Shown piece by piece: positions 1 through 64,000 of a DNA stretch of 64,000 nucleotides. Source of the stretch: an uncultured bacterium. Its GTDB lineage: Bacteria; Fermentibacterota; Fermentibacteria; Fermentibacterales; JCC-6. The DNA lies in contig CAZSKU010000001.1 of NCBI GenBank assembly GCA_964607515.1, positions 62,968-126,967 on the forward strand, read 5' to 3'. Position 1 is the stretch's first letter, and the number at the start of each line of letters is the position of its first letter. A program made the position numbers and the translations under genes. The notes under the pieces were generated by a model. The model did no database searches. It was not told the DNA's origin and saw only the letters and a list, made by a program, of their open reading frames with translations.

Positions 1-810
1 GCCGTCAGGAACCTGGGGCAGGGTCAGGCCACCTGGGCCCGGGGATCCTCGGGCAGCGGACTGTTCCTGTCCATGGCCGACTCCGACCGCTACATGGGAC
101 GCGGTTCGGACTCGCTCTCCTGGACCGAGGACTACTCCGCCGGGCTTGATCTGGCCCTTACGACCCCGGAGGATCCGGAGTTCCAGGACCCTGTGGGTGA
201 TCCGGCATCCCTGGATTTGGACTCGCTGTTCCGGGTGGCTTCCGAGTGGGGGGTGGGATGCAACCGGGACAGAGTGCAGGCCCACCTGGACGAACTGGTC
301 TCCCGGGGGGATGCCGCGGTGGTGTACGTGCTGGAGGAACACCTGGATTCCTGGGACGGGCTGGAGCACCGGGCGATCATCGAGGTTCTGAAGGGCCGCC
401 GGGACGTATCCCTCGGGATACTGCTCGGGTTGCTGGAGGGCGGTTCGCTGGAGGGAAGGAGGTTCTCAAACGCCGTTTCCTGGCTCGGGGAGGTGGGCGG
501 AGACCAGGCAAGACCCTTCGTGGAGGGACTTCTGGCGGACACCGTTCCACCCGGTCGGGCGGTTACCCTCATCAGGGCCCTGGGGGACATCGGCTCCGAC
601 TCTTCGGTTTCCGTGATCCTGCCCTTCGCCCGGTGGGAGGACGAGTTGGTGAGAAGGGAGACGGCTGTGAGCCTTGGAAAGATCTCTTCACCCATGGCGG
701 AGGAGACACTGGAGAGGCTGGCGGAGGATCCGAAGCTTGACGTGATGAGCGCCGCGAGACATGCTCTCGGGCTGGTGAGAACGGAACAAGAAGGTTTGAC
801 AACAGAATAG
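1..810 (+). CDS. HEAT-repeat protein, 5'-truncated by the window edge
   Basis: Frame is open from base 1 (no stop before the ATG at 73). C-terminal half has HEAT/PBS-lyase-like units: AVSWLGEVGG, LIRALGDIG, VRRETAVSLGKI, VMSAARHALG. Confidence 0.75.
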   Translation, partial: AVRNLGQGQATWARGSSGSGLFLSMADSDRYMGRGSDSLSWTEDYSAGLDLALTTPEDPEFQDPVGDPASLDLDSLFRVASEWGVGCNRDRVQAHLDELVSRGDAAVVYVLEEHLDSWDGLEHRAIIEVLKGRRDVSLGILLGLLEGGSLEGRRFSNAVSWLGEVGGDQARPFVEGLLADTVPPGRAVTLIRALGDIGSDSSVSVILPFARWEDELVRRETAVSLGKISSPMAEETLERLAEDPKLDVMSAARHALGLVRTEQEGLTTE

Positions 811-824
811 AACGTGCATATTAT
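796..824 (+). promoter_or_regulatory. sigma70-type promoter for the 872 lipoprotein gene
   Basis: TTGACA (796-801), 17 nt spacer, TATTAT (819-824); about 48 nt upstream of the start codon. Confidence 0.7.
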
Positions 825-871
825 GCCAATATGGGAAGCATGCGCTTCCATCTCCAGAGAAAGGGGAAAAA

Positions 872-1693
872 GTGAAAAAGCTCCTTGTTTCAGGGTTGGT
901 ACTCGGCATGGTGGTAGTGGCTGGCTGCGCCGGCGACGATGATCCTTCGGGCCCCGGCGGAACCCTTCCCACCGTTCAAAACCTTGCCATAAGCGACGCC
1001 AGCACGGGCAACAGCATCGTGCTCACCTGGTCCGCCGTGGAGGACGTCGAGGGCTACAAGGTCTATTTCCGTGAGACCGCCGGCGGCACCTGGGTCGAGG
1101 GCGGCGACGTGGCCACCACCACCTTCACCCACACCGCCACCGTGGCCGGCTACTACACCGTCTCAGCCTACGACGGCGACGACTACAGCGAGAACTACGC
1201 CACCGAGGTCAACACCCTTCCCAACATCGTGAACACGGTCTACAGGATCTACGACAACTTCGCTCCCGCCCAGTACGACAGCGGCTTCATATTCGGCCCC
1301 ACCGGCGGTCAGACCGGCCAGGCCAGCGACCCCGACTTCGAGCAGGACATCTACGCCTACGACGAGAGCAAGGGCGATCCTGACGTGTGGCTGTACTCCG
1401 GCAACTACGGCCAGTTCGGCAACGGCAACCCCACCTACATGGCCGACCCCGCGGGCACCTACGGCTACTGCAACCAGTACGGCACCGGCAGCTGGTATGA
1501 GAGCTACAGGCTCTACGAGTCCGACAGCGCCGTTTTCTGCGCCCTGCCCTACACCGGCGGCGACGTCGTTTACGTGAAGATGTACGGCCTGGCCATCACC
1601 CCCGAGCAGTCCAGCAACAACGGCACCGAGGTCGCCTTCATGTACGAGTACCAGCCCATGGCCAACATCACGGTCTTCACCAGCAACTACTAA
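872..1693 (+). CDS. Lipoprotein with Fn3-like N-terminal domain; unknown function
   Basis: Signal peptide with lipobox VAGC, Fn3-like VQNLAI..IVLTWSAV..GYKVY. Codons are strongly C-ending. Has its own promoter and terminator; paralog at 52556-53329. Confidence 0.85.
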   Translation: MKKLLVSGLVLGMVVVAGCAGDDDPSGPGGTLPTVQNLAISDASTGNSIVLTWSAVEDVEGYKVYFRETAGGTWVEGGDVATTTFTHTATVAGYYTVSAYDGDDYSENYATEVNTLPNIVNTVYRIYDNFAPAQYDSGFIFGPTGGQTGQASDPDFEQDIYAYDESKGDPDVWLYSGNYGQFGNGNPTYMADPAGTYGYCNQYGTGSWYESYRLYESDSAVFCALPYTGGDVVYVKMYGLAITPEQSSNNGTEVAFMYEYQPMANITVFTSNY

Positions 1694-1713
1694 AAGGAAC
1701 CGTGGTCCATATC

Positions 1714-1739
1714 GGGGGGGGCTTCGGCTCCCCCCTTTT
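1714..1739 (+). terminator. Intrinsic terminator
   Basis: GGGGGGGGC-TTCG-GCTCCCCCC stem-loop with a C(UUCG)G tetraloop followed by TTTT, 20 nt after the stop at 1693. Confidence 0.85.
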
Positions 1740-1752
1740 GCTTGGAGGACCC

Positions 1753-2535
1753 ATGCTTCACGCAATACTCGGCTTCGCCCTGCTGGGGCAGCCCCTGATC
1801 CTTCAGAATCCCGACACCCTGGTGACCCCGTCGGCGGGTCTTCCCGGAGGAACCTCCCAGGCTGTGTCCACCGCGGCGGCTCTGGAAGGAGCCGTCTGGG
1901 GTATCGGAGTGGCGGATCTTCGAACCGGTGAAAGGATTGTGCGCAACGTTTCCAGGAGTTTCCGCCTGGACATGCCATCGCTTCCCCTGGCGGCGTGCGG
2001 GGTGGAACTGTCCGACAGCGGGGAGATTCCCCTGGACAGCATGATCGCCAGGAACGAGAGATTCTGGGAGAAGCTCCACTGGGCCCAGCAGGGGGGCAGG
2101 GGCGTGTGCGCCTCGGTAATCTGGAGCATCAGGGAAACCCGCATAGCGCAATGGCTTCGGGACGGGGGATTCTCGGGAACAGTGGTGAGCGGGGTCTACC
2201 TGGACCGCCCGATTCCCTACGAGCCGGATCCGAACTACATAACCGTAGAAGACGCCCTGTCATTCCTGGACATCATCTACCGGAATCTTGAGGACAGGAA
2301 CGTCCGCAGGATAGGCGACAACCCGCCCCTCTCCCAGACAAACCGGGAAACCCTGGGGGTTTCCAACACCCTTTACGGCTGGTTCGATGAGACGTCTTCC
2401 TCCCGTCATATATTCCTGATCGTTCGGAAGCCCTCCGGGGAGGACTACGGCATCGTCATACTTACCGAAGACCTCTGCTGTCCCGGCAAGGCCGACATGG
2501 CCCTGGACATAATCTGGGATTCTCTGAAGGACTGA
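1753..2535 (+). CDS. Secreted class A beta-lactamase-like fold protein with degenerate active site
   Basis: GGAGG RBS before ATG 1753, hydrophobic N-terminus. GIGVADLRTGERI..N..RSF, GEIPLD and NYITVEDALSFL segments resemble the Beta-lactamase2 family, but there is no SxxK, SDN or KTG. Confidence 0.55.
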   Translation: MLHAILGFALLGQPLILQNPDTLVTPSAGLPGGTSQAVSTAAALEGAVWGIGVADLRTGERIVRNVSRSFRLDMPSLPLAACGVELSDSGEIPLDSMIARNERFWEKLHWAQQGGRGVCASVIWSIRETRIAQWLRDGGFSGTVVSGVYLDRPIPYEPDPNYITVEDALSFLDIIYRNLEDRNVRRIGDNPPLSQTNRETLGVSNTLYGWFDETSSSRHIFLIVRKPSGEDYGIVILTEDLCCPGKADMALDIIWDSLKD

Positions 2536-2569
2536 AACGACAGACGGCGCAACGACGACGGGAGGAACC

Positions 2570-3511
2570 ATGGCAGTCAACCTCAGGGGCAAGAGCCTCC
2601 TCACCCTTCTTGACCTGAGCCCCGAGCAGATTCACTACCTGCTGGACGTGGCCCATAACCTCAAGGCTGAGAGGGTGGGTTTCCAGACGTACCAGCGATT
2701 CCAGGGCAAGACCCTGGCCATGCTCTTCGAGAAGCGCTCCACCAGAACCCGCTGCGCCTTCGAGACGGCCTTCGGCGAGGAGGGCGGCCATCCGGTTTTC
2801 CTCTCCAGCGCCGATATTCAGCTGGGGGCCAAGGAGAGTATCGAGGACACAGCCCGGGTGCTGGGTCGCATGTTCGATGCCATTATGTTCCGGGGTTTCA
2901 GCCAGGAGATGGCGGAAGCCCTGGACGACTACTCCGGGGTGCCTGTGTACAACGCCCTGACCGACATGTACCACCCCACCCAGGTGCTTGCCGACCTTAT
3001 GACCATCGAGGAGCATGCCGGCGAACTGGCCGGGCTTTCCCTGGTGTACGCCGGCGACGGACGGAACAACATGGCCAACAGCCTCATGATAGGCTGTGCA
3101 AAAATGGGGTTGGACTGCACCATTCTCGCCCCAGGCGAACTTCAGCCCCGGGGCGACCTTCTGGAGAGGGTCATGGGGATAGCCGCGGACAGCGGCAGCG
3201 AGATCCGGGTCACCGACAACCCGAAGGAGGCGGTACCCGGAGCTGACGTCATCTATACCGACGTCTGGGCCAGCATGGGGGAGGAAGAGAAGGCCAAGGA
3301 TCGGATCCGTCTTCTCACCCCCTACCAGGTCAACCAGGAGATGATGGACATGGCCGGCAACCAGGATCTGATCTTCATGCACTGCCTTCCGGCGGTGAAG
3401 GGTCAGGAGGTCACCTACGACGTGATCGAGGGCCCCGGATCGGTGGTCTGGGACGAAGCCGAGAACAGGAAGCACACCATCAAGGCACTGATGGTGGCCA
3501 CCCTCCTGTAA
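2570..3511 (+). CDS. argF: Ornithine carbamoyltransferase
   Basis: STRTR carbamoyl-phosphate motif, HPTQ, DVWASMG, HCLP; GGAGG RBS. Confidence 0.96.
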   Translation: MAVNLRGKSLLTLLDLSPEQIHYLLDVAHNLKAERVGFQTYQRFQGKTLAMLFEKRSTRTRCAFETAFGEEGGHPVFLSSADIQLGAKESIEDTARVLGRMFDAIMFRGFSQEMAEALDDYSGVPVYNALTDMYHPTQVLADLMTIEEHAGELAGLSLVYAGDGRNNMANSLMIGCAKMGLDCTILAPGELQPRGDLLERVMGIAADSGSEIRVTDNPKEAVPGADVIYTDVWASMGEEEKAKDRIRLLTPYQVNQEMMDMAGNQDLIFMHCLPAVKGQEVTYDVIEGPGSVVWDEAENRKHTIKALMVATLL

Positions 3512-3530
3512 CTCCGGATCGAATCGGCTT

Positions 3531-4397
3531 ATGAGGGCTTCGCCCGGGGATGTCACGGTGGTCACCGTGGCTGCCGACAGCGGCGAAGCCCTTGTTCGCT
3601 GGAGGGATGCCTGGGCGCCTGCCGGGTGTGGGCTTCTTCTGGCGGACAACGGCTCCACCGACGGCTTCCCGGAAAAATGCCGGGTCCCGGTGGTTCCCAC
3701 CGGGGGAAACCTTGGCTTCGGCCCGGGGATCAACGCCGCCGCCGCCCGGTGCGAAACGCCCCTGGTGCTTGTGACCAACCCGGATACCGTCCCCGCTTCG
3801 GAAGACTCCCTGCGCATCCTTGTGGATCAACACCGGCAGGGCGCCCTCTCGGGGGGAAGACTGCTGGATTTCCGGGGCAGGCCTGTCCCCTCGGGAGGCA
3901 GGTGGCCCACGGTTCCATGGGTAGCCGGACAGGTCTTCTTCAGGACTTCCAGCCTCTGGCGGGGCGGGCGCCCCGACTGGATACAGGGTTCGCTGATTCT
4001 TGCCGATACCTCGGTTTTGATGGACACCCTCGGGGGATTCCACCGGGACTTCCCCCTTTACTTCGAGGATGTCGACCTGTGCGCCGGAGCCCTGTCGAAG
4101 GGAATCCCGACGGTCTTCATCCCCGGCGCTCGCTTCATCCACCGCGAGGGTACGGGAGCCCCCTCCGCCCGGGCGGTTAGGATTTCGTGCTTCCACTGGG
4201 GCATGTGGCGCTGGTTCGCCAGGCACAGGTCCGGGGCGGCGCCCCTTGTCCGATGGCTTGTCATGCGGAAGTGTCTGGTCCGGATGGCAGCGGCGGAGAG
4301 GGGGTCTCCCGTCAGAACGGGTTACGAGAGGGCGCTGGATTCGCTTCGAAGGAGGATTCCGCCGGAGCTTCCGCCGGCCGGTTCACTCGGCGGCTGA
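3531..4397 (+). CDS. Glycosyltransferase family 2
   Basis: ADNGSTDG, NLGFGPGIN, NPD (DxD-like), FPLYFEDVDLC. Confidence 0.85.
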   Translation: MRASPGDVTVVTVAADSGEALVRWRDAWAPAGCGLLLADNGSTDGFPEKCRVPVVPTGGNLGFGPGINAAAARCETPLVLVTNPDTVPASEDSLRILVDQHRQGALSGGRLLDFRGRPVPSGGRWPTVPWVAGQVFFRTSSLWRGGRPDWIQGSLILADTSVLMDTLGGFHRDFPLYFEDVDLCAGALSKGIPTVFIPGARFIHREGTGAPSARAVRISCFHWGMWRWFARHRSGAAPLVRWLVMRKCLVRMAAAERGSPVRTGYERALDSLRRRIPPELPPAGSLGG

Positions 4398-5312
4398 ACT
4401 CTCCTGAACCCTGCCCTGCCCCGCCTCCCTGATCTCCCCCAGGAGCTTCAGGTAGGACTCGTATCTGCACCCGGCGATGCTTCCGGAATCCGCGGCCTGA
4501 CTGACCGCGCACCCCGGTTCGGAATCGTGCAGACAGTTCCTGAAGCGGCAGGGGCCGAAGGCCTGGAACTCCGGAAAGCAGAACCGGAGCTGGTCGGAAG
4601 GTATGTGCTCCACGCTGAACGCCCGTAGTCCCGGGGTGTCCATGAGCCATGTGTCGTCGCCCAGGTGAAGCAGCCTCGAAGCCACGGTGGTGTGCCGTCC
4701 CCGGGAAGTCCTGGCGTTCAGGGCTCCCACGGCCAGATCGAGCCCGGGATTCAGGGCCAGGGCCAGGGAGGTCTTTCCCGCCCCGGAAGGGCCGGTGAGA
4801 ACCACCGCCTGCCCCCGGATCATCTCTCTCAGTTCCGGGACGCCGGCCCCGGTCTCAGCCGACACCTGGAGCAAGTCGTACCCAGCGCCATCCCGGTAGA
4901 TCGCTGTCAGTTCCGGTATGTCCGCGGCCTCCGGCAGTCCCGCCAGATCCGTCTTGTTCAGAACCACGGCGCATCTGAGCCGGTTGTGTTCGGCCGAAGC
5001 CAGTACCCGGTCCAGAAAGCCCTTTCTTAGCGCGGGACGGCACACCGAAACCACCACCAGGACCCTGTCCACGTTGGCCGCCAGAACCTGGGGCTTTCCC
5101 AGGGGGGACGTCCGGGTGAGCACCGACGTCCGGGGCAGGACATCGGTGACCCTCCACCTGGGCACCCCGGGAACCGCCTCCACCAGGTCGCCGCACACCG
5201 CTCCCCCCGCGTCCCGGTACACCAGGCCGGACACCGAAGCCTTCTCGGTTTCACCGCCGGGAAGCGCCAGAATCACTCCCCGCCTGCCTGTGGAATGAAC
5301 CCTGGCCCTCAC
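4383..5312 (-). CDS. rsgA: Ribosome small subunit-dependent GTPase A
   Basis: AANVD, NKTD, GPSGAGKTSL, GRHTT, DTPG and C-terminal CRFRNCLHDSEPGC zinc site. GTG start at 5312 overlaps the upstream TGA; the ORF-track extension to 5924 is spurious. Confidence 0.93.
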   Translation of the reverse strand: MRARVHSTGRRGVILALPGGETEKASVSGLVYRDAGGAVCGDLVEAVPGVPRWRVTDVLPRTSVLTRTSPLGKPQVLAANVDRVLVVVSVCRPALRKGFLDRVLASAEHNRLRCAVVLNKTDLAGLPEAADIPELTAIYRDGAGYDLLQVSAETGAGVPELREMIRGQAVVLTGPSGAGKTSLALALNPGLDLAVGALNARTSRGRHTTVASRLLHLGDDTWLMDTPGLRAFSVEHIPSDQLRFCFPEFQAFGPCRFRNCLHDSEPGCAVSQAADSGSIAGCRYESYLKLLGEIREAGQGRVQESSAAE

Positions 5313-6601
5313 GGGGTTTCCCCGGGCCCCGGGATTGTAATCACCGGGATACTTCCGGACAGGGAATCGAGCCATTTCGCGGCATGGTCCGAAAGGTAGA
5401 AATCGTCCATGAACACGACTATGGAAGTCACTCCCTGCCGAAGCAGGTCCTCCTCCCCGGCGCCCTCCCATACCGCCCGGTCCAGGGCCACGTAACCTTC
5501 GGGGTACGAAGCCCTGCTCCGGAGCAGGGCGAGCCTGGGGATCACCAGTTCGTTGGCGGCCACCCTGCCCTCCGGCAGTCGGCCCGCCGCCGATGCCAGC
5601 CCCCGGTCGAGCATGGCCTCCGTTCGCCAGGAATCCAGGGTCTCGGGCCAGGCGAAGATTCCCCCGGCCAGACACAGGGCCGCCAGCAGTGCCCGATTCA
5701 CACCGGGGAAAAGGGATCCCGTCCGGCCGGCGCAGAACGGCACCGCCAGAAGGATCACCTGATCGGCGTACCTGGGGAGCACCAGGCTTCCCATGACCAG
5801 ACCCGTCCAGAGCAGAACCACGTTGATTCCCGCTGGAACCGCCAGTCTCCACCGCCGAAAATCCACCAGCAGCGCCGCGCCGAAGACGGGGCCCAGCACC
5901 GTGATGACCCTCAGAAGGAGCCACGGCGGAAATGTCACAGGATTCGGAGTGCCGTAATCCATGGCGGCCACGCAGTATCTCACCTCCCGGGCTGTCCAGA
6001 GGAGGTCTCCGCAGGCCCCTGCGTTAAGCAGGATCCAGAACGCCAGGGATACCGCCATGACCGCCAGCGCCCAGGGGGAACGCCTTTCCAGGAAATCGCG
6101 CACTCCGTAGATGAACCCCTCCGGGCGAACCAGGGAGGCCAGGGCCGAAGCCCCCGGGGAGCCCCGGCGACAGCCCCAGAGGATGAGTGCCATGAAGGGA
6201 ACCGCAGGACTCCTGGCAAGGCACAGGTTCAGGAACACCGGGTTCGTTCCCAGGAAAACTCCCGCCAGGAGCCCCGGGAAACCTTCGCCGGCTGCCCTGA
6301 CACCGGCGAATAGAGCCATCCAGGCGACCGCCAGCCAGATTACCGTCTCAGGGGCCTTCCATGGAAGGTTTCCAAGGAGACCCAGCAGAAGATCCCCGGG
6401 TTTCGGGACGGTGTTGGGGTAGTACATCGTCCAGTCGTTCACGGTACCGTCCGGCGATATCACCAGGGAGCCTTCATCGGCAATCTGCCCGGCCCACAGG
6501 GTGTGTGCGGCCCGGTCTGAATCCGGCAGGGGGCCCACTGCCAGGGTGACCCCCAGGAGAGGAGCCAGGCATGCTGCGGAGAGGACGAGGGCGCGGGTCA
6601 C
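5309..6601 (-). CDS. Polytopic membrane protein, probable GT-C-type glycosyltransferase
   Basis: About 9-10 hydrophobic segments, a soluble loop after TM1 (D..AHTLWA...YYPNTVPKP), PRY near the last TM and a small C-terminal soluble domain. This is the layout of PMT/ArnT-like enzymes; family not certain. Confidence 0.55.
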   Translation of the reverse strand: MTRALVLSAACLAPLLGVTLAVGPLPDSDRAAHTLWAGQIADEGSLVISPDGTVNDWTMYYPNTVPKPGDLLLGLLGNLPWKAPETVIWLAVAWMALFAGVRAAGEGFPGLLAGVFLGTNPVFLNLCLARSPAVPFMALILWGCRRGSPGASALASLVRPEGFIYGVRDFLERRSPWALAVMAVSLAFWILLNAGACGDLLWTAREVRYCVAAMDYGTPNPVTFPPWLLLRVITVLGPVFGAALLVDFRRWRLAVPAGINVVLLWTGLVMGSLVLPRYADQVILLAVPFCAGRTGSLFPGVNRALLAALCLAGGIFAWPETLDSWRTEAMLDRGLASAAGRLPEGRVAANELVIPRLALLRSRASYPEGYVALDRAVWEGAGEEDLLRQGVTSIVVFMDDFYLSDHAAKWLDSLSGSIPVITIPGPGETP

Positions 6602-6909
6602 CGGGGTTCCACGAACCTCACTATGTGCTCGCCGGGCCGCCCCCAGCCCAGCACCTCCCTCACCCTGGTCTCCATGTAGGCCGAATCCCTCTCGAGCCTC
6701 ACCACGACGGTCTCCAGGGAGTCGAGCCTGGTCTGAAGGCTCTCCACCTCCATCCTGGTCTGAAGCATCTGCAGCTCCAGCCGGCGGTTGGCAAGGAATC
6801 CGTTACGGTTGAAGAGCACCAGGGCGGCGGTGATCAGCAGCAGCACCGCCATGAGCAGTGCGACGTAGCGTCCCCTTCGGGGCTGCCCGGGCTGGTCGGG
6901 AAGGCGCAA
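6598..6909 (-). CDS. ftsB: Septum formation initiator FtsB/DivIC
   Basis: One TM, NG..., coiled coil, YMETRVREVLGWGRPGE; lies immediately downstream of eno. Confidence 0.8.
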   Translation of the reverse strand: MRLPDQPGQPRRGRYVALLMAVLLLITAALVLFNRNGFLANRRLELQMLQTRMEVESLQTRLDSLETVVVRLERDSAYMETRVREVLGWGRPGEHIVRFVEPR

Positions 6910-6910
6910 G

Positions 6911-8230
<1,320 letters not shown>

Positions 8231-10219
8231 TCACCCCTGGAAAACGGGAAGGCCCTCCTCCATGAGCTTGCTGTAGCTGTCGAGAATCATTTCCTGGGAC
8301 CTGCTGGTCAGGGCCCGGAGCAGCACCTCGGAGATGCCCGGATCGAACTGTTTCCCCGAGCATCTTACCAACTGGTCCATGGCGTACTTCTGCCCCTGGG
8401 ACTTGCGGTAGATCCGGTCACTGCTCATCGCGTCATAGGCGTCGGCCACGCTGAGGATCCGGGCATGGAGGGGGATCGAATCGCCCTTGAGCCCTTCGGG
8501 ATACCCCCTGCCGTCGTAGCGTTCATGGTGGTGCCGGACGATGCCCATCACCCCCTGCAGAGAGCTGAGGGGCTTGAGAATCTGACAGCCCTTCTCCGGA
8601 TGGGACTTGATGAGCCTGAACTCATCGTCGGAGAGCTTTCCGGGTTTGTTCAGTATTGCCTCGGGGATTCCTATCTTGCCGATATCGTGCAGCAGAGCCG
8701 CGCTCCAGAGCAGTTCCCGGTCGCGCCCGGCGATGCCCATCGCATCGGCGATGGCCAGGGAGTAGGCCGTGACGTTGCGGGAATGGTTGTGGGTGTAGGG
8801 ATCCTTGGCGTCCACAGCCTGGGCCATGGCCACTATGGTCTGAAGGTAGTTCCTCTTGCTGTCCTGGTGGAGCAGGGCGTTGTTCAGGGCGGCGACGGCG
8901 TTGCGGAGGAGGATGGGAATGAACCTCGACCTGGAGGTCAGCTTCTGACCTCCCCCGAAGGTGCCCAGGATTATGTGACCCTGGATGCTGCCGTAATCCG
9001 GCAGGGAGAGCACCCGGAATTCCGGAATCCGGTCGAAGTCCCTGGGTCTGTCCTGGTTGAAGGTGCCGTAGACCGGCCTTAAGAAGTATTTCGACGCCTC
9101 GCCTTCGGTCACCAGGGATTCCAGTTCCTTCCTCAGGAACCTCATGACCCTGTCCCTGTCCAGGGAGTCGTCCGCGGAGATGAAGGCGTAGTTGGACGTT
9201 TCCGCCCAGGGGATGAACACCCCTATCACGTCGAAGGGCGAGAAGCATCGTATGCCCGAAGCCGCCAGCTGGACCACCCGCCAGGGATCGAGGTTGGAGG
9301 ATATCTCGTGGGTGAGCATGTTGATCTGCTCCAGCTCCCTGTTCTTCCTGAGAAGGTTCTGGGTGATCATCAGGTTGTGAAGCTGGCTTCCCATCTGGGC
9401 GGCGAAGAGCCCCAGCATCTTCAGGTCGCGGGTTTTGAAGGCGTCACGGCATCCGCTCCTGGCCGCCAGCACCACTCCCTGATGGATGTCCCCCGCGGGG
9501 ATGACGATCCCCATGAAACCAGCCTCGCTTCCGGCCAGGTCGGGGTTGCCTGCGCCGGGTTCGATGAGCAGTTCCCCCCCGGCCTGCAGAGTTCTTCCCG
9601 CAAGGAAGTACCAGGAGACCTCGTCGGCCATGGCCCCCGCTCCGCTACGGGCGGCCAGCTTCAGCTTGCTGCTCCTGGGGGAGTCGCTGATGTAGATCCG
9701 GGTCTCGTCCGCGGAGAAACTCTCCTGGATACGCCCGGCGTAGACACCCAGGAACGAATCCACCGATACGTCCGAGAACCATGTCTCGACGGTCAGCTCG
9801 TAGAGGGCCTTCAATTCCTTGTAGGCGATGTCGCTGAACAGGCTGCGCTGCGACTCCTCCGCCCTTCTTACGGCGTCCAGCAGGTCGCCCATGGAGCAGG
9901 GCTTGGATACGAAATCGAAGGCACCCTGGCGGATGGCCTCCTTGGCCAGGTCCACCGATGCATGCCCGGTGGTGATGATCACAAAGGTGTCGGGATAACG
10001 GGACTTGATGGTCTCCAGGAGTTCCAGGCCGTTGGTGTCCGGCAGGAGAACGTCGCAGAGGACCAGGTTGCATGCGGAAGCCGCAAGTATTTCCATGGCC
10101 CTTGCCCCGTTTGGAGCGGTGTCTACGGTGTATCCGCCGGAACACAGACCCTCCCGGCATACTTCCAGTACTCCGGGATCATCGTCGATCACGAGGATGC
10201 GGGTTCTCCTGGGGCTCAT
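8231..10219 (-). CDS. Response regulator with REC, GAF-like and HD-GYP domains (c-di-GMP phosphodiesterase)
   Basis: N-terminal VIDDD/LCDVLLPD/SKP receiver; RDLKMLGLFAAQ GAF-like helix; C-terminal YTHNHS, LHDIGKIG, HHERYDGRGYP, VADAYDAM. Confidence 0.92.
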   Translation of the reverse strand: MSPRRTRILVIDDDPGVLEVCREGLCSGGYTVDTAPNGARAMEILAASACNLVLCDVLLPDTNGLELLETIKSRYPDTFVIITTGHASVDLAKEAIRQGAFDFVSKPCSMGDLLDAVRRAEESQRSLFSDIAYKELKALYELTVETWFSDVSVDSFLGVYAGRIQESFSADETRIYISDSPRSSKLKLAARSGAGAMADEVSWYFLAGRTLQAGGELLIEPGAGNPDLAGSEAGFMGIVIPAGDIHQGVVLAARSGCRDAFKTRDLKMLGLFAAQMGSQLHNLMITQNLLRKNRELEQINMLTHEISSNLDPWRVVQLAASGIRCFSPFDVIGVFIPWAETSNYAFISADDSLDRDRVMRFLRKELESLVTEGEASKYFLRPVYGTFNQDRPRDFDRIPEFRVLSLPDYGSIQGHIILGTFGGGQKLTSRSRFIPILLRNAVAALNNALLHQDSKRNYLQTIVAMAQAVDAKDPYTHNHSRNVTAYSLAIADAMGIAGRDRELLWSAALLHDIGKIGIPEAILNKPGKLSDDEFRLIKSHPEKGCQILKPLSSLQGVMGIVRHHHERYDGRGYPEGLKGDSIPLHARILSVADAYDAMSSDRIYRKSQGQKYAMDQLVRCSGKQFDPGISEVLLRALTSRSQEMILDSYSKLMEEGLPVFQG

Positions 10220-11580
10220 TCCAGTGCCCTTTCCGGCTCCTGCTCCAGCCCGAGTCTTCTCATCCGGGCCAGGAGCGTGGTTCTCTTCAGGCCGAGAAGC
10301 CGGGCCGCCCTGGACCTCACCCCTCCGCAGCTGGCGAGCGCATTTCTAATATAGAGTCGTTCCACCGCCGCGACAATTTCGTCAAGCCCCGCTCCCTCTC
10401 CGGTTGATGGAATGCGATCCGACCCGCCGGGCACTATCCTGGGAGGGAGGTGCCCGGGAAAGACCACCCCTGAAGAGAGGATGGAAGCCCTTTCCATGGC
10501 GTTTTCAAGCTCGCGGACGTTGCCGGGCCAGGGGTATGCCGTCAGAAGCGCCGCAGTTTCGGGGCTGAGACTGTATTCGATGCCTCCGGCGGCGGAATGG
10601 ATTTCCAGAAAATGTTCCGCCAGGGGGATGATGTCCTCCCGGCGATCCCGAAGGGGCGGAACGTGGATGTCTATTACGTTTATTCTGAAATACAGGTCTT
10701 CCCGGAACCTTCCCGCCCTGACCTCCTCATCGAGCCTGGAGTTCGTTGCGGCCAGGAGTCTCACGTCCACCTTCAGGGAGGCGTTGGAGCCCACCGGGGT
10801 TATCTCCCTCTCCTGCAGGGTTCTCAGGAGCTTGACCTGCATTCCCATGCTCATGTTGCCCACCTCGTCCAGGAAAAGGGTTCCCCCCTCGGCGGCCTGG
10901 AATCTGCCGATGGTTGTGGAATGGGCGCCCGTGTAGGAACCCTTCATATGGCCGAAGAGTTCGCTTTCCAGCAATCCCTCCGGGATTCCCCCGGAGTTGA
11001 CGCTCACGAAGGGCATTCCCGCCCTCCTGCTCTGGCGGTGGAGAAGGCGGGCTATCAGTTCCTTGCCCGTGCCGCTCTCCCCGGTGATCAGGGCGGTGCT
11101 TCCGGTGGCCGCCACCTGCCTCACCAGTTCCAGAACGACAGCCATGGCCCTGCTCCTGTAGACTATTCCCTTGCCCGCCGATGACCCCGGGGCTGCCTCG
11201 CCGGAGGTCAGGGCCTTTTCCACCGCCCTCTGGAGCTGGGCCGGGGTGAAGGGCTTCGGAATGTAGTCCACCGCACCGAGCCTGAGGGCTTCCTTCGTCC
11301 CGTCAATCGATGCGTATCCGGTTATCACGATGGCCGGAAGGGCCGGGTACTTGTCCCGGACGATCCGGAGCAGGTCGATCCCGCTGGAGTCCGGAAGTCG
11401 GACATCGGTTATCAGAAGATGGAACCGCTCCCGGCGCAGGCTCGCCAGAGCCTGCCGGGCGGTGGGCGCCGAGGTGCTCTGAAATCCCGATTCCGAAAGA
11501 ACCTCGTTGATGATTTCGACGATCTGCTGTTCGTCGTCCACCACCAGGACCCTGTACCTGTTCTGCGCTTCCTCGCTCAT
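10216..11580 (-). CDS. sigma54-dependent response regulator (NtrC family)
   Basis: Intact receiver (VVDDE, ITDV, PKP), GESGTGKE, GSYTGA loop, LFLDEV, FREDLYFRI, WPGNVRELEN, C-terminal HTH. Confidence 0.95.
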   Translation of the reverse strand: MSEEAQNRYRVLVVDDEQQIVEIINEVLSESGFQSTSAPTARQALASLRRERFHLLITDVRLPDSSGIDLLRIVRDKYPALPAIVITGYASIDGTKEALRLGAVDYIPKPFTPAQLQRAVEKALTSGEAAPGSSAGKGIVYRSRAMAVVLELVRQVAATGSTALITGESGTGKELIARLLHRQSRRAGMPFVSVNSGGIPEGLLESELFGHMKGSYTGAHSTTIGRFQAAEGGTLFLDEVGNMSMGMQVKLLRTLQEREITPVGSNASLKVDVRLLAATNSRLDEEVRAGRFREDLYFRINVIDIHVPPLRDRREDIIPLAEHFLEIHSAAGGIEYSLSPETAALLTAYPWPGNVRELENAMERASILSSGVVFPGHLPPRIVPGGSDRIPSTGEGAGLDEIVAAVERLYIRNALASCGGVRSRAARLLGLKRTTLLARMRRLGLEQEPERALE

Positions 11581-11619
11581 ATTCCAACGATACAGGCTTC
11601 ACAGGGGGTAGTCAATTAT

Positions 11620-12744
11620 ATGACATCTTCATCCCCGGTTTCCCGGGGCCGGTTGTTCACAATCTTGACAATTATCACGGCGATGGCCGGGTGCTCTTCA
11701 CCCCCCTCCGGGGAAGATGTGCTGGTCCTCAGGGCCGGCGACTACGTGGGCATCCCCGAGGATCCCCAGGTTAATCCGGCGCCTTCCGGGGAAGCCCCGC
11801 CGGACACCCTTCCACAGGATTCCCTGCGGACCGACTCCCTGCCCATGCCTGACAGCACATCTCTTTCCGCTGACTCCCTGGCCGTGCCCGAAGACTCGGT
11901 TGAGGTTGCCGAGGACTCGCTGTCCCGCGTGGATGTGGACCTTCCCGGGGGGCTGACTCTCCTGGCGGTGGAGGTCAGGGGGTCGCTTTACGGCAGCCTC
12001 GAGGAAGTCCGGGGCGTCTCCCCGGACGTGCTTGGAGCCCACTGCGTAAGGTACTTGTGGTGGGACATGGATCCGTGGACCGGTCTCATCGCCGGGGATT
12101 CCCTGAGGATTCTCTACTCTGCGGAACCGGGCCTCCGGGAGAACTGCATATCGGCTCTGGAGTACATTCCCGTGGCGGGCTCCTCGAACCGGGGGTTCAG
12201 CGTTTACGTGTACAGGAGGTCTGGAGACAATTTCCCCAGTATCTGGTACTCCGATGGAACCGAGGTGGTAAGACTACTCAACAGGATGCCCCTGTCCACC
12301 TTCGAGGAAGTCACGGGGATTTTCGGTGAGAGGCGCGGTTCAGGGGTGCACCACGGAGTCGATTTCAAGGCCCCCAGCGGTGTGCAGGTCCGGACGGTTT
12401 TCGGCGGAACCGTGAACCGGGTGGACTGGAATATGGAATATAACGGGCGGTGCGTGGAGATAAGAACCCCGGGGGGAAGCTGCGAGGTTTTTCTTCACCT
12501 GGACCAGCTCAGCAGCGGCGTCTCCCCGGGCCGCACGTTGGAACAGGGAAGCCAGGTGGGAACCGTGGGGAACTCCGGGCGTTCCTACGCCAGCCATCTT
12601 CACTACCAGATCAACGATTCCGAGGGAAACCCGGTGGATCCCTACGCGTGCCTGGGATCCAGGAGAAGAAGTCTGGAAGGGGATGACATGGTGCGGTTCG
12701 CCGCGGTGAGGGACAGCCTTGATACCCTTCTTCGGGGGCGATGA
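11620..12744 (+). CDS. M23 family metallopeptidase lipoprotein
   Basis: Lipobox MAGC, acidic D/S-rich linker, HHGVDF, FLHL and HLHY zinc motifs. Start placed at ATG 11620, since the ORF-track extension overlaps the divergent gene. Confidence 0.88.
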   Translation: MTSSSPVSRGRLFTILTIITAMAGCSSPPSGEDVLVLRAGDYVGIPEDPQVNPAPSGEAPPDTLPQDSLRTDSLPMPDSTSLSADSLAVPEDSVEVAEDSLSRVDVDLPGGLTLLAVEVRGSLYGSLEEVRGVSPDVLGAHCVRYLWWDMDPWTGLIAGDSLRILYSAEPGLRENCISALEYIPVAGSSNRGFSVYVYRRSGDNFPSIWYSDGTEVVRLLNRMPLSTFEEVTGIFGERRGSGVHHGVDFKAPSGVQVRTVFGGTVNRVDWNMEYNGRCVEIRTPGGSCEVFLHLDQLSSGVSPGRTLEQGSQVGTVGNSGRSYASHLHYQINDSEGNPVDPYACLGSRRRSLEGDDMVRFAAVRDSLDTLLRGR

Positions 12745-13667
12745 TGGCTGATTTCACCATGATCGTCCCGAACTGGAACGGCGGGTCGGTCCTTCCCGGC
12801 ATGCTGGAGTCGTCCGTCGGACAGGTGGTCCGGGGGAACGGACGGCTCCTGTTGTTCGACAACGGATCGAAGGATGGTTCCGACGGGGATGCCTGTGAGA
12901 AGTACGGAAACGAGCCCTGGTTTTCCATGGTGAGAAGCCCTGTGAACCTGGGCTTCGCCGCCGGGGTCAACATGGCCATGAAGGAGGTGGATACCCGGGA
13001 GGTGGTCATCGCCAACTCCGATACCGTCTTTCTTCCCGGGAGCCTCGACAACCTTCTGAAAGGGCTCCGCAGACACCCCGAGGCCGGGCTCGCCGGGCCA
13101 ATGCTTCTATGGCCGGACGGCCGCCTGCAGGAGTCCATGAGGGATTTTCCGTTTCCCGGGCGGCTGATCGCCGAACACCTGCCCGTACTGAGGAAAAGAT
13201 CCTTCAGGCACCGCGGCCATTCCCTGGAGACCCGATGCGACTGGGTCGTGGGGGCTGTGATGGCGGTGAGAACCGAGGCTTTCCGGGAGGTGGGAGGGTT
13301 CGACGAGGACTACTTCTTCTACCACGAGGAAACCGATCTCCAGTACAGGATGCAAAGGGCGGGGTGGGAGACCTGGCTCATTCCGTCATCCAGAATAATC
13401 CATCTGGAGGGCGCTTCCGCGACGCAGCTGTTTGGTGGGGAAACCTACCTTCGGTATATTCCCGCGAAGCTCAGATTTCTCTCCAAGCATGCGGGCGCCG
13501 GTTCCAGGGCGGCCTTCAGGGGATGGATGTCGGCGCTCATGCTTTGGAGAACGGCCGCCGGGCTGCTGAAGCCCTCCCTGGCCCGAAGGGATGGCCGTTT
13601 CAGGGCATCGTACTGCGGAAAAGCCCTGAAGCTGCTGTTCGGCTCTACTGAACGGAAAATTCTATGA
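12741..13667 (+). CDS. Glycosyltransferase family 2 (WbbL-like)
   Basis: IVPNWN, FDNGSKDG, NLGFAAGVN, NSD, GGFDEDYFFYHEETDL. Confidence 0.9.
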   Translation: MMADFTMIVPNWNGGSVLPGMLESSVGQVVRGNGRLLLFDNGSKDGSDGDACEKYGNEPWFSMVRSPVNLGFAAGVNMAMKEVDTREVVIANSDTVFLPGSLDNLLKGLRRHPEAGLAGPMLLWPDGRLQESMRDFPFPGRLIAEHLPVLRKRSFRHRGHSLETRCDWVVGAVMAVRTEAFREVGGFDEDYFFYHEETDLQYRMQRAGWETWLIPSSRIIHLEGASATQLFGGETYLRYIPAKLRFLSKHAGAGSRAAFRGWMSALMLWRTAAGLLKPSLARRDGRFRASYCGKALKLLFGSTERKIL

Positions 13668-15379
13668 AAGCCATTCTCGGAATCAACTGCTACAAGCACG
13701 ACTCCGCGGCCTGCCTCCTGGTGGACGGCAGACTGGTGGGAGCCGCTGAGGAGGAGAGGTTCACCAGGAGGAAGCACGACTCCTCCTTCCCCTCGAAGAC
13801 CATTTCCTTCCTGCTCAGCAGGGCCGGAATCTCCCCCGGCGACGTCAGCCACGCGGCTTTCTACATGAAGCCCGGTCTGGTGTCACGGGAGGCCTTTCGC
13901 ATGCTTCCCAGATACATTACCAAGCCCGGCGCACTGGGTTTTTTCGCGGGCCAGCTGGGAGGCTCCCGAAGGATGGCGGGCATACCGGGGTTGTGCAGGG
14001 AGAAGCTGGGGCGGAGCTTCGACCCTGAGTTCCACTTCCTGGAGCATCACGGCGCCCATGCCTGGTCGGCCTGGTTCGGAGCCGGCTGCCGGGATGCCGC
14101 TGTGATGACCCTGGACGGGGCAGGTGAGATCCACTCGGGAATGCTGGGAGAGATCAGGGGCTTCCGGCTTAAGAGGTTCTCCACCACCAGGCTTCCAAAC
14201 TCCACCGGCCTTTTCTACAGCGCAGTGACATCCTTCCTCGGTTTCAAGCCCGACAGCGACGAGTACAAGGTGATGGGTCTGGCCAGCTACGGCAGGCCGG
14301 AATACGCGGACCTCTTCAGGAGGATCCTGATCTCCCGGAAGGATTCGGTCAGGGTGGACACCGGGCTGCTGGACATCACCAGGGGGGTGCATCACGCCCG
14401 GTTTTCCCGGGAAGCGCTTTCCCGGATAGGTCCCCCACGCCGGGAGGGCGAGCCCCTGGACGCCCGTCACGAGAACATCGCCTCATCGGCCCAGATTGTA
14501 CTTGAGGAGGCCGGGCTGGCCATGGCTTCTCACCTAAGGGAAATCTCCGGCGCCGACATTCTGGCAATTGCCGGAGGAACCGCCCTGAACTGCGTGATGA
14601 ACGGCCGTATCGAGAGGGAAGCGGGATTCCGGGAAGTCCACCCGTTTCCCGCGTCCCACGATGCCGGCACCGCAGTGGGAGCCGCGGTGGCGGTGCATGT
14701 GGCCTCCTTCCCCGGGGTTCCCCTGGTCTCCCCCGAGCACATGTTCCTGGGACCAGACTACTCAGAGGCTGAGTTGGAGGCCGCCCTGGAGGGATCCAGA
14801 GTGGAGTACTCCCGTCCCGGGAACCTGGAGGCCCTCACCGCGTCGCTGGTGGAGCGGGGCTACGTGGTGGGTCTCTTCCAGGGCCGGACGGAGTTCGGAC
14901 CCAGAGCCCTGGGCAACAGGTCCATCCTGGCCGACCCCCGCCGTCCCGAGATGAAGGACATAGTCAACGAGGTGATAAAACTCAGGGAGGGCTTCAGGCC
15001 CTTTGCGCCGGTTTGCACCGAGGAGGACGCTTCAGAGTACTTCGCGGGTTGTTCCTCAAGCCCTTACATGATCAAGACCTATCCCGTGGTTCCCGGGAAG
15101 GAGAAGGTCATCCCCGCGGTGACCCACGTGGACCTTACGGGAAGGGTGCAGACCGTGACCCGGCAGGTGAACCCCTTTTACTACGACGTCATCCGGGAAT
15201 TCCAGAATCTCACCGGGGTGCCGGTGCTCATGAACACGTCCTTCAATGTCCGGGGGGAACCCATCGTGAACTCCCCGGTGGACGCGGTGAGGTGTTTCTA
15301 CGGCACCGGAATTGACGCCCTGGTGATGCCTCCGTTCCTGGTCATGAAGGAAAGGGCCAGGGAAAGGAGCCGGGTTTGA
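13664..15379 (+). CDS. O-carbamoyltransferase, NodU/CmcH/TobZ family
   Basis: HDSAA, EEERFTRRKH, HHGAHA, EYKVMGLASYG, GPRALGNRSILADPR, FRPFAP, THVD..GRVQTV, NTSFN. Confidence 0.94.
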   Translation: MKAILGINCYKHDSAACLLVDGRLVGAAEEERFTRRKHDSSFPSKTISFLLSRAGISPGDVSHAAFYMKPGLVSREAFRMLPRYITKPGALGFFAGQLGGSRRMAGIPGLCREKLGRSFDPEFHFLEHHGAHAWSAWFGAGCRDAAVMTLDGAGEIHSGMLGEIRGFRLKRFSTTRLPNSTGLFYSAVTSFLGFKPDSDEYKVMGLASYGRPEYADLFRRILISRKDSVRVDTGLLDITRGVHHARFSREALSRIGPPRREGEPLDARHENIASSAQIVLEEAGLAMASHLREISGADILAIAGGTALNCVMNGRIEREAGFREVHPFPASHDAGTAVGAAVAVHVASFPGVPLVSPEHMFLGPDYSEAELEAALEGSRVEYSRPGNLEALTASLVERGYVVGLFQGRTEFGPRALGNRSILADPRRPEMKDIVNEVIKLREGFRPFAPVCTEEDASEYFAGCSSSPYMIKTYPVVPGKEKVIPAVTHVDLTGRVQTVTRQVNPFYYDVIREFQNLTGVPVLMNTSFNVRGEPIVNSPVDAVRCFYGTGIDALVMPPFLVMKERARERSRV

Positions 15380-16743
15380 CCACAAGCCTCGGCCGGGGTA
15401 CCGTCTTGTTCGTGGACCCTGACAGGGATCGCACGGCCCGACTCAGGGCTCTGGTGTCGGAACTCGGGTGCACCACCACCGAGGAGAGAACCGCCCGGGG
15501 AGCCCTCAGGAGGGTCCGGTCCCGGTCGGTGAACGTTCTGGCGGTGAGCAGCGGCACCGACGACCTTCTCATGTCCACCTTCCTTGAAACCCTGTCCCGG
15601 GTGAACACCGACGCCAGCGTGATAATCTACGGCCGCATGATAAGCGCCCAGGAAGCGGTTTCCTGGATGAAGGCGGGAGTGGTGGACATCCTGCTGGACC
15701 CAGATTCCCGGGACGGCTGGAGGCAGGCGGTTCAGCTGGCTTTTTCCCGGTCGTCCAGAAGCCTGTTCACCCGCACCGCGGCGGTGAAGGCGGCCGCTCC
15801 TCAGGACACGCCGGACATCCTCTACAGGAGCCGGGCCATGGGTGACGTTCTTCAGATGGTCAAGCGGGTGGCTCCCATCAAGGCCACGGTGCTCATCACC
15901 GGGGAGAGCGGCACAGGCAAGGACCTCCTTTCCCGAAGCATCCACGCCCAGAGCCGCAGGAAGGGCGACTACCTGGTGATGAACTGCGCGGCGATTCCCG
16001 AAACCCTGCTGGAGGACGAACTCTTCGGCCACGAGCGGGGGGCCTTCACCGGGGCCGACAGCCCGCGGGCCGGGAAATTCGAGGCCGCCGACGGCGGCAC
16101 CCTTATGCTGGACGAGATCGGCGAGGTCCCCCTCTCCCTGCAGGTAAAGCTTCTCAGGGTTCTGGAGGAGGACCGCGTCACCAGACTCGGAGGGAACCGG
16201 GCGGTGCCTGTGGACGTGAGGCTGATCGCCGCCACCAACCGCGACCTTTCGGCCATGGTCAGGGCAGGCGCCTTCAGGGAGGATCTCTACTACCGTCTGA
16301 AGGTGGTGGAGATACACATTCCCCCACTGAGGAAGAGGAGGGCCGACATTCCCCTGCTTGCTCTGACGCTTCTGCGCCAGGCCTCGGACAAACACGATCT
16401 GCCCATGCCTGAAATCACGCCGGAGGTCATGGAGTCCCTCAAGGCCTACCCCTGGCCGGGGAACGTGAGACAGCTAAAGAACCTCATGGAGAGCCTCCTG
16501 ATCATGTGCCGGGAGAACATCACCCTGGACGACCTGCCCCCCGAGATTACACCCGCCACTGGAGAGGGATCGGACCGGCTGGTTCTGGAACTGCCGGTGA
16601 CCCTGCAGGAAGCCGAAGACTTGCTCGTGGAAAGGACTTTGACTCTCACCGGAGGCAACAGGACCCAGGCCGCCGCCCTGCTGGGCATGGGCAGGCGGAC
16701 CCTTCAGAGAAGGCTCGGTTCCTCCGGGGACGAAACGGACTGA
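15376..16743 (+). CDS. sigma54-dependent activator with pseudo-receiver domain
   Basis: GESGTGKD, GAFTGA, LDEIG, FREDLYYRL, WPGNVRQL, HTH. The receiver lacks the phospho-Asp, Thr and Lys. Confidence 0.92.
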   Translation: MTTSLGRGTVLFVDPDRDRTARLRALVSELGCTTTEERTARGALRRVRSRSVNVLAVSSGTDDLLMSTFLETLSRVNTDASVIIYGRMISAQEAVSWMKAGVVDILLDPDSRDGWRQAVQLAFSRSSRSLFTRTAAVKAAAPQDTPDILYRSRAMGDVLQMVKRVAPIKATVLITGESGTGKDLLSRSIHAQSRRKGDYLVMNCAAIPETLLEDELFGHERGAFTGADSPRAGKFEAADGGTLMLDEIGEVPLSLQVKLLRVLEEDRVTRLGGNRAVPVDVRLIAATNRDLSAMVRAGAFREDLYYRLKVVEIHIPPLRKRRADIPLLALTLLRQASDKHDLPMPEITPEVMESLKAYPWPGNVRQLKNLMESLLIMCRENITLDDLPPEITPATGEGSDRLVLELPVTLQEAEDLLVERTLTLTGGNRTQAAALLGMGRRTLQRRLGSSGDETD

Positions 16744-16759
16744 GAAAGGGGGTGCCGCC

Positions 16760-17725
16760 TTGCGGGGAAATCCGTTCAATCCGGTGTTTCCCGGGTTTCG
16801 GGTGAAATGGGTGGTCATCGTGGCCGTGGTCCTTTGGTTTCTGATCGCGGGTCCCTTCTACATCGTTGGCCCGGAGCAGGAGGGGGTGGTGCTGACCTTC
16901 GGACGCTACACCTCCACCGTGGGGCCGGGTTTTCACCTGAAGTTCCCGTGGCCGGTCCAGACAGTGTTCAAGCCTCCCGTGAACGTTGTTCAGAGGATAG
17001 AGATCGGCTACAGGTCCATTCCCAACTCCGATCCCCAGCGGTACCGGGGGTTCGATTCCGACCCCGAGATGCTGGCCGAGGCCCAGATGCTGACCGGAGA
17101 CGAGAACATCATAAACGTCTCAGCCATAGTTCAGTACCGGATCAGCGACGCCAGGGCGTACCTTTTCAACGTCCGGGAGCCGGAGGCAACCCTCCGGGAC
17201 ATCTCCGAGGCCTGCATCCGCCAGGTCATCGGGGACAACGCCATTGACGCGGTGCTGACCACGGGCAAGCTGGACCTTCAGAACAGAATCCAGACCCTGG
17301 TGCAGAACCTGGCCGACGGCTACGGCATGGGGGTGAACATCGTGGCGGTGCAGCTGAAGGATGTTCAGCCGCCGGACCAGGTTTTCTTCGCCTTCAAGGA
17401 CGTGGCCACAGCCCGGGAGGACATGCAGGCCTACCTGAACGAGGCGGAGGCCTATCGCAACCAGGTGATTCCAGAGGCCATGGCGGACTCGGTCACCATG
17501 GTGAACGAGGCCATGGGCTACAGCGCGGTGAGGATCAACAGGGCACTGGGCGACGCCAGCCGGTTCACGGCCCTGGCGGAGGAGTACCGGAAGAATCCCG
17601 GCACCACCTCGGCGAGAATGCACCTTGAAACCCTGGAGGAGGTTCTCTCCCGGGTGGACCTGACCATAGTTGACGAGAACGCCGGGGCCCTGACCCATTA
17701 CGGCCTCGGGACGGGAGGCAGGTGA
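16760..17725 (+). CDS. hflK: FtsH protease modulator HflK
   Basis: TM then EQEGVVLTFG, PGFHLKFPWP, MLTGDENII, VQPPDQV..AF.DV..ARED, AEAYRN. Confidence 0.92.
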   Translation: MRGNPFNPVFPGFRVKWVVIVAVVLWFLIAGPFYIVGPEQEGVVLTFGRYTSTVGPGFHLKFPWPVQTVFKPPVNVVQRIEIGYRSIPNSDPQRYRGFDSDPEMLAEAQMLTGDENIINVSAIVQYRISDARAYLFNVREPEATLRDISEACIRQVIGDNAIDAVLTTGKLDLQNRIQTLVQNLADGYGMGVNIVAVQLKDVQPPDQVFFAFKDVATAREDMQAYLNEAEAYRNQVIPEAMADSVTMVNEAMGYSAVRINRALGDASRFTALAEEYRKNPGTTSARMHLETLEEVLSRVDLTIVDENAGALTHYGLGTGGR

Positions 17726-18813
17726 TGAGGAAGCTCGGCGGCTGTGTCCTGTTCCTGATACTCATTGCGGTGGTCCTGGCGGTCACGGGAACCCTCTTCA
17801 CGGTCAACGAAACCCAGCAGGCCGTGGTTCTGCAGCTGGGCAGGCCGGTGAGGGTCATCGTGGGCAACCGCACCCCGGAGGAGATGGCCTCGCTCCAGTC
17901 CTGGATGGAAGCCAACGCTCCCGGCGTGACCCTGACCCGGGGCGCCGGCCTGTACGTCAGGGTGCCGCTGCTTCAGCAGGTCACCCTCTTCGACGACAGG
18001 ATCCTGGAGTACGACGATGATCCGGCGGACGTGGTCACCCGGGACAAGAAACACATCCAGGTGGACTGCTACGCACGATGGAGGATTCAGAACCCCCTGC
18101 TGTTCCTTCGCAGCGTCCGCACCGAGAGGGAGGCACTGGCCCGGCTGGACGACGTGATCTACTCCGAGCTGCGCACGGAGCTGGGCAAGAGCGATCTCAT
18201 CAACATCGTCCGGAGCACGAACGATCCGGTGGGGCTCGATTCCTACGTCCGGCTGGTGAACAGCATCTCCATGTCCGACTCTACCAGGGACATCGTCATG
18301 GCCGGGGGCGAGGTTCTGGAGATAATACCCATGCTCAGGATACCCCCCGGTGAAGGCCGGGAGGCCATTCTGAACCGGGTGACTGAAAACAGCCGCAGGC
18401 TGGCGTCCCAGTATGGGATCCACATAGTGGACATCAGGATAAAAAGGGCCGACCTGCCCCCGGAGAACCAGGCTGCGGTCTTCACCAGGATGCAGGCCGA
18501 ACGCAGCCGGATTTCCACCAGGTACAGGGCCGAGGGGCACCGGATGGCCAGAACGATCCTGGCGGAGACCGACCTGAAGGTGGACAGCATCACCAGTCAG
18601 GCGGAAATGCTGGCGCTTTCAATCCAGGGCCGGGCCGACAGCACTGCCGCGGCGATCTACTCCGGAGCCTACCAGGCCTACCCCGACTTCTACCGGTTCA
18701 CCAGGAGCCTGGAAGCCCTTGAGATGGTGCTTGACTCGACCGATACCGCGGTACTCGGGGCCGAAGGGGTCTTCCGGCTTCTGCTCTCACCCCCGGGGCG
18801 CTTTCAGGAATAG
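17722..18813 (+). CDS. hflC: FtsH protease modulator HflC
   Basis: FTVNETQQAVVLQLG, TRDKK, ARWRI..P, IVDIRIKRADLP, RMQAER, FYRFTRSLEA; overlaps the hflK stop. Confidence 0.9.
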   Translation: MMRKLGGCVLFLILIAVVLAVTGTLFTVNETQQAVVLQLGRPVRVIVGNRTPEEMASLQSWMEANAPGVTLTRGAGLYVRVPLLQQVTLFDDRILEYDDDPADVVTRDKKHIQVDCYARWRIQNPLLFLRSVRTEREALARLDDVIYSELRTELGKSDLINIVRSTNDPVGLDSYVRLVNSISMSDSTRDIVMAGGEVLEIIPMLRIPPGEGREAILNRVTENSRRLASQYGIHIVDIRIKRADLPPENQAAVFTRMQAERSRISTRYRAEGHRMARTILAETDLKVDSITSQAEMLALSIQGRADSTAAAIYSGAYQAYPDFYRFTRSLEALEMVLDSTDTAVLGAEGVFRLLLSPPGRFQE

Positions 18814-18814
18814 G

Positions 18815-19567
18815 GTGGCTTCCACCGTCCTTTTCGGCGCCGCCGGGCGGCTGGGCACAGCCCTCAGAAAAGTTTCCGCAGGGCACACCGGGCTGTACTG
18901 CCACGGTCTGGGCGGCGCCGGCGGGCCCGCCCAGACGGACCTGGCCTCGGCGGACCCGGCGGGCCTCATTCCCGAGGATGCGGATACTGTCATCAACTGC
19001 GCGGCCATGAGCGCCGTTGGGGACTGCCGCAGGAATCCGGCCGCCGCCTTCGGGGTGAACTGTCTCTGGCCCCGGAGGCTGGCGGCGCGATGCGCGGAAA
19101 TGGGGATCGGGCTGGTCCACATGAGTACCGACCTGGTCTGGTCCGGGGGTATTCCGCCGTACAAACGCCACTCACCGGCGGTCCCCATGTCGGTGTACGG
19201 CTGGACGAAACTCCTCGGTGACCTGCTGGTGAGGCGGGTCCACCCGGGGGCCCTGGTGGTAAGGACTTCGGTGCTGGTGGGGGAGATCGGAGCCCGGAGG
19301 CCAACTTTTACCGAAGAGATTCTCTCCGGCGCCGCAAGCCGTTTCTACGCCGATTCCATCCGGCACCACACCCCCATCATCCCTTTGGCGGAAACCCTTC
19401 ACAGGCTTGCCGGGGAGGGGACATCCGGGCTGATTCTGGCTGCGTCCCCCCTGGCCATGTCCCGGCTGGCCTATGCCGCGACCCTGATACCGGAGCCGGA
19501 GGGGGTCCGGGCTCCCCGGGGGGTTCCCCTGAACCTGACCATGCTGGTGGACGTGGAGGTGATCTGA
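18815..19567 (+). CDS. dTDP-4-dehydrorhamnose reductase-like SDR
   Basis: GAAGRLG, VINCAA, HMSTDLVW, YGWTK (YxxxK). GTG start just after the hflC stop. Confidence 0.7.
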   Translation: MASTVLFGAAGRLGTALRKVSAGHTGLYCHGLGGAGGPAQTDLASADPAGLIPEDADTVINCAAMSAVGDCRRNPAAAFGVNCLWPRRLAARCAEMGIGLVHMSTDLVWSGGIPPYKRHSPAVPMSVYGWTKLLGDLLVRRVHPGALVVRTSVLVGEIGARRPTFTEEILSGAASRFYADSIRHHTPIIPLAETLHRLAGEGTSGLILAASPLAMSRLAYAATLIPEPEGVRAPRGVPLNLTMLVDVEVI

Positions 19568-19685
19568 GGGTTTTCTCCTCGCCTTAGACGGTCTGCGCCT
19601 GGAACAAGACATTCCTTTCCGTGCTAAATGATAAAAATGCGATTCATGGCATTCACAAGCCGAGCAGCCTCCTCAATTCCCATTT

Positions 19686-19701
19686 CGGCAGCTTGAATGC
19701 T
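19686..19701 (+). promoter_or_regulatory. Possible sigma54 -24/-12 promoter
   Basis: CGGCAG-CTTGA-ATGCT gives GG-N10-GC, with an AT-rich tract upstream; about 38 nt before ATG 19739. Confidence 0.35.
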
Positions 19702-19738
19702 GTTTAGCCAAGTCTGGAGCACTGGAGGGGAGGGTTCC

Positions 19739-20563
19739 ATGAACGACGAGGGCAGTATAACCGGATGCTTCAGCGGATTCAGGAGGACCGGGAACCCCGC
19801 CTTTCTGGCAAGGGCCCTGGTTCTGTCGTTCCGCCAGGGAAGGCTCCCCGAGATCGCCCGCAGCGCCGCCATGGAGCTGGCGATTCGGCCCTCCACGGTC
19901 TCGCGGGTGGGGGATGACTTCCGGAATGTGGTAGGCAGGACTGATTCGCATCTCGGCGGCACCTTCACACGGGAAGGGATGGCGGAGAAGTTCGGGAACA
20001 TGTTCCTGGAACTCCCGAAGGACTTCCAGGGAACCCGCTGGTCCAACCTCTGTCCGGTGGGCGATCTCACGGTGGTGGGGGAGTACTTCGAGGGGAAGCG
20101 GCTGTTCCTGGTGGGAAGGGAGCGCTGCCTGCAGTTCCGTCGGTACCTCGACCAGCCCGACGTGCGGCACATCCACTCGGTCATCAGCCGGGGGGACGAA
20201 ATCCTCGTGTCCACAGGCGACGCCCGGAAGGCCCTGGATCTATGGCGGCTGACGGGGGAGGATCTGGTGTTCGTGAAAAGGCTGAGAAAGAACTCCGCCG
20301 GGTTCACCGGAGCGACGAAGCTGGGGGGAAAGCTTTTTTTCGGCACCGACTTCAGCAGCCGGCCCAACTGGATAGAGACAGGCCGGAAAAGGTTTCCCTT
20401 CCCCCGGGCATGCTACCGATTCTACGTGGAGGCCATGCAGGCGGTTGACTCCAGGTTCATCGTCACGGTGAACAAGGACAAGCTGGTCAGCAGAGGCAGG
20501 AAGGTCTGGTCGGTGTTCGACGCCGTGGAGGGAAAGTTCCTGTACAGCGGAGAGCGCCCGTGA
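19739..20563 (+). CDS. Hypothetical protein, probably beta-propeller-like
   Basis: GGAGG RBS, 274 codons, short beta-strand-like units (VRHIHSV, ILVSTGD, KLFFGTD). Confidence 0.65.
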   Translation: MNDEGSITGCFSGFRRTGNPAFLARALVLSFRQGRLPEIARSAAMELAIRPSTVSRVGDDFRNVVGRTDSHLGGTFTREGMAEKFGNMFLELPKDFQGTRWSNLCPVGDLTVVGEYFEGKRLFLVGRERCLQFRRYLDQPDVRHIHSVISRGDEILVSTGDARKALDLWRLTGEDLVFVKRLRKNSAGFTGATKLGGKLFFGTDFSSRPNWIETGRKRFPFPRACYRFYVEAMQAVDSRFIVTVNKDKLVSRGRKVWSVFDAVEGKFLYSGERP

Positions 20564-20676
20564 CCTGGTGGCGGCGCCATTGTTCCCGGGGCCGTCGGGG
20601 GTCATCTTCGGGGTGCCCGGGCCGGGAACCGGCTTACCCCCCTCCGCCCGGTGAACCGATGCATTGGAGGTGCACC

Positions 20677-22362
20677 ATGCGGCTGGCCTGTTCTTCGGCG
20701 TTCAGATCTCTGGTATCTGTGACCGCATTGCTCTGCTCCGGGGCTTTCGCCGGCGCGGAGCACTTTCCCGGGCCTGAAACTCCCCATGACGTTCCGTTTC
20801 CAGTCCCCGGCGAGACGGGTCCCGACGTTCCGAGCCTTCTGCCCGGTCCTTACGGCCCTCCGGAAAACCCCCAGGTGGGCGATTCCTGGCTGTGGTGGCT
20901 CTGGGTTCACGACCCGATGCCGCCCCACTTCGAGCAGGCGATGTGCACCGTGCGGGGGGTCGGGGAGAACGCCTACGTGGTGGTGAGGGACGAGGAATGG
21001 CTGGTGTCGGTGGACCAGGCGGACGTAGACCAGATCCTCGAGCGGTGGGACAACAGTTCCATAGGGCCCTGGCCCGACCGGGGGATTTTCGAGAACGACA
21101 CCACGGCCTTCGGGCCACCTCCCGACGCCCTGGACCAGGATCCCAGGATCTATCTGGTGTGGTTCGACTTCGGTATCTCGGCGGACGGTTTCTTCTTCTG
21201 GTTCGACCAGTTCCCAGAGGGCACCTATCCCCAGTACCACAGCAACGAGTGCGAGACGCTCTACCTGAACCCCTACAGTTCCGGAGGTCCTTCGGGGGAC
21301 TACATGCTGGCGGTGGCGGCCCACGAGTTCCAGCACATGATCCACTGGAACCACGACGAGGATGAGGCTTCCTGGGTGAACGAAGGGCTGAGCGAGATGG
21401 CCATGTGGATCTACGGAGCGCCGGACAACATCTCCTCCTTCAACTCGAACCCCGACAACTCTCTGATCACATGGAGCGGAACCTGGGCCGATTACATCAA
21501 GACCTACCTGTGGACGCTGTACTTCTACGAGCGGTGCGGGGGGATGGAGTCCCTCGGAGACGTGGTCCAGGAGGCTGCCAACTCGGTGGCCGGGTACGAA
21601 AACGTGCTGGACGGCCTGGGGTACCCCGGCGGGTTCGCCGACCTGTTCGCCGACTGGACGGTGGCCAACTATCTGGACGATCCATCCATCTCGGACGGAA
21701 GGTTCGGGTACCTGGGGGACGAACTGCCCCCCTTCTCCCACGCCGGAAGCTATTCGTCCTATCCGGTTCTGGACGTGTACAAGACGGTGAACCACTGGGC
21801 TGCGGACTATTACCGGTTCCAGGCCCTGGATTCCCTGGGGGCCCTGGCGCTGGCCTTCGACGGGTCCGACGACAATTCCTTCGCCGTGTGGGGGCTTGTG
21901 CTCCGGGGCGGCGGGGATACCGAGGTGCACCGGATGACCCTCGACGGAGCCACCCAGACCGGCGGCCTGGTGCTTGAGGGCCTCTCGGACCCCGACGACA
22001 AGGTGATCCTGGTGGTGGCGGGCGCCTCGGGCTCCGGCGGAACGGGGTACGTTTTCAGCGCCCAGGCCCCCCAGGGGGCGGCGCCCGGAGGGGAACCTGA
22101 ACCTGGGCCGCCAAGGCTGATAGCCCGGCCGAACCCGTTCCACCACGTCGTGGCCCTGTCCGTTACCCCCATTCCTTCAGGGGGGATACCGACGGTGGAG
22201 ATCTTCGACCTGGCGGGAAGGCTGGTGAAGCGGTTCGTCCCGGGGGAGGAACTGATCTGGGACGGCCGGCTTGAGACCGGGCAGCAGGCATCATGCGGGG
22301 TTTACCTGGCCCGGCTGACCGTGCAGGGAAACACCTTGAAGGCGGCGCTGTTGTTGCTCTGA
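20677..22362 (+). CDS. Secreted zinc metallopeptidase (M30/immune inhibitor A-like) with T9SS/FlgD-like C-terminal tail
   Basis: GGAGG RBS, signal peptide, AAHEFQHMIHW, WVNEGLSE; tail PNPF...EIFDLAGRLV...IWDG...GVYLARL. Confidence 0.85.
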   Translation: MRLACSSAFRSLVSVTALLCSGAFAGAEHFPGPETPHDVPFPVPGETGPDVPSLLPGPYGPPENPQVGDSWLWWLWVHDPMPPHFEQAMCTVRGVGENAYVVVRDEEWLVSVDQADVDQILERWDNSSIGPWPDRGIFENDTTAFGPPPDALDQDPRIYLVWFDFGISADGFFFWFDQFPEGTYPQYHSNECETLYLNPYSSGGPSGDYMLAVAAHEFQHMIHWNHDEDEASWVNEGLSEMAMWIYGAPDNISSFNSNPDNSLITWSGTWADYIKTYLWTLYFYERCGGMESLGDVVQEAANSVAGYENVLDGLGYPGGFADLFADWTVANYLDDPSISDGRFGYLGDELPPFSHAGSYSSYPVLDVYKTVNHWAADYYRFQALDSLGALALAFDGSDDNSFAVWGLVLRGGGDTEVHRMTLDGATQTGGLVLEGLSDPDDKVILVVAGASGSGGTGYVFSAQAPQGAAPGGEPEPGPPRLIARPNPFHHVVALSVTPIPSGGIPTVEIFDLAGRLVKRFVPGEELIWDGRLETGQQASCGVYLARLTVQGNTLKAALLLL

Positions 22363-22373
22363 TCCGCCCCGGT

Positions 22374-25220
22374 TCAGCCCACTACCCTGCAGCCGGCCCT
22401 CTCCATGGCCCCCGCCAGGTGCGTTCCCGTGGGGGAGTCCGGATGCGCCGCTATCTCCTCCGGAGTTCCCGCAGCGATGATCCTTCCTCCGCCTTCGCCC
22501 CCCTCGGGCCCCAGGTCCACTATCCAGTCGGCGTTCCTCACCACGTCCAGGTTGTGCTCTATCACCAGAACAGTGTTTCCCGCCCCCACCAGCCGGTCCA
22601 GGACAATCAGCAGCCTGTTGACGTCGTGGGGGTGTAGCCCGGTGGTGGGTTCGTCAAGGATGTAGAGGGTGTGGGTGGTGGAGGGGCGCGCCAGCTCCCT
22701 GGCCAGTTTCACCCTCTGGGCCTCGCCCCCGGACAGGGTGGTGGCCGGCTGCCCCAGCCTGATGTACCCCAGCCCCACGTCCGCCAGTACCCTGATGGTG
22801 CCGTAGACCTGGGGGATCCTCTCGAAGAGGGTCATGGCATCGTCCACGGTGAGGTTCAAGACGTCCGAGATGCTGAAGTCCCTGAACTTCACCCTGAGGG
22901 TTTCCCGGTTGAACCTGAGCCCGCGGCAGGTTTCGCACTCCACGTAGACGTCCGGCAGGAAGTGCATTTCGATCCGCTTCACCCCCGCGCCGCCGCAGTC
23001 CTCGCAACGTCCGCCCTTCACGTTGAAGCTGAACCGTCCAGGCTTGTATCCCCTAACCCTGGATTCCGGAAGTTCGGCGAACAGGTTGCGGATGGAGTCG
23101 AACGCTTTGGTGTAGGTGGCGGGATTGGAGCGGGGAGTTCTCCCGATGGGGTCCTGGCTGATGCAGATCACCTTGTCAACGTGTTCCACGCCGTTCATGT
23201 CCCGGAAGGGGCCCGGGACCAGGGAGGCCGAACCGGTGCCCAGGGCCGAAGCCACCGCGGGGTAGAGGGTCTGGGTGATAAGGGAGCTTTTCCCCGAACC
23301 TGAGACTCCGGTGACGCAGACCATCTTGCCCAGGGGAATCGAGAGGTCCACCGACTTCAGGTTGTGCATGGAAGCCCCACGTATCCGCAGGGTTCCGTGG
23401 GACTTTTTTCTGGGGGTGGCCAACCGGACTATGGTCTTCCTTCCGGAGAGGTAGTCGCCGGTTATGGAGTCCGGATTTCTCATTATCTCTTCGGGGGTTC
23501 CCTGGGCCACGAGTCGTCCGCCGTGAGTGCCGGCGCCGGGGCCGAAGTCCAGGATGTGATCGGCCTTCAGGAGGGTGTCCGGGTCGTGCTCAACCACCAG
23601 CACCGTGTTGTCCAGGTCCCGCAGGTGCTCCAGGGTGGTGACAAGCCGGGCGGTGTCCCTGGGATGAAGCCCCACCGTAGGCTCATCCAGCACGTACAGC
23701 ACCCCGGTGAGCCCGCTTCCGATCTGGCTTGCCAGCCTGATCCTCTGGGCCTCTCCTCCCGCCAGGGTGGGGGCGGGCCGGTCCAGGGCCAGGTAGTGCA
23801 GCCCTACGTCCCTGAGAAAACCGAGCCTGGCGCCGATTTCCTTCAGAAGACCCGAAGCCACGGCGGCCCTTCCATCGTCCAGGATGAGGCCGCTGAAAAA
23901 GGCGTCCGCCTCGCCGACCGTCATGGATGACACCCGGGCTATAGACACTCCGGAGAAGAGAACCGCCCGGGACTCCGGCCTGAGCCTGGTGCCCCCGCAG
24001 TCCTCGCAGGTGTAACGTCGGAAGTACTTCTCGTATTGCTCCCGGGCTCCTTCGCTGCTGGTGCTTCGTTGAAGCCTCTGAAGCCGGGGGATCACCCCCT
24101 CGAAGGGGCCGGTCCAGCTGCCCTGGCTGGTGGTTCCCTGCCAGTCGAACCTCACCGGCCGGTCGCCGGAGCCGTGAAGGATCAGGTCCTTCACTTCCTG
24201 GGGAAGCCTCTTCCACGGTGTTCCCGGATTGAAGCCGTATTCCCGGGCAAGGCTCTTCAGGGCAGAGGAGACCCATCCATGGGGAATGCCCCAGGGGGCC
24301 ACCGCACCGTCCTTTATGGAAAGGGCGGGTCTGGGGATCACCAGGGCGGGGTCCACCCTGAGCTGAAAACCAAGACCGGAGCAGCTCCTGCACATGCCGG
24401 CTGGGTTGTTGAAGCTGAAGAGCTGGGGGGTCAGTTCCGGCATGCTCACCCCGCATTTCACGCAGGCGCTCTTCTCGCTCATGAGGGTTTCCTCCCCGGT
24501 GTCCGCGTCTATCACCGCCAGAACGCCCTCCCCCTCCTTTACCGCGGTCTCCACCGAGTCGGCCAGCCGGCTTTCCACCCCAGGCCCGACCTGCAGCCTG
24601 TCCACCACTATCATCAGGGAGTGGCGCTTCCTGGGGTCCAGATGCTTGAGGTCCTCCACCGGGGTGACTTCTCCGTCAAGTATAACCCGGACGAATCCCT
24701 TTCTGCGGATCTCCGTGAGCAGGTCCGCCCGGGCTCCCTTTCTGTTCATGACAACCGGGGCGGCCACCATGATCCTGGTTCCCGGAGGCATGCGAAGGAT
24801 CGCGTCGGTCATCTGCTGAACGGTCTGGGAGGATACCGGCCTGCCGCAGACAGGGCAGTGGGGCTCCCCCGCCCGGGCGAAGAGCACCCGGAGGAAGTCG
24901 GCTATCTCGGTGACGGTGCCCACCGTGGATCTCGGGTTGTGGCTGACCGTCTTCTGCTCGATGGCGATGGCCGGGGAGAGCCCTTCTATGGAGTCGTAGT
25001 CGGGTTTGTCCATCTGACCGAGGAACTGCCGAGCGTATGCGGACAGGGACTCGATGTACCTTCGCTGTCCCTCGGCGTAAAGGGTGTCGAAGGCGAAGGA
25101 ACTCTTTCCCGAACCTGACACTCCGCTGAGAACAACCAGCCTGTTCCTTGGGATGTCCACCGAAACGCCCGCCAGGTTGTGCACCCTGGCCCCCCTGACC
25201 TTGATGGAATGTTCGGACAA
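22374..25220 (-). CDS. uvrA: Excinuclease ABC subunit A
   Basis: Two ABC domains (GVSGSGKSS twice, LAGGEAQR and LSGGEAQR, LDEP) and zinc fingers. TTG start at 25220 after GGTGGGAG matches the usual IKVRGAR.HNL N-terminus. Confidence 0.98.
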   Translation of the reverse strand: MSEHSIKVRGARVHNLAGVSVDIPRNRLVVLSGVSGSGKSSFAFDTLYAEGQRRYIESLSAYARQFLGQMDKPDYDSIEGLSPAIAIEQKTVSHNPRSTVGTVTEIADFLRVLFARAGEPHCPVCGRPVSSQTVQQMTDAILRMPPGTRIMVAAPVVMNRKGARADLLTEIRRKGFVRVILDGEVTPVEDLKHLDPRKRHSLMIVVDRLQVGPGVESRLADSVETAVKEGEGVLAVIDADTGEETLMSEKSACVKCGVSMPELTPQLFSFNNPAGMCRSCSGLGFQLRVDPALVIPRPALSIKDGAVAPWGIPHGWVSSALKSLAREYGFNPGTPWKRLPQEVKDLILHGSGDRPVRFDWQGTTSQGSWTGPFEGVIPRLQRLQRSTSSEGAREQYEKYFRRYTCEDCGGTRLRPESRAVLFSGVSIARVSSMTVGEADAFFSGLILDDGRAAVASGLLKEIGARLGFLRDVGLHYLALDRPAPTLAGGEAQRIRLASQIGSGLTGVLYVLDEPTVGLHPRDTARLVTTLEHLRDLDNTVLVVEHDPDTLLKADHILDFGPGAGTHGGRLVAQGTPEEIMRNPDSITGDYLSGRKTIVRLATPRKKSHGTLRIRGASMHNLKSVDLSIPLGKMVCVTGVSGSGKSSLITQTLYPAVASALGTGSASLVPGPFRDMNGVEHVDKVICISQDPIGRTPRSNPATYTKAFDSIRNLFAELPESRVRGYKPGRFSFNVKGGRCEDCGGAGVKRIEMHFLPDVYVECETCRGLRFNRETLRVKFRDFSISDVLNLTVDDAMTLFERIPQVYGTIRVLADVGLGYIRLGQPATTLSGGEAQRVKLARELARPSTTHTLYILDEPTTGLHPHDVNRLLIVLDRLVGAGNTVLVIEHNLDVVRNADWIVDLGPEGGEGGGRIIAAGTPEEIAAHPDSPTGTHLAGAMERAGCRVVG

Positions 25221-25377
25221 AACTCCCACCGCCTTCCCCGGGTAATCGGAAAAATATAGCCGCCTGCGGGAACCCCGTGCCACAAAGACACCCGGGGAAA
25301 GGCCCGGACCGCAGCAGGCGGTTGTCTGGGGGGCATAAAGTTCTACAGCGCAGGGATATGGACGGTAGCGGGACGAA

Positions 25378-25393
25378 TGGCAAACAGGTTGCT
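25378..25393 (+). promoter_or_regulatory. sigma54 -24/-12 promoter upstream of dnaK
   Basis: TGGCAA-ACAGG-TTGCT matches TGGCAC-N5-TTGCW at 10 of 11 defined positions with exact spacing; about 95 nt before the dnaK ATG. Confidence 0.65.
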
Positions 25394-25488
25394 TTGATTT
25401 AAAGCAGCATCACCAGGCCCGGTGGAAGAAAACACAAGGTGTTGTCCGGGTTTAGATTGTGAAAAGATTGGTTTGAATGGAGGATAAA

Positions 25489-27393
25489 ATGTCTAAGGTC
25501 ATCGGCATAGACCTAGGTACCACCAACAGCTGTGTTGCGGTGATGGAGGGCGGAGACCCGGTGGTCATCGCCAACGCCGAGGGAGCCCGCACCACCCCTT
25601 CCGTGGTGGCGCTGTCCGACGGCGGTGAACGGCTGGTGGGGATCGTGGCCAAACGCCAGGCCGTTGCCAACCCCGGGAACACGGTTTTCTCCATCAAGAG
25701 GCTCATGGGCCGCAAATTCAGCGAGTCCGGTTCAGAAGCCAAGCTGGTTCCCTACAAGATCGTCGAGGGCAAGAACGGCGACGCCTGGGTTGAGATCCAG
25801 GGGCGCAAGTACTCGCCTCCCGAGATTTCCGCCATGGTTCTGCAGAAGATGAAGCAGACCGCGGAGGACTACCTGGGCGAGGAGGTGAAGCAGGCCGTCA
25901 TCACCGTTCCGGCCTACTTCAACGACAGTCAGAGGCAGGCCACCAAGGACGCGGGCAAGATCGCCGGGCTGGAGGTCCTTCGAATAGTCAACGAGCCCAC
26001 CGCAGCGGCCCTGGCCTACGGTCTGGGCAAGGGCCACGGGAATGCCACCGTGGCGGTGTACGACCTGGGCGGAGGCACCTTCGACATCTCCATCCTCGAA
26101 ATTGGCGACGGCGTCTTCGAGGTGAAGTCCACCAACGGCGACACCCACCTGGGGGGCGACGACTTCGACCAGCTCATAATCAACTGGCTGGTGGACGAAT
26201 TCAGAAAGCAGCAGGGCATAGACCTGTCAACCGACCAGATGGCCGTGCAGAGGTTGAAGGAAGCGGCGGAGAGGGCGAAGTGCGAGCTTTCCACCACCCA
26301 GAGCACTGACATCAGTCTTCCCTTCATCACCGCCGACAACACCGGGCCCAAGCATCTGAATATGACCCTCAGCAGGGCCAGGTACGAGCAACTCACCTCC
26401 AAGCTGGTGGAGAGAACGGTCCAGCCCTGCCTTGACGCCATGAGGGATGCCAAGGTCAAGCCTTCCGACATCGGCGAAGTCATCCTTGTAGGAGGCATGA
26501 CCCGGATGCCCCTGGTCCAGGCGAAGGTTAAGGAGCTCTTCGGCCGGGAACCCCACAAGGGCGTGAACCCCGATGAGGTGGTGGCGGTGGGGGCCGCGAT
26601 CCAGGCCGGTGTACTGGCCGGGGACGTGAAGGACGTTCTGCTTTTGGACGTGACTCCCCTCACCCTGGGCATCGAGACCCTGGGAGGGGTCTCCACCCCG
26701 ATCATCGAGAGGAACACTACCATTCCCACCAGGAAGAGCCAGGTCTTCAGCACCGCCGCGGACAACCAGACAAGCGTGGAGATTCACGTGCTTCAGGGCG
26801 AGAGGAAGATGGCAGGCGACAACAAGACCCTGGGAAGGTTCATTCTCGACGGCATTCCGCCGGCCCCCAGGGGTCTTCCCCAGATCGAGGTGGCTTTCGA
26901 CATAGACGCCAACGGCATCGTGAACGTCTCGGCCACGGACAAGGCCACCGGCAAGGCCCAGAAGATCAGAATAGAGGCCTCGAGCGGTCTCACCGAGGAC
27001 GAGATCAACAAGATGGTAAGGGACGCGGAAGTCCATTCAGAGGATGACAGGAAGCGCAAGGAGGCGGTGGAGGCCAGGAACAGGGCCGAGAACCTGGCGT
27101 ACCAGGTGGACAGACAGATGGCCGAACTGGGAGACAAGCTCGACCCGTCCGACCGAAACCGTCTCGAGAACGCGGTGAACGACGTGAAATCGGCCCTGTC
27201 ATCGGAGGACGACAACCGGATTGCCGCTGCCTCCCGGGATCTGGAGAAGGTCTGGCAGGAACTTGGAGCCAAGTTCCACCAGCATTCCGCCCAGGGGGCG
27301 GGACAGGAGCCCTCCCATGGCGAAGAGGCTCCCGGCGGGGGTCCGGAGGTGGAAGCAGATTACGAAGTGATGGACGACCATGACCAGGCGTAA
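25489..27393 (+). CDS. dnaK: Molecular chaperone DnaK
   Basis: [56 protein letters not shown]; GGAGG RBS. Confidence 0.99.
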
Positions 27394-28000
27394 TCCCCGG
27401 CACAGGCCATCGGGAGAGGACCCCCGACGGGACAACATTCCTTCCCGGAGGGGAGGCGGCGAGGAGGAAACTCCCATCGAGCCGGCGGCCCCCGTGGAAG
27501 AACTGGACCTGGAGGAGGAGAAATCCCTGTCGCCGGAGGACTACTGCGTCCTCATGGAGGACTACAGGCGTCTGGCGGCGGACTTCGACAACTACCGCAA
27601 GAGGCAGGCCCGGGATTTCAATCGGCTGATCAGCCAGGGCCGCCGGCAGCTCATCATCGAACTCCTGTCGGTGCTGGACAACTTCGACCGGGCCAGGGAG
27701 ACCCTGGACGGAACCCACCCCGAGTCTGAGATCATCGCCGGGCTTCTCCAGATCGGCAGCCACCTGGAATCCATTCTTCAGAAGGAAGGCCTGAGCGCGG
27801 TGGAAACCTCCGGGGGGGATCACTTCGACCCCAACATTCACGAGGCCATGATGGCCGAGGATTCCCAGGAAGCCACGGCTGATACGGTGAAGCAGGTTCT
27901 TCAGAAGGGGTACCGGCTGGGGCAGGACCTGATCCGCCCGGTAAGGGTGAAGGTGGTCAGGGGTCTTCGTCGGGAGGTTGAAGACGCCGGTGATGAATAG
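27380..28000 (+). CDS. grpE: Nucleotide exchange factor GrpE
   Basis: [42 protein letters not shown]. Confidence 0.93.
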
Positions 28001-28988
28001 GGATCCCTATTCGACTCTCGGGGTCTCGGAGAGCGCCGGTCAGGACGATATCAGACAGGCCTACCGGAAGCTCGCCAAGAAGTACCATCCAGACGCCAAC
28101 CCCGGGGACAGGAACGCCGAAGAGCGTTTCAAGGAGATCCAGGAAGCCTACGACATCCTGGGAGACCCGGAAAAACGCAGTCAGTTCGACGACGCCAGGA
28201 AGAGCGGTGGAACGTTCTTCCGTCAGGGCGGTCCGGACATGGACTTCCAGGGCGGTTTCGGAGGGCTTGGGGACATCCTCAGCGGCATCTTCGGGGGCGG
28301 TTTCGGAGGGAAGCCCCGGCCACGGAGCACCGTGGTCGACCTTGCGGTGCCCTTCGCCACAGCCGCCCGGGGAGGGACGGTGGAGGCGGTGCTGGAGGTC
28401 CCCCGGGAGTGCCGGATCTGCGGCGGGGTGGGAGGCTCCGGGCGGGAAACCTGCGCCTCGTGCGGAGGCAGCGGCCGGGTGAACAGCGGTCACGGGTTTT
28501 TCACCACCAGCCATGCCTGTCAGAACTGCGGCGGCAGGGGATACACACTGAAGGACGTCTGCGGCGCCTGCCAGGGAAGCGGAAGGGCGGCTTCCAGGGA
28601 AAGGGTGACGGTCACGGTTCCCCCGGGGGTCGAGGACGGAAGCGTACTCCGGATTCCGCTGGGCGGGGTGAACGCCCAGGCCGCGGTCAGGGTTCTTCCA
28701 GACCGGTTTCTGCGCCGGGAGGGCAGGGACATCCACTGCGACGTCTTAATCACAGCGCCCCAAGCGGCGCTGGGCACCCGGGTCATGGTCAGGACCCTTG
28801 ATGGAAGGGTGCGGCTGAAGATTCCCGAGGGCACCCAGCCTGGAACGGTGATCAGAATCCGGGGCAGAGGCGCGGTTCAGCACGGGGTTCAGGGTGACCA
28901 GCTGGTGCATGTCCAGGTGCGGATTCCCAGCGGGCTGTCGCTCCGGGAGAGGGAACTCTGGGAGAATCTTCGGAGATCCGGCAGATAG
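27993..28988 (+). CDS. dnaJ: Molecular chaperone DnaJ
   Basis: J domain with HPD, G/F-rich region, four CxxCxGxG repeats, C-terminal GDQLVHV. Start could be TTG 27978. Confidence 0.95.
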   Translation: MNRDPYSTLGVSESAGQDDIRQAYRKLAKKYHPDANPGDRNAEERFKEIQEAYDILGDPEKRSQFDDARKSGGTFFRQGGPDMDFQGGFGGLGDILSGIFGGGFGGKPRPRSTVVDLAVPFATAARGGTVEAVLEVPRECRICGGVGGSGRETCASCGGSGRVNSGHGFFTTSHACQNCGGRGYTLKDVCGACQGSGRAASRERVTVTVPPGVEDGSVLRIPLGGVNAQAAVRVLPDRFLRREGRDIHCDVLITAPQAALGTRVMVRTLDGRVRLKIPEGTQPGTVIRIRGRGAVQHGVQGDQLVHVQVRIPSGLSLRERELWENLRRSGR

Positions 28989-29046
28989 GCTCGAAACCCG
29001 GTAAAAACTATATTCCGGTGACATCTTTCATTGGGAGGTTGCACCG

Positions 29047-29226
29047 GTGAATCTGGGTTACCTTGCCCTGGTGATCCCCGGGCTTCTGGGGGCATCTCTG
29101 GGATTCGTGATGCTGGGCAGGAGAAAATTCCACGGATTTCTGCCCGGGGCGGTGTTCGTGGCGGGAATGGCGATGCTGGTTCTGGGAGTGCTGCTTGCCT
29201 GCGTGCCGGATTTTTTCCGGGGGTAG
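29047..29226 (+). CDS. Small 59-aa two-TM membrane protein (not in ORF track)
   Basis: GGGAGG RBS then GTG. MNLGYLALVIPGLLGASLGFVMLGRRKFHGFLPGAVFVAGMAMLVLGVLLACVPDFFRG fills the dnaJ-TPR gap. Confidence 0.6.
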   Translation: MNLGYLALVIPGLLGASLGFVMLGRRKFHGFLPGAVFVAGMAMLVLGVLLACVPDFFRG

Positions 29227-29238
29227 ACGCTTCCGAGG

Positions 29239-30024
29239 TCAGACGATCAGACCGAGCCGCTTGAACTTCACCTTGAAGGTTTCCAGAAGCTCGTTTTCCG
29301 GAAATTCCGCGACCCCTTCCTCGACCAGGACGGCGGCGTCTTCCCACCGGTCCTCCTGGACCATCTGGCGTATCCTTCCGATAAGGTCTTCGACGGAATC
29401 CGCGGAATCCTCCATCAAGTCGGCTTCTTCATCCTCCAGGTCCACATCGTGGGTGAAATTCCCGTCGAAGTCGGTATCCCCGCCGGACGAGGCCTCCAGG
29501 TCCGCAAGGAGTTCCGCCAGGCCGGAGACTTCGGGCAGGATGGCGAAGGCCTGTCTCGCAGCGGTGACCGCGTCGGCCATCGCGCCCTTCTCCATCTTTT
29601 TACGGGCCACCGAGACCAGGTTCTCCGCCTTGAGAGCGGTTGTGAGGGTTGACAGCCTCTCCTCCAAAAGGGCGTTGTCGGGAAAGATCTGTCTGGCCTT
29701 TTTCAGATAAGCCAGAGCCTTGGCGTTGTCGCCTTCCCGGCGGCACTGCTCGGAAAGGTTCAGTGCTTTATCCAGCTTGGGGTCCATGGCCATGGGGTCT
29801 GTCCTTTCGGGAGGTATGACAGGGATGGGATCATCGGCAACCTTCGGCGCTTTCTTACGGACACCCTCCTCCTCCAGGGCGAGAATCGAGTCCGTGATGA
29901 CCAGTTCGTCTGGGTCCAGGGCCAGGGCTTTACGGATAAGTTCCAGGGCCCTCTCCCTGTTTCCGGACAGGGCCGTTCTCCTGGCTTCGGCGATAAGGTC
30001 GCGAACCTTTTCCTGCTCGGTCAC
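29239..30024 (-). CDS. TPR-repeat protein with acidic linkers
   Basis: Repeated helical pairs (ALELIRKALALDP, ALAYLKKARQIFP, AARQAFAILP, VEEGVAEFP); GGAGG upstream. Confidence 0.8.
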   Translation of the reverse strand: MTEQEKVRDLIAEARRTALSGNRERALELIRKALALDPDELVITDSILALEEEGVRKKAPKVADDPIPVIPPERTDPMAMDPKLDKALNLSEQCRREGDNAKALAYLKKARQIFPDNALLEERLSTLTTALKAENLVSVARKKMEKGAMADAVTAARQAFAILPEVSGLAELLADLEASSGGDTDFDGNFTHDVDLEDEEADLMEDSADSVEDLIGRIRQMVQEDRWEDAAVLVEEGVAEFPENELLETFKVKFKRLGLIV

Positions 30025-30137
30025 AGGCCTTCCTACCTCCGATGAACGGATCGGGAATGAATACCACCGGGGAAACCGGATGCAATATAATCACGGTGGT
30101 TTGCGGCGAAACCCCCAGACTTCCGAAAGGTCCGGCG

Positions 30138-31883
30138 ATGAGTCTTTCCAGTATTCTCTCCAGGCTTAGACCAGCTCCCAGAATGGTGAGCAGGGGGGCA
30201 GGCTCCGTCAGGTTCGTGGACCTGTCCCTGCGGGACGGGCAGCAGTCCCTTCTGGCCACCAGGATGTCCACGCCCCAGGTGATGCGGCTCATGGGGCCCA
30301 TTCTGGACACCGGCGTCACCCTCATGGAGGTGTGGGGAGGAGCCGTCCTGGACAGCGCCATGCGCTTTCTCGACGAAAATCCCTTCGAAAGGCTCAGCCT
30401 CATGAGCGAAAAGGCACGTCCCTACCGGGCGGGGCTTAGAACCCTTTCCCGGGGACAGAACCTTTTCGGGTACGACCCCTATCCCGACGACATTGTAAGG
30501 GACTTCAACACGGAGGCCGTCAAGGCGGGCACTACGGTGATGCGTATCTTCGATGCGCTGAACTACGCCCCGAACTTCAAGGCGGCCCTTGCCGGGGTCA
30601 GGGAGGCTGGGGGCGTCTTCGACGCGGCGGTGTGCTACACCACCGGCACGCCCTACGACACCGGCTACTTCGTGGACAAGGCCCTGGAGCTTCAGGAACT
30701 CGGGGCGGACATGGTCAGCGACAAGGACATGGCCGGGCTGAAGTCGCCCGTGGAGGCATGGGAGTACTACAGCGGCCTCAAGGCCAGGTTAAGGGTTCCG
30801 GTTGTGAGCCACACCCATTGCACCCCCGGATACGGCCACATCTCCGCGGTGATAGCCATGCTGTGCGGGGTGGACATGATAGACACAGCCTTCCTTCCCA
30901 TGGCGGGGGGCAGTTCCCATCCGTCGGCGGAGTTGCTGGGGGTTTTCGCCGAGGTTCTGGGTATGGACACCGGTATGGACCTCTCCGAGAAGGCCCTGGA
31001 ACCCCTTCACAGGGAGATGAAAACGGTTGTGGAGGAAGTCTCCGGAAAGTTCGGGCTCAAGGTGCACAGTTCCACATGGCCCGGCCGGGAGAGGCTGCTT
31101 CCCATGGCCGGGAAGACCCTGGGCCATCTGGCCCGGGGAAGGATTTCCGAGGCTCTGGAAACGGTTCACCGCATGGAGGAGCTCTGCGGCTTTCCCCCGC
31201 CGGACCTGAAGGTCCTCGAAGCCCAGATTCCCGGGGGGATGTACTCCAATTTCGTGAACCAGCTTTCCCGGGACGGCAAGTCCGAGTATCTGGGCCGTGC
31301 GCTGGAGGCGGTTCAGGAAGTCAGGAAGAAGGCCGGATGGTGCCCCCTGGTGACTCCGACCAGCCAGATAGTCGGAGTGAAAGCCTATTTCACGGCCATG
31401 GGGAAGAGCGTGAATCCTGTCCAGTTCGTGAACCTCATCGCCGGGTACTACGGCAAGACCCCGTTTCCCGTGAGCCCCGACTATCGCCTGGAGGTGTGCG
31501 GTTTCAGGGAAGAGAGGGAGTACGATTCCTCGTCCTTCGACCGGGAGATCCCCCTGGCCTCGGGAACCGGTCTGCCCCTGGCGGAAACCTCCCACGAGAA
31601 ACTCCTCTACTACCTCTTCCCCGACAGTTCCGGCAAAGCCTACCTGGAGAAGAAGAGGCAGGCCGAGTGGAGCAGCATGGAGACCGCGGCAAGGGAGGAG
31701 GAGGCCAGGGTTCTTGAGTCCCGCCGGCGGGAGCTTCGGGACAATGCTCTGGTCAACCGGTTCTCCGATGACATGGAAACCCTTTCCGAAAGGCTCTCCA
31801 AGGCCGTCGGAAGTTCCAGGGACGAAAGCGACCCCGACAATCTCGACCAGATAGCGGACCTGGTCTCGGACATCGGGGATTGA
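30138..31883 (+). CDS. Pyruvate/oxaloacetate carboxyltransferase subunit (PycB/OadA/transcarboxylase 5S-like), no biotinyl domain
   Basis: LRDGQQSLLATRM, EVWGGA, RGQNLFGY, RIFDALN, KDMAG, HTH, QIPGGM, LVTPTSQIVG. No EAMKM motif. Confidence 0.88.
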   Translation: MSLSSILSRLRPAPRMVSRGAGSVRFVDLSLRDGQQSLLATRMSTPQVMRLMGPILDTGVTLMEVWGGAVLDSAMRFLDENPFERLSLMSEKARPYRAGLRTLSRGQNLFGYDPYPDDIVRDFNTEAVKAGTTVMRIFDALNYAPNFKAALAGVREAGGVFDAAVCYTTGTPYDTGYFVDKALELQELGADMVSDKDMAGLKSPVEAWEYYSGLKARLRVPVVSHTHCTPGYGHISAVIAMLCGVDMIDTAFLPMAGGSSHPSAELLGVFAEVLGMDTGMDLSEKALEPLHREMKTVVEEVSGKFGLKVHSSTWPGRERLLPMAGKTLGHLARGRISEALETVHRMEELCGFPPPDLKVLEAQIPGGMYSNFVNQLSRDGKSEYLGRALEAVQEVRKKAGWCPLVTPTSQIVGVKAYFTAMGKSVNPVQFVNLIAGYYGKTPFPVSPDYRLEVCGFREEREYDSSSFDREIPLASGTGLPLAETSHEKLLYYLFPDSSGKAYLEKKRQAEWSSMETAAREEEARVLESRRRELRDNALVNRFSDDMETLSERLSKAVGSSRDESDPDNLDQIADLVSDIGD

Positions 31884-31908
31884 CTCCAGCCGTCCCGGTT
31901 CCGATATT
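31880..31908 (+). promoter_or_regulatory. sigma70-type promoter of the metK leader
   Basis: TTGACT, 17 nt spacer, GATATT; would start transcription a few nt before the riboswitch. Confidence 0.6.
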
Positions 31909-31919
31909 CCGGCAGGTAC

Positions 31920-31974
31920 ACGTGGAGTGATTTGAGGCGTATTGCAACCACGTAAAAAAAAGTGCTAAAAAGCC
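31920..31974 (+). ncRNA. SAM-II (SAM_alpha-like) riboswitch aptamer
   Basis: P1 ACGTGG/CCACGT, conserved TGATTT, GTATTGCAA, A-rich L3, GCTAAAAA, and a GGC/GCC pseudoknot; directly upstream of metK. Confidence 0.85.
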
Positions 31975-31988
31975 GCCAGCTGTGCCTC

Positions 31989-32017
31989 AAAGCCGTCGGC
32001 CGACGGCTTTTTGTTTT
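31989..32017 (+). terminator. Intrinsic terminator, expression platform of the riboswitch
   Basis: AAAGCCGTC-GGCC-GACGGCTTT followed by TTGTTTT, just upstream of the metK RBS. Confidence 0.8.
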
Positions 32018-32029
32018 CCGGAGGTAGCC

Positions 32030-33190
32030 ATGAGAAAGCTCTTCACCAGCGAATCCGTATCCGAAGGTCATCCCGACAAGGTCTGCGACCAGATATCCGA
32101 TTCCATCCTCGACGCCCACCTCTCCCTCGACCCCGACAGCCACGTGGCCTGCGAAACCCTGGTCACCACGAATTTCTGCCTTGTGGCCGGTGAAGTGAGG
32201 TCCAACGGCAGCGTGGACTACGAGGACGTGGCCCGGGAGACCATCCGCTCCATCGGTTACGATATTCCGGACATCGGTTTCAGCGCCGACGAGGCGGAGT
32301 ACCAGGTAAGGATCCACGCCCAGTCACAGGATATCAACCAGGGCGTGACACAGAACCAGGGCGCCGGCGATCAGGGCATGATGTTCGGTTTCGCCTGCAC
32401 CGAGACCAGGGCTCTCATGCCCTACCCGATCCATCTGGCCCACCGGTTGCTTGAGAGACTCTCCGGGGAGAGGCGCAAGGGTACCCTTCCCTGGGCCAGA
32501 CCCGACGCCAAGAGCCAGGTCACGGTGCTCTACGAGGGAGACAGACCTGTGGCGATCACCGAAATCCTCATGTCGGTGCATCACGCGGCGGACGCCACCA
32601 ACGACCAGATGAAGCGAGACATGGTGGCAAGGGTCATAGACCCTGTGCTGGAGGTCATCGTGCCGAGCCTCGAATGGTCAGGCAACTTCCTTTACAACCC
32701 GTCGGGCCGGTTCGTCATCGGGGGCCCCAACGGAGACACCGGGCTCACCGGCCGCAAGATCATCGTGGACACCTACGGCGGAGCGGGACGCCACGGAGGC
32801 GGTGCCTTCAGCGGCAAGGACAGCACCAAGGTGGACAGGTCCGCCGCGTACATGGCCCGGTACATCGCCAAAAACCTGGTGGCCGCCGGGGTGGCGGACC
32901 GATGCGAGATACAACTTGCCTACGCCATCGGCTACCCCGATCCCCTCAGCGTAAGGGTTGACACCTTCGGAACCGAGAAGGTGGGGGATCTCAAACTTGT
33001 CGAAAAGGCAGTAAGGGAGCTGTTCCCCCTGAAGCCCTACGGCATCATAAAGGAACTTGGCCTGAAGGCTCCGATATTCCGCAAGACCGCCAGCTTCGGG
33101 CATTTCGGAAGGGCGAACGGCGACGACGGCACATTCCGCTGGGAGAGAACCGACAAGGCCGGCGAGCTGGCGGCCCTTCTTCTGAAGTAG
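32030..33190 (+). CDS. metK: S-adenosylmethionine synthetase
   Basis: FTSESVSEGHPDK, GAGDQG, GGPNGDTGLTGRKIIVDTYGG, GGAFSGKD; GGAGG RBS before ATG 32030. Confidence 0.98.
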   Translation: MRKLFTSESVSEGHPDKVCDQISDSILDAHLSLDPDSHVACETLVTTNFCLVAGEVRSNGSVDYEDVARETIRSIGYDIPDIGFSADEAEYQVRIHAQSQDINQGVTQNQGAGDQGMMFGFACTETRALMPYPIHLAHRLLERLSGERRKGTLPWARPDAKSQVTVLYEGDRPVAITEILMSVHHAADATNDQMKRDMVARVIDPVLEVIVPSLEWSGNFLYNPSGRFVIGGPNGDTGLTGRKIIVDTYGGAGRHGGGAFSGKDSTKVDRSAAYMARYIAKNLVAAGVADRCEIQLAYAIGYPDPLSVRVDTFGTEKVGDLKLVEKAVRELFPLKPYGIIKELGLKAPIFRKTASFGHFGRANGDDGTFRWERTDKAGELAALLLK

Positions 33191-33194
33191 GCGA

Positions 33195-34325
33195 GTGGTC
33201 CTTCTCCCTGTCCTGGCGCTTATTCTGGCCGGGGTCGCCGGGGCAGACGGCCTCGATGCCAGGCTGGAGGCGGCCAGAATCCGACTGGAAGAGCTGCAGA
33301 GCCGTGATTCCGATGCCAGAGAGGTGCTTCTTGCCCTGCATGAGCACCTTGCGGCGGCCAGGGAGTACTACAACGATCTGGTTCTCCGGGAGGCCGGAAT
33401 AACCATGGCCATAGAGCAGCTTGACGGCCGTTGGATGTTGGCTGACTCGGCCCGTTCCATACTCGAGAAGGGGTTGGGGGACTACCTGGTCTACCTCTAC
33501 TCCCAGAGGTCCCGGGTCTCACCGGCCCTGCTGTTCTCCCGGGGGGGCGTCCAGACCCTGGTGCGTCGAAGGGTATACCTGGACCATCTGGCCCGCCGGG
33601 CCGCCATCCAGGTGGAAATCCTCACCCAGAGCGGCGACAGCCTGGCGCACTTCCGGGATTCGCTGGAAACTCTCAGGGAGAGCGTCCGCTCATTGAGAAC
33701 GGAGATGGAAGAGCTTCAGGAGAGGATCTACCGGGAGGAGGAGAGCCAGGCCCTTCTCAGGATGACCCTTCGGGAGGAGATCTCGGCGGCCGCGGAGTCT
33801 GCCGCGGTCCTCGAGGCCCAGAGACGGGAACTATCCGCCCTGGTGGCGGATCTGCGGGTTACCTCCCAGGGCTCCGGGGGAACCGCGGTCGTGCCGGTTC
33901 AACCCGGAGGGGATTCCTACTTCGAGAGGATGCGGGGCGCCCTGTCATGGCCCGGCAGAGGGTCGGTGGTCAGGCGTTTCGGAGTCGAGAGGGATCCGAT
34001 CTACGGCACGGAAACCGTCTGCGACGGAGTAAGCGTGGCCACGGCGCCGGGGGAGACGGTCCGAGCGCTGGCCGGCGGGTCCGTGGTCTTCTCACGGGAG
34101 TTCATGAGTCTGGGGCGCATGGTGGTTCTGGACCATCGGGACGGCTGGTATTCGGTATACGGCCACCTGGGAAACCTGCAGGTGGCCAGGGGCGACTCAG
34201 TGAGCCAGGGGGGCGCTCTGGGAGTGGCCGGACCGTTGCCCGGGGGGAGACCGGGGTACTACCTGGAAATGCGAAGAGGAGCCGAACCTGTGGATCCCAT
34301 GGCCTATCTGGAGCCTCCGCGATGA
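33195..34325 (+). CDS. EnvC-like murein hydrolase activator (coiled coil plus degenerate M23)
   Basis: Signal peptide, long coiled coil, LSWP..G.V...FG, C-terminal M23-like domain in which only YGHL remains of the zinc ligands. Confidence 0.8.
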   Translation: MVLLPVLALILAGVAGADGLDARLEAARIRLEELQSRDSDAREVLLALHEHLAAAREYYNDLVLREAGITMAIEQLDGRWMLADSARSILEKGLGDYLVYLYSQRSRVSPALLFSRGGVQTLVRRRVYLDHLARRAAIQVEILTQSGDSLAHFRDSLETLRESVRSLRTEMEELQERIYREEESQALLRMTLREEISAAAESAAVLEAQRRELSALVADLRVTSQGSGGTAVVPVQPGGDSYFERMRGALSWPGRGSVVRRFGVERDPIYGTETVCDGVSVATAPGETVRALAGGSVVFSREFMSLGRMVVLDHRDGWYSVYGHLGNLQVARGDSVSQGGALGVAGPLPGGRPGYYLEMRRGAEPVDPMAYLEPPR

Positions 34326-35380
34326 AGCCGTTCTCCGGGATTACCGGCCAGGAGGCGGCTCGAACCCTGCTGACCGCCGCGGTGGAGGCGGGCAGGCTGG
34401 CCCACGCCTACCTGCTGGCGGGTCCAGAAGGGAGCGGCCGGCTCTCCATGGCCCTGGACCTGGCGGCCTGCATGGTCTGCCCCGAACAGGAGGCGGGTTT
34501 CTGCGGTGGCTGCCGGCACTGTGCCAGGATCTTCGCCATGAACCACCCGGACGTGCGGTTCACGATTCCCAGAACCGCCCAGGTGACACCCGAGGAGGAG
34601 GCCGCGCTGATGGAGGCCAGGGCTGCCGACGGTATCACGCCCCTGCGCTTTCCCGGCAACACAGGGATAGGCATAGGCCAGATCCGGGAGATCGAAGCCC
34701 GGCTCTCCAGGAAGTCCTTCGAGGGCAGAGGGCATGTGGAGATTATCCTGGATGCCCATCTGATGAGGCGCGAAGCGGCGAACGCCCTGTTGAAGACTCT
34801 CGAAGAGCCTCCGGAGAGCACCCTGCTGATCCTCACCACCTCGTACCTGTCGGGCATACTGCCCACCGTGAGGTCCAGGGCCCACTGTGTGAGGCTGGGC
34901 TCACTGGATCCCGGCCAGGTGGAAAGGATCATTCTTCAGCGCACCTCCCTGGACCCCGCGGCGGCCCGGGAGCTATCCCTGGCCAGCGGCGGCAGCCCCG
35001 GCAGGGCCCTGGCGGTTGCGGCGCGATGGGAAGGCGGCGGCGGGAGCCGGGCCCTGGGGCTGCTTCAGTCCCTGGCGGAAACCCTCGACCAGGGAGAACT
35101 GCTCGAAACTGCCGTCGGGCTCGCCCGGGAGCTGGGCAGGGACGGTCTGCTGGAACTTTGCGACGATGTGGTGAGCGCAGCGCAGGACATCCGCAGAGTC
35201 CTTGCCGGAAGGGCTCCGGTGAGCCACGGGGGCCTTTCCACATGCTATTTTACGGATGTTTTTCTGGAACGGGTGCAGGAGAGCTTCCGCAAGTGCGGGG
35301 GCAGGCTCCGGGCGAATGTTTCCCCTGCCATGGCCCTGGAGGCGGCGGTGCTGTCCCTGGGCGGGAATGGAAATAAATGA
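34322..35380 (+). CDS. holB: DNA polymerase III subunit delta'
   Basis: HAYLLAGPEGSG, C..C..C zinc site, HPD, IGQIREI, AANALLKTLEEPP, ILPTVRSR. Confidence 0.93.
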   Translation: MKPFSGITGQEAARTLLTAAVEAGRLAHAYLLAGPEGSGRLSMALDLAACMVCPEQEAGFCGGCRHCARIFAMNHPDVRFTIPRTAQVTPEEEAALMEARAADGITPLRFPGNTGIGIGQIREIEARLSRKSFEGRGHVEIILDAHLMRREAANALLKTLEEPPESTLLILTTSYLSGILPTVRSRAHCVRLGSLDPGQVERIILQRTSLDPAAARELSLASGGSPGRALAVAARWEGGGGSRALGLLQSLAETLDQGELLETAVGLARELGRDGLLELCDDVVSAAQDIRRVLAGRAPVSHGGLSTCYFTDVFLERVQESFRKCGGRLRANVSPAMALEAAVLSLGGNGNK

Positions 35381-36333
35381 CCGAGCAATCAGCCCTGGAA
35401 GTGCTTCTTGTGGTCTTCCGGGCCGGCAGGAAGGGCTTTTTCCGGAACAACGGCCCCCTCCCGGTGGACAACGGAGCCCTGGTGATCCTCGATGTGGAGC
35501 GCGGGGTGGACCTGGGCAGGGTTCTTGCCAAGCTGCCCCCCGATGAGGAGCTTCTTCAGCAGTGCGCCGGCGATTACCTCCGGGAGGCTTCTCCTGAGGA
35601 CCGGGAGCAGGCGGCGGACAACGGGGAGTTTCAGCAGGAGGTGCTCCGTTACTGCCGGGAGCGGATAGATTCCAGGAAGCTGGACATGAAACTTACCGGT
35701 TGCGAAACCCAGCTGGACAGGAACCGGATACGCATATACTTCACCGCTGATCAGCGGACCGATTTCCGGGGCCTGGTGCGGGACCTGGCGGCGAACTACA
35801 GGGCCCGGATCGAGATGAGGCAGATCGGAATCCGGGACGACGCCCGGCACAAGGGGGGGTTGGGGATATGCGGCCGGGAGCTGTGCTGTTCAAGCTTTCT
35901 GGACGACTTCCAGTCGGTCACCCTGAAGATGGTTCGAACCCAGAACCTTTCCCTGAATCCGTCCAAGGTTTCGGGCACCTGTGGAAGGCTCATGTGCTGC
36001 CTGGCGTACGAGGCCGAGTTCTACCAGCAGGCCCAGAGAAACTACCCGCAGCCCGGTCAGACCGTGAACCTCGTGGGATCGCCCTGGGAGGTGGCCGCCG
36101 CGGACATCTTCCACGAAACGGTGACGGTGAGGAAGGAGGGTGCGGCGGAAACCGAAACCCTCACCCTGGAGGAATTCGACCGGAGAAAAGGCATGGACAG
36201 ACCATCGCCTCCGCCGAAACTCGAAATCAGGCCCGATGAACCGGAAAAGGCTCCGGAAGCCTCCGAAGCCTCCAGGAGACGCCGCCGTCGAAGGCGAAGG
36301 CCTGCGGGCACCGACAAGGAAAGGACCCGGTGA
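35377..36333 (+). CDS. ricT: PSP1/RicT (YaaT) family protein
   Basis: YFTADQRTDFRGLVRDLA, RIEMRQIG.RD, GICGRELCC, KVSGTCGRLMCCL.YE; in holB-ricT-metG order. Confidence 0.9.
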   Translation: MTEQSALEVLLVVFRAGRKGFFRNNGPLPVDNGALVILDVERGVDLGRVLAKLPPDEELLQQCAGDYLREASPEDREQAADNGEFQQEVLRYCRERIDSRKLDMKLTGCETQLDRNRIRIYFTADQRTDFRGLVRDLAANYRARIEMRQIGIRDDARHKGGLGICGRELCCSSFLDDFQSVTLKMVRTQNLSLNPSKVSGTCGRLMCCLAYEAEFYQQAQRNYPQPGQTVNLVGSPWEVAAADIFHETVTVRKEGAAETETLTLEEFDRRKGMDRPSPPPKLEIRPDEPEKAPEASEASRRRRRRRRRPAGTDKERTR

Positions 36334-38327
36334 AGACAATGGCCCGGTACATGGTTACCAGCGCTCTTCCATACGCCAACGGCCCCTCCCACCTGGGCCA
36401 CCTCGCCGGAGCCTACCTGCCGGCGGACATCTACGTGAGATATCTGAAGATGAAGGGCCATGACGTGGTCTACGCCTGCGGTACCGATGAACACGGTGTG
36501 CCCATCACCATCACCGCCGAGAAGCTGGGGCTCACACCGGCGGAAACCGTGGACAGGTTTCACGGAGTCATAAGGAAGGATTTCCAGGATTTCGGCATCT
36601 CATTCTCCAACTTCTCCCGCACCACGACGCCGGAACACCGGGATTTCGCCCAGTCGGTGTTCCTGGATCTGCTTCGCCGGGGGTACATCGAGCCCCGTTC
36701 CATGAAGCAGCTGTACTGCTCAAGTTGCGAGAGATTTCTGCCCGACAGGTACATAGGAGGAACCTGCCCCAAGTGCGGTTCCACCGGCGCCCGGGGGGAC
36801 CAGTGCGAGAGCTGCGGCACCTGGATCGAGCCGCTGGAACTCCTGGAACCCAGGTGCAGCATCTGCGGAAACACCCCGAAGGTCCGGGAGACCATGCACT
36901 GGTTCCTCATGCTCGATCGGTTCCAGGAGTGGATGACGGAGTGGCTCGAATCCCGGGAGAACTGGAAGGACAACGTGCTGAATTACTGCCGGGGCTGGCT
37001 CAAGGACGGTCTTCGGGAGAGGGCGATCACCAGGGATCTTGACTGGGGAGTGCCGGTTCCCCTGCCCGAAGCCCGGGGCAAGGTTCTCTACGTCTGGTTC
37101 GAAGCCCTTCTGGGCTACATCAGCAGCACCCGGGAGTACTTCCGGGAAAAGGGCGATCCGGAGGGATGGAAAAGGTACTGGCAGGATCCGGAAACAAGGC
37201 TGGTCCACTTCATCGGCAAGGACAACATAGTTTTCCATTGCATCATAGAACCGGCGATACTCCGGGGGGTCGGCGGGTACAACCTGCCCTGGAACGTGCC
37301 GGCCAACGAGTTTTTGAACATACAGGGGCAGAAGTTCAGCACCAGCCGGGGCACCGCCGTATGGTTGAGGGACTACCTCGACCGCTTTCCCGCTGACCCC
37401 ATGCGGTACGCCCTGGCGGTGAACGCCCCGGAAACCCGGGACACTGACTTCACCTGGGACGAATTCAGGGCCAGGAACAACGAACTGGCCGATGTGCTGG
37501 GGAATTTCGTGAACAGGACGGTGAGTTTCGCCGCAGGCAAGCTCGGGGGAAGGGTGCCGGAGGGAGAACCTTCTCCGGAGCTGCTGGAAACAGCCGCCCG
37601 GGGGGCAACCCAGGTGGGCGACCTGATAGAGAGATTCAGGTTCAAGCTGGCGGCGTCCGCAGCCATGGACATCGCCCGGGAGGGAAACAGGTTCTTCGAC
37701 GCGGTCCAACCCTGGAAGACCGCGAAGACCGACCCTGTTGCCTGCCGCCGGGACCTGGCGGGATGCCTGAACCTTTGCGCAGCCCTGCAGGTGATATTCC
37801 ATCCCTTCCTGCCCTTCACCTCCGGAAAGATCGGGTCCATGCTGGGAACCGGGGAACTCCGGTGGGATTCCGCCTCCCGCAGGATCCTGGAGCCCGGCAG
37901 CCCCCTGGGATCTCCGGAGATCCTGTTCACGAAGCTGGAGGACGGTTTCCAGAAGGTTTTCGAGAAGGCGGTCAACCCCTCGCCGGTCTCCGAGGAGAAG
38001 CCCGTGGTGGAGTTTGACGATTTCGCCAGACTCGACCTCAGGGTGGGCAGGGTTCTGTCGGTGAACCCTGTGGCCGGAGCGGACAAGCTCTACCGGCTTA
38101 TGGTTGACGTGGGCGAGGAAGTTCCCAGGCAGGTGGTGGCGGGGCTTCGACAGCACTACCCCGAGGAGGCGCTGCTGGGTGCCATGGTGGTGGTGGTGGC
38201 GAACCTGAAGCCGGTCGTTCTTCGGGGTACCGAGAGCCGGGGCATGATTCTGGCCAGCGACGGAGCCGGCGGGGTGAAACTCCTGGCGCCTGAGCCCGGA
38301 GCTGCTCCCGGCGACAGGGTTCGGTGA
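36330..38327 (+). CDS. metG: Methionine--tRNA ligase with C-terminal tRNA-binding domain
   Basis: SALPYANGPSHLGH, GTDEHG, zinc knuckles, IGKDN, KFSTSRG, DFARLDLRVG..ADKL. Confidence 0.97.
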   Translation: MKTMARYMVTSALPYANGPSHLGHLAGAYLPADIYVRYLKMKGHDVVYACGTDEHGVPITITAEKLGLTPAETVDRFHGVIRKDFQDFGISFSNFSRTTTPEHRDFAQSVFLDLLRRGYIEPRSMKQLYCSSCERFLPDRYIGGTCPKCGSTGARGDQCESCGTWIEPLELLEPRCSICGNTPKVRETMHWFLMLDRFQEWMTEWLESRENWKDNVLNYCRGWLKDGLRERAITRDLDWGVPVPLPEARGKVLYVWFEALLGYISSTREYFREKGDPEGWKRYWQDPETRLVHFIGKDNIVFHCIIEPAILRGVGGYNLPWNVPANEFLNIQGQKFSTSRGTAVWLRDYLDRFPADPMRYALAVNAPETRDTDFTWDEFRARNNELADVLGNFVNRTVSFAAGKLGGRVPEGEPSPELLETAARGATQVGDLIERFRFKLAASAAMDIAREGNRFFDAVQPWKTAKTDPVACRRDLAGCLNLCAALQVIFHPFLPFTSGKIGSMLGTGELRWDSASRRILEPGSPLGSPEILFTKLEDGFQKVFEKAVNPSPVSEEKPVVEFDDFARLDLRVGRVLSVNPVAGADKLYRLMVDVGEEVPRQVVAGLRQHYPEEALLGAMVVVVANLKPVVLRGTESRGMILASDGAGGVKLLAPEPGAAPGDRVR

Positions 38328-38330
38328 GTC

Positions 38331-39503
38331 TTGACCCCGGCGCCCCTGCGAGTTCTGGACATCAACAATTTCTACAGCCCGGTGGGCGGGGGAATAAGGG
38401 TATACCACCAGGAAAAGATGCGGTGGTGCCGCGAAAACGGCGTCCAGTGCGCCCTGGTCTACCCGTCCGGCAGGAATTCCGTAACCGGTTTCGAAGGTGG
38501 AACCATGTACGGAGTGAAATCGCCTCCCCTGGCCCGGTCCGGTTACCACTTCTTTCTGCGGGGCGCCCCCCTGAGGGAGATAATCGCCTCTTACAAGCCC
38601 GACGTGGTGGAGCTGGGAAGCGGAATAGTGGTGCCCGGCATGGTCCGAAAGAGCATCCGGGGGATCCGTTCCTTCGGCTTCTACCACTCCAACTGGCCCG
38701 TGGCGCTGCCCCTGAGCGTCCTGGACATCACCGGCGGCCCGATCCCCCGGTGGTTCAGAAGGTTCGCGGTGCCCAGGATGGGCAGGGCCTACCGGGGACT
38801 CGACGCGGTGATGGGCGCCAGCGAAACCTCCCTTTCGGTGTTGCGGGAGGGGGGGGTTAAGGATCCCAGAAAGGCCCCGCTGGGGGCCCACCCGGGGGTT
38901 TTTGCCCCGAATGCCAGGTCCGGCGAACTCAGGCGGGAACTCGGGGTTGGCCCGGGCGGCAGGCTTCTGCTTTACATGGGGAGAATCGCGCCCGAGAAGG
39001 GAATCCATGTTCTGCTGGAGACGTGCCCTCTCCTCTTCCGGGAGCCGGGCACCGTGGTGGCGGTGGCGGGCCGGGGCCACTGGAGAAACCGGGTCCTTCG
39101 GGCGGAGTCCCGCTTCGGCGGCCGGCTGAAACTTCTGCCCCACGCCTCCCGGAGCGGCCGGGGGGCCGCGCTCATGGCCAGCGCCGACGCCTTCCTCTCA
39201 ATGGGTCCCTGCGACACCTTCTCCCTGGTGACCCTGGAGGCCCTCTGCTGCGGAACGCCGGTGGCGGCGTGCCGGGAGGCGGCCGCGGCGGAACTGGTGG
39301 AGGGAGCGGGAGGAGAAAGCGTCTACGGCCCGTGGAACGATCCCCATGCCCTGCGGGACGCCGTTGGGAAGGCCCTCGAGGAAACTCCGGCGAAGAAAGC
39401 TGGTTTCAGGGAGTTCGCGGAGAAGTTTACATGGGACGCCTGTTTCAGAAGGATATTTTCCATTTACGGGGAGGACTTCCGTGCCGGGCAGGCCCAGCAG
39501 TGA
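38331..39503 (+). CDS. Glycosyltransferase family 4
   Basis: NFYSPVGGGIR, YHS, GRIAPEKG, DTFSLVTLEA..CGTPV. Confidence 0.88.
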   Translation: MTPAPLRVLDINNFYSPVGGGIRVYHQEKMRWCRENGVQCALVYPSGRNSVTGFEGGTMYGVKSPPLARSGYHFFLRGAPLREIIASYKPDVVELGSGIVVPGMVRKSIRGIRSFGFYHSNWPVALPLSVLDITGGPIPRWFRRFAVPRMGRAYRGLDAVMGASETSLSVLREGGVKDPRKAPLGAHPGVFAPNARSGELRRELGVGPGGRLLLYMGRIAPEKGIHVLLETCPLLFREPGTVVAVAGRGHWRNRVLRAESRFGGRLKLLPHASRSGRGAALMASADAFLSMGPCDTFSLVTLEALCCGTPVAACREAAAAELVEGAGGESVYGPWNDPHALRDAVGKALEETPAKKAGFREFAEKFTWDACFRRIFSIYGEDFRAGQAQQ

Positions 39504-39597
39504 ACCTGTTGTGTCGTATTGCATTAACATGCATGCACTTGCCCCGGGAAAGGGAATTGCTTTATATGCTCGGGCATAGGCATGAAAGAGGTGTGAA

Positions 39598-40284
39598 ATG
39601 CTGTATCTGATGGATATCAATCCCGGGCTGCTCGTTATCGTGTTAGCCATGGTTCTGGGAATGATCGCCTCCGGGGCCGTCAGGAGCGCCTACAGGAAAT
39701 GGAGCCGGGTGCCCAATAGCCGTGGCATGTCCGGAGCGCAGATGGCCAGGGCCATTCTGGACGGCTACGGCCTGGCCCAGGTGGACGTGGAGATGACCGG
39801 CGGCACCCTGAGCGACCACTACGATCCCAGGAGTTCGACCCTCAGGCTCTCCCGGGACGTCTACGGCGGAAGCTCCGTGGCGGCCATCGGAATCGCGGCC
39901 CATGAAGCGGGCCATGCGGTGCAGCACGCCATGGGCTACTCGCCGCTGAAGGTGAGGAACACCCTGGTTCCGCTGGCCAACCTGGGTTCTCAACTGCTTT
40001 TCCCTCTGCTGGTGGGCGGGTTTTTCTTCAGAATGACCAACCTGATCTACATCGGAGCGGCCATCTACTTCGTGGCGCTGCTCTTCCACCTTTTCACCCT
40101 TCCGGTGGAGTTCAACGCGAGCGCCCGGGCGGTTGCCTGGCTGGAGAAGTCCCACGGCTTTTCGCCGGATGAGGTGGGAGGCGTCAGGAGCGTTCTCAGA
40201 GCGGCTTCTCTGACCTACGTGGCCAGCGCCCTGGCCGCCCTGGGACAGTTGGTATGGCTTCTGATGGCCGGCAGGAGGCGCTAG
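39598..40284 (+). CDS. Membrane zinc metallopeptidase (YugP/Zn_peptidase_2)
   Basis: LSDHYDP, AAHEAGHAVQH, TLPVEFNASARA, VLRAASLTYVA. Confidence 0.92.
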   Translation: MLYLMDINPGLLVIVLAMVLGMIASGAVRSAYRKWSRVPNSRGMSGAQMARAILDGYGLAQVDVEMTGGTLSDHYDPRSSTLRLSRDVYGGSSVAAIGIAAHEAGHAVQHAMGYSPLKVRNTLVPLANLGSQLLFPLLVGGFFFRMTNLIYIGAAIYFVALLFHLFTLPVEFNASARAVAWLEKSHGFSPDEVGGVRSVLRAASLTYVASALAALGQLVWLLMAGRRR

Positions 40285-40907
40285 TGCTGCTGGAAACTCC
40301 TCTGGTTCTGGTTCTGATTTTCTTCAGCGTTGTGTGCCACGAGATTTCCCACGGCCTGGCGGCCTGGAAACTGGGCGACCCCACCGCCTGGCGGATGGGA
40401 AGGCTCTCGTTCAACCCCATGGTGCACATAGACATCTTCGGGACCATCCTTCTTCCCCTGTTCCTCCTTCTCATGGGGAGTAGGTTCCTCTTCGCATGGG
40501 CGAAACCCGTGCCCGTCAATCCGGCCTACTTCAGGAACAGGAAGCGGGGCATGATGCTGGTGGCCGCCGCGGGCCCCGCCACTAACCTGACCCTGGCGGT
40601 GCTGATGAGCCTGCTGCTGAAACTGGGCGGAGGAGTGATGCCCGGTTTTCTGGCCCGAGCCATTGCCACCACCGCCCTGATGAACGTGATTCTGATGGCT
40701 TTCAACCTGATTCCCATCCCGCCTCTGGACGGCAGCAGGATTGTGGCCAACTTCCTCAGGGGAAGCCTCTACTGGAACTACATGCGCCTGGAGCGGTACG
40801 GAATGATGATCGTATTCGGCCTGCTTTTCCTGGGGGTCATCTCGAGGCTTCTGTACCCCGTGATGGTACTGGGAATAAGGTTTCTGGGAATAACGCCCTA
40901 TTTTTAG
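40284..40907 (+). CDS. Site-2 protease (M50)
   Basis: HEISHG, GDPTA, WAKPVPVNP, AAAGP..NL, FNLIPIPPLDG; GTG start overlaps the upstream TAG. Confidence 0.92.
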   Translation: MLLETPLVLVLIFFSVVCHEISHGLAAWKLGDPTAWRMGRLSFNPMVHIDIFGTILLPLFLLLMGSRFLFAWAKPVPVNPAYFRNRKRGMMLVAAAGPATNLTLAVLMSLLLKLGGGVMPGFLARAIATTALMNVILMAFNLIPIPPLDGSRIVANFLRGSLYWNYMRLERYGMMIVFGLLFLGVISRLLYPVMVLGIRFLGITPYF

Positions 40908-40930
40908 CCCTCCGGGGAAAGGAACACGAA

Positions 40931-42388
40931 ATGCTCAATATCGTACTGGCGCTTCTAGTCCCGGGGGTGTACGACTACACTCCCCTGACCAGAAACCTCG
41001 ACCCGGACTACACGCCGGAAACCATGGAGGACTACCTTCGGTACAGACCCTCTTTCGAACCCCTGAGGGTCACACCCCTGGGCGGGGGATACCGGGGCTC
41101 CCAGTTCCTGGTGGTCCTGTCGGAAGCCATGGCGGACAGCCTGGACCAGGCAGTCATGGACCAGTGGGTCGCCGATATTCAGGAAACCGGCCTTGAAACC
41201 GGTGTCGTGGAGATCACGTGGAGCACCCCCGAGGAGATTCGGGCCTGGCTTTCCGAAATGCATGCCGAAGGGCTTCAGGGGGTGGTTCTGGTGGGGGACG
41301 TCCCTACCGCATGGGCCGCCCTGGAGGACTACGCCGACAACCGCTCGAATGAAACCTTTCCCACCGACTATTTCTACTGGGACCTGGACGGGGAGTGGCT
41401 GGACCAGTGGACCGGCTACCCATCCGGCGGGGTCCCGGGCCCCGACGGCATCTACGACGGCTGGCAGGGAGACCTGATCCCCGAGATCTACGTGGGCAGG
41501 ATCCTGACCAGCGTCATCCTGTACGGCAACCAGTTCGAGCTGGTCGAGAACTATCTGACCAGACTCCACCAGTGGAGGCTCGAGGGGGATCCCGACCCCC
41601 ATGCACTGTGCTACGTGGACGACGACTGGAGCGGATGGGGCCAGGGCTACAAGAACGCCATGAACCTCCTGTATCCCGATGTGGAGCTGGTGAATCAGGT
41701 GGACTCCACCAACGGGACAGATTACCGTTTCAACAGACTTCCCGCGGGGTACACCTGGATAAGCCCCTTCGTCCATTCAAGCCCTGTCGTGCACCAGTGG
41801 AGCCCCGGTCCCAGCACCACCAGCGGCCACATCTGGACCGACCAGCCCCCCAGCCGTTTCTACAACCTCTTCGCCTGTTCCAACTGCCGGTTCACCAGCG
41901 ACTGGTGCATGGGGTGCGTGTACGTTTTCGGCACCCAGACCGGGCTTGCGGCGGTGGGCAGCACCAAGAGCGGCGCCATGCTGCAGTTCAACCAGTTCTA
42001 CGGCCCGCTGGGCCAGGGCGGCACCTTCGGAACGGCAATGTTCCAGTGGTGGGAGTACATTCAGCAGGGAGGCTTCACTCCGGTGGAAATGTACTGGCAC
42101 ATGGGAATGACCCTGCTGGGGGATCCCACAATAGTCCCTGCCATGCACTTCCTGGGTACCGGCGAACAGACCCCCGAACCCGCCCGACTCACTCTCGGCC
42201 CCAATCCATGCCCAGGAACCGTTTTCATCACCGGTCCCGGTGCCATAACGGTGCTGGATCTGGCGGGCAGAACCGTGGCCCGGGGTGAGAACTCTCTTAC
42301 CATCAACGGGCTGGCACCGGGGCTCTACCTGGTCAGGGCGGGCGAGGGGCCGGAAACCCAGACCGGCAGGTTCACCGTAATCCGATGA
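40931..42388 (+). CDS. Peptidase C25 (gingipain)-like secreted protein with T9SS-like tail
   Basis: VLVGDVP, TDYFY.DLDG, YVGRI, putative His (VHSS) and Cys (FACS) dyad, LLGDP; tail PNP..VLDLAGRTV..GLYLVR. Confidence 0.8.
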   Translation: MLNIVLALLVPGVYDYTPLTRNLDPDYTPETMEDYLRYRPSFEPLRVTPLGGGYRGSQFLVVLSEAMADSLDQAVMDQWVADIQETGLETGVVEITWSTPEEIRAWLSEMHAEGLQGVVLVGDVPTAWAALEDYADNRSNETFPTDYFYWDLDGEWLDQWTGYPSGGVPGPDGIYDGWQGDLIPEIYVGRILTSVILYGNQFELVENYLTRLHQWRLEGDPDPHALCYVDDDWSGWGQGYKNAMNLLYPDVELVNQVDSTNGTDYRFNRLPAGYTWISPFVHSSPVVHQWSPGPSTTSGHIWTDQPPSRFYNLFACSNCRFTSDWCMGCVYVFGTQTGLAAVGSTKSGAMLQFNQFYGPLGQGGTFGTAMFQWWEYIQQGGFTPVEMYWHMGMTLLGDPTIVPAMHFLGTGEQTPEPARLTLGPNPCPGTVFITGPGAITVLDLAGRTVARGENSLTINGLAPGLYLVRAGEGPETQTGRFTVIR

Positions 42389-44135
42389 ATGTCTCAACCT
42401 TGTCCCGGTAGATTTCCGGGATCAGGGAAGAGTATTCACGGTACAGGGTAAGCGCATCCGCCATAAACAGGGCTCTTCCGGGATCCGGGGCGTTGTGCGC
42501 CGTTATCACCGCCCTGGAGAAGAGCTCTCCGGCGAGCCCTGGGTCGGATCCGATGAGGCTCTCCGCCAGGGAAAGGATTCGGCGGGCTATCTCCGGGTAG
42601 GATTCCAGCTCCGTTCCCGGAAACAGCTCCGTCCATGGCACGTCCCGGGCCAGGGCTTCTCCCATGGTTCTCAGCGTGTCCCCGGAACCTCCCGAGCCGG
42701 GAGCCCCGTTCAGGGCGTACAGCAACCGGTTCGCATGACCCGCGGGCGCCAGCATGAAGGCCCTTCTCCATGCGGAAACCGCTTCGTCATCCCTGCCCAG
42801 GGTTCCCATGACCGCCCCTTCCAACTCCCAGCCGCCGTGGTACGAAGGGTACAGGCCGATGAATTCCGCGGAGTACCGGGATGACTCCAGGGGATGGCCC
42901 GACCTGAGCCAGCCCCATCCCGCCTGAAGCCAGGCTCTTTCCTCGAAGGGAATCAGCCTGCACGCCTCCCCGGGGTCGCCGTTGCCCATGGCCATCGCCC
43001 TGTACCCGGCCGTCACCGTGATCCCCCAGTAGAGGGAGCCTCCCAGGAGCGCCAGCGGCGCTGCCAGGGGGATCCTGATACTTCTGCCTGGAACCAGACA
43101 GCCCCCCAGAACAAGCGCGGCGGGCAGGGCCCCCAGGGGGGTGGCCAGGGGAAGATCCCCGGTGAAGATCACCCAGAAGCAGCACAGGAGCGCCGCGGAC
43201 AGGGGATCGTGACGGCTGCCTGAAATCCAGCCGAAAAAAAGCGCCAGCATCATCGCTCCCGCGGCTCCGGAACCGGTCAGAAGTTCCAGTGGTTCGGAGT
43301 GCAGGAAGTCCACCCTTCTCTCCGGACCCGCAAGACTCTGGAGTTCTTCACCGCCCCGGGTGTAGATCGAAAGTCTGGCCCGTCCCGTGCCGGTTCCCCA
43401 GGGAAAGGTCTCGAGGAACATGGTTCCGGAGGTTCTCCAGATCACGGATCTGAGCCCCAGGGTTGGGAAGTTCATCCTCAGGGTTCCCGGAAGCAGACAG
43501 AAGGCTGTCTGCCCGGCCAGCATGGCCGCGATGAACAGGCCCGGGCGGGGTGCCCATCTTCGTCCGGCCGCCAGAACCAGCAGACCCATGGCCGCCGCCA
43601 GCCAGGACGTATAGAAGCCGGATACCGCCAGACCGGGAAGGATGAGCCCCGCCTGCACGAAAGCCAGGGCTTTTCTTTTCTCGGCGGCGGAAGCTACGAT
43701 TCCCAGCGCCAGAGCCATGCCGGCCCTGTTGGGATTCCCGCTCAGGGCGTCCGGACCGAACACAGCCATATGTATGGAAAGCAGAGCGGCCGCCCAGGCC
43801 AGGCCGCGAAGGTGGTTTCCGAATCCCCACCGGGCAATGGTTCCCCCGAACCCCGCCGCCATCATTCCGAAGGATGCCCAGCGGACCGCCTGGGGTATTC
43901 CGGGAAGCGGAGAACCCTGGACGAAAAGCCATGCCATGGGAACCAGGGCCATGAGAGCGCCGGCAACCAGGTGGTTTCTGCCGACGAAACCCCTTCCCGC
44001 GGTCAGCAGAGCGGCCCCCAGGGCGGGGTACACCGCGAGCCTGGACATCATGGTGGAGTCGAACAGCCCCGGGAACACCGCCAGGGCTGCCAGTGCGAAG
44101 GGTACTCCGAAGGCCGCGGCGCCGGCGGGGATCAA
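42372..44135 (-). CDS. O-antigen ligase / O-oligosaccharyltransferase-like membrane protein with helical C-terminus
   Basis: About 12 TM segments, GNPNRAG, R..IW, PWGTGTG, FLHSEPLE (conserved His loop of the Wzy_C family). TTG start overlaps the upstream TGA. Confidence 0.7.
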   Translation of the reverse strand: MIPAGAAAFGVPFALAALAVFPGLFDSTMMSRLAVYPALGAALLTAGRGFVGRNHLVAGALMALVPMAWLFVQGSPLPGIPQAVRWASFGMMAAGFGGTIARWGFGNHLRGLAWAAALLSIHMAVFGPDALSGNPNRAGMALALGIVASAAEKRKALAFVQAGLILPGLAVSGFYTSWLAAAMGLLVLAAGRRWAPRPGLFIAAMLAGQTAFCLLPGTLRMNFPTLGLRSVIWRTSGTMFLETFPWGTGTGRARLSIYTRGGEELQSLAGPERRVDFLHSEPLELLTGSGAAGAMMLALFFGWISGSRHDPLSAALLCCFWVIFTGDLPLATPLGALPAALVLGGCLVPGRSIRIPLAAPLALLGGSLYWGITVTAGYRAMAMGNGDPGEACRLIPFEERAWLQAGWGWLRSGHPLESSRYSAEFIGLYPSYHGGWELEGAVMGTLGRDDEAVSAWRRAFMLAPAGHANRLLYALNGAPGSGGSGDTLRTMGEALARDVPWTELFPGTELESYPEIARRILSLAESLIGSDPGLAGELFSRAVITAHNAPDPGRALFMADALTLYREYSSLIPEIYRDKVETFIGLR

Positions 44136-45679
44136 GGGTCCAGCCAGAGCGCCGGATCCGCTGGCAGTCTGCTGAGAAGGCCGGTATTGATCTCCAGGCC
44201 GGCCTCCCGTTCCAGCGCGCCTATCCAGGCCTGCAGCTCCTGCTCCTCCAGCCGCGCCCTGATCCGGGCCTCCAGCCATCCCCTGGCGTCCTGCAGGGTA
44301 GCCTGTTCCCCGGGAAGCACCCGGACCGTGCGGTAGACCATCATGGATCCCATCTGGGTCTCCATGGGACCGTACCAGGCAAGGGTGTCCAGGGGGTCCG
44401 CCGAGAAGACGATGCCTCCCATGGCCTCGGGCACCCGGTCGGCGGTCACCGGCAGGGATACCAGCGAGCCGGTGTCGAAGCCCTCGTAGTTTGAGTAGGG
44501 TTGGAGAAGCCGTCGGAGTTCATCCCGGTCTCCCGAGACCAGAGCTGATCGCACCTCTCCGGTCATGTCCGCCGGCGCATAGCCCATCTCGAGCACTCTC
44601 CGCTGGGGAAGGAGGAGCGGTTCGGCAAGGGATTCGAATTCCGCCTCTATCATCGAATCGGTGACGTTAACCGAAGCGCTCACTCTCTGATCGTACAGGG
44701 CCTCCAGGGCCGCTTCCCTGGCGAAGGCTTCAGCTTCGCGGTGAATTTCACCGGACTCTTCGGGCCATCGCTGCCGGAAAAGTTCAGCGCCGGCCTCCAG
44801 CCTCACCAGGTTGCCGACGAAGTGGAGAAGCCATTCCGGGGAAGCCGGCGACACCGGCGTGCTCAGGGAGGAGAAGGATATTTCCCACCGAAGGTCCTCC
44901 GGGTCGAGGGCGAGCAGTGGACTTCGCATCACGGTGTCTCCCGGAGACGGTTCACCGCCGCCGGCCAGGAAGACCACCAGCGATGTATCCACCCTCGTGC
45001 CGGCCAGGGCAAGGGCTTCCGCTCCTTGAACGATCCGGATGGCCTCCGAGGAAGAGAGCCTGGAGACCGCAAGCCTGCTGATGTACGCGGTGTCCGCAAG
45101 GGATTCCGCCAGCAGGGTGCTGTCGGTGGCCAGCATCGAGTCCAGCATGAAGGTTCCCGTGTCGCAGGATACCCGCTCGCCCGGGGAGGCCTCCGACAAT
45201 GCCAGCGCCAGGTCCCTGGGGAGTTCCGGAAGATGCAGGGGACCCCGGGAGACACCGGTGGACTGGTCCGTGAACCAGACGGTGCGGCCCATGTGTTCTC
45301 TGAAGAAACTGATGTCGTCATCCCCGCACTCCCTGGCCAGGACTGCGGGCAGGGAGTCGGACAGGGCCAGGAACAGTGCGGAGCGGGCCCAGGCCCTCCG
45401 GTACACCCTTATCCTCGAAGACTCATGGATTCCCGATGCGTCCAGTTCCCGGTTCAGAATGAGTTTCCTGCCCAGGGCCTGCAGGAAGGACATGGCCGGC
45501 TCCTCCTTCCCCAGGAAGACCGCCCGGTTCTCCTGCTCAAGTGTCATCCAGGATTCCCCTGCCTCCCTGACGGTCAGGGTGTCCGTGCAGGTCCTCACCA
45601 GCCAGTCGTCGCCGTCCGGGGAACCGCAGCAAGCCAGCAGCAGAAGGGCCGTTGCGGGGAGCATGAACATCTTGAGCAT
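44132..45679 (-). CDS. Lipoprotein, SurA/PrsA-like foldase-type
   Basis: Lipobox LACC; VTDSMIEAEF, YGPMET..G, ATLQDARGWL...L..Q.L..WI..L resemble the PrsA/PpiD scaffold. Catalytic rotamase motifs are weak. Confidence 0.55.
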   Translation of the reverse strand: MLKMFMLPATALLLLACCGSPDGDDWLVRTCTDTLTVREAGESWMTLEQENRAVFLGKEEPAMSFLQALGRKLILNRELDASGIHESSRIRVYRRAWARSALFLALSDSLPAVLARECGDDDISFFREHMGRTVWFTDQSTGVSRGPLHLPELPRDLALALSEASPGERVSCDTGTFMLDSMLATDSTLLAESLADTAYISRLAVSRLSSSEAIRIVQGAEALALAGTRVDTSLVVFLAGGGEPSPGDTVMRSPLLALDPEDLRWEISFSSLSTPVSPASPEWLLHFVGNLVRLEAGAELFRQRWPEESGEIHREAEAFAREAALEALYDQRVSASVNVTDSMIEAEFESLAEPLLLPQRRVLEMGYAPADMTGEVRSALVSGDRDELRRLLQPYSNYEGFDTGSLVSLPVTADRVPEAMGGIVFSADPLDTLAWYGPMETQMGSMMVYRTVRVLPGEQATLQDARGWLEARIRARLEEQELQAWIGALEREAGLEINTGLLSRLPADPALWLDP

Positions 45680-45709
45680 TTTTCAGCCTTTCGATCCGAG
45701 CCTGTCAAC

Positions 45710-45735
45710 AGGAAGGCCCCCGAGGGGGCCTTCCT
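45710..45735 (-). terminator. Terminator-like hairpin after the 45756-46598 gene
   Basis: Perfect 11-bp stem AGGAAGGCCCC/GGGGCCTTCCT with a 4-nt loop; the U-tail is short. Confidence 0.6.
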
Positions 45736-45755
45736 TATCCGGGGCGTGAATGATG

Positions 45756-46598
45756 CTAGAAGACGGCCTTGATGGCGCCCCAGGTTTCCCGGGTGAGGGC
45801 CTCGGGATTGACGTCGTAAGCGAGCATGGTGTCGGGAGTGCCCTGGTTGAAGACCCAGAGGATGTTGATCGGGGTCTCGGAACCCATGCAGGCGCCGCCG
45901 TACGTGCCGCCGCTCACAAGAACATGGTTCTCGATGAGGGCGCCGCTGGCGTCGATCTGGGCGACGATGCCCGAGGCGTTGGCGCTGGTGACCCACATGC
46001 AGTTGTTCATCTCATCCCAGGCCGCGCCGTACACGCTGGTGGCCGCGGTGGACCAGGTGGTGCTGGTGGCGGTGGAGCCGCTTACCCCGTTCCAGGTGAG
46101 CCGGTAGACCTCGGAGCCGAAATTGCCGGTGTAGAAGTAGGTGCCGTCCCATGCGAGAGCCCTGTTTGGGTTCTGGGGGCCGATGAAGGCTCCGACCTTC
46201 AGGTGGGTGCCGATGTCGTAGTAGTCGATGGCGGTGGTTACACTGCCGTACATGTAGGTGCCGTCGCAGGTCAGGTCCCGAAGGCCCCAGCCCGGGGCGG
46301 TGTTCTGGTTGAAGGACTCCACGAAGGTTCCGTCCTCCTCGAAGAGGAGAAAGACACCGGTAGGCTGGCCGGCCTGGCCGGCGCCGTTGGTCACCCAGAG
46401 GTAGGTGCCGTCGAAACCGCACCCTACGCTGTAGGCGTTGCCGGCCTGGGCCTCAACGTTGATGCTGCCGATCTGCTCCAGCCAGGTGTCGGTTCCCTGA
46501 GGCTGTACTCCCACCTGGGGAGCCATGTCAGTGTTGGCAAATGCGAACGCCGCCATGATCAGAACGGTGAAAAGCAGTTTCATTGCATCTCCTTTCAT
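45756..46598 (-). CDS. Secreted beta-propeller-like protein with C-terminal TWGAIKAVF tail
   Basis: Signal peptide (AFA), repeats FDGTYLWV / CDGTYMY / WDGTYFY / WDEMNNCMWV, strong codon bias, monocistronic. Confidence 0.8.
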   Translation of the reverse strand: MKGDAMKLLFTVLIMAAFAFANTDMAPQVGVQPQGTDTWLEQIGSINVEAQAGNAYSVGCGFDGTYLWVTNGAGQAGQPTGVFLLFEEDGTFVESFNQNTAPGWGLRDLTCDGTYMYGSVTTAIDYYDIGTHLKVGAFIGPQNPNRALAWDGTYFYTGNFGSEVYRLTWNGVSGSTATSTTWSTAATSVYGAAWDEMNNCMWVTSANASGIVAQIDASGALIENHVLVSGGTYGGACMGSETPINILWVFNQGTPDTMLAYDVNPEALTRETWGAIKAVF

Positions 46599-46624
46599 GC
46601 GAATTTCCCCGACATCGCTTAATA

Positions 46625-46653
46625 TCTATATGACCCTGCCCGGGGCCTGTCAA
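46625..46653 (-). promoter_or_regulatory. sigma70-type promoter
   Basis: On the minus strand: TTGACA, 17 nt spacer, TATAGA; upstream of the 46598 gene. Confidence 0.6.
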
Positions 46654-46741
46654 CTTATCGGGAGCGCTTTTCTCAGGGCCTTGCGTTTTTCCGGGAATTT
46701 CACATCATGAACATGTTGGCGGTTTACCGGGGGAGGAAACG

Positions 46742-47946
46742 ATGCGTCGTTTTCATCGGGACTTCCACCTTCTCTTCTTCATGCTGACGTTGCTTCCGAT
46801 GCACCCAGGTTCCGCCCGGGGATCTGGAACCGTGGTGGGCTGGGGATTGAACCTGGACGGCCAGTGTTGTCCATCCTGGTCGGACAGCTGCTTTGCCGCC
46901 GTTTCCGCCGGGGGTTTCCACAGCCTGGGGCTTCGGGAGGACGGGTCCGTGCAGGCCTGGGGAAACAACGACTTCGGCCAGTGCGAAGTGCCGCCGGGTA
47001 TCGCCGCCACGGCCGTGGCCGGGGGGAACTTTCACAGCATGGCGCTGCTCTCCGACGGAAGCATCGTCGTCTGGGGCAATGAGGGGGCCGGAGTCAGCGA
47101 CGTTCCGGAGCCGAACTCGGGCTTTACCGCCATAGCCGCCGGCGGCGGTCACTGTCTGGCCCTCAGGGAGGACTCCACCGTGGAGGCTTGGGGGAACAAC
47201 TGCTTCGGCCAGTGCTCAGTTCCTGAGCCCAATCAGGGTTTTACCGGGATTGCGGCGGGCAATTTCCACAGCCTTGCCCTCAGGGCCGACGGCAGTGTGG
47301 TGGGGTGGGGGGAAGACGGCGAGGGCCAGTGCCGTCCTCCGGAACCCAACAACGGTTTCACATCAATCTCCGCCGGCGGCCTGCACAGCGTCGGGCTGAG
47401 ACAGGACTCCTCCATCGCCGCCTGGGGTTACGATTTCTGGGGGCAGTGCCAGGTGCCCGAACCGAACAGCGGATTCATCCGCCAGGACGCCGGGGGCAAG
47501 CACACCCTCGGTCTCCGGAGCGACGGAACCGTGGAGGCCTGGGGTTACGACAACTGGGGCCAGTGCCGGGTGCCGGAGCCGAACTCGGGTTTCGTCTCCG
47601 TCTCCGCCGGAGCCTTCCACAGCCTGGGGCTGAGGGAATTTCTGGATGTTCCCGGCCCCGTTCCCGCCTCCGGCATGACGCTGTGGCCTAATCCATGGTG
47701 CTGCGTGCTGCACGTGGCGCTGGGGCCCGGATTCGGCCCGGGAACCACGGTCACCATTTTCGACCTGGCCGGAAGGGAGGTGGCCCGGCTTCAGCCGGAA
47801 GTCACCGGAGCGGAAGGATCGGAGGTGGTCTGGAACGGGTCCGGCGCCCGGAATCGTTACCCGGGCGCCGGGATATTCATCGTAAGGGCGGTGTGCGGTG
47901 AAGTATCGGCACTCTCCAGGACCGTATTCCTCGGGGAAGCCGTTCC

Positions 47947-47950
<4 letters not shown>
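46742..47950 (+). CDS. Secreted RCC1-repeat protein with T9SS/FlgD-like tail
   Basis: GGAGG RBS, signal peptide, repeats of AG.FHSL.LR.DG.V.AWG.N..GQC.VP; tail PNPW...[10 protein letters not shown]...VWNG...GIFIVR. Confidence 0.9.
46820..47640 (+). repeat. About seven tandem ~120-bp (40-aa) RCC1 coding repeats
   Basis: Recurrent GGCCAGTG...CCGGAGCCGAAC / CCCAAT / CCGAAC units at roughly 120-bp period; boundaries approximate. Confidence 0.7.
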
Positions 47951-49608
<1,658 letters not shown>

Positions 49609-49624
49609 GGGATGTCTCCTCCAG

Positions 49625-50707
49625 TCATTCCTGTTCGTAGATCCGGGGCGTCTCCCGGCCTGTCACCACCCTGAGGGCTCCCAGGGCCAGGGCCTCCATC
49701 TCCATCTCCCCGGGGATGACCCGCAGGGGCGCCAGGAAGCCTGTCATCTCCTCTATCCACCCGGTGAACTGCCTGTCGTAGGCGATCCCTCCGGTGATTA
49801 TCACCGCGTCTATGTCCCCCTGAAGCACCGCCGCCATGGCCCCGATCTCCTTGGCGACCTGGTAGGCCATGGCGTGGTAGACCTCCCGCCACTCCTGATT
49901 CCCTTCCCGGATCCGATCCTCCACCAGGCGCATGTCGTTGGTGTTCAGGTAGGCCACGATGCCTCCCTGTCCCTTTATCATTTTTTTCACCTGGTCGTGG
50001 GTGTATCCCCCGTTGAAGCAGAGCTCCGCCAGCTGACCGGAGGGCAGCCCTCCCGATCTTTCCGGGGAGAACGGACCGTCGCCGTCCAGGGCGTTGTTCA
50101 CGTCCACCACCCTGCCCAGCCGGTGAGCCCCTACGCTGATTCCGCCGCCCAGATGGACGACGATGAAATTGCATTCCCCATAGTCCCTGCCCAGTTCCCC
50201 GGCCACCTTTCTCGCCACGGCCCTCTGGTTAAGGGCGTGAAAAATGGACCTTCGGCAGAGGCTGGGATGGCCGGTGTATCTGGCCTGAGGCTCCAGCTCG
50301 TCCACCACCACCGGATCCACCATGAAGGCGTCGCAGCCGGCGCTTTCGGCCAGCTTTGCGGCTATCGGAGCCCCCAGGTTGGAGGCGTGTTCCCCGTAGG
50401 TTCCCGTGGAAAGATCCTTCAGAAGACCGGGGGTCACCCTGTACGTTCCCCCGGGGATCGGCCTTGACAGGCCTCCCCTGCCCACCACCGCCGAAAAACT
50501 CCGGATAGGGTAGCCCGCCTCCTCCAGGGAGCCGAGGATGACCTTCTCCCTGAAGTCGTACTGGTCGAAGATCCTCTGATAGGGTGCCAGTTCCTGGGTG
50601 GAATGGTCAAGCTTCAGCTTCCAGACTTCCTTCTCCCCCTCGAAAACGGAAACCTTCGTGGAGGTGGATCCAGGGTTCACGGCCAGTATTCTGGGCTCTG
50701 GGGACAT
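49625..50707 (-). CDS. buk: Butyrate kinase
   Basis: [47 protein letters not shown]; GGAGG RBS before ATG 50707. Confidence 0.96.
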
Positions 50708-50811
50708 ATCTCCTCCCGGGGCTGCGTGCTTGCGCCGTATCGGTTGGAATCTATTCCAGCCTTCAGGCCTGCGCAACCAAGCCATGGCCCGGCACCGCAT
50801 CTTTTTTAGTA

Positions 50812-50825
50812 TTGTCGGGCGACAA
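50812..50825. promoter_or_regulatory. Palindrome, possible operator between divergent buk and aspS units
   Basis: TTGTCG-GG-CGACAA, a perfect 6-bp inverted repeat beside a T-rich tract. Confidence 0.3.
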
Positions 50826-50843
50826 CCGGAATGCGCGGGGGTG

Positions 50844-51203
50844 ATGAACGCCGGAAGCGCTTGTGCTGGAGCCGCAGGGGAGTTGGCTTTCCTGCTGAAG
50901 TCACTGGAAAGGCTTGAGGAAGGGTTCCAGCTGGAGAAGGACCAGGCCCTTTCCGCGGGTCTGAAGGAGGCGGAAGCCTTCCGGGAACGGTGCCGGGCTC
51001 ATTACCAGGTAAGGGCTTCGGAGATCGCAGCCCGGGCCAGGCAGCTCAGGTATTCCGCCGCCAGGGCGGGAGCCCTGACGGACGAGATGAACTCGCTGGC
51101 GGACATGATCGAGGCAGGGGCATCGGAGGCATCGGCCCGGTTCTCGGGAACCCCCAACCGCCTCGTGAGGAACATGAAGAGGGCCGAAAAGGAGGAAGAA
51201 TGA
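50844..51203 (+). CDS. Hypothetical helical/coiled-coil protein
   Basis: 119 codons rich in Ala/Glu/Arg; the stop overlaps the aspS start (ATGA). Confidence 0.5.
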   Translation: MNAGSACAGAAGELAFLLKSLERLEEGFQLEKDQALSAGLKEAEAFRERCRAHYQVRASEIAARARQLRYSAARAGALTDEMNSLADMIEAGASEASARFSGTPNRLVRNMKRAEKEEE

Positions 51204-52543
51204 CAACGGTTCCCGCCGGGAAAGCCATGCGCCCCCTGACCAGTCCGGAACTTGCCGGAATGGCGGGGAGCCCGGTCACTCTGCACGGCATGATAATGCG
51301 AATAAGAAGGCTGTCCTGGGGCGGGTTCGTGATCCTGAGGCGCCACGACGGGCTGGTGCAGTGCATCGTCTCCGGGGAAGACGCCCACGAGCGGCTCCGA
51401 AACCTGGAGGAGGAACAGTCGGTTTCAATATCCGGCGTGGTGAAGGAAGCGTCCATCAAGGACCCCTCCATAAACCCCGGCAACGTGGAAATACATGTGG
51501 ATGGAATCGAGGTGATTTCCTCCCCGGGGGGCAAGTCTCCGGTGGATCTTTCGAAAAAGATTCTGGATCTTCATATAGACAACAACCTGGATCTGAGACC
51601 CCTGAGTCTTCGCCACCCCGTGGAGAGAGCCCGCCTGAAGGTTGCCGAGGGAATCTGCCGGGGTTTCAGGGAGTACCTGCAGCAGAACGGCTTTACGGAG
51701 ATTCACACCCCGAAGATATGCCTGGCCGGGGCTGAGGGCGGAGCCAACATCTTTCCGGTGACCTACTTCGACAGGACAGCCTTCCTGGCCCAGTCCCCCC
51801 AGTTCTACAAACAGATCGGGGTGGGCATCTACGAGAGGGTCTTCGAGACCGGTCCCGTCTTCCGGGCGGAACCACATCAGACCAGCCGGCACGTGAACGA
51901 GTACACCTCCCTGGACCTGGAGATGGGCTTCATCACCGACCACACCGACGTCATGAAGCTGGAGGTTGAGCTGCTCGGGCACTGCATGACCCTGCTGATG
52001 GAGGAGTACGGACCGTTGCTGACGCTTCTTGGCGCGGAGGTCCCCGGAATGCCCGCAGAGGTTCCCAGCGTGACCCTGGAGGAAGCCCACCTGATCGCCG
52101 GGGCCATGGACGGCCGGGACTACTCGGCGGAACCGGACCTGGACCCCGAGGAGGAGAGGCTCCTCTGCCGCCACTCACTCCGGGATTGGGGAAGCGAATT
52201 CGTCTTCGTAACCCATTTTCCCACCGCTAAACGGCCTTTTTATACCATGGACGATCCAGCGGTCCCGGGAACCACGAGGAGCTTCGACCTGCTATTCCGG
52301 GGGCTTGAAATCACCACCGGGGGACAGAGGATACACGACCATGGAATGCAGGTGGACAAGATGAGAGCCTTCGGCCTCGATCCCGAAAACTTCGCGGGCT
52401 ACCTGCAGGCCCACCTGTACGGGCTTCCGCCGCACGGAGGGCTGGCCATCGGGCTGGAAAGGCTCACCGCAAGACTTCTCGGGGTGGAGAACATCCGTTA
52501 CACCACCATGTTCCCCAGGGATGTGAAGCGCCTCACCCCCTGA
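51200..52543 (+). CDS. aspS: Aspartate--tRNA ligase, short archaeal-type (probably non-discriminating)
   Basis: 447 aa with no bacterial insertion domain; EGGANIF, LAQSPQFYKQ, FRAE, EYTSLDLEM, GGQRIH, PPHGG.AIGLER. Confidence 0.9.
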   Translation: MTTVPAGKAMRPLTSPELAGMAGSPVTLHGMIMRIRRLSWGGFVILRRHDGLVQCIVSGEDAHERLRNLEEEQSVSISGVVKEASIKDPSINPGNVEIHVDGIEVISSPGGKSPVDLSKKILDLHIDNNLDLRPLSLRHPVERARLKVAEGICRGFREYLQQNGFTEIHTPKICLAGAEGGANIFPVTYFDRTAFLAQSPQFYKQIGVGIYERVFETGPVFRAEPHQTSRHVNEYTSLDLEMGFITDHTDVMKLEVELLGHCMTLLMEEYGPLLTLLGAEVPGMPAEVPSVTLEEAHLIAGAMDGRDYSAEPDLDPEEERLLCRHSLRDWGSEFVFVTHFPTAKRPFYTMDDPAVPGTTRSFDLLFRGLEITTGGQRIHDHGMQVDKMRAFGLDPENFAGYLQAHLYGLPPHGGLAIGLERLTARLLGVENIRYTTMFPRDVKRLTP

Positions 52544-52555
52544 GCAGGGCCGGCC

Positions 52556-53329
52556 CTATTCGAACAGCCTCACGCTTCGGAGAGGCTGAAGGGAGCAGTT
52601 CACCTCGGCGACCAGCAGGGACTCCGGGCTGGTGTAGACCATGGCGGTGAACCGGGCGTAGTGGCCGTCCTCCAGTTGGATGAAGAATCTCGGCGCCGAA
52701 AGCAGGGAGAGGGTGTCGGTCCACAGCGGGCTCTCCGGGTGGGGAGCCTTGAAGGCGTCCCCCAGGGCCGGCGCCAGCATGGCCTGTCTGCCCCCGGGGC
52801 ACCGTCTCGGGTCGGTATGGCCTCCGTAGATCATGTAGCCCATGAGGTCGCGGCTCAGGAAGAAGTCCTGCGGGAACTCGGGGTTTGTAGCGTCCCCCGC
52901 CAGGATGGTGTCAACGCTCAGGGAGAAACCGGGGATGGATTCCTCCGCCGGGGCCACGGCCTGCCCGAGCCAGTTGGTGGCGAGAATGACCCTGGACGAC
53001 AGGGACATGGAGTGGGTGCCGTCCTCCCTCTGGGCCCATACGGCGTAGGTGTGGCAACGGTCGGCCACGTGCTCGCCGGTGGTTCCCCGGAAGTCTCCCC
53101 CCTTGAGCCACATGAACAGGGGGGTGTCGCTGAACCAGAGGCCGTAGTCGTCGATCTCCACGCCAACCGAGTCCCAGGTGAAGAACAGGGTGTCGCCCTT
53201 GCAGGCGTCTTCCCTGAGGGCCAGGCCCGTGACCACAGGCAGGGTTCCGTCGGGGTTCATGGGGCTCTGGGCGTCGCAACCGGCCAGAAACGCCAGAACC
53301 AGGAAAGTTACTAGAGCATGTATTCTCAT
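52556..53329 (-). CDS. Lipoprotein, paralog of 872-1693
   Basis: Lipobox LAGC; GTLPVVTGLAL, FFTWDSV, GGDF..TTGEHVA align with the 872 protein. Confidence 0.8.
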   Translation of the reverse strand: MRIHALVTFLVLAFLAGCDAQSPMNPDGTLPVVTGLALREDACKGDTLFFTWDSVGVEIDDYGLWFSDTPLFMWLKGGDFRGTTGEHVADRCHTYAVWAQREDGTHSMSLSSRVILATNWLGQAVAPAEESIPGFSLSVDTILAGDATNPEFPQDFFLSRDLMGYMIYGGHTDPRRCPGGRQAMLAPALGDAFKAPHPESPLWTDTLSLLSAPRFFIQLEDGHYARFTAMVYTSPESLLVAEVNCSLQPLRSVRLFE

Positions 53330-53384
53330 GGTTGCCCGGCACCTTTCTTTCACACAGGAAGAAACCGCGAGTAAATAACACGAT

Positions 53385-53413
53385 GATATAGCCACGGACC
53401 TGCCCCGTGTCCA
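53385..53413 (-). promoter_or_regulatory. Possible sigma70-type promoter
   Basis: On the minus strand: TGGACA, 17 nt spacer, TATATC; upstream of ATG 53329. Confidence 0.4.
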
Positions 53414-53431
53414 CGGTTGGCTTTTACCGGG

Positions 53432-54238
53432 TCAATCCCGGGCGAGGTCATCCCGCAGAACCCTGAGTTCCCTGTCCTTCAGCCCCTGAAAACGGCCGAA
53501 GGCGTTCATCTCCATGAGAAGAAGCACTGCGGCCTTCTCCGCCAGTTCCACGTAGTCGCAGGCGGTTTCGGGATCCGAACCGAAGGCCAGTATTCCGTGC
53601 TTTCTCCAGATCACGACGTCGGAGCGGGAGAAAAGCTCCGCGGTGCACTTTCCCAGCTCCCATGTGCCCGGGGTCTGGAAGTCAAGAAAACGCAGGCCGT
53701 TCTCCAGAAGTTGTGAAAGCTCCGGATGTGCCCTCCACATGGCGTCTTCCAGGGTCTCGCCCGGCAGGTCGCTGGAGGAAAGGGCCAGCATGGAAGTGGA
53801 GTGGGTGTGTACGATGGATGCCGAAGGCCATCCCCTCCCTTCCGCCAGGGCCAGCACCTGCAGATGCGTTGAGATCTCGCTGGATGGTCTCCGGAAATCC
53901 TCCGGCCAGAGGATTGAATTGCCGAACCTCGAGACCGTAACCGGGACGATGTCGGTTTCCCGGTCTATCATCATCCTTCTGAATCGACTTCCACTGGTGG
54001 TGATCAGTATGGTTCTCCCCGCCAGCGGACGGACCGGTTCGGGCAGCGGCATCGAAGCCTGCGGGTGGTCTTCCGGGGTATACTCTCCCCGGGGGAGAAG
54101 CAGCGATATGTTCCCGGCGTTGCCCTCGCACCACCCCATGATCGCCAGGTGGTTGGCTACTCTGGCGATGTCGAGCCTGTGCCCGGAGAAAACTTCCCGG
54201 TTCGCGTTCTCGCCGGTATCCTTTCGCTGGTCAGGCAA
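53432..54238 (-). CDS. Class II aldolase, rhamnulose-1-phosphate aldolase-like
   Basis: GWCEGNAGNIS, PSSEISTHL, VHTHS and KHGI zinc ligands. Confidence 0.82.
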   Translation of the reverse strand: MPDQRKDTGENANREVFSGHRLDIARVANHLAIMGWCEGNAGNISLLLPRGEYTPEDHPQASMPLPEPVRPLAGRTILITTSGSRFRRMMIDRETDIVPVTVSRFGNSILWPEDFRRPSSEISTHLQVLALAEGRGWPSASIVHTHSTSMLALSSSDLPGETLEDAMWRAHPELSQLLENGLRFLDFQTPGTWELGKCTAELFSRSDVVIWRKHGILAFGSDPETACDYVELAEKAAVLLLMEMNAFGRFQGLKDRELRVLRDDLARD

Positions 54239-55556
54239 AGAGTTCCTCCATGGAGGTTCCGATTATTTCCAGGGCCCGGTCCACCTCGGGACCGGTGATG
54301 TTGAGGGGCGGCCTGAAGCGGACCGATCTGGTCCCGCAGGGCAGAATGATGGCCCCGTTCTCGAAGATGCGTCTGACCAGGTCGTCCCGCCGTGAACCGT
54401 CTTCGAGATCGAAGGCGCACATGAGACCCGCGCCCCTGGCCCCGGAAACATGGCCGGAATGCCTGTTCTGAAGTTTGACGAGCCCCTCCAGCACCTTCGC
54501 GCCTTGGACCCTCACGTTCTGCAGTGTGTTTTCCCTGAGCATTATCTCGATGTAGCCGGTGCAGCGCACCATGTCCACCAGGTTGCCGCCCCAGGTGGAG
54601 TTTATCCGGCTGGATTCCCGGAACACGTTGTTAGGAACCTCGTCCACCCTTTTGCTGCAGGCGATTCCGCAGACCTGGGCCTTCTTTCCGAAACAGAAGA
54701 TGTCCGGAGCCACCCCGATTCCCTGCCAGGCCCACCAATCCCCGGTGAGCCCCATTCCGGTCTGAATCTCGTCGAAAATCAGCATGAAATCGTACCTGTC
54801 AGCCCGTTCCCTGAGCGCCTGGAAGAACTCCCGGCGGAAGTGGTTGTCTCCCCCCTCCCCCTGTATCGGTTCGATGATCAGGCAGGCCAGGTCGTGCCCG
54901 TAGGTTGCCGCCGCGCGGTCTATCTGGGCCAGGGCTTCCGCCTCGGCGGCCTTGACCGAATCCAGATTCTTTTCCAGGGGGAAAACGATGGCGGGCGTGT
55001 CAATCCGGGGCCAGTCAGGGAACTTCGGGAAGTACATGTACTTCCTGGGATCTGCGGTGTTGGTGAGGCTGAGGGTGTATCCCGATCTGCCGTGAAAGGC
55101 CTTTGTGAAATGGATGACCTTGGTGCCCAGTTCACCCCTGCCTGCGGCGATGTTCTTCCTGATCTTCCAATCGAAGGCGGTCTTCAGGGCGTTTTCCACC
55201 GCCAGCGCCCCTCCCGATATGAAGAACAGGTGGGGATGGCTCGGGGGAATCACCGCGTCGGCGAAGGTCTTGATGAACAGGGCCATTTCCTCGGTGTAGA
55301 AGTCGCTGTTGCTGGGGTTGTTCACCGCAGTCTCGCCGAGGTGTTTCAGCCACTCCGGGGAGGTGAGGTAAGGGTGGTTCATCCCCAGGGGTGCGCTGGC
55401 GAAGAAGCTGAAAAGGTCCAGATAGTCCTTTCCGGTGACTGCGTCATGAATGGTGCTTCCCCTGCTCTTCCTGAGATCCAGAGCTATGTCGTACCCATCC
55501 GCGAGTATGTGCCGCCCTATGGTTGACTTGACCTTGTCAGCCGGAATGCGTTTCAT
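54231..55556 (-). CDS. lat: L-lysine 6-transaminase (class III PLP aminotransferase)
   Basis: HILADG, FFASAPLGMNHP, GGALAVENALK.AFDWK, AFHGRSGYTLSLTNT, DEIQTG, FGKKAQV, STWGGNLVDM. Confidence 0.9.
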   Translation of the reverse strand: MKRIPADKVKSTIGRHILADGYDIALDLRKSRGSTIHDAVTGKDYLDLFSFFASAPLGMNHPYLTSPEWLKHLGETAVNNPSNSDFYTEEMALFIKTFADAVIPPSHPHLFFISGGALAVENALKTAFDWKIRKNIAAGRGELGTKVIHFTKAFHGRSGYTLSLTNTADPRKYMYFPKFPDWPRIDTPAIVFPLEKNLDSVKAAEAEALAQIDRAAATYGHDLACLIIEPIQGEGGDNHFRREFFQALRERADRYDFMLIFDEIQTGMGLTGDWWAWQGIGVAPDIFCFGKKAQVCGIACSKRVDEVPNNVFRESSRINSTWGGNLVDMVRCTGYIEIMLRENTLQNVRVQGAKVLEGLVKLQNRHSGHVSGARGAGLMCAFDLEDGSRRDDLVRRIFENGAIILPCGTRSVRFRPPLNITGPEVDRALEIIGTSMEELFA

Positions 55557-55770
55557 AAGGAAATCCTTCCAGTGGTTCCGGACGCGCCCGGTCCGAAAAT
55601 GAGTGTATCAGGCTAATGCAGAATAAGTTTCCGATTTCTAAATCTCGCCCCCCCGCCGTCTCTTGTCAACTCGCGGCCCCCGTTCGCCATATGGTGTCGC
55701 CTCCCCGCCGGGATATATTCCATACTGCATTGTGTCTTCAGCGTGCCATCCCCACAATCATGGGAGAAGA

Positions 55771-56697
55771 ATGATCATGGAACCCATCAGAACCCTTTCG
55801 CAGTTGAAGCAGCTCGCCAGGGACCTTCCTTCGGAAACGGTTTCGGTGGTCCGGGCGGACGAGGTCGAGACCCTTGCAGCGGTCAAGGAGGCGGTGGAGG
55901 GCGGCATGGTCGACTGCGTTCTGGTCGGCCCGGAATCGGGGATCAGGGCGGCGGCCGAGGAGGCCGGCTTCGATCTGAACGGAGTCAGGGTGGTGGACGC
56001 GCCGGATGACCACGACAGCTCCTTTCTGGGGGTGGACCTGATCAGGAAAGGTGAAGCCGGCATCCTAATGAAGGGGCTGGTGGCCACCAGCACTTTTCTG
56101 AAGGCCGTTCTGGACAGGGATCACGGCATCCGGGGGGAAGGGCTTCTGAGCCACGTGGCCGCCTTCGAGGTTCCCGGCTACCATAAACTGCTGATCATCA
56201 CCGATGCGGCCATGAACATCGCCCCGGACTTCGACCAGAAGAGGGAGATGCTCAGGAACGCCATCGTGGTGGCCCGTTCACTGGGCATCGAGCCCCCGAA
56301 GTGCACCTACGTGTGCGCCAAGGAACTGCCCTACGACAAGATGCCGTGCACCCTGGAGGCCGCCCGGTTCCAGGATCTGGCGATGGCCGGCGAGTTCGGC
56401 GACATCCTTTTCCAGGGCCCCCTGGCCATGGACCTGGCGGTTTCCATGGAGTCGGTGCGCATCAAGAAGGTGGAGGGTCCCGTGGCCGGCGACGCGGACC
56501 TGATACTCCTTCCGGACATCGAAGCGGCCAACGTGCTTTACAAGACCCTCATCTTCCTCGCCGGGGGAGAGCTGGGAGCGGTGATAATGGGGGCCAGGAA
56601 TCCGGTGGTGCTCACCAGCCGAGCGGACAGCGCCGAGAGCAAGCTGTGCAGCCTGGTGCTCTCGGGCGTGGTGGCCTCGTACACCGGGAGGATCTGA
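55771..56697 (+). CDS. ptb: Phosphate butyryltransferase
   Basis: AGILMKGLVATS.FLKAVL, LSHVAAFE, TDAAMNIAP, GPLAMD.A, PDIEAAN.L.K, LTSRADS. Confidence 0.92.
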   Translation: MIMEPIRTLSQLKQLARDLPSETVSVVRADEVETLAAVKEAVEGGMVDCVLVGPESGIRAAAEEAGFDLNGVRVVDAPDDHDSSFLGVDLIRKGEAGILMKGLVATSTFLKAVLDRDHGIRGEGLLSHVAAFEVPGYHKLLIITDAAMNIAPDFDQKREMLRNAIVVARSLGIEPPKCTYVCAKELPYDKMPCTLEAARFQDLAMAGEFGDILFQGPLAMDLAVSMESVRIKKVEGPVAGDADLILLPDIEAANVLYKTLIFLAGGELGAVIMGARNPVVLTSRADSAESKLCSLVLSGVVASYTGRI

Positions 56698-56698
56698 G

Positions 56699-57139
56699 TT
56701 GAGGCTGGCGACGGCTTCCGATCACGCCGGCTACCCCCTGAAGGCCTACCTTGTGGAGAGGCTCTCAGCACTCCACCAGGTGGTTGACCTGGGAACCGGC
56801 GACTCCGGGTCGGTCCACTACCCCGTCTACGCCCACAGGCTCTGCCGGGAGGTGCTTTCCGGCTCCTGCCAACAGGGAATACTGGTATGCAATTCGGGCA
56901 TCGGCATGAGCATCGCCGCCAACAGGCACCCCGGCATCAGGGCCGCCCTGTGCCTTGACGTCACCATGGCGTCCTTCGCCCGAAGGCACAACGATGCCAA
57001 CGTCCTGGTTCTGGCCGGGGGGTTCACCGCGCCCTTCCACGCATGGGAAATCGTGTGCGCCTTTCTGGCCGGCGAGTTCGAAGGCGGACGGCACGCCCGA
57101 AGACTGGGGATGCTCGATCCGGAGGACTGCGTTGATTGA
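56699..57139 (+). CDS. rpiB: Ribose-5-phosphate isomerase B
   Basis: SDHAG, CNSGIGMSIAANR.PGIRAA, RRHNDANVL, FEGGRHARR. Confidence 0.93.
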   Translation: MRLATASDHAGYPLKAYLVERLSALHQVVDLGTGDSGSVHYPVYAHRLCREVLSGSCQQGILVCNSGIGMSIAANRHPGIRAALCLDVTMASFARRHNDANVLVLAGGFTAPFHAWEIVCAFLAGEFEGGRHARRLGMLDPEDCVD

Positions 57140-58190
57140 CCTGGTGTGCGGCGCCAGACCGAACTTCATGAAAATCGATCCCCTGGTCAGGGCGGCGGGG
57201 TTTCCCCTCAGGATCGTCCACACCGGGCAGCATTACGACCATTCCATGTCCGGGAGCTTCTTCGAACAGCTGGGGCTGCCCCGCCCGGACGTGTTTCTTG
57301 GCTGCGGGGGCGGTTCCGTCACCCTTCAGACGGCCCGGATTATGGAAGCCTACGAACCCGTTCTGGTCCGCGGGGCTCCCGTGGCGGTGGTGGTTGCAGG
57401 GGACGTCAACTCCACCCTGGCGTGCTCCCTCACGGCGGCCAGGCACGGGGTGCCCGTGATCCATCTTGAGGCTGGTCTCAGGAGTTTCGACAGGACCATG
57501 CCCGAGGAGGTGAACCGGGTCCTCACCGACCAGCTGGCGGACCTTCTGCTGATCACCAGCGCCGAAGCCAGGGACAACCTGCTGGCGGAAGGGCGTCCGT
57601 CGGGCTCCATAGTCATGACCGGGAACACCATGATAGACACTCTTTTGAGGCTTGTTCCGGAAACCCGGGGCATTCCGGTTCCTGAAAAGCCATACGGGCT
57701 GGTCACCCTGCACCGTCCGGGCAACGTGGACCGCAGGGAAAGGTTGTCCGAGATCCTGGCCGCCCTGGGGCGGCTGGAGATGCCGCTGGTCTTTCCTGCC
57801 CACCCCAGAACCCTCCGGAACATCTCCGAATGGGGGCTGGCCGGTTCCATTCCGGAAAACCTGAGCATGTCCGACCCGTTTCCCTATCTGGCGTTCGTCG
57901 CCCACGAGCGGAACGCCTCGGTGGTGATAACCGATTCGGGAGGAGTTCAGGAGGAGACCAGCGTGCTGGGAGTTCCCTGCGTAACCGTCAGGCCGAATAC
58001 GGAAAGGCCGGTCACCTGTCTGCTGGGCACCAACCTTCTCTGCCCTGACCCCGCGGGTATACCTGGAGCGGTGGCGGAAAGGCTCTCCCGTTCCCGGGGC
58101 GCTCCCCCGGAGATTCCCTTCTGGGACGGGAAGGCCGGTGTCCGGGCGGTGGAGGCCGTCAACGCGTTTCTGCGAGGAGAAAGAGCATGA
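57132..58190 (+). CDS. wecB: UDP-N-acetylglucosamine 2-epimerase (non-hydrolysing)
   Basis: GARPNFMK, HTGQHYD, GDVNST, HLEAGLRS, PEEVNR, TDSGGVQEE, RPNTERP; TTG start after GGAGG. Confidence 0.94.
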   Translation: MIDLVCGARPNFMKIDPLVRAAGFPLRIVHTGQHYDHSMSGSFFEQLGLPRPDVFLGCGGGSVTLQTARIMEAYEPVLVRGAPVAVVVAGDVNSTLACSLTAARHGVPVIHLEAGLRSFDRTMPEEVNRVLTDQLADLLLITSAEARDNLLAEGRPSGSIVMTGNTMIDTLLRLVPETRGIPVPEKPYGLVTLHRPGNVDRRERLSEILAALGRLEMPLVFPAHPRTLRNISEWGLAGSIPENLSMSDPFPYLAFVAHERNASVVITDSGGVQEETSVLGVPCVTVRPNTERPVTCLLGTNLLCPDPAGIPGAVAERLSRSRGAPPEIPFWDGKAGVRAVEAVNAFLRGERA

Positions 58191-59599
58191 AAATTCTTCA
58201 GCTGGCACCCGCTGTCCTGATGGGGCTGGCCTGCGGGGCGCCCCAGCCCAGGGCCAGCCGGGCGTCCTCGGACCTGCAGAGGTTCGCCGTGGGCCTTCAG
58301 GGGCAGAACGTGGGCTACATGACCATGACGGTGGAGGAACAGGGGGCCGACTCCCTGCTGGTGACCCAGGACATGATGTGGGTGATCAATCTGCTGGGAA
58401 CCGAGAGAAGGGTTACCATGAACTCCTCCGCCCGCACCGGCCGTGACCTGGACCTGGGATACATATCCATGGTGATGAGCGACGGCACCAGCGACATCAG
58501 GGTTTCCGCCGTACGCCGGGAAGGTTCCCTGGAGACGGTTATAGACACCTCCGGCAGACTGATCAACCGTTCCGTGGAATTCGGGGGGGGCTATCTGCCG
58601 GCGTTCATGGACCTGGCGGCCGCCGGAATGCAATGGACTTCCGGGGAGGAACGGGTCTACGACACCTTCGACCCAACCACCGGAACCATCATCCCCGCCA
58701 CGGTCACCTGCCTCGGGACCGAGAAGGCCGACCTCCTGGGGGATACCGTCACCGCGGTGAAACTCCGGGTGAGCACTGCCGGGATGAACAACCTGGTCTG
58801 GGTATGGGAGGGGCAGATCGTCCGCGAGGAGGAACCCGGCCTGGGGCTTGTGCTGACCAGGGTGCCCCCCGGCACCGACGGAGACATCGAGCCCATGGGG
58901 GACCTTTACCTGGTCTATTCGGTTCCCTCGCCGGTGGTCGAGAACCCGCGTTCCGCAGGAGAAAGGACCTGGTCCCTGGAGGGTGAAATAGACTGGACCA
59001 TGTTCACCCTGGACTACCCGGGGCTCCAGTCATCCCGGCCGGGTCCCCTGGTGACCGTGCACGCCGAGCTTCCTCCGGACTCGGCGATCCCCCCCTTCCC
59101 CATGGCGGGATTACCCGACAGCCTGGCGGAACACCTTGTGTCCGAACCCCTTATCCAGTGCGACGATCCGGCGGTGAAGGCCCTGGCCGACAGCCTCACG
59201 GCGGGGGCTGCGAATTCCTGGGAGGCGGTCTCGGCCATATGCCGGTACGTGGACCTGGCGGTGGAGGACGTTCCCACGGTTTCCCTGCCCTCGGCGGTGG
59301 ACGTGCTGGACGCCATGCGGGGGGACTGCAACGAGCACACCGCTCTTTTCGTGGCTCTGGCCCGAGCGGCCGGGATTCCTTCCGCGGTGTGCAACGGGAT
59401 AGTCTACATCGACCACGGCCGGTTCGGTTATCACGCCTGGCCCGCGGTCTGGGTGGGCGACTGGGTAGCCATGGACCCTACCTTCGGAATGCCCGTGGCG
59501 GACGCAACCCACATCATCCTGGCCATGGGGAGCCTGGAGGACCAGTACGCCATCAACGCCGTAATCGGAAGACTGAGCGTCCGGGAGATCCCGGAGTGA
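58187..59599 (+). CDS. Transglutaminase-like domain lipoprotein
   Basis: Lipobox LACG; GDCNEH..LF.AL.RA.GIP, YHAW, MDPT (Cys-His-Asp triad). Confidence 0.88.
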   Translation: MKILQLAPAVLMGLACGAPQPRASRASSDLQRFAVGLQGQNVGYMTMTVEEQGADSLLVTQDMMWVINLLGTERRVTMNSSARTGRDLDLGYISMVMSDGTSDIRVSAVRREGSLETVIDTSGRLINRSVEFGGGYLPAFMDLAAAGMQWTSGEERVYDTFDPTTGTIIPATVTCLGTEKADLLGDTVTAVKLRVSTAGMNNLVWVWEGQIVREEEPGLGLVLTRVPPGTDGDIEPMGDLYLVYSVPSPVVENPRSAGERTWSLEGEIDWTMFTLDYPGLQSSRPGPLVTVHAELPPDSAIPPFPMAGLPDSLAEHLVSEPLIQCDDPAVKALADSLTAGAANSWEAVSAICRYVDLAVEDVPTVSLPSAVDVLDAMRGDCNEHTALFVALARAAGIPSAVCNGIVYIDHGRFGYHAWPAVWVGDWVAMDPTFGMPVADATHIILAMGSLEDQYAINAVIGRLSVREIPE

Positions 59600-60657
59600 C
59601 CCCGACACCCGCCGAGACCGCGGCCATGGACAGGGCTCTGGCCCTGGCTCAGAGCGGTTGGCCGGAGGTGTTTCCCAATCCCATGGTAGGCGCGGTGATT
59701 CTGGACCGGGACGGCGCCGTTATCGGCGAGGCTCACCATGAATGCTGCGGAGCCCCCCACGCCGAGATCATGGCCATGGACTGCGCCCGGAGGGGTTTGG
59801 AAGGGGCCACCCTGGTGGTGACCCTGGAGCCCTGTGCGCACCAGGGCAGAACCCCGCCCTGCGTTGACCGGATAGCCTCCTCGGGCATCCGGAGGGTGGT
59901 GGCGGCCATGACGGACCCGGATCCCCGGGTGAGCGGCCGTGGCTTCGAATACCTCCGGAGCCGGGGGATTGAGGTGGTTGCCGGTGTCAGGGAGAAGGAG
60001 GCCCTGGAGCTGAACAGGGTGTGGATACACTGCCTCAAGACCCGCAGGAGCTTTCTCCATCTCAAGATGGCCGTCTCGCTGGACGGCAGGGCGGCAGCCT
60101 CCGACGGCAGCAGCCGCTGGATCACCGGCCCCGAATCCCGGAAGAGAGTGAGGAGGATGCGGGGTGAATCCCACGCGGTAATGGTGGGTTCGGGTACCGT
60201 CCTCCTGGACAACCCCTCCCTGTCCCACGACGGCCCAGGCCCCGGACCCGTCCGGATAGTTGTTTCCGGAAGCCCTCTTCCGGAGGAGCTCAGGGTGTAC
60301 TCCGACCACGGAAGGACCATCACCGCGGTGCCCGGGGGATCCGCCTGGACCCCCCGGGGAGAATCCATAGTGTTCGGCGACCTGGCGGACCTTCTTGCCC
60401 GAACCCTATCCCTGGGGCTGGGACTGGTGCTCTGCGAGGGCGGCCCCAGGCTTGCCACCGCGTTGATCAACGAGGCCCTGGTGGACCGGATAAGCGTGTT
60501 CACGGCGCCCAAGCTGCTCGGGGGCGGAGGAGTTCCGTTGTTCCACGATCTCTGGATCACCGACGTGGGAAGCGCCCTGTCGGTGGAGGACGTGGTTTCT
60601 GAGAGACTCGGGGGGGATACCCTGGTGGAGGGCAGGCTTGTTTACCGGTCTGATTGA
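59596..60657 (+). CDS. ribD: Bifunctional diaminohydroxyphosphoribosylaminopyrimidine deaminase / reductase
   Basis: PNPMVGAV, HAE, TLEPCAHQGRTPPC, SLDGR.A, VG.GTV..DNP, EGG; GTG start overlaps the upstream stop. Confidence 0.96.
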   Translation: MTPTPAETAAMDRALALAQSGWPEVFPNPMVGAVILDRDGAVIGEAHHECCGAPHAEIMAMDCARRGLEGATLVVTLEPCAHQGRTPPCVDRIASSGIRRVVAAMTDPDPRVSGRGFEYLRSRGIEVVAGVREKEALELNRVWIHCLKTRRSFLHLKMAVSLDGRAAASDGSSRWITGPESRKRVRRMRGESHAVMVGSGTVLLDNPSLSHDGPGPGPVRIVVSGSPLPEELRVYSDHGRTITAVPGGSAWTPRGESIVFGDLADLLARTLSLGLGLVLCEGGPRLATALINEALVDRISVFTAPKLLGGGGVPLFHDLWITDVGSALSVEDVVSERLGGDTLVEGRLVYRSD

Positions 60658-61240
60658 GGGAACCGGAAGGGTCGTAACCGCCGGGGAGACGCTGTCACTG
60701 GAAACCGGGCTGTCCCCGGAACTCCGCCCCGGCGACAGCCTGGCGGTGGACGGATCGTGCCTCACCGTGGAACGGCTCACCGGATCCACGGCCAGGTTCC
60801 GGGTGAGTCCCGAGACCCTTCGCAGAACGGTACCCCTTACTCCCGGCGTACGGGTGAACCTGGAGCGCCCGCTGGTCTTTTCAGGCAGGCTGCACGGACA
60901 CCTGGTGACCGGCCACGTGGACTGCACCGGCACCGTGGCTTCGGTGAGGAACCAGGGGAGATTCGCCCTGGTGGAGATAACATGCCCTTCAAGGTGGCAC
61001 GAACTGCTGGTGGAAAAGGGCTCTGCGGCGGTGAACGGGATCAGCCTCACGGTGGCTGACCTGCTGCCCGGGGCCGGCTTTTCCGTGGCGGTGATACCGG
61101 AAACCCTGGACAGAACCAACGCGGGTCTGTGGAAGCCGGGTTACAGGGTGAACATCGAGTTCGACATCGTGGGCAAGTATCTGCAGCGCTTCTTTCAACA
61201 GCGATCCAACGGATTGAGGGAAAAGCTTGAGCAATTCTGA
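60638..61240 (+). CDS. ribE: Riboflavin synthase alpha chain
   Basis: [45 protein letters not shown]. Confidence 0.96.
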
Positions 61241-62459
61241 ATTCGCCACCGTTCCGGAAACCCTGGAGGTGCTCCGGAATGGCGGAATGGTGATAGTGGT
61301 GGACGACGAGAACCGGGAGAACGAGGGCGACCTGATGATTGCCGCCGACCACTGCGGCACCGGGGCGGTTAACTTCATGGCCAGGCACGCCAGGGGGCTG
61401 ATCTGTCTGGCCATGGAAAGAGAGGCACTGGAGAGACTCGACCTCCGGGAGATGTGCCCGAGGAACACTTCCCTGCACGAGACCGCCTTCACCGTAAGCA
61501 TCGACGCGGCGGAAGGAGTCACCACGGGAATAAGCGCCGCGGACCGGGCAAGGACCATCGCCGTGGCAATAAATCCCGAATCCAGGCCGGATGATCTGGC
61601 CCGTCCCGGCCATGTCTTTCCCCTGGCGGCCAGGGAGGGGGGCGTACTCACCAGGGTGGGACACACCGAGGCCGCGGTGGACTTCGCCAGGCTGGCGGGG
61701 CTCTGCCCCGCCGGAGTCATCTGCGAGATCATGAACGACGACGGCACAATGGCCAGGCTGCCGCAGCTCCGGGAGTTCGCCGCCGTTCACGGTCTTCTGA
61801 TTACTTCGGTGGCGGAACTGGTGAACCATCGCAGAAGAACCGAGATACTGGTGGAGCTGCAGGCCGAGGCGGACCTGCCCACGGATTTCGGAGTGTTCCG
61901 GATGATGGTGTTCAGAAGCAGGGTGGACGGCGGCACCCACGTGGCCCTGGTGAAGGGCGACGTGCGGGGCAGGGAGAAGGTTCTGGTAAGGGTCCACTCC
62001 CAGTGCCTCACCGGAGACGTGTTCGGAAGCAGGCGCTGCGATTGCGGCTCTCAGCTTCACGGGGCCATGCGCAGGATATCCGAGGAAGGATTGGGGGTCG
62101 TGCTCTACATGGCTCAGGAGGGCAGGGGCATAGGACTGGCCAACAAGATCCGGGCTTACCACCTGCAGGACCACGGCCTGGACACTGTGGAGGCCAACGA
62201 GAAACTGGGTTTTCCCCCTGACCTCAGGGAGTACGGCACCGGGGCCCAGATTCTCACCCGGCTGGGTCTTTCCACCATCCGGCTGCTCACCAACAACCCC
62301 CAAAAAATCGTCGGGCTTTCGGGCTACGGCCTTACCGTTACCGAGAGGGTGGGCCTGGAAATACGTCCCACGAAAGAGAACAGGTTTTACCTCGCCACCA
62401 AGAAGAAGAAGATGGGTCACATCCTGAAGGGAGTCGGGGAAGATGGCATGGATTCATGA
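61227..62459 (+). CDS. ribBA: Bifunctional DHBP synthase / GTP cyclohydrolase II
   Basis: [55 protein letters not shown]. Confidence 0.97.
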
Positions 62460-62964
62460 GGGACAGCTGGACGGGGAAGGGCTGAAGACGGCCCTGGTTG
62501 TGTCCAGGTTCAACGGCTTCATCACCGCGAAGCTTCTCGAAGGCGCCACCGACTGCCTTCTCCGTCACGGCGTGCTGGATGAGGACATGGACGTGTTCAT
62601 GGTTCCGGGCGCGTGGGAGATACCGGCCATGGCAGCCAGACTGGCCCGTTCCGGTGGATTCGACCTTGTCATCTGTCTGGGGGCGGTGATCCGGGGCGAG
62701 ACGCCGCACTTCGACCAGGTGGCCGGGGAGACCGCCCGGGGAGTCGGCCGGGCGGGGATGGAGGCTGATATCCCGGTGGTTTACGGAATCGTCACCGCTG
62801 ATACAGTGGAGCAGGCCGTGGACAGGGCCGGAGCCAAGGGCGGCAACAGGGGTTTCGACGCGGCCATGACGGGGCTGGAAATGGTGAACCTTTACCGACA
62901 GGTCTACGGTTTCAGCGGGGATGGCGGTGAACCGGCCCCCGGGGAAGAGAAGGAAAAAGCCTAA
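62443..62964 (+). CDS. ribH: 6,7-dimethyl-8-ribityllumazine synthase
   Basis: [37 protein letters not shown]. Confidence 0.96.
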
Positions 62965-62967
62965 GCC

Positions 62968-63399
62968 GTGGGAATGCGCACCAGGGCCAGGAAGTTTCTG
63001 CTGCAGTGCCGCTACGCCGCCGAGCTGAGCGGCTCAGGCGTGTCGGCATGCATGGAGGACCTGGGCTTTCCGGCCCTCTTCGACCCGGATACCCGGACGC
63101 TTATCCGGAGCGTGGCCGAAGCATGTGAGAGAAACCGGGGGGATATTTCGGAACTGGTGAGCAGAGCCCTGTCAAACTGGTCTCTGGACCGCCTGTCCGC
63201 CGTCACCCGGCTGCTGCTGGAGCAGTCGGTGGCTGAAGCCCGTTTCCTGGGAACCCCGGCTCCGGTGGTAATCCGGGAGGCGGTGCGCATCGCCGAGGAG
63301 TTCGACCAGCCCGGTTCCGGGGCCTTCGTGAACGGCGTGCTTCACCGGGTTCTCGTGGAAGACGGAGGAGCCGGGCCTGCGGATTCGAATACTGAGTGA
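62968..63399 (+). CDS. nusB: Transcription antitermination factor NusB
   Basis: RTRAR, NWSLDRL, VVIREAV.IAEEF, FVNGVL; follows ribH. Confidence 0.88.
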   Translation: MGMRTRARKFLLQCRYAAELSGSGVSACMEDLGFPALFDPDTRTLIRSVAEACERNRGDISELVSRALSNWSLDRLSAVTRLLLEQSVAEARFLGTPAPVVIREAVRIAEEFDQPGSGAFVNGVLHRVLVEDGGAGPADSNTE

Positions 63400-64000
63400 C
63401 GTCCACGGCAACCTTCCCGCCCTGGAGAGGGTGCTGGCGCACAGCCATGGGCTTTCCTCCGACGAGACGGTCTGCCTGGGAGACGTGGTGGGCTACGGTC
63501 CGTGGCCTTCCGAGTGCGTGGCGCTGGTCCGGGATTCGTGTGGGCTGACCGTGGCGGGGAACCACGACCGGGGTTGCGCCGGGCTTCTAGCGCCCTCCCG
63601 GTTCAACGCCTGGGGCCGGGCGGCCCTGCTCTGGAGCATGGAAAGGCTCGCCCCGGAGGACGTGGAATGGCTCGCAGCGCTGCCCCTGAGGGCCGGCAGA
63701 CACGGGCTGGGTTTCTGCCACGCCCATCCGTCGTCCCCTGAATCATGGCGGTACATCGCGGGCCCGGAAAGCGCGGAGGAGGTGCTCAGGGAAACCCGAA
63801 ACGCCCCCTGGTTCTTCGGACACACCCACATACCGGGTGCGTGGGGGGCCGGAGGAACCTTCCGTTCCACGGAACGCCCGTCAGATCTGAAGGAGTTTCC
63901 CCTGGTGAACTGCGGCAGCGTGGGACAATCCAGGGACGGCGACCCCAGGGCTGCCTACATGGTCGTGGACACCCTTGAGGGCACCGCCGAGACGGTAAGG
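63377..64000 (+). CDS. Metallophosphoesterase, 3'-truncated; apparent CTG start (not in ORF track)
   Basis: (M)RIRILSDVHGN, CLGDVVGYG, GNHD, HAHP, GHTH, NCGSVGQSRDGDPRA. An in-frame stop at 63329 leaves no ATG/GTG/TTG before the first motif; GGAGGA lies upstream of the CTG. Confidence 0.88.
   Translation, partial: MRIRILSDVHGNLPALERVLAHSHGLSSDETVCLGDVVGYGPWPSECVALVRDSCGLTVAGNHDRGCAGLLAPSRFNAWGRAALLWSMERLAPEDVEWLAALPLRAGRHGLGFCHAHPSSPESWRYIAGPESAEEVLRETRNAPWFFGHTHIPGAWGAGGTFRSTERPSDLKEFPLVNCGSVGQSRDGDPRAAYMVVDTLEGTAETVR

Follow-up and report, generated by a model that had tools for sequence, protein, structure and literature searches.

General protein O-glycosylation in Bacteroidota is directed to a short sequon, D-[ST]-[L/I/V/T/A/M], as in the LFG system of B. 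fragilis and in Tannerella, Porphyromonas, Flavobacterium and Prevotella. In Bacteroidota glycoproteomes, Asp is nearly obligatory, Ser is slightly preferred over Thr, and position +1 is occupied by L, I, V, T, A, S or M (PMC12871550). Enrichment of the motif has been surveyed across all GTDB genera (Hoffmanns, Svedberg and Mateus, 2025; PMC12871550). According to these authors, enrichment occurs "mainly in Bacteroidota", and Fibrobacterota, a sister phylum, "shows a similar enrichment". The oligosaccharyltransferase, the core flippase, the ligase and the origin of the Bacteroidota system are listed as open questions in the 2025 review (PMC12871550). Among other Bacteroidota envelope traits, T9SS and BamG/BamH occur in other FCB phyla too.

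A 64-kb stretch of DNA (64,000 nucleotides; hereafter the window, to which all positions refer) from an uncultured bacterium of the Fermentibacterota suggests that the Bacteroidota-type system probably extends to this phylum, a second branch of the superphylum. Close relatives of the M23 lipoprotein encoded in the window (45–72% identity, with conserved gene order) are all in Candidatus Fermentibacteria/Hyd24-12 MAGs, and in the NCBI taxonomy Candidatus Fermentibacterota forms a phylum of its own in the FCB group, outside Bacteroidota. Members of this phylum, none of which has been cultured, abound in anaerobic digesters and sediments. An SD-like core is present upstream of 38 of the 56 genes in the window, against a background of 23%. 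A preliminary description of this DNA had taken the organism to be a non-Bacteroidota bacterium with SD-led genes, and both points are borne out; as Bacteroidota and Fermentibacterota belong to one superphylum, the finding is nevertheless less exotic than "non-Bacteroidota" implies. The preliminary description had also regarded such a glycosylation system as undescribed in a lineage of this kind. This stands for Fermentibacterota insofar as no literature statement on sequon enrichment in this phylum was found, and the paper on the founding Hyd24-12 genome is silent on protein glycosylation, but not for the wider FCB group: given the Fibrobacterota report, the idea is not wholly new (PMC12871550).

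The most striking concentration of sequons lies in a 374-aa M23 (MepM/ShyA-like) peptidoglycan endopeptidase lipoprotein (11620–12744, + strand). Its translation begins with a lipoprotein signal peptide (11620–11694) with the lipobox AMAG/C, in the context ITAMAG/C25 (Cys25), and contains a Peptidase_M23 catalytic domain at residues 243–341 (12346–12642; Pfam PF01551, E = 2.7e-22), in which the zinc-ligand motifs HxxxD (HHGVD) and HxH (HLH) are both present; the orthologs are alike in architecture. Matches to the NCBIfam models of ShyC, ShyA and MepM are weak, none of the scores coming near the equivalog cut-offs. The linker of residues 62–101 (11803–11922), which lies between the lipid anchor and the catalytic domain, contains seven D-[ST]-[LVT] sequons, whose Asp residues (D62, 67, 72, 78, 85, 92 and 99) are all the Asp residues of the linker. 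Three further sequons, at 160, 365 and 368, bring the whole protein to ten, in agreement with the preliminary count. The seven linker sequons of the preliminary description likewise recur, although the peptide quoted there is 41 aa long (residues 61–101) rather than 40 aa, and the coordinates given for it, which correspond to residues 62–101, miss the leading Pro by one codon. When the residues of the linker are shuffled with composition kept, the mean number of sequons is 0.74, and seven are reached in none of 200,000 shuffles. An origin of the linker from a DNA tandem repeat was rejected, as Tandem Repeats Finder detected none in the linker and Ser is encoded there by a mixture of TCC, AGC and TCG.

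To place this linker in context, D-[ST]-[AILVMT] was scored as the sequon and expectations were derived from composition-preserving shuffles, using the window and its orthologous neighbourhoods, with signal peptides called by our own heuristic. The 13 exported or periplasm-facing proteins of the window contain 46 sequons versus 14.9 expected (O/E 3.09; Poisson p = 8e-11), whereas the 34 cytoplasmic proteins contain 36 versus 34.0 expected (O/E 1.06), and the two sets differ protein by protein (Mann–Whitney p = 8e-5). D-[ST] dipeptides are followed by A, I, L, V, M or T in 73% of cases in exported proteins versus 41% in cytoplasmic proteins (Fisher p = 1e-4). Besides the M23 lipoprotein, the exported set includes a 515-aa lipoprotein (44135–45679, − strand) with eight sequons (1.8 expected), which is weakly SurA/PpiC-like and matches in Pfam only Rotamase_2 at E = 0.085; a transglutaminase-like lipoprotein (58187–59599, + strand) with five (2.0 expected); an HflC-like SPFH protein (17722–18813, + strand) with five (1.3 expected); an EnvC-like M23 protein with a signal peptide (33195–34325, + strand) with four (0.8 expected); a lipoprotein of unassigned function (52559–53353, − strand) with four (1.0 expected); and FtsB/DivIC (6601–6909, − strand; Pfam DivIC), in which two sequons lie within the 70-aa periplasmic part. 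Among cytoplasmic proteins, DnaK, AspS and Buk have none and UvrA has seven. Thus, the window-wide enrichment of exported proteins asserted in the preliminary description is reproduced, as are its hand counts: eight, five, five, four, four and two for the exported proteins just listed, the lipoprotein at 52559 being its lipoprotein 52556, zero for each of the first three cytoplasmic proteins, and about seven for UvrA.

Such counts might in principle arise artefactually, through chance, composition or low complexity, from one repetitive linker and a few hand-picked proteins, and the linker does supply 7 of the 46 exported sequons of the window; moreover, the related loci described below are orthologous regions and therefore not independent samples. 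Without the M23 protein, however, 36 sequons are observed versus 13.4 expected (O/E 2.7, p = 2e-7), and the enrichment is spread over the set, with 12 of the 13 exported proteins exceeding their own shuffle expectation versus 16 of the 34 cytoplasmic proteins. In the same exported proteins, the control motifs E-[ST]-x, N-[ST]-x, the reversed sequon, D-[AG]-x and [ST]-D-x are at O/E 0.93–1.16, and D-[ST] followed by any other residue is depleted (O/E 0.68). The linker DNA has no repeat, and the signal persists over a GC range of 45–69%. An artefact of this type is largely refuted by these observations and is very improbable.

The same pattern is seen across the phylum. In 34 Fermentibacteria loci (45–69% GC), proteins with signal peptides (n = 124) show O/E 4.05, and 3.0 when the richest protein of each locus is removed, versus 1.09 for cytoplasmic proteins (n = 322). 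Of the controls that the preliminary description had proposed, E-[ST]-x and D-[ST] followed by other residues come out clean in the window, and the sequon statistics also hold across these loci. In an unbiased tripeptide scan, D is enriched 4.1-fold at position −1, with E and N at 1.0 and all residues other than D at 0.2–1.3; at the position of the modified residue, S is at 5.7, T at 2.1 and V at 1.5, with all others at 1.2 or below; and at +1, L is at 9.1, T at 3.8, I at 3.4, V at 2.3, A at 2.0, M at 1.8 and S at 1.3, with the remainder at 1.1 or below, including G, R and N at 0.2, E at 0.3 and P at 0.4. By count, Ser outnumbers Thr about three-fold in Fermentibacteria sequons. These positional biases are absent from cytoplasmic proteins. 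Some exported proteins of Fermentibacteria lack enrichment: members of a 280-aa family have one, one and no sequons, and in L039/L041 sequons are absent from both an NlpC/P60 lipoprotein and a TPR lipoprotein. As independent test loci, L039 and L041 added little because the signal-peptide calls there were mostly Rossmann-fold false positives.

Enrichment in exported proteins could also reflect selection of D-[ST]-hydrophobic for a reason other than a glycan, such as recognition by a periplasmic chaperone, protease or sorting factor, another modification of Ser/Thr, or a structural role in extended linkers. In the identical pipeline, E. coli exported proteins are also mildly enriched (O/E 1.40; 46 observed versus 33 expected, p = 0.018). 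E. coli is not known to possess general sequon-directed O-glycosylation, so some non-glycan bias exists and a general property of exported proteins may explain part of the signal. The evidence consists of sequence statistics, which leaves room for such an explanation. The motif obtained de novo, however, matches the experimental Bacteroidota sequon at all three positions, with E not accepted at −1 and neither G, P nor charged residues accepted at +1 (PMC12871550), and kinship with Bacteroidota makes the coincidental emergence of an identical motif less economical. Selection for a non-glycan function is therefore regarded as unlikely, and the similar general O-glycosylation system proposed in the preliminary description, which the sequon statistics favor, is retained as a prediction: the Ser/Thr of D-[ST]-x motifs in Fermentibacterota would be glycosylated.

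Conservation of the sites in orthologs is consistent with glycosylation. Orthologs of the M23 lipoprotein were found in Fermentibacteria in 34 cases, and the linkers of 31 of these, which are 65–107 aa long, contain 1–10 sequons (mean 5.8), whereas the E-control motif averages 0.39 and the reversed motif 0.68. The linkers diverge in sequence and length, and S and T are exchanged while D is fixed. In FtsB, both sequons are retained in 90–100% of the 29 orthologs, whose mean identity is 52%, and in the HflC-like protein three sequon sites show a conservation of 91% or more among 22 orthologs; orthologs of the 515-aa lipoprotein have nine sequons in L047 and eight in L048. Overall, the mean site conservation of exported sequons (M23 linker and body, FtsB, HflK/HflC and an fn3 lipoprotein) is 0.67 versus 0.35 for chance sequons in cytoplasmic proteins. 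This pattern in the alignments indicates that selection acts on the motif, not on the surrounding sequence.

Taking these lines of evidence together, a general periplasmic O-glycosylation system in Fermentibacterota, with the M23 linker as a glycosylated stalk, appears to be the best overall explanation, and we consider it fairly probable. In this scheme, the acceptor would be the Ser or Thr of D-[ST]-[L/I/V/T/A/M] in proteins that have crossed the inner membrane, and the glycan would presumably be assembled on undecaprenyl phosphate before its transfer in the periplasm. The M23 linker would then be a mucin-like, densely O-glycosylated stalk that bears up to seven glycans and joins the peptidoglycan-cleaving domain to the lipid anchor; glycosylation might stiffen and extend the stalk and shield it from periplasmic proteases.

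Genes for the synthesis or transfer of such a glycan were sought by reference to the LFG locus. No LFG-like locus (metG-wzx-glycosyltransferase) was found within the approximately 64-kb window or in the related loci examined, an absence that would suit both a non-glycan function of the motif and glycosylation by a system of different descent. In the window, metG (36330–38327) is followed by a single GT4 gene, after which come peptidase genes, without wzx. This pair was rejected as an LFG-like locus, as the two genes do not stay together: elsewhere in Fermentibacteria, the GT4 gene follows lpxB-waaA-lpxK-NlpC/P60, an LPS-type neighbourhood (lpxB, waaA, lpxK), instead of metG. The best NCBIfam match of the GT4 protein is a partial one to a lipid glycosyltransferase. 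Downstream of the M23 gene, a GT2 glycosyltransferase gene (12741–13667, + strand; Pfam), the start of which overlaps the M23 stop codon, is followed by a gene for a NodU/CmcH-type carbamoyltransferase (13664–15379, + strand; Pfam). Orthologs of both are present in 29–30 of the 34 M23-centred loci, indicating that the neighbourhood is conserved; a link of these two genes (12741–15379) to the sequons is unproven. A second polytopic membrane protein of the window (5312–6601, − strand) has no Pfam or NCBIfam match, and five orthologs have no Pfam match.

A speculative candidate for an oligosaccharyltransferase or ligase is a polytopic membrane protein of 587 aa (42375–44135, − strand) that has a TPR domain at its C-terminus. 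The protein itself has no match in Pfam, PF04932 (Wzy_C) included, even at E = 5, but 15 of its 23 aligned homologs match PF04932, with a best E of 7.7e-8. Residues R254 and R274-x-D276-x-x-H279 are invariant in the family, and the protein has a conserved Arg/Asp/His periplasmic loop. AlphaFold2 models are of high confidence (pLDDT 86.7 for residues 1–390). The full-length model matches TPR proteins only, as does a sequence-profile search of the PDB, and a Foldseek search of the PDB with the membrane domain gave no match at E < 0.01, with TM-scores below 0.2, Foldseek being weak on all-helical membrane proteins. In two distant lineages, the gene adjoins those for the 515-aa lipoprotein, which carries 8–9 sequons, and for the 280-aa exported protein.

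Features of this family would suit a further explanation, namely that the sites are glycosylated by a non-homologous system, e.g., a PglL-type Wzy_C O-oligosaccharyltransferase that has converged on a similar acceptor. A conserved membrane-plus-TPR family with members matching Wzy_C is present next to a sequon-rich lipoprotein gene, and it was not detected outside Fermentibacteria: a profile search again yielded the same 34 proteins from Fermentibacteria, without a link to Bacteroidota or Fibrobacterota at that sensitivity. Known PglL-type enzymes, however, have no defined sequon and favor Ala/Pro-rich disordered regions (PMC12645811), and FCB relatedness favors common descent. A convergent system is considered distinctly unlikely, and shared ancestry of the Fermentibacterota and Bacteroidota systems is the reading we prefer. 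A stronger version, in which sequon-directed O-glycosylation predates Bacteroidota, is common to several FCB phyla and uses the 42375–44135 protein as its transferase or ligase, is considered unlikely.

With the sequon signature in a second or third FCB phylum, the likely origin of the system shifts back toward the FCB ancestor. Comparative genomics gains power from the added phylum: genes common to Bacteroidota, Fibrobacterota and Fermentibacterota, and absent from lineages that lack the enrichment, form a short candidate list for the missing enzymes. If the 42375–44135 protein were indeed the transferase or ligase, it would offer a handle on the still-missing transferase class of the system. 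Much of the Fermentibacterota envelope proteome is also predicted to be glycosylated, and the glycosylated peptides would escape any metaproteomic search that takes no account of such modifications.

Several known systems can be compared with that proposed here. PglL, PilO and WaaL (Wzy_C), which are O-oligosaccharyltransferases or O-antigen ligases, resemble the 42375–44135 family in that homologs of the latter match Pfam Wzy_C and in having a polytopic membrane domain with an Arg/Asp/His periplasmic loop; unlike them, the copy in the window falls below Pfam thresholds, has a C-terminal TPR domain and has no significant Foldseek match, and PglL enzymes for their part have no strict sequon. 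MepM/ShyA-type M23 DD-endopeptidases share with the window protein the M23 domain with HxxxD and HxH, but the latter is lipid-anchored via a long sequon-rich linker instead of having a transmembrane or LysM-type N-terminus. The motif enrichment reported for Fibrobacterota likewise concerns a non-Bacteroidota FCB phylum and over-representation in non-cytoplasmic proteins deduced by bioinformatics only (PMC12871550); for Fermentibacterota, the present work also provides preferences at each position, the conservation of sites in orthologs and a sequon-packed linker. Compared with Bacteroidota O-glycosylation, the system proposed in Fermentibacterota has a different host, with SD-led genes unlike those of Bacteroidota, is predicted from sequence, and lacks a metG-wzx-glycosyltransferase locus in the sequence examined. 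The two nevertheless have the same D-[ST]-[L/I/V/T/A/M] sequon with broadly similar positional preferences, and in both the sequon is restricted to non-cytoplasmic proteins and occurs in many unrelated periplasmic, lipoprotein and bitopic targets (PMC12871550).

The M23 lipoprotein (374 aa; 11620-12744, +; defined by translation, Pfam and NCBIfam) consists, in order, of a lipoprotein signal peptide (lipobox AMAG/C25), a short conserved segment, a linker rich in Pro, Asp, Ser and Leu, and, at the C-terminus, a Peptidase_M23 domain (PF01551, E = 2.7e-22) in which the HxxxD and HxH motifs are present, with a weak NCBIfam likeness to the DD-endopeptidases ShyC, ShyA and MepM. The linker peptide quoted in the preliminary description exists and has 41 residues (61-101), but the interval assigned to it, 11803-11922, encodes residues 62-101. 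The sequon counts claimed there are right: seven D-[ST]-[AILVMT] motifs, the Bacteroidota O-glycosylation site, lie in the linker and ten in the whole protein. No linker Asp falls outside a sequon, and shuffling the linker's own residues yields a mean of 0.74 motifs, none of 200,000 shuffles reaching seven. Tandem Repeats Finder detected no DNA repeat in the linker, and the Ser codons of the seven motifs differ (TCC, AGC, TCG), indicating that the linker is not a recently amplified unit. The linkers of 31 M23 orthologs (65 to 107 residues) are hardly alignable and contain 1-10 sequons (mean 5.8; control means: E-control 0.39, reversed 0.68, D-[ST]-other 1.06), with Asp fixed and Ser and Thr interchanging.

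In the window, 57 genes were called with a self-trained codon model and annotated by Pfam; localisation was assigned by signal-peptide, lipobox and transmembrane heuristics together with domain identity, and expected sequon numbers were obtained by shuffling each protein's own mature sequence. The 13 exported or periplasm-facing proteins (4,487 residues) contain 46 sequons versus 14.9 expected (O/E 3.09; Poisson p = 8e-11), and the 12 remaining without the M23 protein (4,138 residues) contain 36 versus 13.4 (O/E 2.7; p = 2e-7). The 34 cytoplasmic proteins (13,124 residues) contain 36 versus 34.0 (O/E 1.06). Per protein, the two sets differ (Mann-Whitney p = 8e-5), 12/13 exported versus 16/34 cytoplasmic proteins exceeding their own expectation. 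Control motifs in the exported set remain near unity (E-[ST]-[AILVMT], 1.14; N-[ST]-[AILVMT], 1.16; reversed, 0.95; D-[AG]-[AILVMT], 0.93; [ST]-D-[AILVMT], 0.96), except that D-[ST]-other is depleted (0.68). Every hand count in the preliminary description was reproduced, and its proposed exported-protein enrichment holds across the window when set against shuffled, E-[ST]-x and D-[ST]-other controls (3.09 versus 1.06). UvrA, with seven sequons versus 2.8 expected, is the sole high cytoplasmic value, and its count is unremarkable among 34 proteins. The RCC1-repeat (beta-propeller) protein at 46742-47950 (+) has a signal peptide and, though exported, only one sequon.

Relatives of the M23 protein, sought in one genome per GTDB species, number 34 (identity 45-72%). 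All named ones are MAGs labelled Candidatus Fermentibacteria, Fermentibacteraceae, Hyd24-12, Sabulitectum or Aegiribacteria, which NCBI taxonomy places in Candidatus Fermentibacterota, FCB group; the window's gene order is also common to a complete Fermentibacteria chromosome. The host is thus non-Bacteroidota, as had been supposed, though of the same superphylum, and the SD-led genes described earlier are evident as an SD-like core before 38/56 genes versus a 23% background.

Genes in 34 Fermentibacteria loci, each of ~20 kb, were called in the same way, and their signal peptides were assigned by an automatic rule. Their 124 signal-peptide proteins contain 436 sequons versus 107.6 expected (O/E 4.05; 3.0 after removal of the richest protein of each locus), and O/E is 1.09 for 322 cytoplasmic proteins; the result is stable across GC bins from 45 to 69%. 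As these loci are orthologous neighbourhoods, they demonstrate conservation rather than independent replication. In five E. coli K-12 stretches of 50 kb each, run through the identical pipeline, 34 signal-peptide proteins contain 46 sequons versus 33 expected (O/E 1.40, p = 0.018; D-[ST]-other, 0.94), which reveals a mild baseline bias, far below the Fermentibacteria values, that cross-phylum surveys of this motif should allow for.

Conservation is also seen at individual sites. Both FtsB sequons are kept in 90-100% of 29 orthologs (mean identity 52%), and three HflC sites in 91% or more of 22 orthologs; mean site conservation is 0.67 for exported sequons versus 0.35 for chance cytoplasmic ones, on small numbers (19 and 10 sites). 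Adjoining ftsB is a gene for a 430-aa polytopic membrane protein (5312-6601, -) with 18 orthologs in related loci; Pfam matched neither it nor five orthologs, and NCBIfam did not match the window copy.

When each sequon position was scanned in turn in the signal-peptide set without assuming a motif, Asp alone was enriched before [ST]-[AILVMT] (4.1; others 0.2-1.3, Glu and Asn both 1.0). After D-[ST], the values were L 9.1, T 3.8, I 3.4, V 2.3, A 2.0, M 1.8 and S 1.3, the remainder being at most 1.1 (G, R and N, 0.2); between D and [AILVMT], they were S 5.7, T 2.1 and V 1.5, the rest at most 1.2. The window's exported set has the same pattern, and cytoplasmic proteins lack these biases. In Bacteroidota glycoproteomes, Asp is nearly obligatory, Ser is slightly preferred over Thr, and L, I, V, T, A, S and M follow; Glu is not tolerated in the B. 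fragilis sequon, and an engineered Gly abolishes glycosylation (PMC12871550). The recovered motif broadly matches that specificity, although the Ser preference, slight in Bacteroidota, is about three-fold by count in the present data.

In Bacteroidota, the transferase, core flippase and ligase were unidentified as of a 2025 review, only the B. fragilis O-glycosylation locus LFG (metG, wzx, glycosyltransferases) being defined (PMC12871550). At 36330-39503 (+), metG is directly followed by a GT4 glycosyltransferase, superficially like the start of Bacteroides LFG loci. This lead was rejected, as wzx is absent after metG in the window and GT4 in more distant Fermentibacteria comes after lpxB-waaA-lpxK-NlpC/P60; in NCBIfam, GT4 best matches GlcNAc-phosphatidylglycerol synthase, and only in part.

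A candidate transferase or ligase, and nothing beyond that, is a 587-aa protein (42375-44135, -) that has about twelve predicted membrane helices and ends in a TPR domain. The protein itself has no Pfam match, and 15/23 aligned homologs match Wzy_C, the family to which O-antigen ligases and O-oligosaccharyltransferases of the PglL type belong. R254, R274, D276 and H279, located in a loop, are invariant in the alignment; Foldseek found no significant match for the membrane domain, and a profile search detected the family in Fermentibacteria only. Its gene adjoins those of a 280-aa exported protein and a 515-aa sequon-rich, weakly SurA/PpiC-like lipoprotein (42375-46598, -). Counterparts of the three (the lipoprotein of ~520 aa with 8-9 sequons) are adjacent in two distant lineages, a Fermentibacteria chromosome and an Aegiribacteria MAG, with the membrane protein first, unlike in the window.

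The M23 stop codon is overlapped by the start of a GT2 glycosyltransferase gene, followed by a NodU/CmcH-type carbamoyltransferase gene (12741-15379, +; Pfam); orthologs of both occur in 29-30 of 34 M23-centred loci, indicating a conserved neighbourhood, and in most related loci the pair comes after the M23 gene. Three regulator genes flank this block (8234-11580, -, and 15376-16743, +), which suggests sigma-54 control in this neighbourhood: two of the products are sigma-54 activators (an NtrC-type protein bearing a receiver domain and one without a Pfam receiver-domain match), and the third is a receiver-HD-domain protein.

In a 567-aa exported protein (20659-22362, +), one region resembles HExxH metalloproteases (NF045524, E = 2.4e-6). 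The protein also matches the T9SS type A C-terminal sorting domain, weakly and below threshold (TIGR04183, E = 0.003), which hints at a T9SS-like cargo signal in Fermentibacterota. The protein at 40931-42388 (+) belongs to the Peptidase_C25 (gingipain) family (E = 3.2e-10), has a weak N-terminal hydrophobic segment and is conserved in the Fermentibacteria chromosome (48% identity).

The sequon enrichment is real, specific and conserved, and a Bacteroidota-type O-glycosylation system in Fermentibacterota, inferred from sequence, is its best available explanation. In the accessible literature, no mention was found of Fermentibacterota in the context of protein O-glycosylation motifs, and the paper defining Hyd24-12 does not discuss protein glycosylation. 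In their survey across all GTDB genera, Hoffmanns, Svedberg and Mateus report the motif as enriched "mainly in Bacteroidota", the sister phylum Fibrobacterota showing a "similar enrichment"; it is to this phylum that they propose extending the analysis to find the system's origin (PMC12871550). The present signature is chiefly of value for comparative work on where the FCB O-glycosylation pathway arose and which enzymes it still lacks. Other Bacteroidota envelope features, for example T9SS and BamG/BamH, are already known across FCB phyla. The sequon pattern corresponds to the general O-glycosylation system of Bacteroidota, here in a host from another FCB phylum, and the Fermentibacterota system is predicted to be a further member of this known kind rather than a new kind.

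Follow-up and report, generated by a model that had tools for sequence, protein, structure and literature searches.

Transcriptional control or coincidence at a metK leader

Does the leader of a metK gene from an uncultured bacterium contain a riboswitch that senses SAM, and if so, by which pairings would it switch the gene? The question is raised by a 64-kb stretch of DNA (hereafter the window) whose host is an uncultured anaerobic-digester bacterium of the Candidatus Fermentibacteraceae (FCB group), in the candidate phylum Fermentibacterota. The features of the locus are collected in Table 1. They follow one another in the order promoter (31880-31908), aptamer, 9-bp hairpin with U-run (31989-32017), ribosome binding site and metK ATG, with the aptamer on the same (+) strand as metK and 52 nt upstream of it, as in all relatives. 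An M23 peptidase gene, holB, a PSP1-domain gene and metG lie 3′ of metK, after a 4-nt gap first and then with 4-nt overlaps, and are probably under riboswitch control as well.

Table 1. Coordinates of the features of the metK leader in the window
Feature	Position	Strand	Remark
Sigma-70-like promoter TTGACT-17-GATATT	31880-31908	+	only promoter-like site in 31500-32300
SAM-II aptamer	31916-31978	+	RF01726, 45.1 bits (gathering score 44), full model 1-60
P1 5′ strand ACGTGG	31920-31925	+	conserved 5 bp = 31921-25
L1 AGTGATTTGA	31926-31935	+	contains GAUUUG; fits consensus GAUUUGA
Helix X 5′ strand TTTGAGGC	31931-31938	+	L1 + P2a 5′ strand; pairing excludes SAM-bound pseudoknot
Pseudoknot P2 5′ strand	31936-31945	+	P2a GGC 31936-38; P2b TTGC 31942-45
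P1 3′ strand CCACGT	31948-31953	+	pairs with 31920-25
A-rich L3 (A8GT; A8 = 31954-61)	31954-31963	+	fits consensus AAAAAAAU
P2 3′ strand / tail GCTAAAAAGCCG	31964-31975	+	GC(T)AA pairs with TTGC; GCC 31972-74 pairs with GGC
Helix X 3′ strand GCCTCAAA	31984-31991	+	overlaps the terminator at its three basal A:T pairs
Intrinsic terminator AAAGCCGTC / GGCC / GACGGCTTT	31989-32017	+	stem 31989-97 / 32002-10, 9 bp; U-run TTGTTTT
Candidate antiterminator 3′ strand CGGCTTTTT	32004-32012	+	pairs with 31967-75; common to terminator 3′ arm
Shine-Dalgarno GGAGG 32020-24 and metK ATG 32030-32	32020-32032	+	read from sequence
metK, putatively regulated gene	32030-33190	+	386 aa; three S-AdoMet synthetase Pfam domains

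The promoter is present where a sequence-only reading of the window had placed it, with its boxes (TTGACT, 31880-85; GATATT, 31903-08) separated by a 17-nt spacer and its −35 box overlapping the stop codon (TGA, 31881-83) of a carboxylase gene upstream. Shuffles led us to expect 0.1 promoter-like sites in the region against the one seen, and a TTGAC-16/18-TAnnnT promoter is found at about equal position in 21 of 29 related leaders. Transcription is expected to start at ~31914-17, a few nt ahead of P1. One 385-nt contig assembled from a metatranscriptome spans 31846-32230, and short, high-depth 32-nt contigs, which probably collapse many related strains, cover 31921-52; the ends of neither kind are informative on transcript 5′ or 3′ ends.

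The aptamer is a member of the SAM-II family

A scan of the 64 kb, on both strands, with 4227 Rfam families returned RF01726, the SAM-II “long loop” variant, as the sole match at gathering level (E 2.2e-5). The margin above threshold is only ~1 bit, with relatives scoring from 37 to 47 bits and some of them also passing the classical SAM-II model, RF00521. The window scored 32.6 bits with RF00521, below the gathering score of 36; the shortfall is due mainly to an L1 with 2 nt more and a P2a with only 3 bp. SAM-V (RF01826) and other families gave no match in a 301-nt scan, even at E up to 10. The sequence-only reading had proposed SAM-II and a check by covariance models: the check comes out positive for RF01726 and negative for RF00521 and SAM-V.

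The core nucleotides, GAUUUG in L1, UUGCA, the A-rich L3 and GCUAAA, are all present, at strongly conserved (upper-case) consensus positions, none of which is missing in the RF01726 match, and the aptamer strings that had been read by eye are each in place and correct to the base. After the P1 5′ strand come AG, TGATTT (31928-33) and GAGGC (31934-38), and TATTGCAA (31940-47) lies between GAGGC and the P1 3′ strand. The tail is made of GCTAAAAA (31964-71) followed by GCC, the P2b partner GC(T)AA being at 31964-68, and its positions 31967-75 double as the 5′ strand of a candidate antiterminator. GAUUUG is invariant in our alignments A1 and A2, the metagenome search pattern having fixed part of it, and is said (Gilbert et al. 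2008) to line the major groove of P2b in solved SAM-II structures. The 2-nt insertion in L1 had been put forward as a novelty, and this was rejected: it is an insertion relative to RF00521 only, both positions belonging already to the RF01726 consensus. Going by its sequence, the element is an ordinary member of the known SAM-II family, which a standard Rfam scan detects. We regard the match as beyond chance, because it is the only gathering-level Rfam hit and because the arrangement recurs, with covariation, in 29 leaders.

Aptamer and terminator covary among relatives

The metK locus of the window recurs in 7 assembly contigs, and the same leader layout was found at all 10 MetK-homologue loci fetched (MetK 70-97% identical) as well as on many metagenome contigs. 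Among the MetK matches listed from the genome collection, which were only 55-59% identical and came from other phyla, none had the motif. Two sets were compared, one of 29 distinct leaders of the window type, and a wider one of 48 aptamers from several lineages.

Covariation among relatives, suggested by the sequence-only reading as a way to check the structure, took the form of compensatory changes in P1, P2 and the terminator. In the 29 leaders, 95% of the cells of these three elements were paired, and in the 48 aptamers 96% of those of the aptamer pairs (91.7% for the P1 stem). The outermost conserved pair of P1 (columns 4-35) carries four Watson-Crick pair types among the 48 aptamers (CG 24, AU 9, UA 5, GC 2, with UG 2 and GU 1), and a compensatory change in P1 is also found within the 29 leaders (CG 20, UA 5). 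The pseudoknot P2, which joins the 3′ portion of the P1 loop to the tail and leaves a U of GCUAAA bulged, is paired in 98-100% of cells, with CG 29, UG 14 and UA 3 at columns 21-56 of P2a; P2b, being invariant, is uninformative for covariation.

The 9-bp terminator with its U-run was likewise there as claimed ahead of metK. Its stem is paired in 96% of cells in the 29 leaders and changes in a compensatory manner (columns 82-92, CG 15, UA 13; columns 78-96, GC 19, AU 6, GU 4), and a U-run follows the hairpin in 28 of them, L174 being the exception. The sequence-only reading had described SAM-II as often acting on translation and had singled this one out as transcriptional. In published SAM-II elements, a terminator usually follows the aptamer: the promoter-aptamer-terminator layout is typical of SAM-II according to PMC1273637 (Corbino 2005) and PMC2258182, and SAM-dependent termination is discussed as a prediction for the S. 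meliloti metZ SAM-II in PMC9373788.

Two alternative pairings may link the aptamer to the terminator

The strand TTTGAGGC is the exact complement of GCCTCAAA, as had been pointed out, and the helix they can form (helix X) proved to be an alternative helix that covaries. It is 7-9 bp long in 29/29 leaders, with C-G 17, T-A 8, T.G 4 and no C.A, and 95.7% of its cells are paired in register, versus 26-56% when the strands are slid. The change from C-G to T-A without C.A has a Fisher p of 1.2e-4, not corrected for shared ancestry. A second lineage, whose platform has a different layout, carries a CCUCAAA strand in 8/8 leaders. In the window, helix X enters the lowest-energy fold once 31990-95 has been transcribed, and CCTC within its 3′ strand is complementary to the Shine-Dalgarno GGAGG. 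Helix X overlaps only 3 basal pairs of the terminator and leaves a 6-bp GC stem abutting the U-run, so that it cannot by itself be the antiterminator.

The other pairing joins the tail, AAAAAGCCG (31967-75), to its exact complement CGGCTTTTT in the terminator 3′ arm, and had been proposed as the antiterminator. The complementarity is conserved, with 86.5% of cells paired in the 29 leaders versus 38-66% when slid, and in the window the energies of this helix and of the terminator are nearly equal. For window transcripts of lengths 32012-32020, the fold of lowest energy consists of P1 plus antiterminator (−27.6 to −29.2 kcal/mol; comparison fold, helix X plus terminator at 32010, −26.2 kcal/mol), and the antiterminator helix is also part of the full-length lowest-energy fold. 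However, no compensatory change was found in it among the 29 leaders, and in equilibrium folding it is outcompeted in most relatives by the adjacent, more stable hairpin. In the second lineage the tail and the terminator 3′ arm change together, GCC:GGC becoming ACC:GGU. At 32000-05 the tail or linker was also seen to pair with the terminator 5′ arm (GCCGCCAGCU with AGCCGUCGGC). This pairing was not adopted as a general mechanism, because it is predicted in some clades only and is lacking in those whose arm reads CCGCCCC.

By equilibrium, pseudoknot-free folding, the mean terminator probability in relatives is 0.85-0.92 in the free state versus 0.93 in the bound state, and no SAM-free structure that robustly excludes the terminator clade-wide was predicted for the 29 leaders. 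Since the terminator is predicted in both states in most relatives, the switch would have to be kinetic, or to operate via pseudoknots that lie outside nested folding. The whole leader folds no better than shuffles (z −0.26), which, together with the presence of the terminator in free and constrained states, means that nested thermodynamics neither proves nor disproves a switch.

A model for the control of metK, and its alternatives

We consider it quite probable that a SAM-II riboswitch (H-type pseudoknot, RF01726 variant) controls metK, most likely as a transcriptional OFF switch, in which an antiterminating pairing and a translational layer would also take part. The sequence-only reading had SAM binding lock the pseudoknot, free the terminator and turn metK off, and as far as computation shows this is supported, by the match to RF01726, the identity of metK and the covarying aptamer and terminator. 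The outcome would depend on whether the aptamer is occupied by SAM during passage of the polymerase over the ~30 nt past it. With SAM bound, pseudoknot P2 would keep hold of the tail GCUAAAAAGCC, opposite GGC...UUGC and the UUU strand of L1, the hairpin 31989-32010 would form ahead of the U-run, and the transcript would end at ~32014-19, before the ribosome binding site. Without SAM, nascent GCCUCAAA (31984-91) would capture UUUGAGGC (31931-38) to form helix X, which takes up L1 and the P2a 5′ strand and, we propose, thereby takes the binding pocket apart and releases the tail. Tail and linker (AAAAAGCCG, further GCUG) would then hold the terminator 3′ arm (CGGCUUUUU) or 5′ arm, delaying the terminator, and the polymerase would read into metK. 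Should a read-through RNA later bind SAM, the released CCUC may pair with the Shine-Dalgarno GGAGG, which would provide a second, weaker layer of repression. More tentatively, GCCUCAAA may serve specifically as a decoy that covaries with the 5′ strand of the pseudoknot, in at least 2 lineages whose platforms differ in layout, with a dual action: without SAM, dismantling of the aptamer and release of the tail to keep the terminator from forming; with SAM, masking of the Shine-Dalgarno.

The same aptamer and the same OFF logic could also work through a classical antiterminator, a possibility that we find somewhat doubtful. Here GCCUCAAA and the terminator 5′ arm together (31984-32000) would act as decoy for the aptamer 5′ half, with helix X prolonged where the P1 5′ strand (CGUGG) pairs with the 5′ arm (CC-G-N-CG). 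By the time the 3′ arm is transcribed, the 5′ arm would therefore be taken, and the tail:3′-arm helix would be incidental. An extended helix X does appear in the lowest-energy folds preceding the 3′ arm in L095, L096, L120, L130, L154, L162, L165, L168, L172, L176 and L177. The 5′ arm is also more conserved in sequence than a hairpin requires (CCG-Y-CG, invariant at four positions), and it matches the local P1 5′ strand in unrelated leaders (CAGGGU with ACCCUG in L123) as well as in the second lineage (CGCGGG with CCCG(A)CG). In the window, however, the extension is weak (GG:CC, U.G, bulge, GC:CG) and absent from the lowest-energy fold, the predicted partners of the 5′ arm vary from clade to clade, and at full length the terminator displaces the extension in all equilibrium predictions. 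Covariation is uninformative on the extension, because the P1 5′ strand hardly varies.

It is unlikely that the hairpin and U-run are a constitutive attenuator, or merely structural, with SAM acting mainly on translation, through GCCUC (31984-88) pairing with the Shine-Dalgarno GGAGG (32020-24) in the SAM-bound state and being held in helix X in the SAM-free state. The full-length fold of the window does pair GCUGUGCCUC with GAGGUAGC around the terminator, the mean probability of pairing between the Shine-Dalgarno and the helix X 3′ strand rises from 0.08 in the free state to 0.29 with the aptamer constrained (above 0.4 in 11/29 leaders), and the terminator is predicted in free and bound states alike. 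In S. meliloti, the terminator of the metA SAM-II leader is not predicted to be SAM-responsive (PMC9373788). On the other hand, accessibility of the Shine-Dalgarno changes little (0.37 to 0.28), and the pairing is not predicted in 18/29 leaders. The complementarity of CCUC and GAGG carries no independent weight, since it follows automatically from helix X and any Shine-Dalgarno, and the flanking pairs are lost even in the closest relative, L086. Finally, a covarying GC-rich stem with a U-run in 28/29 leaders, right after a SAM aptamer, is a signature of regulated termination.

That a SAM-II-like sequence arose by chance in an ordinary intergenic region, next to an unrelated terminator, is very improbable: RF01726 barely passes in the window and RF00521 stays below threshold, but every relative examined, down to 70% MetK identity, has the element in the corresponding position ahead of metK, P1, P2 and the terminator all show compensatory changes, and some relatives pass both Rfam models.

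Significance

The host lineage had been called unusual, and it does belong to a candidate phylum, Candidatus Fermentibacterota, for which no riboswitch paper was found in the literature searched; it lies in the FCB group, next to Bacteroidota, the phylum in which RF01726 was defined. The finding extends the range known for SAM-II to an uncultured phylum of anaerobic digesters, in which the switch appears to be a clade-wide regulator of metK. With aptamer, decoy helix, terminator and ribosome binding site tightly nested in a compact natural leader of ~100 nt, available in 29 sequence variants, the locus should be convenient for studying the coupling between the SAM-II pseudoknot and termination, a step that is still poorly understood. 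In 2007 the link between aptamer and terminator in SAM-II was called experimentally unestablished (PMC2258182), and in 2022 no antiterminator was predictable for S. meliloti metA (PMC9373788). The dual decoy, if true, would be the first model from comparative data for the control of terminators by SAM-II aptamers. The annotation value of the finding is routine.

Comparison with known systems

SAM-V (RF01826) has a similar pseudoknot and a triplex binding site, controls Met/SAM genes in marine Pelagibacter-type genomes, and acts on translation. The window leader differs from it in giving no match to its model in the scan described above.

The classical SAM-II elements, RF00521 (PMC1273637) and the S. 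meliloti metZ leader (PMC9373788), share with the present element the H-type pseudoknot with the same conserved core, a promoter a few nt before P1, an intrinsic terminator between P2 and the ORF, and the control, putative here, of a Met/SAM gene with OFF-switch logic. The parts of the two papers that were covered make no mention of a covarying decoy helix such as X for the pseudoknot 5′ strand. The present element also differs in its RF00521 score and in the gene concerned, metK rather than metA, metX or metZ.

Weinberg et al. (2010, PMC2864571) defined RF01726, the SAM-II variants with a long loop, in Bacteroidetes and marine sequences. In the present element the loop is short: it exceeds the model by an insertion of only 2 nt and carries no long insert. 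The model's inner loop helix of 3 bp includes one non-standard pair here; the promoter is sigma-70-like, whereas the Weinberg alignment note mentions the Bacteroidetes UAnnUUUG type, and the host phylum is Candidatus Fermentibacterota. In common with RF01726, the element passes the gathering score over the full model and has the same P1, the same L1 length (GGA-nn-GAUUUGA), UUGCAACC, an A-rich L3 and the GCUAAA tail, and its host belongs to the same FCB group as the Bacteroidetes.

A SAM-II aptamer precedes metK

Positions 31700-32300 of the window were read directly, and every string and coordinate cited by the sequence-only reading, which had proposed a SAM-II riboswitch in this leader, was confirmed. 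A consensus scan of 31500-32300 returned precisely the same promoter and terminator. The open reading frame from 32030 contains three S-adenosylmethionine synthetase domains and is metK.

Elements of the metK leader, in window coordinates
Feature	Sequence and position	Strand	Basis
Promoter	TTGACT 31880-85, 17 nt, GATATT 31903-08	+	Sequence, consensus scan
Aptamer, 5' part	ACGTGG 31920-25, AG, TGATTT, GAGGC, G, TATTGCAA	+	Sequence
Aptamer, 3' part	CCACGT 31948-53, A8, GT, GCTAAAAA 31964-71, GCC 31972-74	+	Sequence
Terminator hairpin	AAAGCCGTC-GGCC-GACGGCTTT 31989-32010, then TTGTTTT	+	Sequence, consensus scan
Translation start	GGAGG 32020-24; ATG at 32030	+	Sequence

The sole Rfam match at gathering threshold in the whole window was RF01726, the long-loop SAM-II model (31916-31978, + strand, 45.1 bits for a gathering score of 44, E 2.2e-5, full model covered); in positions 1-64000 nothing else in Rfam, tRNA and rRNA included, reached its gathering score. 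In a permissive Rfam scan of 31800-32100, the classical SAM-II model, RF00521, stayed below threshold (32.6 bits vs 36), and neither SAM-V nor any other SAM class was found. The alignments account for the difference between the two SAM-II models: relative to RF00521, the window has two extra bases after P1, the aptamer hairpin stem. These had been taken for a 2-nt insertion in L1, the P1 loop strand, which holds relative to RF00521, but the RF01726 consensus (GaGGAaaGAUUUGA) already has both. RF01726 was introduced for insertion-tolerating SAM-II variants from Bacteroidetes and marine sequences (Weinberg et al. 2010, PMC2864571). On RF01726, leaders of the Fermentibacteria type reach 37-47 bits; a number of them also pass RF00521, meaning that these leaders lie at the margin of both models, yet clearly within the SAM-II class.

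The leader is conserved among relatives

The nearest named MetK relatives (70-75% identity) belong to Candidatus Fermentibacteria, Sabulitectum and Aegiribacteria, and a MetK cluster at 88% identity includes an NCBI protein labelled Candidatus Fermentibacteraceae bacterium (FCB group, phylum Candidatus Fermentibacterota). The window sequence itself is present in sludge, biogas-fermenter and bioreactor metagenomes. For all 10 MetK homologues looked up (70-97% identical), metK is preceded by the same leader. A search of metagenomes with the aptamer core TGATTTGRGGYRTATTGCA returned 104 stretches; in a little over half of them the GCTAAA tail lies at the correct distance, and the remainder look like chance matches. 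The aptamer-bearing stretches form four groups: compact leaders of the window's type (29 distinct), a second metK lineage, a soil group and classical SAM-II.

Among the 29 compact leaders, 95% pairing is kept across P1, the pseudoknot P2 and the terminator; sliding the partner lowers this to 25-60%. Compensatory changes, which the sequence-only reading had proposed to look for among relatives, were seen at one P1 pair (CG 20, UA 5, UG 2) and at two terminator pairs (CG 15, UA 13; GC 19, AU 6, GU 4). In an alignment of 48 aptamers covering all lineages, pairing of P1 and P2 reaches 96%; four Watson-Crick pair types occur at one P1 position, and a P2a position is CG in 29, UG in 14 and UA in 3. 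A TTGAC-16/18-TAnnnT promoter ends 13-22 nt before TGATTTG in 21 of the 29 leaders, in agreement with the placement described by Corbino for SAM-II leaders (PMC1273637).

The second metK lineage (L103, L104, L118, L135, L139, L161, L167, L199) has P1 CGCGG/CCGCG and tandem hairpins: after the aptamer come a first hairpin, which some members follow with a U-run, a small hairpin GUCUCCUCAAAGAC and a strong terminator. Its one representative scanned, L118, was reported by neither Rfam SAM-II model at E 0.1. The soil group (L102, L129, L136, L140, L142, L146, L159, L171 and others) carries near-identical SAM-II aptamers (P1 AGTGG/CCACT) before a non-metK gene beginning GTGTCTCATGAGCAAC; its leader of ~150 nt is without obvious terminator, and within it CCACTG repeats the P1 3' strand and CCCCG is the complement of CGGGG in the tail. 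On one metagenome contig, two SAM-II aptamers lie in tandem (L117:201-365, both +), matching RF00521 at 201-274 (36.2 bits) and RF01726 at 304-365 (49.2 bits).

Proposed coupling of the aptamer to the terminator

Two further pairings pointed out by the sequence-only reading are exact in the window. In the first, its candidate antiterminator, the tail (3' strand of P2; AAAAAGCCG, 31967-75) pairs with the terminator 3' arm (CGGCTTTTT, 32004-12); in the second, here called helix X, TTTGAGGC (31931-38) pairs with GCCTCAAA (31984-91).

Helix X is present in 29/29 leaders with 7-9 bp, 95.7% paired in register vs 26-56% slid (C-G 17, T-A 8, T.G 4, C.A none). Its 3' strand CCUCAAA recurs in 8/8 leaders of the second metK lineage, where the small hairpin presents it in its loop. 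Helix X and the SAM-bound pseudoknot are mutually exclusive, since both need L1 and the 5' strand of P2a. With the terminator, helix X shares just the three basal pairs; the leftover 6-bp GC stem would still adjoin the U-run, so helix X by itself was excluded as the antiterminator. In many relatives, as long as the 3' arm has yet to be transcribed, helix X is predicted to be extended by pairs between the P1 5' strand and the terminator 5' arm; in the window this extension is predicted only weakly.

The tail and the 3' arm remain complementary in 86.5% of cells (38-66% slid), but not one compensatory change was found among the 29 leaders, because the aptamer fixes the tail. In the second metK lineage, the tail does change in step with the first hairpin's 3' arm (GCC:GGC to ACC:GGU). 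Within the window this helix reaches ~15 bp and is part of the minimum-energy structure for transcripts ending at 32012-32020 (-27.6 to -29.2 kcal/mol) as well as for the full-length one. The rival fold, helix X plus terminator (-26.2 at 32010), is predicted to be near-isoenergetic, the balance moving with the assumed 5' end. Across the 29 leaders the terminator was predicted with the aptamer free (0.85-0.92) and constrained (0.93) alike, in nested equilibrium folding, which cannot decide the switch.

Aptamer identity, covariation and gene context are demonstrated by these results; that SAM binds, which way it regulates and which pairing is the effective antiterminator we infer as follows. Most likely, bound SAM would let the pseudoknot keep the tail and L1, so that the terminator forms and transcription ends before metK. 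Without SAM, helix X would most likely commit the RNA to an open aptamer, and the freed tail and linker, in some relatives together with the P1 5' strand, would contend for the terminator arms for a time sufficient to permit read-through. The ribosome-binding site may, as a secondary effect, also be masked: CCUC of the helix X 3' strand can pair with the Shine-Dalgarno sequence, with a predicted probability rising from 0.08 to 0.29 on constraining the aptamer, and above 0.4 in 11 of the 29 leaders, including the window.

Gene context and transcripts

The upstream neighbour is a PYC_OADA carboxylase gene, whose TGA stop (31881-83) falls within the -35 box TTGACT (31880-85). No terminator lies between this gene and the riboswitch, and one metatranscriptome contig (31846-32230) bridges the junction, so transcription of the carboxylase gene may continue into the riboswitch. 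Downstream, a 4-nt gap separates metK from an M23 peptidase gene, and holB, a PSP1-domain gene and metG follow with 4-nt overlaps. The riboswitch may thus head a five-gene operon (32030-38327), with genes for methionyl-tRNA synthetase and a subunit of DNA polymerase III among the five. In the sludge metatranscriptomes X26 and X28, which are assembled contigs and carry no information on transcript ends, 32-33-nt contigs restricted to the P1 hairpin (31921-31952) had a word depth of 26-38. The 385-nt leader-metK contig (31846-32230) has a depth of 3.3. The high depth over P1 could stem from short leader RNAs being abundant, or from many related strains with a common conserved core.

Comparison with known SAM-II switches

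The sequence-only reading proposed a transcriptional switch in a class that it described as often acting on translation. A transcriptional mode is not unusual for SAM-II: the promoter-aptamer-terminator layout is that of the original SAM-II description (PMC1273637), and SAM-dependent termination was a prediction for the S. meliloti metZ SAM-II (PMC9373788). The novelty is modest, and lies in the host phylum and in the retention of the switch before metK across the clade; our literature search found no paper naming Fermentibacter together with a riboswitch. A covarying decoy like helix X was not mentioned in the consulted parts of these two SAM-II papers. Helix X is common to two lineages and may shed light on the way in which the SAM-II pseudoknot is coupled to a terminator.
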